Shown: piece after piece, positions 1 through 64,000 of the stretch
How positions within the stretch are numbered: the stretch's first letter is position 1
Layout of the letters: each line of letters opens with the position of its first letter
Translations under genes and position numbers: made by a program
Source: Utricularia gibba
Taxonomy: Eukaryota > Plantae > Magnoliophyta
Direction: 5' to 3'
Length of the DNA stretch: 64,000 nt
Assembly (NCBI GenBank): GCA_002189035.1
Contig: NEEC01000004.1
Coordinates: forward strand, 3,968,001-4,032,000
Notes under the pieces: model-generated
Seen by the model: only the letters and a program-made list of their open reading frames with translations
What the model was told of the DNA's origin: nothing
Databases searched by the model: none

Positions 1-450
1 TCCTCCCTGAGTCAAGCATTAGAGAAGTTCCATTCGGTCACCCGACATCAGATTCAGACACTATCCGAAGAACCCGTAAAGAGCAGATGGGCTGTAACCA
101 AATCATGGAACCCATGCCCCATTGGGATGCTGCCTCATCATGTAGGCTTCTCTGGTAGGTTGCCGAATCTCGACAACCAGAGCGATGAAACCTGTTTCCC
201 AGGTATGAAAGAGAGCAGTCAAGGGAGGCCAGGTAAAAGAGAAGCAGACAGTGAGAAGTGTGACAAGGTATTTGCTAAAAGAATGAAGGAGACAGAAGCA
301 GATTATTCAGGCAACTGCTCAGAAACCGTTGGTGGAGATTGCCCTGTGGGTCGTATGTTGATAGGCGGAGCATGGAAGAGCATTGGAGAGCAAGAACTTT
401 TGGGCATTGCCTCTACCATAAGACTGCTTGTCGAACCAACAGACATTTAA
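1..450 (+). CDS. Probable 3' coding exon of an unidentified gene running in from the left edge
   Basis: Frame 1 is open from base 1 to TAA at 448-450 (149 codons, SSLSQALEKF...LLVEPTDI*) and is followed by AT-rich 3'UTR-like sequence. No family motif recognised. Confidence 0.3.
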   Translation, partial: SSLSQALEKFHSVTRHQIQTLSEEPVKSRWAVTKSWNPCPIGMLPHHVGFSGRLPNLDNQSDETCFPGMKESSQGRPGKREADSEKCDKVFAKRMKETEADYSGNCSETVGGDCPVGRMLIGGAWKSIGEQELLGIASTIRLLVEPTDI

Positions 451-1291
451 GATGACGCATGTTCAGATTATGTAGTAACTTTAGAGATCAAGCTAGTTGT
501 CAGTAAGTTTTTTAAATCGAGTTTGTAAAACATACCCTCCAATAAGCAAGATCCAAACCAACTTATTCTTTGGGATCCAAAAAAATTTATAAATTTAATC
601 TGTGTTCTAGAAAAGTTCTATACTGAATTCATAAAACGTTGTTTCCTTTCGGACAGTCATAAAACGTTGTTTCTATTCTTGGACTTTGCTATGGAACCAT
701 AATGAAGAGAGATTGGCTTTCTTTATCGACTATGATTGGATTGGGTTGACCCATGATAACGGACTGGTCCGTGCCATGTTTACAAATTTGGGCAGGACCA
801 CGATAATGGCTTCGAATGGGCCACATGGCGGGATGGTCTGGGCTCGGCCACCTATATAGATTAGGCCCGCCCAAATCATAATATTAACAACGCCTAGCCC
901 AACTATTATGTTAGCCCAACCCATTTATTAATATTGGGCCACCAACCACTTTCCATGGCCCATACCAATAATTAATTTAATTCAAATGCATAAATGCCAA
1001 ATGAACTGGCCCAGCGCTTCACGTGCCCCTACCGATAACTTTAGCGAGGCGAAGACCATTACGTTAACGTGACCCAGCCCATAACACCTCGCCCAACCCA
1101 TTACTTTATATTGACCCAACCCGTCCCTTCTCTCGAGCCAAGATAATAATTAATCTTTGCCCAGTCCATAAACTAATCTTCACCCGGCCAAAAATTTAAC
1201 CAAGGCCCAGCCCATAATTTGATAAAAGGACCCGACATAACTAACAAAGGCTCATCCTATTAGTTCATGTCAGCTCAACCCACCACGTCAC

Positions 1292-2830
1292 TGGCCCAGA
1301 CCATTAATAAACGTGGCCCATTCCATCAATTAACTTGACTCAGCCCAAACGTTAACCATGGCCCAGACCATAAACTGTTATATGGCCCAGACCATTAAGT
1401 AAAGTGGCCCAGTCCAACAATTAACTCAGCTCAACCCAAACATTAATCATAGCTCAGACCATTAATTAGCGTGGCCCAATCCATCAATTAACTCGGCTCA
1501 GCCCAAACATTAACCATGGCCCAGACCAACAATTCACGTGGCCCAGTCCATCAATTAACTCGGTCAGCCCAAACATTAACCAAGGCCCAGACCATTAGTT
1601 AACGTGGCCCAGTCCATCAATTAACTCGGTCAACCCAAACATTAACCAAGGCCCAGACCATTAGTTAACGTGGCCCCGTCCATCAATTAACTCGGATCAG
1701 CCCAAACATTAACCATGGGCCAGACCAATAATTAACGCGGCCCAGTCCATCAATTACCTCGGCTCAACCCAAACATTAACCATGGCCCAGACCATTAATT
1801 AACGTGGCTCAGTCCATCAATTAACTCGGCTCAGCACAAACTTTAACCATAGCCTAGACAATTAATCAACGTAGCCCCGTCCATCAATTAACTCGGCTCA
1901 GGCCAAACATTAACCATGGCCCAGACCAATAATTAACATGGCCCAGTCCATCAATTAACTCAGCTCAGCCCAAACTTTAACCATGGCCCACACAAATAAT
2001 TAACGTGGCCCAGTCCATCAATTAAATCGGCTCAGCCCAAACATTAACCATGGCCCAGACCATTACTTTACGTGGCTCGGTCCATCAATTAACTCGGCTC
2101 AGCACAAACATTAACAAAGGCCCAGACCATTAATTAACGTGGCTCAGTCCATCAATTAACTCAGCTAAGCCCAAATATTAAACATGGCCCATACCATTAA
2201 TTAACGTGGCCCAGTCCATCAATTAACTCGGCTCAGCCCAAACGTTAACCATGGCTCAGACCATTAATTAACGTGGCCCAGTCCATCAATTAACTCGGCT
2301 CAGCCCAAACGTTAACCATGGCTCAGACCATTAATTAACGTGGCCCAGTCCATCAATTAACTCGGCTCAGCCCAAACTTTAACCATGGCTCGGAGCAATA
2401 ATTAACGTGGCCCCGTCCATCAATTAACTCGGATCAGCCCAAACATTAACCGTGGCCCAGAACAATAATTAACATGGCCCAGTCCATAAATTAACTCGGC
2501 TCAGCCCAAACATTAACCAAGGCCCAGACCATTAGTTAACGTCCCAGTCCATGAATTAACTCGGCTCAGCCCAAACATTAACCATGGCCCAGTTCATTAA
2601 TTACCGTGGCCCAGTCCATCAATTAACTCGGCGCGGCCCAAACAATGACTATAGCCCAGACCATTAATTAATGTGGACCAGTTCTCAAATGACTCGGCTT
2701 AGCTCAAACTTTAACCATGAGCCAGACCAATAATTAACGTGGCCCAGTCCATCAGTTAACTTGACTCAGCCCAAACTTTAATCGAGGCTCAGAAACAGTT
2801 TAATTAATTTGTTCCCAGTCCATCATTAAC
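1292..2830 (+). repeat. Tandem array of about 23 copies of a 67-bp unit, itself made of three related 19/22/26-bp subunits
   Basis: Consensus aacattaaccatggcccagaccattaattaacgtggcccagtccatcaattaactcggctcagccca; the cagccca anchor recurs at 2234, 2301 and 2368 (period 67). Confidence 0.95.
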
Positions 2831-2989
2831 CTGGACCCGCCCAAACTATAACCAAGGCCTAGACCATTAACTGTTTTATGGCCCAGCACATAAATTATGC
2901 TTGGCCCGGTGCATAAACTAGTTGTGGCAAAACCCACAATTTGAGCCAGGCCCAACCTTGCATTCCAGCGTGCCCATTCCGTAAATTCC

Positions 2990-3700
2990 ACGTTGGCTGG
3001 CCTGCGTTGACTTAGGCCTGACCATCTCATTGCTGTCGGCCTTCTATGGAATTTATGGGCAGAGGATATTCTTGAATTGTGATCTGGGCTGACTGGGGGC
3101 AGCCGGTCAGGTCAATAGCTGGGCGGGCTCATGTTTAATTTATGGGTCGGCGCCATGATGGAGTTCTGGGCTTTCCATGACTATTTTATGTACTTGGCCC
3201 ATATTACTTATGGGCGGGGCCTAGTAACGCCACGAGCCAACATTAATTTAATGGTCTGGGCCGATTAAATATATGGGTCGGAACTTGGTTAAATTCTGGG
3301 TGGATCTAATCTTTATTTTAAGGACTGGGCCATAATTAATTAATGAGCTTGACCAAAATTAATTAATGGTTGGGGCCGAAGTTCTAGTCTGGGCCTCGTT
3401 ATAGTAACGGGCATCGCCAGGTCAAGGACGGGCCGGACAATATGGAATTAATGGGTTGGAACCATGATGGGCGGGGCCCTTATAATATTATGGGCTGGGC
3501 CATGTCAAGTGCAGGGCCACGTGGGATGGCTGTACAACCGACACGAGTTGGGCTGAACGACGTTCACAAATTAGGTTAGGCTAACGGAGATGGTGTGGGC
3601 TGGGCGACGGGACGGAACTATAATGGGCTGTGGTTTCGAACTAGTTGGGCCGAGAGCAGTTTGGTTTGCCCCATGATGCCGAACCAGTCCGACGACCATG
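2990..3700 (-). repeat. Degenerate inverted copies of the array subunits
   Basis: The motif switches from GGCCCA(G) to (C)TGGGCC. For example, 3241-3270 cattaatttaatggtctgggccg is the reverse complement of cggcccagaccattaaattaatg, close to the array unit. Confidence 0.7.
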
Positions 3701-4420
3701 TTGATGGTAGGGTGGGGCTCACGGAGATGGTCTCGACTCAGACATCGACCACGGGTGTGGTTGGCCCACGTTCTTGGGCAGGACATCCCACACGGACACG
3801 GTATGGGTTGGGTCACCTCCACGAACCGGGATGGTCCAATGGAGACAGCTGCTTCCCAATTTCAGATAGGAAAAAATATGAAGGTCCTCATCCCCCAGCG
3901 CCAGCGGTGGTGAACTGGAGACTGGACCATGGGGATGGGGTTAGCTTCAAAGCAAGCAACTTATGAGAGAATTCAGACGGCGTGTCAGGAATATTCTGCC
4001 TATGCCAACCACATACAGATACACATCATACTCCTCTTATTTTTATTCCCAATTTATTACTTTATTTTACAGAAATAAATTAATTTAAAAAATAAAAAGT
4101 GGCTTATTGTTAAAAATTTGAAATTAATAAAATGATTCATTTTTCACAAGTGTTATTTTCGGGAATGAAAATATTTTTATTTTTATTTTTCTGTTATAAA
4201 ACTATATGGATTTATCTATTTTATTGGAAGTAACCTATTTACATAATTCTTTTTTTGATATTAGAAGTGATAATTAATCAAAAAATATTTGTAATTTATA
4301 GTAACAATAATTTATTTGAGAAAATAATATAACTTGACTGATCAAAATTCAAAAATTTTTTGAAGAAAAAACTAAAATAAATAGTTTTAGATAAGTATCC
4401 ACCTCCTTATTTATTACGCG

Positions 4421-4580
4421 CACGTGCTGACGATTGTAAAACTGACACGGGGAATTTCAAACCGTGCGATGGCGCCCCTCGTAAATAATTCCAATTACAG
4501 GGTTCAATCATCAATGGGGTGGCTGCTTGATGGATGCAAGCCACGTGGCATAATCGCCACCGTGGGTTTTGGTTATAAAT
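4421..4580 (+). promoter_or_regulatory. MIR168 core promoter: two G-box/ABRE elements and a TATA box
   Basis: CACGTG at 4421-4426, CCACGTGGC at 4541-4549 and TATAAAT at 4574-4580, about 130 bp upstream of mature miR168. Confidence 0.6.
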
Positions 4581-4692
4581 TGTCTCAGGATTCTCATTCT
4601 TACGTCGTTCTCCCTAGATGAGCTTCATATCTCGAGGCTTCTCTTTCTCCTGTTTAGTGTTCGCTCCTCCTCCCATGACGGCGTTGGTTCTT

Positions 4693-4851
4693 CGCTGCGG
4701 TTTCTAATTCGCTTGGTGCAGGTCGGGAACAGATTGCGGCAACGGCGTCGATTCTTCTTAATTGAATCATGCTGATTAGGACTGCCACGAATCGACGCTC
4801 CCTTCTGCGGCGAGTTCCCGCCTTGCATCAACTGAATCCGACACCGCGGTG
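4693..4851 (+). ncRNA. MIR168: microRNA precursor MIR168 (AGO1-regulating family)
   Basis: Mature miR168-5p TCGCTTGGTGCAGGTCGGGAA at 4709-4729 and star strand CCCGCCTTGCATCAACTGAAT at 4817-4837. The lower stem closes with cgctgcggt / accgcggtg. Confidence 0.97.
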
Positions 4852-5558
4852 ATTTTGAGGATTAATTCGGTTTTCAGACTAGGCGGATCTGAACTAGAAT
4901 CGGTGTTTTCCGGCCTAATATCTTGGATAACTACCTGGATCTACGACGGCTGAGCTGAGCAGATGATAAATCTTATTTCTGCTTGGGGAAGAATCATGTC
5001 TTTTTAGCTTTCTTTATCTGAAGAATTAATCTAATGTGCAGATTTGGATTCTTTCTTGAAAAGCGAATATGCTCTGGTTCTTTTTTCGTAGTTACAACTA
5101 CATATTGGATCTGATACTTCACTCTATTCGAATTGAAGCTTTTGGAATTCGGAATTGGTAGGAACATGTCAATTCATTGAAATCATGGAGTTTTCTTCTC
5201 TTGAAGGCTATGAACTTCTCCGAGCTTGTAGCTTTGAATGATGATAAGAATCCAGTGAGATGCATCAGGAGCGCTGCCTGCTCGATTTTCGGAAAAGTCA
5301 AGTTTCCACGGCGAAAACTGGAGCTAAAAAGTAAGCTTTGAACAAAAAGTCAAACAGGTTATTTAATTTGCGGTCTTCAAAGTCATAGCTTTCCCATTCC
5401 TGGGGAAAAATGTAGCAAGTACCCCAATTTAGTTCATTATTAGCAAAATATCTGAGTTTTGTAGGGATTTAATTGCAAATACATGATTAACAAATTGCAT
5501 AGACGTGTTCATTTGGTGAAGTAATAAGGTATGTTGTTGGTTGCACTTGAATCTTTTA

Positions 5559-6513
5559 GGGCGCGTTTGGTTGCTGGGTTTGGTTTAAACCCAAGTTTAG
5601 TTTATTTGGGTTTAGATAATCCGATTTCATAGGTTTAAAGGGTGAAATTCGTGTTTAGTTGATGGGTTTAGATTATTTGAGTTTAGGATGAATACACGAT
5701 TGGTAAGTGGGTTTAAAATTGGGTTTGTAATGATTTTCATATTAAATTATCAATATACCTTTTTAGTTAATTAAAAATAAATTATCATATATTTTATTTT
5801 TCTATATCATTTTATAAGTTCAATCGAGCACCGTATAGCATAAATTATGATGCTTAGTTGAAATTTTATCTTATAACAAGCACTGAGTAATAATATACAC
5901 GGTGCTTGTCTTCAAAACGAAAATTCACATTTACAGTAAGCACCGGATAATAATAGACGCAGTGCTCGTCTTCAAAACGAAAACTCACATTCAGTACAAA
6001 AAATGAAAACCCAGAATAACATGCTGTTATTATTTTCATCTTTATATTTTTCTTTGTTTTCATCTTTTTCTTCTTTATTTTCTTATTCTTCTTCTTCTTT
6101 CTCTTCTTCTTCTTCTTCTTTATCTTCTTCTTCTTCTTTTTCTTCTTATTCTTCTTCTTCAACAGATTTGGACAGATCTAAACAAATCTGTTACAGATCT
6201 GAATAAATATGCTACAAATATGTAGGAATTTTAACTTTCAAAAAATTGGTAAATAGATCTGTGCATCTGGTTTCTGATAAATCTACGTTCAAATATGGTT
6301 CACGTGAGGGCAAAAATGGAAGCACCAAGCTGGGTTTAGCTAAATCGACCCCCTCCCTCCTTGGGTTTAGCTAAACCCAACTCCATGGGTTACCGACTTG
6401 TTTATGGTCAAAAGGTGGGTTTATTTTTATCAACCTGAAATCCACGAACCAAACGTGGGTTTATGTCTAAACCCACGCCGCAACCCACCTAAATCCAGCA
6501 ACCAAACGCGCTC
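5559..6513. mobile_element. Tourist-type (PIF/Harbinger) MITE, 955 bp
   Basis: TIRs gggcgcgtttggttgctgggtt and aatccagcaaccaaacgcgctc match at 20/22. TTA target-site duplication at 5556-5558 and 6514-6516. No coding capacity. Confidence 0.9.
6081..6160 (+). repeat. Interrupted (TCT)n microsatellite inside the MITE
   Basis: Direct reading; it accounts for the low-complexity poly-K and poly-S ORFs 5866-6162 and 6003-6206. Confidence 0.9.
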
Positions 6514-9500
6514 TTATGGTGTTCAAGCGTGTGCCGGTTTCATCAATTATCATGGAGTCACTGTTATGTGCCAAGCACAATTCTAATTCTAGATATAATG
6601 TTCAAATTTGATTGTCGAATTTAGTAACAAAATACATATAATATTTCAGCCTTCACCAAAGTTTGTAGACATATCAGGCCCACATTCCCCATTTGCCAAT
6701 CCAACCGTTGTGATTGAGAATGACGATAAGGTCACGAGTCACCACCCACCCACTCACCAGTTCCATCCCACAAAACTGGTTTGTTCCATTCATGCTGAAT
6801 CCTTCATCATTTTCTCTTATAGGATGATGAAAACTTTTATTTAATGGCAGATATTATATGCGTTGTGAATTTATATTTTTACAATAAATTGATATATCTT
6901 AAAATTGATTAGATTATTGAAAAAAATAGCATATTCATATCTTATACTATTTTATTTTATGTATTGTAAAATAAAGTATGGGATCCGGTCGAACCGTGGG
7001 AGTCCATCCAAAATCAAACTGAAAATTATTTATTATGCATGTTGTTGATGTTCCATTCCCCATGTTATCATTAATCTTTTCGTATTAACTAGACACACAC
7101 CACAATGAACAATGGATCCTTCACAAGTACCTTATATTTTTGTGATAATTGTGAAACTTCATTAACCATGCTCCTTTTGTACATATTTTTCAATTAGAGT
7201 ATTCAACTTTCATGATTTTACGTTTTTTCTATCTTTGATTGAGAGTTTTTTGGATAATTATCTATTTTGAAATTACCCTGAACCAAGTATGCTTAACTTT
7301 GGAATTTCTACTAAAAATCTTCCAATTTGTTCATGAAAAGTACTTAAATAAGATTAGAAATATTTTTCTATTTAGGTATATTTCCTTTTTTATTCGTAAC
7401 CAATGTGAAATATTGTAATTGGATCTTTAACTTTACATTCTCCTCTTCTTAGATATTTAGTTTCTTCACTGAATACCTCTTTATTCCACTATTCGCATCG
7501 GTAAATAAAGGAAATATTATAAGATTAGGGACTTAGTCACAATACATCACATTATTTAAGGATGAAAGAGTAAATGTCTCTAAATAAAAAAAAATTCTAA
7601 TCTTGTATAAGATATTTTCTTCAAACATAGAGAATATAAAAATGTAAAAATTGAGTATCTAAAACAAACAATATTGTGTAATTAAAGAGTAGATCGTGAC
7701 ATTTGGCATCAATACACTTGAATCATTCCCGAAATTTGAAAATTAAATGAAGAAGATAATTAAAAAAAAGCCATAACACTCATGCATCAGAATACCATAA
7801 CGAATGTATTTTGTATAATATTTTACTTCATATTTTCACATATTTTATGGCTTAAATCATCTATTAAATTTAACATAGTGTTTGATTGATAATTCAATTA
7901 ATTATTTATTTAAATTATTTTTTTTATAAATATAAATCATATAATTTAGATTGAGAATTTATTTGATATTTAAGTTTCGTATGTAGTACTTTAAAATGAT
8001 ATTCTTTTTAATAGGTGCATTTAATATAATAAAATAAAATAATCGTATATTTAGGAAAACTCACCTCTTAAACATGGCTAGAAGAGCTTGTTTGGTAGGA
8101 TGTGAAAATTTATTTTATAACATATCTTCATTACATGCTTCGTAAGTAATGATGTATAACACCATCAATTAGATGTTATTCCAATTTGTTATTTAATATA
8201 TTATTTATAGTGAAAAATAAATCCATGTGTGACATAGTTTTAGTGAATCATACAACAATAAAATATGATATTTATTTTTTTCAATTATATAATAAATAAT
8301 TAATTATAAGTAGTTTAATAATTTATATGTAAATTCGGTTATAAACTTTTCTACTAAATACATGATAAATAATCGTTAATTAATTATATTTTCAATAAAC
8401 ACACATTAATATTTTTTTTTCAAATCAATCATTATAGTGTAAATTAATATTATTGATATTTAATATCATTTAAAATATTATTTTTTAACCAGATGAATTT
8501 GAGTCTACCGAGAAGAACAATATTTGGCACACAAGCTGTTCTGTTTTCTTAATTTTATATTTACATATATAGAATAAAATCAGTTTTGATATTACATCTA
8601 TAAAGTCGGTTTGAGATTGTAAAACTGTTTTTTGGAATAATATAAAATTATATTATAAATTTAATAAAATAAAATATATTTTTTAAATTTTAATATAGTA
8701 ATTAATTATATAATTTAATATTATGATATAAATATATTTTTAGAATAGATAAAAATTGAATTTTAGAATTTTTCTAATTAATATCTTATTTTATTCTTGA
8801 AATAGTTATTTAAGAAATTTAATAATTTTTGAAGTTAATCACAAAATTTGAATTTTTAATTTTAATGCACAACGACTAAAGATTATAATCTTTAAAAAAT
8901 AAATACAATTACTTTAAAAAAATTTATAACACACATCACGCTCATAGTAGTAGAGTGCAAGATTTTTTGATCATTCCAATACTTTGTATACACAATTGGT
9001 AAGTTTTTTTTGAAGGACTTGGTTGAGTAGGAGCCTTGTAGATGGACTGAATGGGGGGACATTCCCTATCCCTCCATGAATTATCAGGTGTAATGGAAAC
9101 CACATGAATTCTCTATATCTACAGCTATGCATGCCTTGTTTGTATTGGACATGACAAGATTTTTGCTTCAACACCTTCCTTCTCTTCACCACACATTGAA
9201 AATGAAGGTAATGTGCTTGCCAATTCTTCTGATGCAGCAATAAATGCTACCATTTAATTCCCCTTCTCTCTCTTTTCCTCCCGTCCCACATGCACGCTCT
9301 GCAGTTAATCCATTTTATCTTCTTCTACTCTGAATTCCTCACTCCCCCATTGATTATGTTGCGAGAGCTCCCCCACCCCCTTTTCACCGTCTTCTGTTGC
9401 CTTTCGTTGGGTGACTTTTCACCCCCTCGCCCCACTACCCTGCTTTACATTCTCTCTTCTTTCATCAGCTTGTATAACTCTGCTGCAGAGAGCCCCTCTT

Positions 9501-10016
9501 GTTGAAGGGAGCATTTATTTTTTGGTTCAAAGCGGAGAATGAGTAAGTTCTGCTGCTCCTTCTTCTTCCCTATTACATGTTTTGCTTATGTGGGTTCTCT
9601 TGTTTCGAGGTGAAATCGCAAGATTTGTTGCCAGAGTTTCAAGCTTTTTTTTTTTTTTTCTTCTCGTGAACCCAGGCTACCCTTCTTCATTTTCTTCGGT
9701 TTAGTCGTCTCGTGGATATATAATACACATATTAGTACATGGATAAAAGAAACTGGTTCCGGTAACTGCTTCTGCAGAACTGACGTACTACAAGCTTTTC
9801 TCATTTCTTCCCTTCTGGTTCCTTCAGGTCAAGGCTCTGGGCTCAGTAGTTTCTGTTTTCCTCCCCTTCTGTTTCATTGACTGCGGTAGTGTTATTGTGT
9901 TCATTTTTGCACCATCAGTCACCCAGATCTCTACCTTCTGTTACCACTCTAACACCTAGTTTTCTTGCATATTCACTTCCTCTCAGGTTCCTGATCGATA
10001 CACCTTTGCCTTGAAA

Positions 10017-12396
10017 ATGTCTATATTAAAGAGGAGACTCGCGTGCTGCTCCTGGGACACGCGACACGTCAGTGTCGATTTCGACCGACAAGAAAGTGAG
10101 TTCCTCAAAACCTGAAGAAAGTAATCGTAAACTGATATGTTAAATCTCTCAAAGATTGCATCTTTTGTTCGCTTGGGATTTAAAAATGTGATCTTTGTAG
10201 TAATATCACTGTTCAAAATGGTCCAGCCCCATCTGGAATTTTCCTTGTCTATTCGCTGAACTGTTTCGTGAAGAAAAGACATTTGTTTGTAGGGTAGCAT
10301 ATTAATTATTTGAATTATGGCAGTGCCTTCTTCTACTGATTTTAACCCAAGTTGTATGGATTCATTGTATCACTGTTCCAAGGTGTTCACTGTATGACGA
10401 ACTACTGGTGGTCCTGCTGTGTTTCTGAATGTGAATTCCCTCTTGTCCCTTTGGAATATTCTGCTTCCCGTGTCTCCAGATTTCAACCTTTACGCTCAGT
10501 AACATTGAAATGCACCAGGGATGACGACGTACAATGGACTGGAGAGTTGTATTCTCAACAGCCAGCCGCTGGACAACGAGAGTGGAACCAGCAGGGGAGA
10601 CGGCTGCGCCACTGACTCATTTGACGGCGACGATTCCAGTTGCTCCTCTAGCATGAATGGGTTCGGATCATTCTCCTCCCTCTGGACGATAATGAAGAAG
10701 GACGATGAGTGTGGTGGCGAATACCATCCGATATCGGATGTGGAGACGATGATGAAGGAAACGTTTGCGAAGCTGCTGCTTGGGGAGGATGTCACCGGAG
10801 GAACGAAGGGGGTGTCCACTGCAGTAGCTTTGTCGAATGCGATACTAAACGTTGCAGGTATGAATGACACTTCCCATCTGGTGATGGTTTCCATGGATAC
10901 GACGTATCATGCAGGTGCTGAGCTGATTCTCGTGTGCAGCTACTGTGTTTGGTGAGCTATGGAAGCTTGAGCCATTGCCGGAAGAGAAGAAAAGCAAGTG
11001 GAGACTTGAAATGGAGTGGCTTCTCTCCCCACAAACTACATGGTTGAGTTGGTTCCTGCTGAGCAAAGTTGCAGCAATGGAGGAATGTTAGAGGTAATTT
11101 TGATTGATTAGCAACTAATGAATGAAGGAAATGCTGTTTAACCTGAAACTGATAATATGCTCAGATAATGAGGCCCAGGGGGAGATCAGACATCCAAATG
11201 AATCTCCCTGCTCTGAAGCAGCTGGATTCCATGCTTCTGGTATCTGCTTTTGTCTCATCTGTGCGACACTTTGCAGCTTGCATGAAAAGCTCAAATGCTT
11301 GCCTGGTTTCTCCCTCCACAGGACGTGCTTGATTCAATGGTCGATACTGAATTCTGGTACGACGAGATGGGAAGTCGAGCGGAAGGAAGAAGCCGGAGAT
11401 GGTGGCTTCCGTCTCCACAGGTACCCAGCGCTGGGCTCTCGGACAGCGAGAGAAAGAGGTTGCTCCATCAGGGAAGATCGATATATCAAGTATTCAAAGC
11501 TGCCAAACTGATAAACGAAAACGTGTTGCTGGAAATGCCCATTCCCTCCACAATCAGGGAAGCTCTTCCCAAGGTGAATATGGTCTTCTTCACCACCTGC
11601 AACTTTCAGTGCAAATCCTTGTTGCTTATTTCCGTTCCCTTGTTTCAGTCCGGGAAGTTGGGTCTCGGAGAAGAACTCTACCGCCTACTGTCGGAAAAGT
11701 CTCTGTCCGGCGAAGAAATGATCAACCGCCTAAACCTGAAATCTGAACACCAAGCACTAGAAACCATCAACCGCCTGGAAGCCGCCATATCTGCATGGCA
11801 CATCAGAATCTCCGCTCAAGAAGCGAGCAGCAGGTCTCCAGCCAGAGCATCATGGTCGTTTATGAAAGATCCAGTAACAGAGATGGACAAAACAGACACA
11901 TTACTGAACCAAGCTGAGTTGCTTGTAAAGCATATCAAATGCAAGTACCCAAATCTCCCCAGACATTCATCGATGCAACGAAAATCCGATACGGCAAGGT
12001 AATGAACAACTGGAGATAATGAACCAATGATCAAATGAAGGGATTCCTGATCTGTTCTTGAAACTGCAGGATGTTGGGCATTCCATTCTTGAAGCCTACT
12101 CGCGAGTCCTGGCGACTCTAGCCTTCAGCATTCTTACCCGGATCGGAGACATTCTGCAAGAAGACATATTGAGCAATCCCAAGTCACCTGTGGCGATGTC
12201 TCATTTGGTCGGAGCCAGAATCCCTGGAATATCAGATAGCCCCATGCTCGACAGAGTGAGGCACTCCCTTGTTCACCAGCTGCATGATGCAGATGCACAA
12301 GCTTCTGCTTCTGCGCAAAACTCCGAAGATGCACCTGATGCAGATTCAGTTCATGAAGCGCCATGCTCGAGGCGTGTCTGGTGCATGGGAAAGTAG
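10017..12396 (+). CDS. ROPGEF14: Rop guanine nucleotide exchange factor 14-like (PRONE domain), 7 coding exons, two apparent 1-bp deletions
   Basis: Exons 10017-10095, 10519-10857, 10940-11093, 11165-11239, 11322-11573, 11649-11998, 12070-12396, all GT-AG. Motifs: [44 protein letters not shown]. Frameshifts at C-runs 11027-11030 and 11957-11960. Confidence 0.92.
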
Positions 12397-13485
12397 GATT
12401 CAATCCTGCTCTCGTAGCTAGATGCATATATAAGTTTTGCACAAACATACGATGGATTCTCATACATGTTTTAGGTGCTGGTTGCGTTGGAATCCCCTGT
12501 TGTAATCTAAAGATGCCTACTTTGTACTGTAATTTCAAGAAAATAGTTTCGAATAATTGTCTTTCTGTAATAGTTACTTCAAAATTTCTTTTTTGTGACA
12601 CGCTTTTTTTAGAATTTAAATGTTTTTTTTTTTTTGGAAACGAACCATTTGGATTTCAAAAATATTAAAAAACATTGGTTAAGTTCACAAATAAAATAAT
12701 TGTAAAGTGTTTGATAGATGATTTAAAATTTTAATTATATGATTTAAAATTTAAAATATATTAATATTATTTTATATAAGTTATATTGTAATAAATTAAT
12801 AGTAGCACAATGTATTTCTAAGGATAGAATATTAAAAGAATTAATAGAGTACAATTTTTTCATATTCATGTTTCTTATCAAATAGATTTTTTTTGGGAAT
12901 AGAATAAAAATAAAAAAATAAAATCCAATAATTTATGAGGAAATTTTTTTGTATATTGTGATGATTAGTTATTTTTTTAAAAAAAAATTTATTGTGAACA
13001 TAATCCTTATTTTGGGATAAATAATTTAAAATTTTGATATCCTTTTTTTTTTATGAATAAGTTGTTTGATATGGATTTTGCAACAAAACACCCATTTTTG
13101 TGTATCCTTTGCTTGCCGCCCCAATCTGTTTTGCAACGAAACACTCGATTGTTTCTTGGAAAATTGAAGCGGATTAGCTTCTTCCTTGTGGGACATTACC
13201 GGCAGAAATCTCCATCCATGCTTTAGCTCAAAGGTCGTAGCTTGATGTGTGTGTATTTTTTGGGCAAACGTGATTGTTTGTTGTTGTTAATGGTCTACGA
13301 ATATTCATGTTTAGTTTTCTGGATACAGATATTTGTTCAATTGTGTTTTCTAGGCAAGAGATATTTTTCTTCTATGAAAATCAGTTTTCTCTTCTCTGTT
13401 TGGAACTTTGGATGGTCAAGAATGTTTCCTTTTGTTTAGTGTTTTGATGTCTCTGTTGATGCTGTTGGCAGGGATAATTTAACTG

Positions 13486-15337
13486 ATGGGTTTGCCAAGA
13501 TTTACTCGTCTGAAGGAAGGGAACAAGGGAAGTAGTCTCCATCTTTATGTAGCTAATTGTGGACCTGCAGTTGGGCTGTCTTATGAAGCGATTGAATATG
13601 AATTTGGTAAATATGGGGGAATCCAAGGAGTCTACGCAGCTGATGATACGGGTACTCGTGTTATTGTCTCCTTCAAGGATATCATTTCTTCTCAGGCTGC
13701 GATGGAGGCATTAAATGGTAATGAGTGTCCTGGTCTTGGAGGACGCTCCCTGCAGATTAGGTATTCCATGGAAACCCTTGGTAAGGTACTGAGTTTATGC
13801 GATTAGTCATGTGAAATTCTTAAACGACAAGAATAATTTAAGGGTGTAGTTGTCCTTTTGGTTGTCTAAAGTTTCAAGTTTCATTGGAAGTAAAAAAATG
13901 GAGCCAAGTTATGGGAATGCTTAAAAAAGCTAGCACAGTTCTCTTCAGATTTTTCCCAAAACGTTTTTTTGGCACATATGTAAGTGTCTCCCATCATTGT
14001 CAGGTCAAGAACATTGCATCATTTCCTGTTTCAACTTCGGCTGCAGAAGTGGACATTCCTGGACTAATTCTATTGCATGACTTCGTTACTGCCGACGAAG
14101 AGCAAGTTAAGGGTTGATTTTTTATTCATATATCATCTTATAGAGATAAACTTGGAACTCATATCCAGAATATCTTCCTTTGCCCCATCTCAGGATCTTC
14201 TTACTGCAGTGGGTGGTAGACAATGGCAACATCTTGCAAAGAGAAGGGTTCAACATTTCGGATATGAGTTCTGCTATGATGTGAGTCCAGTGCTGGACTA
14301 TTTCTTCTATCTGCAATATCATTGCATCGAATCATTCATCTGTTTTTCTGGATAAACCACAACCCATAATGATGAAAGATTCAACCTCAACGTTCAGGAA
14401 GTTCATAGTCTCTATCTTCATTTTGCAGATAAGGAATGTTGATGCAAACCAGAATTTGGGCAAGCTTCCATCCTTCGTTTCTCCAATCCTTGATAAGATA
14501 ATGTTGTTGAACAACATTATTGATGGCATTGATTTGTCTTTGGATCAACTGACGGCAAGTGAATGCATGCTAACATGTTCCCAGTATATTCCTATGAATG
14601 CAGCTTGTGTATGATTAATGCTTAGAGCAGCTTCGCCTCTTTTTGACAACAAATAGGTTAACGAGTACCCTCCTGGTGTCGGTCTTTCTCCACATATAGA
14701 CACGCATTCAGCATTCGGGAACCTGATTTTCAGCCTTTCCCTGGCTAGTCCTTGCATCATGGAATTCAGAAAGTACACAAGCGGTATTTGGCAGGAAATG
14801 CCTATCCCTATTTCAGATGCAGAAGAGCAACTTCAAGAATTGAGGACAAACTTTGTGAGGAAAGCGATATATCTTCCTCCACGTTCAATGCTGCTGTTGT
14901 CTGGGGAAGCTCGATATGCATGGCATCATTATATTCCACACCACAAGGTGCTTGCTTTGTTCCCCAATGCAGCTGCTGAGAGTTGCCATAAGCTTTCACT
15001 TTCTGTTGACGTCTTTACCATGTGAGGCCTCTGAACGTTCATATAATGCAGATGGATCAAGTCAATGGTGAATCCATTCGGCGGGGTACAAGAGTCTCTT
15101 TCACATTTCGGAAGGTATGCTGATTAAATCTAGTAAGAAGTGAATCATGAACTTCCTGTTGCATTTCCTGTTTTTGTCAACAAGAGTTTGGTCTTTGCAG
15201 TTATGAGCCTTTCCTTATTTCATAACCCATACGTCAAAACTTGTGTTTCTTAGGTACGAAAAGGTCTCTGCGAATGTGAATTTTCTCAGTATTGTGACTC
15301 CCAAAGACCTGAAAGCTCACAGCAATCTACCACCTGA
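13486..15337 (+). CDS. ALKBH8: ALKBH8-like RRM + 2OG-Fe(II) dioxygenase (tRNA wobble uridine modification), 7 exons
   Basis: LYVANCGPAVG in the RRM, RRVQHFGYEFCY, VNEYPPGVGLSPHIDTH (HxD), RYAWHHYIPH, RVSFTFRK and C-terminal CECEFSQYCDSQ. One GC-AG intron with its donor at 14555. Confidence 0.92.
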
Positions 15338-15600
15338 GCAGAAAGTGATTCTTTTTTCATATTAATCTAGCAAGAGCAGTTTCCAGTTGTCGCCAATTCC
15401 TGCTTGTTCTTTTTGGTGGTATTTGAAGACACGCAGCCATAAACTGAAGCATTTTTAACGGATGTGATGACACAAATCCGATTATTTTTTCTCAAATATT
15501 CTCCTTGTTTGGCCAAACTCATGAAGTAGGTCAGCGAAACATCAATATTACAAAGGCAGTCGCCTTTATAGTGTGTAAATGGAGGCATTCGAAAACAGTT

Positions 15601-17760
15601 TCAGGTTGATGATGGATCATGCAGGCAAATATCTCCCTGGCAAAGCGGGCATACCCCCAGACAAGAATCATGATGAGTAAACAAATTTACAGGAGTGATA
15701 TGCGTTTCTCCTTGAGAAATAACACAGATAAACATGGATGCGTGTCGTTTGGAGGGAAGGTCAGAGACAAAAAAGGAAGAGCCCGTGAATTTCTTTGAGC
15801 CATATCTCAACGCATATTCTGTGAAACTCGTGATGACAAGGTAATATTCTCGTGCTGTCTCCTTCCGCGTAGTCAAACAAGCTATGTAGCATCTGTTCAT
15901 TATTTTACAAAGGCAACATATCAGTCTATTGCAGTTAATTGAAATGAAAGAAAAGGAGACAAGATTGATTTACAGTGCAGTGTCTTCCGTGGATTTCTTT
16001 TTCATTTTACTAAAAGACTCCTGTGGGAGGGAATCAACCACATCACTGGGGGCTAGAATGGATCTGATTGCTGATGAATCTGGTCGAAAACCTGATAATA
16101 GTGGTTCGTAAATATTTGTATTGAAAATGATGGAGAATAAGAGCCATTGATCATGGGTGGGGAACGCTTACCTCAAACAGTGCCTCTGTTGACTGTTAGC
16201 ACGACGCTTCTTGATACACTGGCTGTTGCATTTCCATCAATATTCACGTTTGCTTCCTGTGGGGTTATTTGGCAGTAACCTGGGCTCCGGGGTGTTGCCC
16301 AGATAAGATACATGACCTTTCGTGACTGGAAAAGCTCTCAAACTGCATTCCAGCCGCTGAACCCCATGCACCTGAGAGAAGCAGGGAGTTCTATTGAAAA
16401 TCTATACTGGTGTTCAACGTGAACCAAAACAATTATTGAGAGAGGAAGATATAGCTACGTGAGATATTATTCTTCTTCGGCGCCCAGGTGAATGTGATCT
16501 ATGTTCCAGGAAATCAGGATACCCGACCTCTCTTGCCCTGTATCGTGTTGTTTCCTGACAACCAGAAGACGCCTCCTGAATAAAGAGACGAGGATTTGTT
16601 GCAGCGTCCTCTTCTTCAAGGCCTTAAGCTTGCCTTGCAGAAACCTGACTATTAAGCCTCAATTCCTCAAATAGGAGAACTCTGAGCCAGGAGTTGTAGC
16701 TCGGCGGAGAAGTCTATCACAGAAGATGTCTTCCGATACTCGGTGTTCTACTAAAGTGAACATTTCGTTCTAAAGGTTCTCTAGCAGCTAGCTAATCTTC
16801 TGTCACACTCCCTACTTCCAGAAACATCAGAGTGATCTTGATTGAACTGAGGCAATGAATTCAGGCAATACCCCTCCACCCTTGGGTTGCTTCTACTCCC
16901 CAAGACATCATGAACATGTGAACGGTGATCTTCATCTTTGAAGGTGAAGGGCGACTTCGCATACTGTGGGTAAAACATCACAAGCTCGTGATCCAGCACT
17001 CTTTCTATGAACTACAGCATCAGCGGAGACAGTGAAATCATCTTTCTCATTTGATGCCCCAAAATCTCCTGCGGAGTTCCCAAATTGCGAGCTTGGGACA
17101 TACGAAGGCTTAAGTTTCTGAGATAGAAACTTAACTGAGAAAGGAATCCACTTCGAGGATTCAGTGTGCATGATGAGAATTCCCTAGAAGCAATCCCGCC
17201 TCCAGATTCAAATGAATTTGTGCAGTTTGTTTCGTTACACTGCTGATAATAACATGATTTGCGCTTTCTTGGGCGTCTAAGATCCTTGCGATTCTCTTTG
17301 CACGAAAATTCCCACACCTACGGTTTGCATTCAGGAGAATTGAAACATCATTTTAAAGAAGTTATGATTACTGATTGTCCAATATAATTCCAATCATATA
17401 TAGCTTCATGATTCACAATCGGGTATCTCCCGTGACAAGGAATGACATCAAAGTTACTAAGTCATCAAACACGTAGAAAGATTCTCATCAAAACTGGATC
17501 ATCAGAAAAGATGAAAAAAAGGCACTGTAACATCACCAGTGATGAGAAACACCCTGGAAACGAAGGGAGGCACAAAACTGAAAATCAAATGGCGGCTAAA
17601 GAAATCACCTTGGCATCCTCAGCGTCAAAAATAGGGACCGAAGGCAAGAAGAATTCAACCCCATACTTTGGGCGGATCCGCCTTCCATAGAAACGAACCA
17701 CACTACAGCGCCGGAGACGAATCGGAAGAGCCCAGCGGCATTATGCTTGCCGCTGCTAAG
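15601..17760 (-). pseudogene. Decayed RING-H2 E3 ubiquitin ligase gene (WLKEIHGVCPLC family)
   Basis: Minus-strand remnants AREPLERNVHFSRTPSIGR, TEALFE|VFDQIHQQS, APSDVVDSLP, CYI-LFDYAEGDSTRILPCHHEFHRICVEIWLKEIHG|VCPLCQGDIC. Many frameshifts and stops; the last intron lacks canonical GT/AG. The 5' limit is approximate. Confidence 0.8.
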
Positions 17761-18257
17761 ACCTACTTCTAACAATCAAAAATTGAAACTTCCTTGCTGG
17801 AAACCGCATTCTCCCAACGGGTAAAGCAACTCACTTCGGGTCCAACTCCAGGTCATCTTTGTACTTGTACAAAATATACCTTAGCCCAAAATAGAACACT
17901 CCGATAGCGTTTTCCTTCGAAACATGAACAATTTTGCAATTCATTTATCGACTAAGCTACATGTGATGGCTTGAGGTGCCAAATTGAGGATCAAATCAGT
18001 TTCTGTGTGAGGCTAAAACGGCCCATGTTGAATACACACTTAGAGAATCCAACTAGACAACCAACATTCAGCTATGAGATCTCAATGAATACATTAGACA
18101 GTCGACGTTCAAAGAAGTAATCACCTAAGGAACCCTGGAAACAAAATCTAAATCCCGAGTCCGATGAAAAGACAGCTAAATAGCGACAGTATCACCAGTC
18201 AAAGCCTTGAGTGATTGTCCCAGAGGCCCATCATACTGAACAGAAGCCATTTGGACT

Positions 18258-19168
18258 TCAGATGAGGAGTTTCTCAATTGCATCCTGCATGATAGTAGAC
18301 GCGAGACAATTTTAGATTGATAAATAAAAGGCAATTCCCATTTCACTATCACCATGAAATCTGAATGACGAAATACCTTCAGCTGCACTATCTGGGATTT
18401 TAACTGGCTACCTTCGTTACTTGTGACCGAACAAGCTATGACTGGTCTCGTCACTCCACACGCTCGACCTAGAGCTTCCTTCGATGGCACAAAAACATAT
18501 GGGACATTCTGGAGAAGAATAATATGTCAACACGCATCAACTCGGAATCATCAAGCTTACTACAATTCACACCTTTCAATCATGCTCTTGTATATAGAAT
18601 TACAAAAATTGAAAGAAAAAAACAGAATTTAGTGAAAAAGCTCATATCCAATGGGCCATAATGTAATGAGGACAGCCAAATATAATATCCACAAAGCAGC
18701 AATTTATTATAAGCTGACGTATTCGCGATACAGTAAACTTCTCCGGTCACAGCTGGTTACCTTGTCTTCAGCCAGGAGTGGTAGGTGAAGAAGTATTTCA
18801 AGAGGCTCAGTATCCGCTGCCATGACAACGAATTCGGATATCCCACGATTCAGCGTCTTTGTGGCTGCACAACAAAGAATCATTCTGAAGTTAAAAAATA
18901 TGTAACTTATAAGACGAAACAACTTTCATGATGCGCGAAAACTTCATTGTTTACCTTCATTCGCGCCCTTCTTGAGCTGCTTGTAATTAGTAGCTTGTTG
19001 AACCAAGTCAAGAATAGTTATAGTTAGCTGCGCATCAGCGAGAGGGTACGCCTTTGGATTCACAGCTTCCGTAGTCTATCTTACGCCAAAAAGATAATCC
19101 ATAAACCAAAAAAAAGTTACAACAATGAATTTGAAGCTTGAAGAGTCAGCGTGGTCAGAGCTTACCAT
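18258..19168 (-). CDS. SNU13: SNU13/15.5K (NHP2-like protein 1), L7Ae family K-turn binding protein, 5 coding exons
   Basis: M|[18 protein letters not shown]...KQLKKGANE|[35 protein letters not shown]|[28 protein letters not shown]...|DAIEKLLI*, canonical splice sites. Confidence 0.95.
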
Positions 19169-19836
19169 TGCCGGCGAACAGAAGTGCAAGAACTTCCAAT
19201 TTCCAGGACCTGAAGGATGAAGGTTTTTCGTTAATAGGGTTTCGCGGTCTGAAGAGGAAGTGGGAAGGCTAATTTGAGAAGTAATGGGCTGATAGCCCAA
19301 AACTAAAAGGCCTCCTCGAAAGCTTTCGAGCGTAGGCCCTTATAGTATACCTTTTGTACGGTCCAATACAAAACGACACCGTATTCTCTGTCTCCCCAGC
19401 CCTCTCAATCGGTGAAACGTAAAATGGTGTACAATGGGACCTGATTGCTCGCTCAATTTGCTGGGATTTGCGGCTAGGTGGTCGGTTTCGACTTATTTTG
19501 GATCCGATTAATCGAGGTGAGATGCGTATGCTTTCAATGGCTGCGTGAGTTTTCGATTCTTTTTTGATGTTGAATCTTTGCCTAGAATGCTGCTGCCAGT
19601 TTTTCGTGTTTTTGGTCTATCGATCCCAATTTCATGTCTTGTTTGGTTTTTCGCTTTGCATTCGTGGATTCCGATTTTGGGTTTCTTTTCTCTGTTTGAT
19701 TATGCGAGTCATTCATAAGTTCGTGTCTTCTCGAGCAGTTCAAAACAGGTTCCTTTTCGCTGTTCGTTGCTGTTGTGTTTATATTATGGTTAAGATCTTA
19801 ACCTGCTAATCGCGTCTCGTTTGATCAGATCATACA

Positions 19837-19947
19837 ATGGATGATCAAGACCTGGGCTTTTTTGCGAACTTCCTTGGGATCTTCATATTTTTGCTGGTGA
19901 TTGCTTACCATCTCGTGATGGCAGATCCCAAATACCAGGGGAACTGA
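19837..19947 (+). CDS. OST4: Oligosaccharyltransferase subunit 4 (36 aa), below the ORF-track cutoff
   Basis: [36 protein letters not shown], a single TM helix matching plant OST4. A 5'UTR intron (GT near 19518, AG at 19827-19828) precedes it. Confidence 0.93.
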
Positions 19948-21668
19948 AGAGTTTTCCGTCTAAAGATAGTTCCATGTAAGGTTGTTTTGTTGGAGCATTG
20001 ACTTAGACTTTGCTGAACATACAATGATCGTGTATCATCATGTATTTGATTAAGGAACTCTGGATCTGATGAATTTCAATTTGGCCATCATCTCTGCCTT
20101 CTTGTCAGCAGCATTCTTAGCTCTGAAAATTTTTCATTAGCTCAAACTGTGTTACAACGGTATTCTGCATAGCTCTAGAATACACATTTTCATGCATGTC
20201 TCCTAGTGAAAGGACTTAATGTAGTTTACCATATCCTCATATGTCATGCCTTGTTCATTTGCTTCTTGGTGTAGATGCGGCAACTGCATCTTTAAACCCC
20301 AAATCCAACTTCCTTCCTGCAAGTAAACCACTGTTCCTATGTGTCCACCATGTATTTCAGAGCAGAAGTCCCATCTCTTATGGGAACTCGGGGCCTGTTT
20401 TGGACAGAAGTCACATCTCTTTAGTTCGAAGTAGGGTTTGTTCATGGATCGAATATCGAGAACCCACTAGAACAGAATACATTTAACAGTTGACAAATTG
20501 GAGCCAACATGGGTATAGATTAAAAGTTCTAAAAACAGATTTTAAATGGTTCGGATGTAAATTTGAATTTTTATAAACTTTATTTGAATTTGAATCGATT
20601 ATTTTTATTGTTGTATAAATAATTTTTATACTATTAATTATGTAATATATTTGATGGGGTATAAATCGATGGAGTAAAATCGATTTCTGAAAAACTGCCA
20701 AAAGGAACTTTGACAAGATAACGCCAGTCAACAGACCGATATATGTCAAAAATCTGACAGTGGTGGTCGTATGACATAGTTTGAAAAGCAGCCGAATTAC
20801 GGCAGAACAGACGGTCGTTATCTGAAAGCGAGATCACCTAGCAGGCGCAGAAAACAATCGGCGTCTGCAGAATTCAGGACTCGGTCTAACCGACCTCTTT
20901 TATAAATAAGAGAAATCATAATGGAAAGGGGGTTCGAACCTAAACCTCCCAACCTGTATCTTTCTTCACCATCTCTGTCTAGTAAAAGCTTTCTTCGTTG
21001 AGCTCCGATAGCTTCGTAGTTTTTCCGTCCTCCGGCGGTTTCCACGTAAAAATCTCCACCTACCCTTATTTTTGTTGATCAAATCGAACAAATCGCAAAA
21101 AAGCATAACTAGGTGCGATATTTCCGGTTGCACCAATAACCCAAAAATTGACCTCATCTCAGACACCGATTTCCACCCTTAACAATATTATATTTTTATG
21201 AGTAAATATATATTATTTAAAGTTAACAATATAACTTTATTATTTATACATCAACAAAGTATAATATAATTGATATTGAAGGTTATTAATATTTAAAATT
21301 TAAAATATAAATAAATAAAATTTATAATCAGTTCTTATTTGAAATCTGACCGAAACCAATTAAAAATCAGACCGATATCGATTAAGAATTAGACCAAAAT
21401 CGATGAAAAATCGAAATTAAGGATTCGGGTAAAGAACCGATTAAATGAATATTTAATCGGGATTATGGTTATTGCTGCTATATCCTCTATTCAGACAAAT
21501 TGTTTTGTCCGTGCATTTATAACCATTAAAGCGAAAGCAAAAACGGTGAGGGGGCTTGGGGGCCCAATCCGAAGAAAGAAATATAGCCGTTACGGTTGGG
21601 CTGGAATCCTCTACTAATCATAAATACAATCGCTGGACGGAAAGCTTGGAAAACCCTGTGCCGGAAAA

Positions 21669-22301
21669 ATGGTTGATTTCTTCTCCGACAGCGACGACGA
21701 CAAAGCGGTGGAGGAGATCCTCTCTCAGGCCACGGACATGGTGGTTCTTGAGCAAGTCGCCGCCATCAACTGCGCCAGTTTCGCCGATTCCGATCTCCCG
21801 TCACACCTCGAAGCTCGCTTTCGGAAGCTCAAATCTCTTCCATCGAGCCAGTCAAACTGCCTATCCTCACTAAAAGGGGACTCCAAAGTTTCACCAAAAC
21901 ACCTGGGATCTGAATCACAATCGCATTTTCCAGAAATCCCACCTCTTAAACCCCTTTCCCCAACATCAGAACTACATCATCTGAAAATCCCATCTCGAAA
22001 ATCCCCTTCAAGCTCTTCGTTTTCAAGTAGATCTGTTTCCGTTTCTCCACCGGCGAGAAGGGGCTGCTTTATGTGTTCTCCCTGTAAGTGGGGATCCGGA
22101 AAAGGAAAAAAAGGCCCTGATTTGGAGAGTCACTGGGTGAAATGTGAGGAATTCGTGGCAGATTTGAAGAAGAGCCAGAGGAGAATGATGAAGAATGCCA
22201 TGAAAGGGGAAGAAAAGATGATGAGGAAGGCTGAGAAAATCATCAACTGGGCTGATGAAGCTTCTGCCAGGATGAGGGAGAATGCTCTCAAGTTTCGTTG
22301 A
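21669..22301 (+). CDS. Intronless uncharacterised plant protein, 210 aa
   Basis: Uninterrupted ATG-TGA ORF: acidic N-terminus, LEQVAAINCASFADSDLPSHLEARFRKLKS block, Ser/Pro-rich middle and a K/E/M-rich predicted coiled-coil end. Confidence 0.7.
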   Translation: MVDFFSDSDDDKAVEEILSQATDMVVLEQVAAINCASFADSDLPSHLEARFRKLKSLPSSQSNCLSSLKGDSKVSPKHLGSESQSHFPEIPPLKPLSPTSELHHLKIPSRKSPSSSSFSSRSVSVSPPARRGCFMCSPCKWGSGKGKKGPDLESHWVKCEEFVADLKKSQRRMMKNAMKGEEKMMRKAEKIINWADEASARMRENALKFR

Positions 22302-22669
22302 TTCCTGATGTACTTCCACCGTTTGGCCCTTTTTCCTTGAAGCGATAATCATAATATATCTTAAATTATTATTAGTAATCATTTTTATTCAATTTTTTAA
22401 TTTTAATATTTGGAATAGAATATTTCATGAGTTATGGGTCACCGCTGGGCCCATCCAAAATTGGGCTTCAGTAATTGGGCCTACGATGGGTCCTGACCAT
22501 CCGCCAGTGTCCGCTGTCCCGTTCGTTTCTCCAGTTCCGAATACAAAAGCAAAATGATTTTTGGACTCGCGGGTTCGATTGAGTAGTTGAATGTCGATTT
22601 GCACGCTCTAATTTCTATACAGTATCTGTTTTCTTGACAAGAAGCTGAATTGCAGAACAGCAGTGGAAA

Positions 22670-26920
<4,251 letters not shown>

Positions 26921-27761
26921 ACCAGTTAAGTATAGTTTATCTCCTACAAATGCCACGTTATTCTCTTGGTAATGACGTTTGATATGAGATTTATTTATTT
27001 TGTTTTATCTATTTTTGCATTTTTTTTTAAAACTTTCTAGTCCATATGTTGGACCACGTGCTGTGTTTTCAAACTTGAAGGTTAACCAGCGATTGAAAAC
27101 CGTTAATCGGTTTTGTAGCAAGTTGTGGGTTAATTGCATAAGAGATTTTCAATTTTGTGAGATATGATATCTAAATAATTAGTATTATTACGACCCACTT
27201 TTGTTTAAAGTTATCATTTTTTTATTGATCAAAACCCGATTTTGAATAGAAATGGTTCGTACCATCGATTCTGATTGTAGGGGCATCCACATCACTATTC
27301 GAACAATGTAGATGTAGTAAACATGTAGATAAACGCAAATCTCTTTACACGGACAACAAAGTATTTTTTATATATATTTTTAATTTTTTTAACATATTTA
27401 ATATATAAACCCTAATTTTTCATATTCAATTTTATATCTACATTTTTTTTCCAATGTGGTGGATCTGTTTTCACAAAAGATGAAGAATAATCTGCAAATT
27501 TTTGTTTGTAACTAATGGTTAATATAGAATTTTTGTATTTTTGCAAGTTATCAAAGTTTCTATTTCATCTTCTACATTAATTATATTAATTAAAGGATTT
27601 GAAAAATTTCTAAACATTGTACTTTTTTTATGTTTTGGAATAACTAATATTTGGTAATGTTTAATAGTTTAAATTATAGTGTTTTATAGAATAACTACGT
27701 TATATATCATAGTATAGAATTATAAATTTGATTAAACTTAATTAATATTAAATATTTATTA

Positions 27762-27765
<4 letters not shown>

Positions 27766-27829
<64 letters not shown>
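27766..27829. repeat. (TA)n microsatellite, about 32 units
   Basis: Direct reading. Confidence 0.97.
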
Positions 27830-27833
<4 letters not shown>

Positions 27834-28649
27834 ATTTTGTTTTTGAAATAATTTTCTTATTTTTTAGAATCATTTCGATATATTATATTTGGTTTTTATA
27901 GTATTATGTTAAGTGTATTTATTTAAATATTTATTTGATCATTTTTTCAATAATACTTTTAGATTAATATGGGTTCAATGACAAGATGAATAGATGATAA
28001 AGTCAACATATTCGTGTCAGCTTGGTTAAATACTTCAATTGATCTCATTATCGATAATTTCCAAAAATCAAAGTTATTTTAGAATGCCATTGATTTTTTC
28101 TATTGTGATGCAATCAAGACTTATGAAACAAATGGAAAAATTTGTAAACCTTAAGCTTTGAGGAACAAGTGGAAAAACTTAAGTACAAATGTTCAAATTT
28201 TTTTTTAGAATATGTGATAAGATTTCATGATAGGATCAAAACGATTACAGCAATTACGATTTGATTGATATGAGCTTGAAGTTATATACATAAGAATTTC
28301 GTAAACCTTTTACATACTTGAAAGCTTGAAAGATATTACGAGATTAACCAAAATAGATGAAATTAAAATCTATTGCTATTTACACCTTATTTTATTTTTA
28401 CTAACTCATTATTTTGTATGAAAACATAATGTAGAAAATGAAAGTAAGAAGAAAAAGAAAGTACTCATCGCATGTGACTCATCATCGGTCCAATCTGATA
28501 TAACTTCTAATATAATGAAACAAATGAATTTAAAGGTTACAATTATACAACGTCCTAATGGATAAAAGAATGCTAAGAAACCACGAATTCATAATAGTAA
28601 CTCTAGCATAATTTCTCAAGAGAAAAAGATGATATCAAAGTAATAATTG

Positions 28650-29105
28650 ATAAATTGGATGAGTATAATGATGGATGGATCCCTCCACAAGTGGAGCCTA
28701 CAAAAGATTAAAGAAACATGCGATTGATGGCATTGGACGATGAGGATTGGTGGCATCAGCTAGGGGGTTGGTGGGGAATGCTTTCCTATAGAATCATCCC
28801 ATCCAATCTCAACAAGAGCTCGTAGCTCTTAGGTGTTTTTGTGTGAGTTCGGTAGAATAGGAAAAAGGAGAAAGATAATATTCTTTTGTATTTGTGTTTC
28901 TCATATGATAGAGTTTTCAGAAAAACGATAGAAAGAAAGAGTAAAACTTAGTAATTTATTAAAATAAATTTCTTTGTATTCACTGTGATAAATAGTGAAT
29001 TTTCTTAGAGTTAGGTGTGGATGTAGTCCTTATTTTGAATGAACCACATTAAATCTCGTTATCTATTTTCTTGATTTTTTATGTCAAATTTATTATTTGG
29101 TAACA
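28650..29105 (+). mobile_element. Probable Ty1/copia LTR fragment or solo LTR inside the PIF element
   Basis: U5-like gtggatgtagtcc...gaaccacattaaatctcg block ending ttggtaaca at 29105. The 5' end and a TSD could not be fixed. Confidence 0.4.
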
Positions 29106-29519
29106 ATTGCACACAACATATAAGATAAAAATGGTAAGACACAATGCACTATACCAACAATATATTGTAGTGAAGAATACAAAAATTGTAGTGAACTCTG
29201 CATACGAGTTGAAGTTGTTGATCGAGATCAATGGGTCAAAGATAGATAACTTTCAAAGAATGCTATATAATGAAGAATATAATCATGTATTATCTAGTAT
29301 GAATTTAACAGAGTTCACTTCCTATTCAGACTTATTCGCTTCCACCTCAGCCTAATTTTCAAGAACCACATAGTGGTTTTAATGATAATTGTTGATTCTT
29401 AATATTGTTTATTTTTAAATACTGCAACTTTTATCAACTATGTAACTTAATTTTAGCTTATTACATCGTATTGAACAAATTATTTAACTTATTAAACCTA
29501 CCTCATCAATCATATAGCA

Positions 29520-29783
29520 CAATTACTAATTTATCATATCAACCATACCTTACAACTTCCAATTTATCGCATCAACCACACTTTATAACTACCAATCTAT
29601 CACATCAACTATACCTTATAACTACCAATTCACAACACTGACCAAACCTTACAACTATCAATTCATCACACTAACAATACCTTACAACTAACAATCCACC
29701 ACACCAATCATATCTCACAATTATCAATCCACTATACTAACTATATCTCACAACTAACATTCTAACTCAACAATCACATCTCA
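29520..29783 (+). repeat. 8 diverged copies of a 33-bp C/A-rich unit directly upstream of a transposase remnant
   Basis: caattactaatttatcatatcaaccatacctta-type unit, each copy ending cctta, cttta or tctca, period 33. Confidence 0.85.
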
Positions 29784-31601
29784 CTTATTATGTATAATTT
29801 TTATCATTTATAAAGAATTCATTCATCAATTCAATGGATTTTCAAAACAATCAAGAGCATATTTCTTTTCAAAATGAGCATTTTGATCCAAAGGATTTTT
29901 CAATCATTTTGTCTCATCATAATGGTGAAATTATTGATGCAAATGAAGCTATTATTAAATATATATTCAAAAATGAGCCAGATCAACCTCGAAAAAATAG
30001 AGGAAATATGAATATATTGATACGTGAGTTTGGAAATACTCGCCTAATAATGGACTATTTCTCAATTAATGCCACCTACAATAATCATATATTCTGTCGA
30101 CATTTCATAATGTGTCATAGTTTGTTCGAACATATTATGTCCAATTTTTTGGAAATAATTACATATCTACAAGAGAAACCAGATGCAACCAGTTATGTTT
30201 CCTTAACAATAATGCATTACTACAATGCGAATGATGACATATATGTATGGTGTAGATGCTTGTAATTAATATTTTCAAATTAGTGAGTCTACTACTCTCA
30301 AATACTTAAGATCTTTTATAATTGGAATTCATACAATGTTTAGATAGAATATATTAGATGTTTCAATTCAAGTGACGTTTAAAAACTTCTGTCATGAGAT
30401 GAATAGTTTCCTTGCCGAAACTATCTTAAAAACAGAGTAAAGCATCTATCGATTCAGAAGGATAGAAACATTCTCCAAAGTTTGGCATAGAACATAGGTG
30501 ACATGAATGTTGAGTGCGTGGTAGGTGGCACCCACCTACTTCCATCGTAGTGGTTATAATGAGTACGATTTTAAGCAACAAGCATTAAAATTATACAAAT
30601 ATGAAGAGAAGAAAGATTTTGTAGACATCAAGTGTTGGAAAATCTTACGTTTAGAGCCGAAGTAGATGCCAGTACGTAAAATTACATTTTCTATTATTTA
30701 TCTACTACTTTATCATAATAGAGATGCATTTATATTTTTTTTGCTAGGTTCCAAAATCATCGAATGAAGGTTTCACAATGGGATCAAATGATTTAGTGAC
30801 TCAACCTTTACACACTTCATGTGTTGAAAAAGAAACAAGACATTTAGGATAAAAGGTGGCTAAACACAAATGAGAATAAAAATGAAGTGATGGACTCAAT
30901 TTCTTTCAAGAAGAAAGCATTTGGTAAATATATGAATAGTATCTCGGACCTTCTTCAGGATATTCAGAAGAAGAATGATGTGATGTGGGTATTTAATCAT
31001 ATATATTATGTGGATGTGCTTAATAAGTTATCTGAAAAAGATGTAAGTAAGATGACCCCTGAACAAAGGATCATGCATGAAATAGACTTTCAAGATTTTG
31101 CAAATGCAAGTTGTTAACTAGAGATAAATGTACATCGAAGGAGAACGTGGACGATGAGTTTGTGGATCTTTCTGATGATTGATAAGGTTTATGTAGCATT
31201 TGATGTTTGTATTTTTTTCATTCGAACAATATATGCAGTATTAAGTATTTCATTATTTTAATTTTGTTTCTTTATTTTGTTGATAAATGCAAATAAAAAG
31301 GATTGGTACCAATATAAGTGGTGCGAATTAAAAGGTTTAGTTGCAATACAAGTGATTAGTAGAATTCAATCTATTTGCCTATTTAAGGTTCTTGTATCCA
31401 TATGGTTTTCTTACTCGATTATTACCATGAATCCATCATTTCCCAAACCTTTTCATTTTTTTTGCTGAGGATGACATAGATTATAAAGCAATTGTTCAAG
31501 AAGTATATAATTTCTTCTTCAATGACTCAGATGAGGAGCCACAAGAACAAGAACCTTCTTGACAATGATGTGAACACAATCGTGAATTAGAGCATGAAAA
31601 A

Positions 31602-32660
31602 TTGATGGCTAATTATTTTTGCAACAATTGCACTCTCACAGATGAACAATTTCGCAGAAGATTTCGTATGAAGCATTCTTTATTTAAAAAAATTGTTGAG
31701 ACTATCAAATATCAAGATCCCTATTTTCAAGACAAGGTAGATTACATAGGTCGTCTAAGCTTAAGCCCTTTACAAAAGTGCATGGCTGCTATGCGTTTAT
31801 TAGCTTATGTTAACGAATATATTCGAATTGAAGAGGCAATATCCATCAAATGTATTTGTCATTTTGTTACTGTCATTCTCTCTTGTTTTTTAGAACACTA
31901 TTTATGATCACTCACAATAAAAGATTTAGAATGTTTGCTTGCTTGGGGCGAGGCTAGGGGATTTCTTGAAATACTTGGAAGTGCGGATTGCATGCATTGA
32001 GAGTAGAAAAATTTTCATGTAGCCTGGCAAGGTCCTTCGTAAACCATCACTCATGTTAGAAGTGGTAGCATCTGCTGATACATGGATATGACATGCATTT
32101 TTTGGAATACCAGGTGCGAATAACGATATCAATGTTTTATGGCATTCTTATTTACTAAATGAGTTACATAATGAGATTGCACCACGAATTCACTATCAAT
32201 GGTAATTATTATGACATGGTATATTATTTGGCCGACGGTATTTATCCGGAATGAGCTGTGTTTGTGAAATCTATTACACTGCCACAAGGTCGAAAAGCTC
32301 GTTGTTTTGCTTAATTCTAGGAGAGTGCTAGAAAAGACATAGAACGGACTTTTGGAATATTACAAAGCCAGTTTGGAATACTAACATCTCCTGGAAGAGC
32401 TTGGAATCAAAAAACTCTTGGAGATATTATGTATGCATGTATCATATTATATAATATGATTGTAGAAGATGAATGTCATGTCATTCATGAAGATAATATT
32501 ATGGATGAATACGAAAGATTTACGACTGTTGAACCATCGGAAATTTATAGAGATGCTGGGATCAATATGCCAAGTTATTTTGATCGAATAGAGCATTCAT
32601 GTAATATTTACATACATTGATGTCTAAAAAATGATTTGACCGAACATATTTGTACAAATT
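31602..32660 (+). pseudogene. PIF/Harbinger transposase remnant (DDE_Tnp_4 / plant transposon protein)
   Basis: QFRRRFRMKHSLF, LSPLQKCMAAMRLLAY, GSADCMH, LEVVASADTWI-HAFFG, NNDINVL, ERTFGILQ, IMYACIILYNMIVEDE, with stops and frameshifts. Confidence 0.9.
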
Positions 32661-33632
32661 TTAATTGATTTTTAGATTGTTTAGTAATTTCATTTTACGA
32701 TTTTGTAATTTTATTTATCAATTTCAATGTTTAAAATTGAAATATATTTTGAAATCTTTATTTTAATATTAGGATTTCTAGAAATGAATACAAATATAAA
32801 GGTAACTTACTAACGAAAACTCAATAATTCAATCATTTTCGGAAATTGATAAAGATGTTCTTAAAATCGATATTTAGAATTATTTATTCAATTGTTCGCA
32901 TATGAGATCATTAAACTCTAGTTAATATCATGCATGTTGGCATAATTTTATTTAATATGATTATTGAAGATGAAGTACATGATACTCAATCAAACCCTGA
33001 AAACTATGATCATATAACACAACAACCACATGATTTATTAAGACAAAATATTCATGCTTTTGATACATATATTTCTCGAGTTATAAAATTCAAGAAAACA
33101 AAATTACATAAATAATTGAAAACAGATTTGATTGAACATATTTGAAATTAATTTTGTTAATTTTATAATTTTTGTATTATGTATTTTCTAAATAATATTT
33201 TTTTTCTATTTTAAATAAAAATTATTATTGTATTTGATTAATGTGTAAATTAATATAAATTTAATAAATATAAATATTATAAAAGACATTGTTCAGATAG
33301 CAATGTGAATAATGATGAAAGTATGTTATGTATTATTTAATATTATATAATAATGAGATAGAATATAAAAATTATGAGGTGGACTATATATGGTTCGACA
33401 ACAATGTGGATGTCCTAATACTGGATTGAAAACATAGCCTACGTGTGTCTTAGTCAGGAAAAAGAAAAAAAATAATATTTTTTATTTAAACGTATTGCGT
33501 CGAAAGGAATTATTTCAAATTGGAAAATGAAATTGCCAAAATTGATAAAGCGTAATTCCTCGGCTGGTTTTTGGAGCGAATACAATTATCTAGGGCTGCG
33601 AGTTTCTATCGGCGTTTCTCTCATCGGACGGC

Positions 33633-36218
33633 ATGGCGGCGTCGGGGAGTCAGAGAGGCGGTGGGGGACGGCGGATGGAGGAAGAAGACGCGAAGCTGGT
33701 CTTCGAAACTTCGAAAGGCGTGGAGCCGATACTGAGTTTCGACGAGATGGGGATAAAAGAAGATCTCCTCAGAGGGATCTACAACTATGGGTTCGAGAAG
33801 CCTTCCGCTATTCAGCAGCGAGCGATTCTTCCGATTATATCTGGGCGAGATGTTATTGCGCAAGCGCAGTCTGGGACTGGGAAAACCTCAATGATTGCGC
33901 TTGCTGTTTGCCAAGTCGTTGACACCAAATCTTCCGAGTATGTCTCGGTTCTTGCTGACTTTATTTTTTTCTTTTGTTTTTGGCTTGACCCTGAATGTGA
34001 TTATTTCCGACGCCCTCTTCAACTTTGGGTGGGTTAGGCTTCATTTTTTTTTCTTCACATTTAAAGCTTGGTCCTCAAATTCTCGTGATAATTTGATGCT
34101 TGCAACTGCTAATGAGTTTGAAGGCTGCATGAAGATGAGTTTTTATAAGGGGAATTTTATATATTGACAGTGGAAGAATATGCTTAAGGGGTCCTTTTTA
34201 TTTCGTTTTTGGAACAGAGTCCAAGCGCTAATATTGTCACCTACAAGGGAGTTGGCTGCTCAAACGGAGAAAGTGATACTCGCTATTGGTGACTTTATTA
34301 ATGTGCAAGCGCATTCCTGCATTGGAGGTAAAAATCTTGGAGAGGACATAAGAAAGTTGGAGCATGGAGTTCAGGTGGTCTCTGGAACTCCCGGTAGAGT
34401 TTGTGACATGATCAAGAGAAGAACATTGCGAACTAGGGCAATTAAGTTATTAATTCTGGTATGTACCCTCATTAGCATTATCTGTTACTCCTTTCAATTG
34501 TTTTACTGTTCCGAGTCGACTGTTGCCATATTCTGATTTGTGAATTTATATGACGTTGTTAGGATGAGTCAGATGAAATGTTAAGCAGAGGTTTTAAGGA
34601 TCAGATATATGATGTTTACAGATACCTTCCTCCCGAACTTCAGGTGATTTTTCCTTCCACCCTCATGCTAGTTGCTTTTTTTTAAGTTTGTTTATCTGCA
34701 GAATGCCCATCAGTATGTATGGTTTGTTTGTTTGTATGTATGTTTGGTGACCGCTTACAATTGTACTCGATTTCTTTATGATTTTCTTTAATATAATTGC
34801 TTTTCTGTTTATTTCAATTATACCCCTTTTATTCCCTATATATCTGTTTCACAGTTTCAAATATCATTCCCACATGTTGTAACTTCAGGTTGTCTTGATA
34901 TCAGCCACCCTCCCAAATGAAATTCTGGAGATGACGAGTAAATTCATGACAGATCCTGTGAGGATACTGGTCAAGCGTGATGAATTGACGCTTGAGGTGT
35001 GCTTTGATACTTTTCAGCTTGAAAATTGTTTTAAAACATTGTTTACTGAACATGGCATCCATTAGTAATACTTGCCTTCTTTTCATTATCTTTTCTTCTC
35101 AGGGGATTAAGCAATTTTTTGTTGCCGTCGAAAGAGAAGAATGGAAATTTGATACTTTGTGTGATTTATATGATACTCTTACAATCACACAGGCTGTAAT
35201 CTTTTGCAATACAAAGAGAAAGGTATTTTATTGATAGAATCAATTGATTCAATGACAACATTTTACTAAATGCCTTCGTGTGCGTATCAAATATTTTGTT
35301 TTATCTGCTTGAGTTGATGTCTTCATTCTGGAAGAATGCGAACGAATATCCCCAATGATGAGTTGTGATTTGTATGGTAATTTCTGATTCTGTATTTAGG
35401 AACTGTCTGATGCATGCTGCTGTTTCTTTTGTGTAACAGGTGGATTGGTTAACGGCAAAAATGCGCGAAAATAACTTTACCGTCTCATCTATGCATGGTG
35501 ATATGCCCCAAAAGGAGCGGGATGCAATCATGGGAGAATTTAGATCTGGCCAGACTCGAGTTCTCATCACCACGGATGTTTGGGCGAGGGGACTGGATGT
35601 TCAACAGGTAATCAATCACTCATGCACTGAATATTATCCCTCTCAGCCTTCCAGAAAATCTAACCATCCGCTAAGTTTGTCTGGCCACCACATTAATGCA
35701 TGTTCATGTGGCCGAACCCTTTATGGTGGAAAGCTATGCTTTTTTGTTATGTTTAGTTTCATAATATCATATATGCATGTATGCATGTTCAACATCTTTT
35801 CGACATTGTGCATATAGATGATTGGTATACATGAGAATGACAATGTTGTTCATTTGTTACCATCAGGTGTCCTTGGTGATTAATTATGATCTTCCAAACA
35901 ACAGAGAAAACTACATCCATCGCATTGGACGATCTGGCCGTTTTGGTAGAAAGGTGATTCATACATTACAGAATTTCCGAAATATCATGTTTTATCTGAT
36001 GTGGAGTTTTTTTTCCCTACTTGTGCACATTTGATGGCGTATTTGATCTCCTGCTTGCTCAATCATTCCTAAGCAAAATCACTTGGTTTTATGTTCATTT
36101 TCAGGGTGTGGCCATAAACTTCGTCAAAAGTGATGATATCAAAATCTTGAGGGACATCGAGCAATACTACAGCACCCAAATTGATGAAATGCCCATGAAC
36201 GTTGCTGATTTAATCTGA
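33633..36218 (+). CDS. EIF4A3: eIF4A-III DEAD-box helicase (exon junction complex core), canonical copy, 8 exons
   Basis: [85 protein letters not shown]. Confidence 0.97.
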
Positions 36219-36903
36219 TGGGGCATTTTTTGCCAGGAGAAACTCTCGTACTGCGAGTATTGTTTGCTTCCCATTGCGTGTAAGCAAGTAGCCTTGTATC
36301 CCATAGGTTTGATTTCAGTTTCCTTCGTGTTGATTACTGATCTACAGTAGTTAAATATTTGGCTAGTTTGAATTTCTTGACATACCTAAATTTTCCACAA
36401 TAGTTTTCGCCCACCACAATCAGCAGGCTGGTAATCATCCTAGATTTTGATTCAAACTTCAATCAACGTGTCGGTCCTTGGCTGTGTGCGGAGCTGAGAC
36501 ACCAAAGCATTCCTGGCCTCGTAGCCGAAACTACGATCGTTTGGAAGAGTTTCGGTAGGAACTGGTCCTTCTACTGCTGGACCTCCGAATGTTCCTTGGA
36601 GGCACCCCGGGATCAGTTATAAAAATGTCACCTCATCTCGAGCGGTGGTCAAAAGGCCTCCCGTGAAACTCTAAAACACTGAAGTAGTTTGAGCCATTAA
36701 CAGGATGAAGAAAGCATCAGGGGGCTTAATAACTTCAAAGGAAACAAGATTCAGCTAAACGAATCTCAAGACATTCAACACACTTGTATGAGAAATCACT
36801 GAAAAGGGCAAGAATTTGATGAAAAGTTGTACCCAACGAGTTCAATTTTACCTGGAATCTACACAATGCCATCCGCAGCAGCCCTATAAAGGAGTAGATT
36901 TTA

Positions 36904-38256
36904 TTAGGCAATTTCATTTGGATCTCCTGTGTACTCGGCAATCTGCTCAAGCTTCACATGCAGAAACTCTTGTGTGTCTGCATCTCGAACAACGCCTGTC
37001 TCCTTCTCCAAATCTCTTTCCACCAAACTCCCATAGACACCCTCGTGCTTACCATACAATATAAGCACGTAACCCCCACGTTTTGGAAGTGCAGTCTCTA
37101 ATAGGTCCTGTTCTACACCTTGTAACAACTCCCTGCTCTCATCCATTGAAATGTCACAAATTCCAGGCCCTACAACGTCAACAACAACCCCCTTTTTCAA
37201 GAAAAATTTCCCTTTTTTGAAGTCCTTGCTAATAACTCTTACTCTTATATGATTCCTAAGCCAACTTGCCTGCAGGTTTCTATCTTTTTTATCTTTTGGG
37301 CCCTTCTTCGAAGAAGAAGCTTTTTTATCTACAGTATCATCCTTCTCCTTAATTTTCAATTCTCTTAACTTTCTCAGACACTGCTGCTCTTCTACAGATC
37401 CTATCTCCGCAACATCAGCGCTCTGAATCTTGATCCTCTCACTGCTTCTTGTTGTCCTTATGATCAACAAATCTCCACCGCCCCTCACCTCCTGAATTTT
37501 ACCCTTCACTCCCATCTTACTTCCCTTCACAATTCTAACTTCCTTTCCCACACTAAATCCTTTGTCTTCGCTCCCACTAGCTACCACGTTTCCATTATCA
37601 ACGTTCTCACCCGCAACACCATCTGTTTTCACTCTGTTTTCTAAAACCTCCTCTGTAAAACCCAAACCACCTCTCCCCTTCTTCTTGGTGAGCTCAAAGA
37701 CGTTCACATCCTCTCTGGCATTGCGCCCTATTCCCATTCCCTCTTTCCAACCATAACCAGCCATCAGAGCAGCTCCAAACCCCTCCACCGGCACATCCTC
37801 ATACTGATCCATCCCCAAATCATCACGCAGCATCTTCATATCCTCCCTAAACTTCCTCATCTCCATCTCCGCAATCGTTTCACTACCCCGAGCCCTAGCA
37901 CCACCCTGCCCGCCGGCTGATGGCGCGCGAACATTGAGACCATAACTCATAGACGCATCAGATGGATCCGCATTCGACCCGGGATCCAACTCAAACAAAA
38001 GAGTGCCATCCCCGACACCCGGTTGATTAATGGGCGGGAGATTATAGAGATTCTTAAGCTTTTCGTTGAAAGGCTTGTCCGGGATTGGAGCAATAGGTTT
38101 GATCTTCGGTTCAGACGTCGGAACCTCAACGGGAAGAAACTCCGTAACGTACTTTTTGCTCGAAGAATCATCTCCCCCAGCATCAGATGCCGACGACGCG
38201 GGCCTCTTAACTCGATTAGACTGCGATTTTGAGCTGATTGAAAAGGAAATACTCAT
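36904..38256 (-). CDS. MOS2: MOS2 (G-patch + two KOW motifs; GPKOW/Spp2-like splicing factor), intronless, 450 aa
   Basis: G-patch VPVEGFGAALMAGYGWKEGMGIGRN...GRGGLGF and C-terminal WLRNHIRVRVISK...LETALPKRGG KOW region. Confidence 0.92.
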   Translation of the reverse strand: MSISFSISSKSQSNRVKRPASSASDAGGDDSSSKKYVTEFLPVEVPTSEPKIKPIAPIPDKPFNEKLKNLYNLPPINQPGVGDGTLLFELDPGSNADPSDASMSYGLNVRAPSAGGQGGARARGSETIAEMEMRKFREDMKMLRDDLGMDQYEDVPVEGFGAALMAGYGWKEGMGIGRNAREDVNVFELTKKKGRGGLGFTEEVLENRVKTDGVAGENVDNGNVVASGSEDKGFSVGKEVRIVKGSKMGVKGKIQEVRGGGDLLIIRTTRSSERIKIQSADVAEIGSVEEQQCLRKLRELKIKEKDDTVDKKASSSKKGPKDKKDRNLQASWLRNHIRVRVISKDFKKGKFFLKKGVVVDVVGPGICDISMDESRELLQGVEQDLLETALPKRGGYVLILYGKHEGVYGSLVERDLEKETGVVRDADTQEFLHVKLEQIAEYTGDPNEIA

Positions 38257-38575
38257 CCTGAAGAATGAATTCGAAGATACCTGAATGAATCAATCGAACC
38301 TTTCCGCTTGACTCGCGTGGACCAAGAAAACCTAATCAGTGTTTCCGTTTGGGGGCGAATTCAACGATCAAACAATTGTTGCTTGTGATTGGGCTTTTGT
38401 ACCTTTTTTCGGCCCATTGGGCTTGTGTTTGGGTTTCAACAGAACTGTTAACTGTTTCTCGCCCCCCTTGCCTTCCCTCTGAAACATTTTCAGTTCTCAG
38501 TCACGCATCAAAAGCTTTTGCTTTTCTGGTCTTATTTGGATTCAGACTCTACGAAGAATCGCTCAATTGGACGGC

Positions 38576-40992
38576 ATGGCGGCGTCGGGAAGAAAAAAAA
38601 TAGGTGGGGGCCGGCGAGTGATGGAGGAAGACGATGCGAAGCTGATCTTTGAGGCTTCCAAAGACGTGAAGCCGATACTCAGCTTCGACGAGATGGGATT
38701 AAACTGGGATGTCCTCAGAGGAATCTACAACTACGGGTTCGAGAAGCCTTCCAGCATTCAGCAGCGAGCGGTTATGCCGATTATTTCGGGTCGAGACGTT
38801 ATTGCGCAGGCGCAGTCTGGAACTGGAAAAACGTCGATGATTGCGATTGCTGCTTGTCAGGTCGTGAACACCAAGTCTTCCCAGTACGTTTTGGTTCATT
38901 TAAAGTTCTTCTTATTGTTTGTCCTTTTTTGCATTGTGGGGGGGGGGGGGGTAGTTTTGTTTATAGGTGACCCTGAAAGTGATTATTTGCAACACCGGCT
39001 TCAAGCTTACGCATCCTTCCATTTGAATAGTATCCCAATTTCCCGCCTGTAGCTTTGAATATTGCTGTCCTGAATCAGCATGATAAATTGGAAACCGTTT
39101 ACTGCTTATTGATTTTTGTGTAGCATGAAGTGTTATAGTTTTATGAAATGAGTTTTATATATGGGCGTTGTTTCTGTCGTAAAGGTCTTGTTCTTATTTA
39201 TTTCCTATTTGTAACAGAGTTCAAGCGCTTATATTGTCACCTACGAGGGAGTTGGCTGTTCAGACGGAGAAAGTAGTATTGTCAATTGGCGAATATGTCG
39301 GTGTGAAAGCCCATTCCTGTACTGGAGGTAAAAATCTTGGCGAGGATATCAAAAAGTTGGAGGGTGGAGTTCAGGTGGTCTCTGGGACCCCAGGTAGAGT
39401 TTGTGACATGATCAAGAGAAGAACTTTGCAGCCTAAGGCAATCAAGTTGCTAGTTTTGGTAAGCTTTCTACATGTTAATTTTATGAGTTCCTCCAACCTG
39501 CAATTGCTATACTGTTCCAACTCGATTTGTTTTGATATTCTGATGTTGTGAATTCATATGATGTTGTTAGGATGAGTGCGATGAAATGTTGAGCAAAGGT
39601 CTCAAGGATCAGATCTATTCTGTGTACAGATATCTTCCTCCTGAGATTCAGGTGAACATTTTTTTCAACACGTTAAAATGATTTTCCCTCATCAGAGTTC
39701 TTTAACCTGTTTGATTCTTTAGAATGTACCTATCCATTGTGTGTATGACTTCTTTATTGGAAATGTTGATGAATCGCACAAATGTCGAACCCCCTGTTTT
39801 TTTTGTTTCCCTTAGTAGAATTGTTTTCGTTTCGGTCCTTCTAATAACACATTCGTGCTCGCAATTTAATCATTTGGAAGTTTCTGCTTCAATCATCATT
39901 CGCTGAAATATATGAATTTCAGATTGTCATGATATCAGCCACCCTACCAGATGAAATAATGGAGATGACAAGCAAGTTTTTGACAGATCCAGTGAGGATA
40001 CTTGTGAAGCGTGATGAATTAACTCTTGAGGTGTGTCTTTCACCTATAAAAAGCATCCGAGACATTCTTTGCATCAACCGAACATAGCATCCATCTGTAA
40101 TTGTTGCTTGCTGTTCTGTCTTTTCTCCTCAGGGGATCAAGCAATTCTATGTTGCTGTTCAAAAAGAAGAATGGAAATTTGATACTTTATGTGATTTATA
40201 TGAGACTATTACAATATCTCAGGCTGTAATATTTTGCAACACAAGGAAAAAGGTATTTTGGTTGCCCATATGCTTTCATACCAATGAATTACAACTTCTG
40301 TGCACAGTTTCTGTCCATGGATTCAAAAGCTCTCTAAGCCTGCATTTTTCCCTTGTGTGATAGGTGGATTGGCTAACCAAAAAAATGCGAGAAATCAACT
40401 TTCCCGTGTCATCAATGCACGGAGACATGCCCCAGAAGGAGCGTGATGCAGTCATGGGAGATTTCCGGTCTGTCCGGACAAGAGCTCTCATCACCACAGA
40501 CATTTGGGCCAGGGGGCTGGATGTTCAACAGGTGCACTCATTCATCTCCAATGCCGCCAACATCCATATACGGCTGACCCTTTTACAATGGAAAAGCTAC
40601 TAGAGCAATGCTATATCATATGCTTGGTCCCCAGTTTCACAGATGACCACACACCATGCATTGTGGAACATCAATCACTTTACGTGGGAATGATGAAGCT
40701 GTAATTCTTATACCCTTTTCAGGTGTCCGTGGTATTCAACTACGATCTTCCAAACAACAGAGAAAATTACATTCATCGTATCGGGCGGTCTGGCCGTTTT
40801 GGGAGGAAGGTAGTTCTAGAATCTGGAACTAGAACTCATTTTTTTCTTTCCAACTCAATGTGGATCCTCATTTTTCAGGGTGTGGCCATAAACTTGGTCA
40901 AGAGCGATGATATGAAAAGCTTGAGGGACATCGAGCAGTTCTACGGCATAAAAATAGGTGAAATGCCACTGAATATTAACGAGTTAATTTGA
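38576..40992 (+). CDS. EIF4A3: Second, diverged eIF4A-III paralog, 8 exons, intact frame
   Basis: Same intron positions as the first copy, all GT-AG, no stop or frameshift. Motif II reads DECD (39571-39582) and the C-terminus reads [16 protein letters not shown]. Confidence 0.93.
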
Positions 40993-41127
40993 AGGCTTTT
41001 TGGCGAGGGAAAAAGGTGTTGTAAGTGGCTTTTGTTGCGCTAGGGGTATTTATTCTTTTTAAAATAGATTTATGTATCCATTTCAATAGCTAACTATTTA
41101 TTTTGTATTTTTCTAAAAAAGTGGATT

Positions 41128-41245
41128 TTCTCTTTTCAATAGGTAACATTTCAAAAATGATTTATATTTTTTAAATATAAACTAAATTCTCTTTTCAATA
41201 GGTAACATTTCAAAAATGATTTATATTTTTTAAATATAAACTAAA
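41128..41245. repeat. Perfect 59-bp tandem duplication
   Basis: ttctcttttcaataggtaacatttcaaaaatgatttatattttttaaatataaactaaa at 41128 and 41187. Confidence 0.9.
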
Positions 41246-42363
41246 TTCTCTTTTGTTCGAAGATTTGTTTTTGAAATTATTTCAATTCTATGAAATGAAT
41301 TTTATCAAAAGGGATTTTTGATAATTGATTATATCATATAAATTTCTAATTATATTCATATTTTTTATAAATTGTAATTTTAAATCATCTTGCTAGTATA
41401 AATCATTGTATTTTATTAATAATCATTGTTCCTTTTCTAACAAATTATATTTTATAATTTTAAATCATAATATTATTATAAGTCTATTTTAACTGTTGTA
41501 GTAATATAAAATATCATGGATTTATGGAATATTTTATAGTATGGATAATTTATAAAGTATAATTTGATAATATGTATAGATTCTTTATTTATTATTTTTT
41601 TTACTTTAAATTATTAAAAAATCATTTACAATATATGTATATATATATATATCTAAATGATTAGAACAAATATTAGAATAATTTTTGAAGTAATTTTTTC
41701 AAACGTTACGAATATATCCTTGTGAAAATATTTAATATTAAAAAAAAGGAAAATCCTGAATGACCAAAACAGTCTTTTTACGGATTCTGGGTATCAAGGC
41801 CCATATGATGACTTGGCCCAACCTCAACTCAAGTGTTTGGGCCAGTTTTTAGGTAACGTCTCTTCAGATCGGTGAGCTGCCTGCCCTTCGCAGTTCGATG
41901 TCTATGCCGTCGTCGTGACTCCCGCCGCCGCCGCATTCCCGCTGAAGATCAAAATCGTAATTTCTCTATATCGGTAAAACTCGGTCTTCTCCTCTTCCCT
42001 TTTCCATAATCTCACCGCCCCTGTCTGAGTTTGTTCCTCGTAGGGTCTTTTCTGCAACCGAGCTAGAAGATATAAATGTTCATGAAAATTTGGGTATTCT
42101 GCATCGCAAGTTTTCCTGGTTTCCCATGTCGAATTTCCTTGTCCTTTTAGGGTATTTTTATGATGACTTTGGTGAAGTTATGGTGTTTGATTTGGGAAAA
42201 TTCTCCAAAGTTTGGTTTCTATTTTTCTGGCGTTTGTTCGTCTGGTTTATGATTAGGGCATGCGGATTTTTCACGTTTGCATCATATTATGCTCAACTGT
42301 TGCTACCTATAAACAAAATGTTTTAACTCAGGTGGAAAGAAACCCGTTATTACTTAGCAAGAA

Positions 42364-43255
42364 ATGGTGAAGGTGCACAAGAAAAGTGTAGAGGCCAAAG
42401 TGGGGTCATCAGTTTCGAATGGTGATGATGAGGTACCAAGGATGGACATCAAGAGCATCCTAAATGAGATCAACTATTTGGGTAGAATTTTTTTGTCCCC
42501 ACTGGATCTTAGGCGTTTGCTGTGTTCATGGATTATATTCAGTGAAATTATAGTTTTCTGGCCCGCATTCTGGTTGCATTTGACACCATTGCAAGCCTTT
42601 TGGTGTTAGTTGCGATCCGCCAAGTCCATTCACTTAGAGATGTTTTACTATCTCCTGCCGATCACGGATTTGTATTTCAGGTTCAACCCATATGACATGG
42701 AAGCAGAAGAAAGTACTGGAGAACAAGAGGGTGGTTTCACTTGGCGGGAAGGTAAAGTCCAGCCCCTTTTCTTTCTGGAATGTGTAGATGTGGAATAGCT
42801 TACGATACTGTGCTATAATATTCTTACAGCCTCCAAAGAAGCAGAGATTGCCGCTGAGTGTGGCTCGTCCAATCATGAAATACCAAAAGAACAGAGAAGA
42901 AAAATTGCTTCGAGATGTCAGGCATCATTATTACCATTGAAGTGCAATGTGAATTAACGAATATTTCTGATAACTGGGGTGCTTTGCAGAATGCTGAAAT
43001 TGCAAGATTCGGAGGCTATAGCAGCAGAAGTTCAAACAAAGTTGCAGAGAAGGCTCGAGGTGAGGACAAGGTTAAGCGATCCATCATGATAACTTCAGGA
43101 ATGGAGTCCTGAACGTCAAGCATCTACTACAGCCCTCTGCCCCTCCTCGCGTCTCGGACGACAACGAAAGGCACCCCTCAGCTAAAAGGAAGAAAAGCAA
43201 AGGTGGTAAAAAGGGCCATGGCAAGAGGAAGGGCAATGGAAAGAACAGGCATTAG
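42364..43255 (+). CDS. DUF4602 / C1orf131-FAF1-like small-subunit processome factor, 4 coding exons, one apparent 1-bp deletion
   Basis: MDIKSILNEINYLG|STHMTWKQKKVLENKRVVSLGGK|PPKKQRLPLSVARPIMK; after a -1 shift near 43082 the frame gives NFRNGVLNVKHLL and a basic tail ending at TAG 43253-43255. Confidence 0.7.
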
Positions 43256-44252
43256 TTGCCTGTGCAGGGAAACAACACACTTCTCATATTGAAATCTATG
43301 GGATATTTTTTTCACGTGCTCCATTTTTTCTGGGCTGCTGGTGTTGTAGGATTGACCCAGCCTAGGTCTTGTAAGATCTATTACAGCTTTGGCAAGAGTT
43401 AAATTCACGAATTGTTATAAAAATTAATTTAAATTGTGATTTAAAATGTGGTTCTTATTAGGGTAGACTTTGTTCGTGATATCTGAGATTATAGTTAGTA
43501 TAAGGAATTTAATCTCTAAATTTTAAAATTATATCATTGACTTTTTAATTTACTTTTTTATAAACAAGTTGATTTCAAACTTATTAAATTATATATTTAA
43601 TCTTTTATATTATCAAAACTAATCAATTCTAATATTTAATATTATTATAATAGTACATCACTATTAAACAGTATCTATAATTTACATTATTTCTACATTG
43701 ATAGTTTTAACCTTATTAAACCTTGAAAATCATTATATGCAATTGCGATATAACCCTAACAAAGGATTTTGATTTGTCAAATTTCATATGCGAATATGAA
43801 AAATCTTATCATAAAATTTTATTGAATGTGAAATAAAAAATGATTTACGATGTTATGAATCATATCACAATTTAAAAATTCAAAAAAATTATTCAAATCT
43901 TACTTGAACGGCTCTGACAATTTAAGATATATCTTTTACAATGTTAAAATTTAGATATTAGATTCATTATACTAAATGAAATTTGAAGTAGTGTTTTTGT
44001 AATTTTTACGTTTTTATTTATTCAATTGTAATTTAATTATAATTTAATATCTTTATAATAAAAATATTAAAAAATGTAGAGAGAGTACTGTTGTGTTGTA
44101 CGTACTGGAAACACGCGAGTCTCACGTGCATTCGAAAAGCATTGGTGCGATGTCTAACCGGAGATGGGGCTTACTGGAACCGGTGACCTCTGGCTCGAAT
44201 TCCTCATTTGAACCGGGGTCTCATTAGGGGAGCCGAGCTGATTGGGTTGCCC

Positions 44253-46078
<1,826 letters not shown>

Positions 46079-46248
46079 AGCTTCCCACATTTCCGGTACA
46101 CTTAACTTGATTCCTTCATTTTGTATTGCAATGCAGATTTTGGTAGTTGTTTCAGATGCGGGATCAAGCAACAACACCATCTGCCAATTTGTGTCAAATA
46201 TTTGAAGATGGGATTAGAAGCATGCTGAGATTTTCACAATCCATCAGA

Positions 46249-46940
46249 TCATACAACAATGCTCTTCTCCCTTTCATCAAAGTAATCCTCCCTGACGTTG
46301 ATCACCACAACAAGTGACATCAACCAGAACAGGGTAGCATTCAGTGATACAAACGCGCCTCCACCAAGAAGGCCAGTTTTCGCAGTCGGGCAGCCGTATC
46401 CCAGACCAAGGTGAATGTTTGTGGAATGATGGAGCTGCTCCTCAATCGTCGGCCACATCAGAAACACCGCAGCCGCAAGCGACGTAACCCTGCATCAAAC
46501 CATCCCAGTCAGCTGCCTGCGAAACCCATCATCTGAAAGCAAGGGAAACTCATCATCTCACACAGCAGCAAGCATATGGGAGGTGAGCCAGGTTGAGCCG
46601 AAGACCGCTGCTCGTGGAACCGCCTTCCCGCCGTACCGGTAGAACAGGGAGTTGTATCCGAGGACGCTCGCGATCCCCAGAAGCGCCAAGGAGAGGTACC
46701 CCAGAAACGCCGTTGGATCGGAGGGATACCTGCACACGATTACTCCTTTCCCCGCACCCGGTACGCCCACTCCCGCCGGTGGCTGGCGATGATTTTGTCA
46801 GCCGAAACAGTTGTAGCAAAAAAGGCAAGCAGTAAGAAGCATCTATCTAACTTCTTGTGCTCGGCCAAGATCCCAAATATGAAGGATGCTACGCCCAGAC
46901 ATGCCACTGTTAAACCGTAATGCGTAGGGGTGACAGCCAT
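46249..46940 (-). CDS. DUF1218 family four-TM membrane protein, 3 exons
   Basis: GILAEHKK|PPAG...GKGVIVCRYPSDPT...WPTIEEQLH...CPTAKTGLLGGGAFVSL...REDYFDE. The first donor appears one base short of frame at about 46851. Confidence 0.85.
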
Positions 46941-47740
46941 TTTTTCCAGCTGCGGTTACAAAAGGGTGGAGTTGAAGGTGAAGTTGAATAAATAGAGGAT
47001 CAGATCAAAAGGGGAAGCAGTGAGAGCAGCAACAGACGGTAAAGCGGGAACTGGGCGTGATGACTGGTTCTCTTTGCATCCCCTTCTCCTTCACCTGATT
47101 CCTCACTTCTACAGTTACCCTACATCATATTCACTAAAAACGTATTAAAAATAGTTGAGTTTGCTTAATATACTAAGCATTTTTTTTAAAAAAAAGAAAT
47201 GGTCAAACGTTCTGAATAATTATTTTTTCTAATTTTGTAATAATTAGAAAGAAGGAGACAATGTCAAAATAGTGGAGAAATAATAATTTGAAGGAAAAAA
47301 GGCGTAGAGGAAGAAAAATATGGCTAATTGCTATGAAGAATTAATTCTAACTAGTATATTATAGTTGTAGATGAAAATTGCATCTATTATTATGTGGTGC
47401 TTGACAAATTATTTTTAGTAATTTGATAAATGGTTTGGATTTTGACTTGAATTTTGCTTTCTATAAAATAAAAATGTGAAACTGATAATTTCTAAAAAAA
47501 AACTTGATATTTATTAAATGAGATTTTTTAGTGATCATATGAAATTGCTTGTTTTTTATTTTTAATTTATGAGCATTTGATTTTTTTTTCATTCCTATTA
47601 TATCACAAAGAAAAGTAGCAAGTGAATCATGTATTATGGAGTTAGCACCAATGGAAGTGAAAGTTACATGATATATTTGTTTGGATATAATGATTTAGTA
47701 TTAGAAGATATTATTAAAGACAAATTTGACTTATAAATTC

Positions 47741-48343
47741 TAATGTAACCTTCTAATTTAAAGAGATTAGCAACCCACGAACAAGAGTTGATTTTGAAGC
47801 TTAAAAAGGAACACACCCAAATTTACTCTCAAGAGAAGTAATCTCTTGCAACCAGACTTTGAAATAAAAGGAATTCAGAGCCACACTTCAGAAGGAAAAG
47901 GAAATGGAAATGATAATCCTAGGACACCACAAGTTCAAAGTTTGATAAGTCAAGAGTGTTCAAACATTCAAAGAAGAGGAAACTCCTCACAACATACATG
48001 AAATGACTAAAAGGTTCTGAAAGAGTACATCTCTAGAGTATTTATACTTTAGGATTGGGCTCTAACATTACTTGGCCCAAACTAAATGAAATAAAAAAGT
48101 CTAACAAACCCAATGATCTGAGGTAAATCCAGCTTCAAGTAGTTGAACTCCTTTGATGGGATGTCTTCAAGGCCATGTTTGATTTCAAAAGTATTGAGTA
48201 GGGACTTAAGTGTATCTTCAAGCATCTTGCTCTTGCTCCTAGTCATTGGTCATGGTGGAATGATCTTTGTTTCTAATGTGTTCACTTGGACAAACTCCTC
48301 ATCATTATTTAAATACACTTTATTATTTTTGTGGGGCTCATCA
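47741..48343 (-). repeat. 3' LTR of the CRM element (603 bp)
   Basis: Plus strand reads taatgtaacc...ggggctcatca. About 55 differences from the 5' LTR by manual alignment. Confidence 0.93.
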
Positions 48344-51300
48344 TCCCCCCCCCCCTTTCTTAAGGAAGATTCATCCTTGAATCTGTATCCATGTCAAAAA
48401 GAAACAAATCAGCAATATTGAAAGTTGAATGAACATAATACTCACCTAGTAAATCTAGTTTGTATGTATTATCATTCACGCGCTCAACAATTTGGAAAGG
48501 GCCATCTCCACGAGTTAGAAGTTTTGACTTCCTCTTGGTGGGAAATCTCTCCTTCCTGAGATGCAGCCAAACCCAATCTTCAGATTCAAATACAATTTTG
48601 CGTCTCCCCTTATTTGCTACTGATGCATACTTTGCATTATTGGATTCAATCTGTTATTTCACCTTTCATGCAATCTTGTGATTGCTTCAGCTCTCTTCTT
48701 GTCATCTAAACTAACTTTTTCATCACAAGGCAAAGGTAACATATCCAAAGGTGTAAGAGGATTAAAGTCATAAACCACTTCAAATGGAGATAATTTAGTA
48801 GTGAGATGCATGGTTCTATTGTAAGCGAACTCAACAAGTGGCAAACATTCCTCCCATGTTTTAAGATTTGGTTTAATCATAATCCTAAGTAAGGTAGAAA
48901 GTGTGCGATTAGTTATCTCAGTTTGCTCATCGGTTTGAGGGTGACATGTTGTTGAGTACAACAGCTTAGTGCCAAGTTTACTCCACAGAACTCTCCAAAA
49001 GTGACTGAGAAATCTTGCATCTCGATCAGAGACAATAGTGAGGGGCATACCATGAAGTCTAACAACTTCCCTAAAGAAGAGATCAGCCACATGAGATGCA
49101 TCATCAGTTTTGTGATAAGGGATAAAATGTGTCATCTTTGAAAATCTGTCTACAACAACAAAAATTGAATCTCTACCCCTTTGGGTACGAGATAAGCCTA
49201 AAACAAAATCCATAGAAATGTCCACCCACGGTTGAGAAGGAGTAGGGAGTGGAGTATACAAACCATTAGGGGCAGTGGTTGATTTAGCCTTCTTACAAGA
49301 GATATATCTATCACAAATTCTTTCAACATCCCTTCTCATGTGTGGTCAAAAGAAATGTTGGGTGAGAGTATCAAAAGTCTTCTTAACACTAAAATGTCCC
49401 ATTAATCCACCACGATGAGCTTCCCTAACAACCAAATCACGTATGGAACAACAAAGAATGCACAACTTATCTTTCCTACAAAGAAAACTATCTTTCCTGA
49501 AGAATAGTCTAGATGGAGCAAGTTCACATGCCTTATAAATGTCTCCAAAATCATGATCATGAGCATATAAGTCAATAATGCTAGCAAATCCAAGAATTCT
49601 TGCATCAAAATTGGCTAAAAGTGTATACCTTCGAGATAAAGCATCAGCTACCACATTCTCCTTACTTTTTTTGTATTTGATCACATATGGGAATGTGTCA
49701 ATGAATTCCACCCACTTAGCATGTCTTCTATTCAGCTTTCCTTGACCCTTCAAATGTTTGAGCGACTCATGATCAGTATGTATCACGAACTCCTTAGGCC
49801 ACAAGTAGTGCTACCATATCTCCAAAGCCCTAACCAATGCATACAACTCCTTGTCATACGTTGGATAGTTGAGGGTGGCACCATAAAGCTTCTCACTAAA
49901 ATAAGCAAGTGGACATCCATTTTGCATCAATACAACACCAATGCCTGAACCTGATGCATCACATTCAATTTCAAAAGTATCAGAAAAATTTGGAAGTGCT
50001 AGAAGAGGTGTTGAGCAAAGCTTATCCTTAAGTTGTTGGAAGGCATGTTCCTACTCGTCTCCCCAATGAAATGGATGATTTTTCTTGATCAATTGAGTGA
50101 GGGGTGCTGCTATAGAGCTGAAATCCTTAACAAACCGTCTATAGAAATTCGCTAAGCCATGGAAACTCCTAACTTCACCAACTGATGCAGGTGTTGGCCA
50201 TTCCTTAATTGCTCTCCCTTTCTCTTCATCGACAGCTACTTCTGCATCACTTACAACATATCCAAGAAAAGAGATACTATTCATGCAAAAAAGACATACT
50301 TCTTGATATTAGCAAACAACTTCTCTTTTCTAAGAGTATCTAACACATTCTTCAAATGCCCTGCACGTTCCTCAAGACTCTTGCTATAAATCAGAATATC
50401 ATCAAAATAAACAACTACAAATCTACCTATAAAAGTCCTAAGAACATGATTCATCAATCTCATAAAGGTGCATTAATTAAACCAAAAGGCATAACAACCC
50501 ACTCATACAAACCAAACTTAGTTTTAAAAGCGGCTTTCCACTCATCACCTTCCTTCATTCTAATCTAATGATATCCACTTCTCAAATCAATCTTACTAAA
50601 AACACAAGCATCATACAATTCATCAAGCATATCTTCAAGTCTAGGGATAGGATGTCTATACTTCATTGTAATGTTGTTGATGGCACGACAATCAGTGCAC
50701 ATACGCCAAGTTCCATCAAACTTAAGAACCAATAACACTAGCACAGCGCATGGGCTCATACTCTCACGCACAAATCCTTTAGACATCAATTCCTCAACTT
50801 GTCCTTGTATTTCCTTCATCTCCTCTGGATTAGTTCGATATGCTGGTCTGTTTGGGAGCTGTGCTCCAGGCACAAGGTTAATTTGATGCTCAATCCCTCT
50901 GATGGGAGGTAATCCTTGAAGTTCTTCTGGAAATACATCTTAATATACTTGTAAGAGAGACACAATACAAAATGGAATGAGTGGATCATTGTTAGAGAAA
51001 GTAGTAACTTTATCCTTGTACATAAGTAGAAGGAATGGGTGTCTAGTATGAAGTGATTGTCTAATCTCACTTGGCCTAGCTAAGAGACTCGCATTCTTCT
51101 TCTCAATTTCTAACACTCTTTTGTTTCCACTTTTTGTTTTGCACTCATTCTCACTCTTTTTTCCACTCAATTCCATCCCCTCTCTTCTTTCCTCTCCACT
51201 TTTTCGAATCTTTTTTTCACTCATTTTCACTCCACTCTCCTTTCGCTTTTCTCCACTCATCTTTTCTCCCTTAGACACGACCTCCTTGTGCTTTCCATTA

Positions 51301-53010
51301 GCACTATGCAGGGCTCTAACATCACTAAGGATTCTGGCTTGATCTTCATGTGCCTCCTTTGGAGATAATGGAGCAAGTGTGATGGGACGTCCGTTATGGT
51401 TGAAGGAATACTTGTTCTTGAAGCCATGATGGAATGCTCTTCTATCATATTCCCATGGCCTCCCAAGAAGAATGTGACTGGCATGCATAGGGACAACATC
51501 ACATAGGACTTCATCTTCATATCTCCCTATGGAAAACATCACAAGCACTTGTTTGGTAACCTTTACCTCACTTCCTTCATTGAACCACTGCAAATTGTAA
51601 GGCTTAGGATGCTTCACGGTTGGTACTCCCAATTTCTCCACCAAAATGTTGCTGGCAACATTAGTGCAACTACCTCCATCAATAATTAGGCTACAAACTT
51701 TCCCATTAACAAAGTACCGTGTTTGAAATAGATTTTCCCTTTGCTCATCATTATCCTTCACTTCAATGTTAAGTGTACTTCAAGTGGCTAAAACTTCTCC
51801 ATAAACAGGCAATTCATCCTCATCACTCACTTCAACTTCTGTCTCCACGAGATCCTCCTCATCTTCACTAACCACTTCTCCATTGCCTCTGATCACCATT
51901 CCTCGTTTATTTGGACATTCCGATGCAATATGTCTATGCCCCAAACATTTGAAACATTTTATGTTCATGGTAGTTCCTTTTGGAGGTGTTATTCGCTCCC
52001 CTTGCTTGGAACTTGATGGGATATCGAATTTGAAGTTTTCCATGGATGACTTCCCTTTATTTCTCTCCAGCATCTCCTTGGTGCCTCCAAATTTTGAACT
52101 AGAAGCTCTTTTGTTGAAATCTCGAGCAAAGCTCCTGTTAAAGAGTTGTTTCTCAACTTTTGTGGCCATATGAATCATGTCCTCTATCTCAATGTAGTGA
52201 TGAAGCTCCACAATATTTGCAATCTCCTTATTCATTCCATGAAAGAACCTAGCCATAGTTGCTTCCCTATCTTCATGCACATTGGCTCTAATTATCAAGA
52301 TCTCCATTTCCTGCCAATATTCCTCCACTGACCTGGACCCCTGCTTGAGATTCTGCAAACGTTGATAAACATCTCTTTGGGAATGGTTTGGAACAAATCG
52401 CCTCCTCATGACTCTTTACATCTCAGCCCAAGTATGAATTAGTTATTCAGAGTCAATCCTTCTTTTAGCCACCAATTGATCCCAACAAATTACATCATAA
52501 TCACTGAATTTCATGAAAGCCAATCTTACTTTCTTTTCTTCAGAGAAGTTATTGAAATCAAAGACATGTTCTACTCTTGTTTCCCATTGGAGATATGCAT
52601 CTACATCATTCTTTCTTTGAAATTGAAGTATCTTCATCTTGATGTTGACATCCCTTCCAATTCTTCCCCTCATCTCTTCTACCTCCTTGATCTCGAAATC
52701 TTCTTGTATCCCCATACACAAAATCATTTTCAACATGTTCGAGGTAGTCATCTTCTTCATCTTCATTCAGGATTCGATCTCTTCTTCCAACTGTCATTTC
52801 ATTTCATTGATCACTGAAATCATGTTCAGTGTCAATGTGTTGAGGCATTTGAACACCTTGACCCCTTCTGGCAGCATAATTATTTCGTCCTTGGGCTCTT
52901 GCAACATTTTGTAGAGAGTTTTCGTTTTCATCCAGCCTGACATTTATATTTTCCAGAATGCGATGCAATCTTTCAAATTCTTGTTGCATAGCTCTCAAAG
53001 TGAACTTCTT
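48100..53010 (-). pseudogene. Fragmented gag-pol polyprotein of the CRM element
   Basis: ORF pieces 52804-52998, 52443-52766 and 51780-52409 (gag), 50940-51761 (protease), 50565-50873 and 50281-50463 (RT), 49346-49804 (RNase H / integrase start), 48659-49339 (integrase core), separated by stops and frameshifts. Confidence 0.93.
48344..48360 (-). other. Polypurine tract
   Basis: Minus strand aagaaagggggggggga directly abuts the 3' LTR (tgatgagc...). Confidence 0.85.
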
Positions 53011-53731
53011 GAATTTGATATTCTAAACAGAAGACAAAAAGAAACGAGCAGCAAAAGAAAGAAAAGAGAATAAAGTGAAAGAACAAATAAACACACACAA
53101 GGTTTACCACTCAATCCCCAAGCTTCATGTTCTTGATGCACATCATAACATCATCATGATTGACCTCATGGCACCTCAAGAATTAATCACTTCCAGATTG
53201 GTATTGATTATGGTGTTATGATGGGGTTAGGTGAGGGTGGTAGTGTTAATTGTCTCACGATAGAGACAAAGGGGGATTGCTTGAATTATGTTGGTTGCTT
53301 GTAGCAGCAGATAAATAGAAGGGATGGACAACAAGGTAAGAACAGATGAAAACAAAGGAATGGGCACTAAACACGAAATAGGTTGCTTGTGAAATTGAAA
53401 AAATACAGGAATAGGCAATCAACAATGAGAATAGTCAAATGGAATGATAGAGACAAGTAAATGATAAGGGATGGGGATTGAAGATAAGGAAAACAACAAT
53501 AGAGTGGTTGCTTCACACTCCTCTTTTTACACATTTGAAGTTGATATTCAAGACATTCTTGCTATTTCATTCAAACTCAATTTCGATCTCTTCCTCAAAG
53601 AACTTCCTATGCACCCCCTTTTTTTTTTGAGTCAAAGCCAAACGTAGAAGAAGTTTTTTTTTTTTTTTCAATAAGTAGGAATGGAAGAACTAGAAGAAGA
53701 ACAGAATACTAACAATGAGAAGGAACTCAAA

Positions 53732-53743
53732 GCTCTGATACCA
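53732..53743 (-). other. Primer binding site complementary to initiator tRNA-Met
   Basis: Minus strand TGGTATCAGAGC, 2 bp inside the 5' LTR boundary. Confidence 0.92.
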
Positions 53744-53745
53744 AA

Positions 53746-54350
53746 TGATGTGACCCTCTAATTTAAAGAGATTAGCAACCCACGAACAAGAGGTGATTTT
53801 GAAACTTAGAAAGGAACCCACCCAAGTTTACCCTCAAGAGAAGTAATCTCTTGCAACCAGACTTTGAAAGAAAAGGAATTCGGAGCCACACTTCAGAAGG
53901 AAAAGGAAATGGAAGTAATAATCCTAGAACACCACAAGTTCAAAGCTTGATAAGTCAAGAGTGTTCAAGCACTCAAAGAAGAGGAAACTCCTTATAACAT
54001 ACATGAGATGACTAAAAGGTTCTGAAAGAGTACATCTCTAGAGTATTTATACTCTAGGATTGGGCTCTAACATTACTTGGCTCAAACTAAATGAAATAGA
54101 AAAAGTCTAACAAATCCAATACTCTATGGTAAATCCAGCTTCAAGTAGTTGAACTCCTTTGATGAGATGTCTTCAAGACCATATTTGATTCCAATAATAT
54201 TGAATAGGGTTATAAGTATATCTTCAAGCATCTTGCTGTTGCTCCTAGTTATTGGTACTAATTGAATGATCTTTGTCTCTAATGTAATACACTTGGACAA
54301 ACTCCTCATCATTATTTAAATACACTTCAATATTTTCCTGGGGCTCATCA
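53746..54350 (-). repeat. 5' LTR of the CRM element (605 bp)
   Basis: Plus strand reads tgatgtgacc...ggggctcatca with TG...CA ends intact. Confidence 0.95.
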
Positions 54351-55555
54351 AGTTCTTAACATTTTGATTTTCAAGAACTTGTGAGGAAGCACAAGTTTAA
54401 CTAAGGAGTGTGATTTGTGTTATATGGTGCTTGGTTGAACTAGTGAAGACATGCAATTCAATTGAGTACTATGATTTATATTATTTGATATTTAGTTAAA
54501 CTTGTGAAATAATGTAGAAATTAAATTTATTTTAATTAATTTTTAGTTTTTATAATTAACTATTAAAGTATATTGATAATTTTATAAAAAATTTAACAAA
54601 ATCATATTTTTATACTCACATTCCAAATATATTTTATTTTTAAACCCAAATAAATTACAGATATCAATCAAATATGAATTAATTTTAAATATTTAAAATA
54701 TATTAATTTAAATCCAAATAAACTAAACTCACGTTTAACGTAATATATACCAACCAAACGCGGCATTAATGGTGCATTCCAAACGCGTTTAACTTTAAAT
54801 TTACTATCGAATCGAGAACATTAGTATTGGTATCATGGCCCCCACACGTTCTCAACCCAAGAGCTAACCGAATCTAGCACCTAAGGCCTAGCGGTGTATG
54901 TGGTTGAAATTTCAGGAAATGGGAAACTATGCCCAATATTCAGTTGCAAAAACAAAAAATAGATATTAGAAAAATTAAAATTAAAAAAATAGATATTAGA
55001 TATTCAATATAGAACTTCGAAATTCGTATGAAATTAAAATTAAAAAAATATTTAAACCAAGAACCAGAATGGTAGACCCAACCCATGGAACAAAATGAGG
55101 GAGGGAGGGAGTACGGTACATGCAATTGTGGGTGAGTAAAGCTAAAGGCACTGTTGTCTGATTCCTTTCTTCAGCTGCGAGCACCACAAACCCACCCACC
55201 CAGTCACTGTCTTCCGTCCTCTTCCTCTTCCCTCCCACTGGGACGGGCTTCCACCCTGCAACTGCTGGCCTCCATTCCTTTCAAGTTTCAACTCATGGAA
55301 AGAAATAGCCGATTATTAAAACCATGATATTTTGCTTGGAATTTGTGAACAAAGTCAGAGAATGTGAGCGCCTCATCGATTGCTTCTGCTTGGAAGTCTT
55401 CGCACCGCCTCTTTCCCTTCCATTCTTCTCTTGGGCGGTCATCGGTGTCATGTCGTGTGTCCCAGCTCGTTGACTTGAATACCCCACTTCTCCCTCTATT
55501 CGATTGTTGATCGAAAACTTGCCTTCCCTGTAATAGGTTGCAGGTTCTGGATCTC

Positions 55556-57093
55556 ATGGGGTTCTTTGTGAAGAAGAATCCGTACCTCGAAATCGTGTTT
55601 TCTGCGGTGTTTCTGTTGATGGGTTGTCGCGTAAACGGCATTGGTATCAACTGGGGAACGCAGGCGACGCATCCCCTGCCTCCCGATATCGTCGTGAGGC
55701 TTCTGAGGGATAATGGGTTTCAAAAAGTTAAACTCTTTGAGGCGGATTCTGCCGTTCTTAGTGCTCTGAGTGGCTCCGGGATTCAAGTTATGGTCGGAAT
55801 TCCAAATGACATGTTACCCAGTATCGCGCGCAGTGTTTCCGCTGCTCAGAATTGGGTCCGTACGAACGTGTCTGCATACGTTTCTTCCCACAGTGTCGAT
55901 ATCAGGTATGTATGTACCTACAAGGTGTTCGTGGATATGCGCCACTGAAAAATGTTGAAATCTGTATATGAATTGCTGCTTGAAGGTATGTTGCAGTAGG
56001 AAACGAACCGTTTCTACAGACATACAATGGGACGTATAACACCCTCGTCCTCCCGGCGCTGCAGAACATTCAGGCGGCTGTGATCAGTGCAGGGCTTGGG
56101 AATCAGGTCGCCGTCATCGTCCCCTTGAATGCCGACGTCTACAGAAGCTCATCTCCGCAGCCATCTACCGGATACTTCAGGGAGGATATACAAGAAATTA
56201 TGGTGCAGATAGTCACCTTCCTGAGTAACAACAATGCGCCCTTCTTGGTCAATATCTACCCTTTCATCAGTCTGTATGATGATCGGAGCTTTCCGGTCGA
56301 CTACGCTTTCTTCGGAGGCTACTCGAATCCGATCATCGACAACGGAAGAGTCTACAGCAACGTGTTTGATGCAAACCATGATACACTTGTCTGGGCCTTG
56401 CAGCGCAGCGGATTCAGTAACATGAGTATCATCGTTGGTGAGATCGGATGGCCGACCGACGGCGACATCAACGCCAACAATGCAAATGCTCAGAGATTCA
56501 ACCAGGGGTTCATGAGCCATGTTTCCAGGGGAACTCCGATGCGGCCCGGCCCTATCGATGCCTACCTATTTAGTCTCATTGATGAGGACGCGAAGAGCAT
56601 TCAACCTGGCAACTTCGAGCGCCACTGGGGCCTTTTTTACTACGATGGCACCACTAAGTACAATCTCAGCCTCTCTGCAAACTCCAGCCGCCTCATTCCG
56701 GCGCAGGGTGTTCAGTACCAACGAAGACGATGGTGCGTGCTCTCCTCCTCTGTGAACCTACAGAACCCACAGGTGGCACCAAGCGTGAGCTACGCCTGCG
56801 CCAATGCTGACTGCACCAGTCTTGGCTATGGAACTTCCTGTGGGAGCCTTGATGCAGCAGGAAACATTTCTTATGCATTCAACAGTTATTACCAGATACA
56901 GAATCAGGTAGCCGGCGCCTGCCAGTTTTCAAACCTTGCAGTGGTCACTGAGACAGACCCATCAGTTGGGACTTGCCGGTTCAACGTTATGATACAGACA
57001 CAGACACAGACAGCCGCAGCCGGTTTGGTGTCCTCCAACCTCCTCTTGGTCCTCTTGCTTCAGAGTGTTTTGATGGCAAGACACGTTTTGTAA
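55556..57093 (+). CDS. Glucan endo-1,3-beta-glucosidase (GH17 + X8/CBM43, probably GPI-anchored), 2 exons
   Basis: Signal peptide, [37 protein letters not shown]8 WCVL...YACANADCT...YAFNSYYQ and a hydrophobic tail. Intron 55906-55985. Confidence 0.95.
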
Positions 57094-60000
57094 TATTATG
57101 CACACAGAGCTCATTCTTTTTCTTATCACACGGGACATTTTTATCATGCAGTTGATGTAAAATGTAAGGAAATTATGTGCACTTGAGAGACAATACTGAA
57201 ATAATCACCATCTGTGTTTTTTTTCATAGAGAAACTGCATTTCCTGAATTAACTGTGACTGACTTCCGATTTACAGAGCAAAACAAGGACCACAGCAAAC
57301 TCACAGCAGCAGAGAGATGTCTAACACTTGATTGAAAAACGTAATTGAACAATGTCCTGAAAACTAAGCGAGCCTGCGTTTTAACTACTGAGCGATTGTG
57401 CAGTTCCCATACACTGTTTTCTGTGCCCACAGTGAGAAGGAAGATCAGCGAGAAGGGCAGCATGGGAGCCAATCCACATCCTGCACACTGCACAAACACT
57501 GAACGCCAAGATCATCGGAGCTACAGCACAACGGCGCAAGCAGAGAATCCCACATGCCATTGATATGTAACTGTATGATGAAACTCACAAGTATAGCAAG
57601 TGTGTCCACTCAGCAAGGAAGAAGAAAGAATACAACTTTTTTCTTACATGAAAACCCAAGCAGTTTCCGATGGAAAAGGAAGTGAAGAGACTACTTCAGT
57701 TTTCCACTGGAAAGGAGTACTACTTTGCTCCTCCAGAAACTGCATCCACATAACAGAAAAAGTAAAAAAAAGGGAAGGAAGAAAACTACAATTCGGCACT
57801 TACGACACACTGATGCATGCATCGCTGCTTCCTGTTCATCCATCCAGATGGAATAAGCACCCGCAACCTGTTTGTTGCTGAAAACTTGTGCATCAATCCG
57901 GTCGCAGCATTGAATCATTCACCCCTCTCACTTTTGTGTATATGAAAAACAATCATCTTTATTGATAGTTGATAGTTCAGACATAACTTCTAGTTTTCCA
58001 TTTCCAGAGGACTCAAAACAATTTTATTGACTTCATCAACCAAAGAATTCTGAACAAAGATCCCACAAATATATTATCCAGAATTCTATTCCTAGAACTA
58101 CATATTTGTAATACAAAATTATCATAAAAATACTAAAGTATGTCATTCTTACTTTAAATATTATTAATTAACATAATTTTTTTTCGCATGATTGTACCGC
58201 AAATCATTCATGATGAAGATTAGATTAAATTAACAAATTAAAATTCAATCATGATTAGAACTATAATCAAGCTATATATTTTTTTATCAGTAATTTTTTT
58301 AAAATACAAAAGTTAGATATATCTAGCTATAGTTATAAAGTTGAAGAAAAGCTTATTTTATAGAATTTTCCAGAATTAGTTATCCATTTATATAAATTTA
58401 ACATTTACAAAACATTAATTACTCGTAATTGTATTCATTGGTATCTTATAAATTGTACTTTTTCAAATGATTCTGCTAAAGAACATCCAATTTGTTTAAA
58501 ACATTTTTCATTCTTTCGACTCCAACTAACCCAAAATGCAATATATGATATGTCCTTTACAACCTGGTTTTTCAATTAGTCTCAATCTTAAATGTCTGAA
58601 AAATTTAAAACATAGATATTTATAAGGGTTAGTCAATTGTCTCAGATACAATGTGATTAAGTTATCTAACTTCAACAACTTCACAAGAACTATCTCAATT
58701 AAATTAATATTATTTATATATAGCATTTGGTGAAATGAAAAAGTGTACACATTAAACCTTGTTTTTTTTCTTGCAAGTAAAATATCAAAAATGATTTTTT
58801 TTCTAGTAAAAATATGAGTGTCTTAATCACAATTTAAATTATAATTGAAGCATCCAAATCAATTTAGTATTTTTATTGTCAATAAACCATTAGTTATTTT
58901 CTCAAAATATCTAACATTATTGTGATTCCTAGTGGTATCCCACATCCTATTACATTTTAAATCTTCTGGTTGCAATTTAATTTCCAAAAGTTATTTTGTG
59001 TGTCATAGAAATAATAACAATATTTTAAGATAACAATACAATTTCCAATTATTGTTATTGTGTACCTCTTCCATAGAATATATTGTATCAATATCAAACT
59101 TTATCTACAAAAATGGTATAATTTACTGATATAATAGTTCATATTAAAATACTTTTTATCTGAGAATGAATAAGACATGATTTTTAGAGTCAATTACAAG
59201 TATTCTATCTTACAATTAAAAGTTTTAAAAGTGTGATGAGATGTACAAATAATTTTGAAAAAGAAATGACCTAAATTGATAATTTTGAAAATAAATGATA
59301 AGTTTTGCAATTTCTCAAAAATTATTTTTATATAGATAATCAACGCTCTTAATGAATTTGTCGTTAAACAAATTATTCTATACAAAACATTGTTTTCAAA
59401 TATTAGATGCATAGTCATCGTTCCACATTGTATATTTACTTTTATTTTCCAAAATATTTTTAAATAATAAAGATATCCCATCGACACACGTTTCATAATC
59501 TAATCATATTTACTAGTATTATTATTATTATTATTATTATAACCTTGGGATGAGTTATATTTTATAAATTTAAATGTGATAAATAAATTTAATTATAAAG
59601 AATATTTGATTTTAAATGAATGATTTTATATCTTATAATACTACTAATTTCTAATGTTTCACCTTCCCTCCCTTATTTTTTAATTATAAAAAAGGTTTAT
59701 TTTCATTTTTTTGTTAATGAATTTTTCGATTTAAAGAATTGAAGGAATAACAAAAATTTCAAATAAATAACATTTTTCTCAAACTAATTATTTGAATAGC
59801 GCGTATGAAATTTTTGGAAATCAATTCTGTTAATTTATAATACAGTGGGAACCAATTTTGACATTGTGCTTGAAACAGTGGGAACTAATTATGTCAAATT
59901 ATTTAAATAGTGAGAATTAACGGTACGTAATCCATGGGACTGATCTTACAAAACATCCATAGTGTAAGGACTAGTGGTAACGAGTGATGTCTAGCTTTTT

Positions 60001-60422
60001 CAGAAGCATTTTTTTTTTAAAAAAATGAGATTCTATGGTTTTTCAATTTTTAGATACTAAAATAGAATTGATTCGTATTTGATAACAATGCAATCTATTC
60101 CATATAGATCCTCAAAATAAAAAACCACTCTTTTTTTATTGTTTTTCATAAAAACTCAAATGAAGTTTTAAATTATATAAAATCAGTTTTTAATCAAACA
60201 TTCACTTGAAGTAAAAACACTCCTCAAAACCATTTGTTAAACTACCTACAAAAATGTTGCCTTAACAGATACATTTGAAAAAATCACTTTAGAATTGATT
60301 TTAATAGAATTGAAAATTCTGATAGAATAATAATTGATATATGTTTAGAAGTATTTAGAAATTTAATTATGCGTAAAAAAATTAGTCACGTATTTTAATA
60401 TAAGATATGAGAGAAATTGACA

Positions 60423-61098
60423 TTGACCATTGCGGCTTTCCCACTTGTAGTTTGGATTGGGCAGGAAGTGCAATGGGGTGGTTTGATGTGTGTTGAGCCT
60501 TGTTTTGGCAAGATATGAAACCAATTTGTAATATTTATTTATTTAAATTTGTGGCTTGAGTAATTCACGCGTGAGCTAATACTAATAGTAGCACTGACTG
60601 TTCATGGTGGCACCGAGTGAGCACGACTCTCCCTCCGGTCCGGTCAACTTACGCTAGCAGCGTCGTGGCGGTTGGTGCCTCCTCCACACCATTAAATGCG
60701 GAGAGCGTTGAAAGGGTTGAGTTGGTCAACCGTCTCCCGAGCCACGTGCTTCGGAGACCGGACAGACACGCGCATACCATAGCGTCCACTTCGGAATGAC
60801 TGGGGAGACATATTTTCTGATTTTATTATTCCGCCCCTCGGGAACCTCTTTATTACAGAAGGACCCCGTTCCGAACGCCACACCCGTGGGACGCTTGGTG
60901 GGGTGTACTCTCCGCATCGGTTGGCGTACGGGGTGTGTGAGGGAGGAAAAGGGACTGGCGACAGCAGGCCCTTGACTTTGAGCGCATCGCCATCTTGTGA
61001 ACAGAATACAGGGCCAGTAAATTGTCCTTTTCCCCATTGCATTGAAATCTTCAATCGCCGGATCTCAGCCGTTGGATCCAAAGACCTGTACTTTGACT
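60423..61098. promoter_or_regulatory. Five W-boxes upstream of the WRKY gene
   Basis: TTGACC at 60423, GGTCAA at 60642 and 60724, TTGACT at 60972 and 61093. Confidence 0.55.
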
Positions 61099-61234
61099 CG
61101 TCACCGGCTACCTGTCCGCCTGGTCATCCCCCCCCATCTCTATTATTATATGTGCCCCCCAGCCCTATGCGGTAGTTCATCCACCCAGTTGCAGACGGGG
61201 AGCAGCAGCACAGAAGTGGGTTTCTTTTTGGAAA

Positions 61235-62320
61235 ATGGCGCTGGACTTGCTGGGTTACCCTGATAGGAGTGATCGGATTGCGATTCAGGAAGAGGCGATG
61301 GCGGGGCTGAAGTCGATGGAGCATTTGATTCGTACGGTTTCTCATCAGAGCCAGGCTGGTGTTGATTGTAGGGAGATGGCGGATTTCACGGTTTCCAAGT
61401 TCAAGAAGGTGATTTCGATTCTTGATCGGACGGGCCACGCTCGGTTCCGCCGGGGCCCGGTTCAGTCGCCGGCTCCGGAGGTGAGACAGGTGCCGTCGTT
61501 GAATCTGAACCTGTCCCCGCCCTCTGAGGTACCGGAGACGACGACGACGACGCAGCGGTTGACTATTGATTTTACGAAACCTAGCGGTGGGGTTAGTAAA
61601 GAAGGGGTAGAGGTGAAGGGCAAGGAGTTGTTTAGTTTGTCCAGTTCTGGGAACTCGTCCTCGACGTTTGTCTCGACTATTACCGGCGAAGGAAGCGTTT
61701 CTAATGGGAAGGGCATGTTTTTAACCGTTGCGGCTCCGGCTGTTTCCGCCGGCAAGCCACCGCTCTCTGGTAAAAGGTGCCGCGAACATGACCTTTCTGA
61801 TAGCAAATCTTCCAGATGCCACTGCAAAAAAAGGTTCGTCTTCCCTTGGATTTGAGTCATAAATCCCCAAGCCCACTGCAAACAAGAAACCCTAGGCCTC
61901 CATCTTCATCTCTGATTTGACTCAATTTTTTCAGGAAATCGAAAGCACGAAGAACGATAAGAGTTCCCGCAATCAGCTCCAAAATCGCCGATATTCCTCA
62001 AGATGAATATTCCTGGAGAAAATACGGACAAAAGCCCATCAAAGGCTCTCCATATCCAAGGTAATAAACATTCCATCCACCAACACCCCCCGCCATAGCT
62101 GGCTTCATTTCCCCTAATTCTGAATCTCGATTTCTGTTTTATCAGGGGGTATTACAAGTGCAGCACAGTGAGAGGATGCCCGGCGAGGAAGCACGTAGAG
62201 AGGGCAACAGATGATCCGAAGATGTTGATAATTACTTACGAAGGCGACCACCGACATACACCAGACACTATTCCAGACGGCGGAGCTCCGCCGCAACTGG
62301 TGGTGTTCGAATCTTCTTGA
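61235..62320 (+). CDS. Group IId WRKY transcription factor (WRKY11/17-like), 3 exons
   Basis: CaM-binding [28 protein letters not shown], zinc cluster [30 protein letters not shown]...[10 protein letters not shown]...YEGDHRH; stop at 62318-62320. Confidence 0.96.
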
Positions 62321-64000
62321 GACTCCCGGGTTGTTGTGTAATTTCTGAACAGTTAGAAATTTGGTACTACCGAAATTGAAATTGTAGCGAAGCCTGATTT
62401 CTGGTGCCAGTCCATTAGCTTGCCTTTAATTTTAATTATAATTAATGAGGCTTAATCATTATTTAATATTATATTAAAGCATAGGATTTCTGATTTGGGG
62501 TGTAATTTTGATGCATGAGCATAGGATTCCTTTCTCTTTATTTGGAAAATAAAAAAACTGATATAAAAAAAGTCAAAAAGATTGGGCAACTGGAAAGAAA
62601 AGAGCGACTTACACGTCACTATCAGCGTGCTGGCTGTCTTTGACCACAACTGCCCGCTTTTACACCCATCTCATTTATTGTTTGTTGTATATGCGGCATT
62701 TTTTAACTACAAAAATGGCCACAATTAATATGGGTGTTAAATATCAAATCATCCAAATTTTATCATATTTTATTTTTTTTTTCACATTTTTCAGATTTTT
62801 ATTTATTTTATTAATTAAATAATAAAAAATATTTATATGAAATTAATGAAAAATAATTTCGATTGTTGTTATACCTTTGCTTCACCATGGAAATATGTTG
62901 TTATGAACACAAATTCATTTATATAAAAATTGTGGATTATATCATAATATTTTTTATTTGATAAATAAAGGTAATTCTAATATAATTTTCTAAATGTTTT
63001 TATAAAGATTATGGAATAATATTTATAATTAAAAATATAAAAAGTGGGATAGCCTGGAAACAAGTCTAAATTTTAATAATATTTTGATAATTTTTAAAAT
63101 AAAAAATTGTGAGCTTCTTGCTAGAGTGTGTTTTAAATTTTAGGATTGAATATAAATTTAATTCGATTTAATTCAAATCCATAATTATTACAGTAAAATT
63201 CAATAATTTTTATAAAAAATATTTTAGTTATTTAAAATATTAATTTTAATTATTTTTAATTTTAGTGAATGAAATCTGACATAAATTATTGTGAAAAAAA
63301 ATGATTTAAAACCTTGAGTAAATCAAAAAATACGGTAAACTTGAAGTGATGCAATTGGGCTTCGTTTGGGCCCTAGAAGATTCTAGATGTTGCGTCGAAA
63401 GCTGCCGTCGCGCCATAGGATGCCCTAATCGGAGAATGGAATGGAAAGATGAAAAGGATGCATTGGCGAGCCAAAACTTTCGGTCTTGCGAAGGTTCTTT
63501 CTGCTTTTTCCATAATAATTTCTTACTTCCTGCCCCTTTCTTATGGTTTTTGGTACGCTTTTTTTTTTCTTTTTCCGGAAGGTATTCTGTGAGCATCGCG
63601 CTCGTGTTGCCACAGGGAGTGCCGCAATTTGCGGGAAGAACAATCGAATAGGATGATGGAGTACGGGTACTGTGAGATCAAGCGCTAGGGGATGCCAAAT
63701 TCGATGTAGAATCATAAGCCAAGCATCTCAATTCCCAGTGATGCTGAGCATCATTAACCTATCATTCTAACCAACTGAGCGATGCCCCTTGCCCAATGCA
63801 GAATCCGGATACTTGCAATCATCGCTTGAAGTTCCATCCTCAGATTCCAATCCGGATACCCAGTCCGCTTTCTCAGGTGATAAGGCGGAAGCTGGGAATC
63901 GAGCTTCTGTCTCAGGTCAGGGTACCGCGGGAGATGATTCATTCAATTTAGATTTGGAATGGGTTCGAGTCAAAATCGCTATTTCGATTTCGCTTTAATT

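What the first reader, a model, noticed from the sequence alone, without database searches (positions are those of the whole stretch)
38576..40992. Intact but strongly diverged eIF4A-III paralog with changes at predicted EJC partner surfaces
Seen: all 8 exons, splice sites and ATP/RNA motifs are retained, but dozens of residues differ from the canonical copy 5 kb away in a normally very conserved protein. Examples: DESD>DECD; QIYDVY>QIYSVY; KLEHG>KLEGG; LRTRAIK>LQPKAIK; [10 protein letters not shown]>[10 protein letters not shown]; FRSGQTR>FRSVRTR; STQIDEM>GIKIGEM. Established (residue numbering recalled, to be verified): the C-terminal QIDE acidic pair (human D401/E402) is needed for MAGOH-Y14 binding, and the CDLYD helix binds MIF4G partners such as CWC22; eIF4A-I has LYE there. 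Inference: this may be a sub- or neofunctionalised helicase that binds Mago-Y14 poorly or works outside the EJC.
Basis: partly seen in the sequence, partly recalled or inferred. Interest (0 to 1): 0.75.

Follow-up and report, generated by a model that had tools for sequence, protein, structure and literature searches.

The report
Fast-evolving expressed eIF4A-III duplicate
A bladderwort-relative plant genome carries, 2.4 kb downstream of its normal eIF4A-III gene (the helicase at the core of the exon junction complex), a second copy that is intact, transcribed and correctly spliced. That copy has taken about 76 amino-acid changes while its twin took almost none, and they are densest in the tail that normally grips Mago-Y14, so it may be a natural separation-of-function variant, though this is untested.

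Summary
**Observation:** confirmed. Copy B (38576-40992, + strand) has 8 exons, 7 GT-AG introns and no stop codon, and encodes 408 aa. It differs from canonical copy A (33633-36218) at 77 of 408 aligned positions.

**Expression:** RNA contigs from two independent studies splice all seven B introns exactly as modelled.

**Origin:** A and B are sisters, nested in Lamiales next to Genlisea.

**Asymmetry**
- The protein tree gives A an end branch of 0 and B one of 0.47.
- Amino-acid changes are 2-4 unique to A against 66-71 unique to B.
- Fourfold-degenerate sites are symmetric, so mutation rate does not explain the difference.

**Selection**
- The codon model gives ω_B about 0.32 against a background of 0.028 (p = 7e-26).
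- ω_B = 1 is rejected (p = 1.3e-5).
- The changes are conservative overall.
- Every helicase motif is kept. DESD becomes DECD.

**Partner surfaces**
- The last 17 residues, identical between human and copy A, carry 9 changes, including D401G.
- D401K/E402R abolishes MAGOH-Y14 binding in human cells.
- The CWC22-binding acidic pair keeps its charge (D270 kept, D273E).

**Verdict:** B is a real, selected and strongly relaxed lineage-specific paralogue. Weakened or altered exon junction complex (EJC) assembly is a reasonable inference but has not been tested. No B-like orthologue was found, but the database holds no close relative of this species.

The parts
38576..40992 (+). Copy B: the diverged eIF4A-III paralogue, 8 exons, 408 aa. 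Exons are 38576-38883, 39218-39458, 39571-39651, 39923-40030, 40133-40252, 40364-40531, 40723-40809 and 40879-40992.
   Evidence: Gene model with all GT-AG introns and no stop codon. All 7 introns are seen spliced in RNA contigs of runs X1, X3 and X5. The exon pieces hit Pfam DEAD and Helicase_C.
33633..36218 (+). Copy A: the canonical eIF4A-III gene, 8 exons, 407 aa. It sits in the ancestral position.
   Evidence: Gene model. It is 95-96% identical to Lamiales eIF4A3 and has an end branch of 0 in the tree. Its neighbour is MOS2 on the minus strand, as in Orobanche.
38510..38575 (+). Transcribed 5' UTR of B, at least 66 nt. It has no similarity to the region upstream of A beyond about 10 nt before the ATG.
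   Evidence: Contig pieces start at 38510 or 38516 in X1 and X3. Similarity between A and B is limited to 33623-36242 versus 38566-41012.
40939..40989 (+). C-terminal tail of B (residues 392-408, human 395-411): [17 protein letters not shown] against [17 protein letters not shown] in copy A and in human. Nine of 17 residues are changed, including D401G at 40957-40959.
   Evidence: Enrichment has Fisher p = 0.0012. D401K/E402R abolishes MAGOH-Y14 binding (PMC4268817, PMC10639049).
39363..39365 (+). Gly152 of B, at the position of human Y155 and of His in copy A. This lies in the MLN51/BTZ contact pair D154/Y155.
   Evidence: D154K/Y155A fails to bind MLN51 (PMC10639049). The position varies among plants (H, Y, N, F), but none of the 49 has G.
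39429..39437 (+). Q-P-K in place of R177-T178-R179 (human numbering). R and T are invariant in the 49 canonical plant sequences, and the human sequence also reads R-T-R here.
40193..40204 (+). D-L-Y-E (human D270-L-Y-D273): the CWC22/MIF4G-binding acidic pair. D270 is kept and D273 becomes E, so the charge is retained.
   Evidence: D270 contacts CWC22 K174 and D270G weakens binding (PMC7261170). D270K/D273K cannot bind CWC22 (PMC4482076).
40388..40405 (+). R-E-I-N-F-P (human R298-E-A-N-F-T303; copy A has R-E-N-N-F-T). This is the 'REAN' patch of the CWC22 interface and carries two changes, N>I and T>P.
   Evidence: REAN>HARD strongly reduces CWC22 binding (PMC7261170). The third residue of the patch already varies between plants and human.
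39571..39582 (+). Motif II reads DECD (plant canonical DESD, human DEAD).
   Evidence: The D-E-x-D residues are kept.
40472..40474 (+). Val323 of B in place of the Gly of 'FRSG' (human G326). The Gly is invariant in the 49 plant sequences and is also present in human eIF4A3 and in the eIF4A1-like sequence.
38861..38883 (+). A 23-nt stretch removed when the alternative 5' splice site after 38860 is used. That isoform is frameshifted.
   Evidence: Joint 38857(+3)->39215(+3), which skips 357 nt, seen in run X3 only.

Best explanation
**What B is.** B is a lineage-specific, DNA-level local duplicate of the eIF4A-III gene. It was copied with its introns but essentially without flanking sequence, and it landed between MOS2 and the RsmH-like methyltransferase gene. 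It runs from a promoter and 5' UTR of its own.

**How it has evolved.** A has kept the ancestral protein almost unchanged since the duplication. B has been released from most, but not all, of the very strong constraint on this protein.

**What B has kept (shown from sequence):** an open reading frame, correct splicing, all ATP-binding and RNA-clamping motifs, and the acidic pair that docks MIF4G partners such as CWC22.

**What B has changed (shown from sequence):** about 76 mostly conservative replacements. They are denser in the C-terminal helix that contacts MAGOH (9 of 17 residues, including D401G). One more falls on the residue equivalent to the BTZ-contact Y155.

**Most likely consequence (inferred).** B is still an ATP-dependent RNA-binding DEAD-box protein that CWC22-type partners can hold. 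MAGO-Y14 locks it onto RNA less well or differently. It would then act as a sub- or neo-functionalised helicase working partly outside the canonical EJC core, at lower expression than A.
For: **Structure and expression**
- Gene models are intact.
- All 7 B introns are spliced at the predicted sites with 0 mismatches in X1 and X3, and also in X5 from a second study. A poly(A) loose end shows that at least run X6 holds RNA, and the intron-less spliced contigs indicate the same for X1, X3 and X5.

**Origin**
- A and B are sisters (SH-aLRT 90) next to Genlisea. A has an end branch of 0 and B one of 0.47.
- A and B share two derived residues against all six outgroups.
- dS between A and B is 0.69, against 1.3-1.8 or more to other Lamiales.
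- There is no gene-conversion tract.
- A sits next to MOS2 as in Orobanche. The methyltransferase gene downstream of B matches Primulina.

**Selection**
- Branch codon model: ω_bg = 0.028 and ω_B = 0.315, better than one ratio with p = 7e-26. ω_B = 1 is rejected with p = 1.3e-5.
- Tajima test: 2-4 changes unique to A against 66-71 unique to B, while fourfold sites are symmetric.
- Replacements are conservative: mean BLOSUM62 0.89 against -0.36 expected under neutrality, P < 5e-5.
- The chance of no stop codon under neutral evolution is about 5e-7.
- Invariant positions are hit 12% of the time and variable positions 28%.

**Motifs and surfaces**
- All helicase motifs are present.
- C-terminal tail enrichment has p = 0.0012.
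- Human numbering was verified.
- Mutant phenotypes come from PMC4268817, PMC10639049, PMC7261170 and PMC4482076.
Against: - No binding, ATPase or localisation data exist for B.
- E402 is kept, and D401G is a loss of charge rather than the charge reversal that was tested in human cells.
- The Y155-equivalent position already varies among plants.
- ω in the C-terminal tail is not above 1 (pairwise 0.20), so nothing shows adaptive change.
- B contigs have roughly 4-8 times lower depth than A contigs in the same runs. B was not assembled in the low-coverage run X6 (contig depth is a poor measure).
- One run shows only a frameshifting alternative donor for intron 1.
- G326V and R177Q/T178P hit deeply conserved residues and could impair folding or activity.
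- No orthologue of B was found that could show constraint within a B clade.
- Other notes of this scan report further fast-evolving tandem duplicates in this genome, so this may be a general tendency of the genome.
Confidence: 0.5

Rival explanations
1. B is a redundant spare copy drifting under relaxed constraint. It still does the same job as A, only less well, or it contributes nothing. It is on a slow path to pseudogenisation. The cluster of changes in the C-terminal tail is then just where a relaxed protein tolerates change.
For: - ω_B is 11 times the background but shows no signal of positive selection.
- B contigs have lower depth than A contigs, and a frameshifting splice variant exists.
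- Deeply conserved residues are hit: G326V, R177Q, T178P, D203S.
- Other notes report more fast-evolving duplicates in this genome.
Against: - ω_B is significantly below 1 (p = 1.3e-5).
- Replacements are strongly biased towards conservative ones, and the frame has stayed open with a neutral probability of about 5e-7.
- All catalytic motifs and all 14 splice sites are intact, and splicing is correct in two studies.
- The copy has persisted for a dS of about 0.3 on its own branch.
Confidence: 0.3
2. B is an adaptive neofunctionalised copy, driven by positive selection on partner surfaces. One route is co-evolution with a diverged MAGO, Y14 or BTZ paralogue. Another is escape from, or decoying of, a pathogen that recruits eIF4A3.
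For: - The protein-level asymmetry is extreme while the silent rate is symmetric.
- Changes are enriched in a tail that is identical from human to plants.
- Potyviruses are reported to recruit host eIF4A3 (title and abstract of PMC12781882).
- Adaptive evolution of duplicated MAGO-Y14 in rice is cited in PMC6280879.
Against: - No region has ω above 1.
- With a single lineage, no branch-site test is possible.
- No diverged MAGO or Y14 gene is noted for this genome so far (a blank there means little).
Confidence: 0.12
3. B acts as a regulator or decoy. It keeps CWC22/MIF4G docking but fails to be locked by MAGO-Y14, so it competes with A for CWC22 and tunes EJC loading.
For: - D270 is kept and D273E retains the charge, while D401G and 8 more tail changes hit the MAGOH side.
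- Human D401K/E402R does not form EJCs (PMC4268817).
Against: - This is pure inference.
- The REAN patch and T303 of the CWC22 interface are also changed.
- The low apparent expression argues against strong competition.
Confidence: 0.08

Closest known systems
Canonical plant eIF4A-III (Arabidopsis AtRH2/eIF4AIII; rice OsRH2 and OsRH34), the EJC core helicase
   Same: - The same 8-exon gene structure as copy A and as the Genlisea, Salvia, Primulina, Penstemon, Orobanche and Coffea orthologues.
- All DEAD-box motifs are present.
- B nests inside the eIF4A3 clade as sister of copy A.
   Different: - The two rice paralogues are described in the title of PMC4830029 as highly similar, and canonical Lamiales proteins are 95-96% identical to A.
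- B is only 78-81% identical to any of them.
- ω_B is about 11 times the background.
- B has a changed MAGOH-contact tail.
Human eIF4A3 D401K/E402R, an engineered EJC-assembly-deficient mutant
   Same: B carries a natural change at D401, inside the same short acidic motif of the C-terminal helix.
   Different: B has D401G with E402 retained, not a double charge reversal. It carries 8 further tail changes. The effect on binding is untested.
Fal1 (S. cerevisiae eIF4A3 orthologue) working with Sgd1/NOM1 in 18S rRNA maturation
   Same: It is a precedent that an eIF4A3-type helicase works outside the EJC with a MIF4G cofactor (PMC7237134, PMC6351623). B keeps the MIF4G-docking acidic pair.
   Different: Nothing shows that B is nucleolar or acts in ribosome biogenesis. 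I could not fetch the Fal1 sequence to compare its tail.
eIF4A-I/II, the translation initiation helicase
   Same: Several B replacements match the residue seen in the eIF4A1-like sequence P0126. Examples are LYE, T178P, N134G, F255Y and V336I.
   Different: B is clearly an eIF4A3 by phylogeny and by overall identity. PDB matches to eIF4A3 score higher than those to eIF4A1 for every exon piece tested.

Membership tests
DEAD-box RNA helicase (SF2) | Motifs Q, I, Ia, Ib, II (D-E-x-D), III (SAT), IV, QxxR, V and VI, all in order | tested here: met
   All were found in B at the expected positions. Motif II reads DECD. Pfam DEAD and Helicase_C match the exon pieces above the curated cut-offs.
eIF4A-III (DDX48) orthogroup | Phylogenetic placement within eIF4A3 rather than eIF4A1/2 | tested here: met
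   B is sister to copy A inside Lamiales eIF4A3. Its best PDB matches are human eIF4A3 chains for every exon piece tested.
eIF4A-III as EJC core subunit | Acidic pair D401/E402 in the C-terminal helix, needed for MAGOH-Y14 binding | tested here: not met
   B reads G-E. D is present in 47 of the 49 canonical plant sequences (N in the other two) and in the human sequence. Nine of the last 17 residues are changed. The functional consequence was not tested.
eIF4A-III as EJC core subunit | MLN51/BTZ contact at D154/Y155 | tested here: inconclusive
   Plants have E-H (or Y, N, F) here and B has E-G. The position is already variable in plants.
eIF4A-III as EJC core subunit | CWC22 MIF4G docking through D270/D273 and the R298-N301 patch | tested here: inconclusive
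   D270 is kept and D273E keeps the charge. The patch reads REIN against RENN in plants and REAN in human, and T303 becomes P.
eIF4A-III as EJC core subunit | Stable ATP-dependent clamping on RNA, with ATPase inhibited by MAGO-Y14 | not testable with these tools
   This needs biochemistry or complex modelling. The spliced B protein has no reference and could not be handed to the structure tools.
Processed or unprocessed pseudogene | Stop codons, frameshifts, lost splice sites, ω about 1, no transcript | tested here: not met
   None of these is present. ω_B = 1 is rejected.

The most novel reading that the evidence does not exclude
B is a natural separation-of-function eIF4A-III. It keeps ATPase and RNA binding and CWC22/NOM1-type MIF4G docking, but it can no longer be locked onto RNA by MAGO-Y14. 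It would then act as a freely cycling helicase, for example in a Fal1-like role in ribosome biogenesis, or as a modulator of EJC loading. That would split the two ancient roles of eIF4A3 between two genes.
Probability: 0.2. Interest if true: 0.7.

Novelty: new variant of a known kind. Interest (0 to 1): 0.5.

Why it matters
eIF4A-III is one of the most conserved eukaryotic proteins. Its last 17 residues are identical in human and in copy A. Its EJC role and its non-EJC role in rRNA processing have only been separated by engineered mutants.

B is an expressed, selected natural copy that keeps the catalytic core and has rewritten the MAGOH-contact tail. It is therefore a ready-made test case for three questions:
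- which surfaces are needed for which role;
- how an essential single-function complex subunit escapes constraint after duplication;
- how plants tune EJC loading and NMD.

If B is merely a decaying spare, it still gives a clean, quantified example of extreme asymmetric evolution after duplication: 0 against about 76 replacements at an equal silent rate.

Tried and rejected
1. **Searching with the whole B protein.** The spliced 408-aa sequence has no reference, and I did not type it. I searched exon pieces by reference instead.
2. **Word search with B exon 1.** It returned only short fragments, all closer to A than to B.
3. **The large representative search with B exon 1.** It gave odd fragments and chimeras and no clean full-length eIF4A3. 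Its only use was to supply scaffold ids.
4. **Aligning all 8 B pieces to one scaffold (alignment A1).** MAFFT misplaced the pieces, so I discarded it. I tested offline which scaffold sets place them correctly. I then used P0124 + P0133 + B exons 1-3 (alignment A2) for the second word search.
5. **Looking for a B-like orthologue.** None appeared among the 120 best full-length hits. None lay within ±10 kb of eIF4A3 in Salvia, Primulina or Penstemon, nor downstream of the gene on the 6.4-kb Genlisea contig. This absence is weak evidence. The window's MOS2 protein finds nothing above 65% identity, so no close relative is in the database.
6. **Gene conversion between A and B.** Rejected, because divergence is even along the CDS.
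7. **Faster mutation in B.** Rejected, because fourfold sites are symmetric.
8. **Positive selection in the C-terminal tail.** Not supported, since ω there is not above 1.
9. **The Olea CDS.** The annotated model spans 32 kb and did not splice cleanly, so I left it out.
10. **Papers PMC3845097 (CWC22-eIF4AIII structure) and PMC3093123 (NOM1).** Neither is held, so no full list of interface residues was available.
11. **The joint 40028->35101 and the excess depth on B exon 2.** I read both as contigs of A mis-laid on B, because A exons 1-4 lay outside the stretch I submitted. I could not re-test this.

Full report
**1. What is there.**

The window holds two eIF4A-III genes on the + strand. I rebuilt both from the sequence.
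- Copy A spans 33633-36218 and encodes 407 aa.
- Copy B spans 38576-40992 and encodes 408 aa.
- Each has 8 exons in the same phases and 7 GT..AG introns, with no stop codon or frameshift.

A single-exon MOS2 (G-patch/KOW) gene lies between them on the minus strand, at 36904-38256.

Similarity between the two copies runs only from about 10 nt before the ATG to about 20 nt after the stop codon (33623-36242 versus 38566-41012). It passes through the introns. B is therefore a DNA-level copy of the gene body, not a retrocopy, and it has a different upstream region. No third copy is in the window.

**2.

A and B differ at 76 residues plus one 1-aa indel. That is 81.1% protein identity and 83% CDS identity, with NG86 dS 0.69 and dN 0.096.

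Alignment of B exon pieces to PDB chains of human eIF4A3 gives human number = B + 3 = A + 4. The recalled D401/E402 numbering is therefore correct.

Pfam DEAD and Helicase_C match the exon pieces. Motifs Q, I, Ia, Ib, II, III, IV, QxxR, V and VI are all in place. Motif II reads DECD instead of the plant DESD.

**3. B is expressed and correctly spliced.**

Five public runs of the same organism, from two studies, hold 31-39% of the sampled words of the B gene region. That is about what the exons alone would give.

I laid contigs of four runs on 35050-41040. All seven B introns are removed exactly at the modelled sites in X1 and X3 (study P1) and in X5 (study P2). X1 and X3 show no mismatch.

Two things indicate that these runs are RNA. 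The contigs lack introns, and a loose end with a poly(A) tail sits at 36367, the 3' end of A, in run X6.

Other details:
- B transcripts start at or before 38510 and run past 41040.
- X3 shows, for intron 1, only an alternative donor after 38860. That isoform removes 23 nt and shifts the frame.
- Contig depth for B is about 7 against 54-135 for A in X1 and X3, and 28-45 against 112-195 in X5.
- The low-coverage run X6 holds A but not B.
- Contig depth is a poor measure of expression, so I only say that B appears to be expressed at a lower level than A.
- X5 differs from the window at two B sites, one synonymous and one V234L, and at three synonymous A sites.

**4. Origin.**

The spliced protein has no reference, so I searched with exon pieces and with an alignment of two cotton scaffolds plus B exons 1-3.

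A is 95-96% identical to canonical Lamiales eIF4A3, with Genlisea aurea the best match. B is 78-79% identical to all of them, and no hit is closer to B than to A.

In a 62-row tree, A and B are sisters (SH-aLRT 90) and together sit next to Genlisea (93). A has an end branch of 0 and B one of 0.47.

Three further points support a duplication within this lineage:
- A and B share two residues, M223 and N355, against all six outgroups.
- dS between A and B (0.69) is far smaller than dS to any other species (1.3 or more, largely saturated).
- Divergence is even along the CDS, so there has been no gene conversion.

Synteny shows which copy is ancestral. Orobanche has eIF4A3(+) followed by MOS2(-). 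Primulina has eIF4A3, then PORR, then a Methyltransf_5 gene. The window has A, MOS2(-), B, and further on a Methyltransf_5-like gene. A therefore sits in the ancestral slot and B is the inserted copy.

No second full copy lies within ±10 kb in Salvia, Primulina or Penstemon, nor downstream of the gene on the 6.4-kb Genlisea contig.

The window's MOS2 protein finds nothing above 63-65% identity (Sesamum, Paulownia, Genlisea). The database therefore holds no close relative, and the lack of B-like orthologues says little. Other notes of this scan call the genome a small Lamiales or bladderwort-family genome and report further fast-evolving tandem duplicates in it. My tree agrees with the placement.

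**5. Selection.**

I extracted exact CDSs for six outgroups, using their annotated proteins to guide splicing. I then fitted a GY94-F3x4 codon model of my own on an 8-taxon tree.

| Model | ω values | Test |
|---|---|---|
| One ratio | 0.045 | reference model |
| B branch free | background 0.028, B 0.315 | 2ΔlnL = 110.8, p = 7e-26 against one ratio |
| B branch fixed at 1 | background 0.027, B = 1 (fixed) | rejected, 2ΔlnL = 19.0, p = 1.3e-5 |
| Three ratios | A 0.0025, B 0.34 | p = 0.003 against the B-free model |

Branch dS is about 0.3 for both copies. dN is about 0.096 for B and below 0.008 for A.

Supporting results:
- Tajima's test on residues gives 2-4 changes unique to A against 66-71 unique to B (p about 1e-14). 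Fourfold sites are symmetric (10-16 against 13-21), so the asymmetry reflects selection and not mutation.
- B's replacements are conservative. Mean BLOSUM62 is 0.89 against -0.36 expected from random single-base changes (P < 5e-5).
- Positions invariant in 49 canonical plant sequences are hit less often (30 of 245) than variable ones (46 of 162).
- Under neutrality at d = 0.29, about 14.5 nonsense changes are expected, so the chance of none is about 5e-7.

B has therefore been under real purifying selection for most of its history, at about a tenth of the normal strength.

**6. Where the changes fall.**

The changes are spread over both RecA domains at 15-18% of residues. The last 17 residues carry 9 changes (Fisher p = 0.0012).

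That tail, [17 protein letters not shown], is identical in copy A and in human. B reads [17 protein letters not shown], which includes D401G.

What published mutants show for the surfaces concerned:
- **MAGOH-Y14:** D401K/E402R prevents MAGOH-Y14 binding and EJC formation in human cells (PMC4268817, PMC10639049).
- **MLN51/BTZ:** H>G in B falls on the equivalent of Y155, and D154K/Y155A loses MLN51 (PMC10639049). This position already varies in plants.
- **CWC22:** D270 contacts K174 of CWC22. D270G and REAN(298-301)>HARD weaken binding (PMC7261170), and D270K/D273K abolishes it (PMC4482076).

On the CWC22 side, B keeps D270 and has D273E. The patch reads REIN (plants RENN), and T303 becomes P.

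Other hits on deeply conserved residues are R177Q/T178P, D203S, G326V and I388S.

ω in the tail is not above 1. The cluster therefore fits loss of a local constraint as well as it fits adaptation.

**7. Reading.**

These points are shown:
- B is a real, transcribed, correctly spliced and selected paralogue with an intact catalytic core.
- Its evolution is extremely asymmetric compared with A.
- Its MAGOH-contact tail has been rewritten.

These points are inferred:
- Locking by MAGO-Y14 is weaker or altered.
- MIF4G docking is probably retained.
- B may therefore have a role partly outside the canonical EJC.

eIF4A3-type helicases do have such a role. Fal1 works with Sgd1/NOM1 in 18S rRNA maturation (PMC7237134, PMC6351623).

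The main rival is plain relaxation of a redundant copy. I could not exclude it without B orthologues or biochemistry.

**8. Limits.**

- The whole B protein could not be given to the search, structure or atlas tools, so no model of B or of its complexes was made.
- The codon model is my own script, not codeml.
- Outgroup dS is saturated.
- Expression rests on assembled contigs, not raw reads.
- The joint 40028->35101 and the high depth on B exon 2 are best read as contigs of A mis-laid on B, because A exons 1-4 lay outside the stretch I submitted.

Noticed in passing
window 36134-38357 (- strand): The MOS2 (G-patch/KOW) gene lies between the two helicase copies. Its ORF is 38256-36904. It is transcribed and has a 173-nt intron (36679-36851, GT..AG on the minus strand) in its 3' UTR, about 52 nt past the stop codon. 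That distance is borderline for EJC-dependent NMD. Its transcript contigs reach 36134, so they overlap exon 8 and the 3' UTR of copy A in antisense.
   Followed up: partly
window 38857-39218: In run X3 the only assembled junction for B intron 1 uses an alternative donor after 38860. This is 23 nt upstream of the main donor and shifts the frame. It may be an unproductive, NMD-prone isoform of an EJC-related gene.
   Followed up: no
window 36367: A loose end with a poly(A) run in X6 marks a polyadenylation site of copy A, about 150 nt after its stop codon.
   Followed up: no
window 40028 -> 35101: Contigs in X3 and X5 join the end of B exon 4 to the start of A exon 5. This is most likely an A contig whose exon-4 tail was laid on the paralogous B exon, because A exon 4 was outside the stretch I submitted. 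A real trans-splice or back-splice was not excluded.
   Followed up: no
window 4691-4854: A MIR168 precursor (Rfam RF00677, 93.9 bits) is the only Rfam match in the window at gathering threshold.
   Followed up: no
window 29834-33115 and 48659-49804: Harbinger/PIF-like transposase ORF fragments lie just upstream of copy A. Ty3/gypsy integrase and RT-like ORFs lie on the minus strand downstream of the RsmH-like gene.
   Followed up: no
window 44208-46078: An RsmH/MraW-type (Methyltransf_5-like) gene lies downstream of B. It is syntenic with the gene two places after eIF4A3 in Primulina eburnea (L003 17651-21460).
   Followed up: partly
L005 (Olea europaea) 10001-42151: The annotated Olea eIF4A3 model spans 32 kb. 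A complete set of exons lies at 10001-16367, with extra partial copies of exon 6 (about 20642) and exons 7-8 (41405-42148). The model probably borrows its last exons from a partial duplicate.
   Followed up: no
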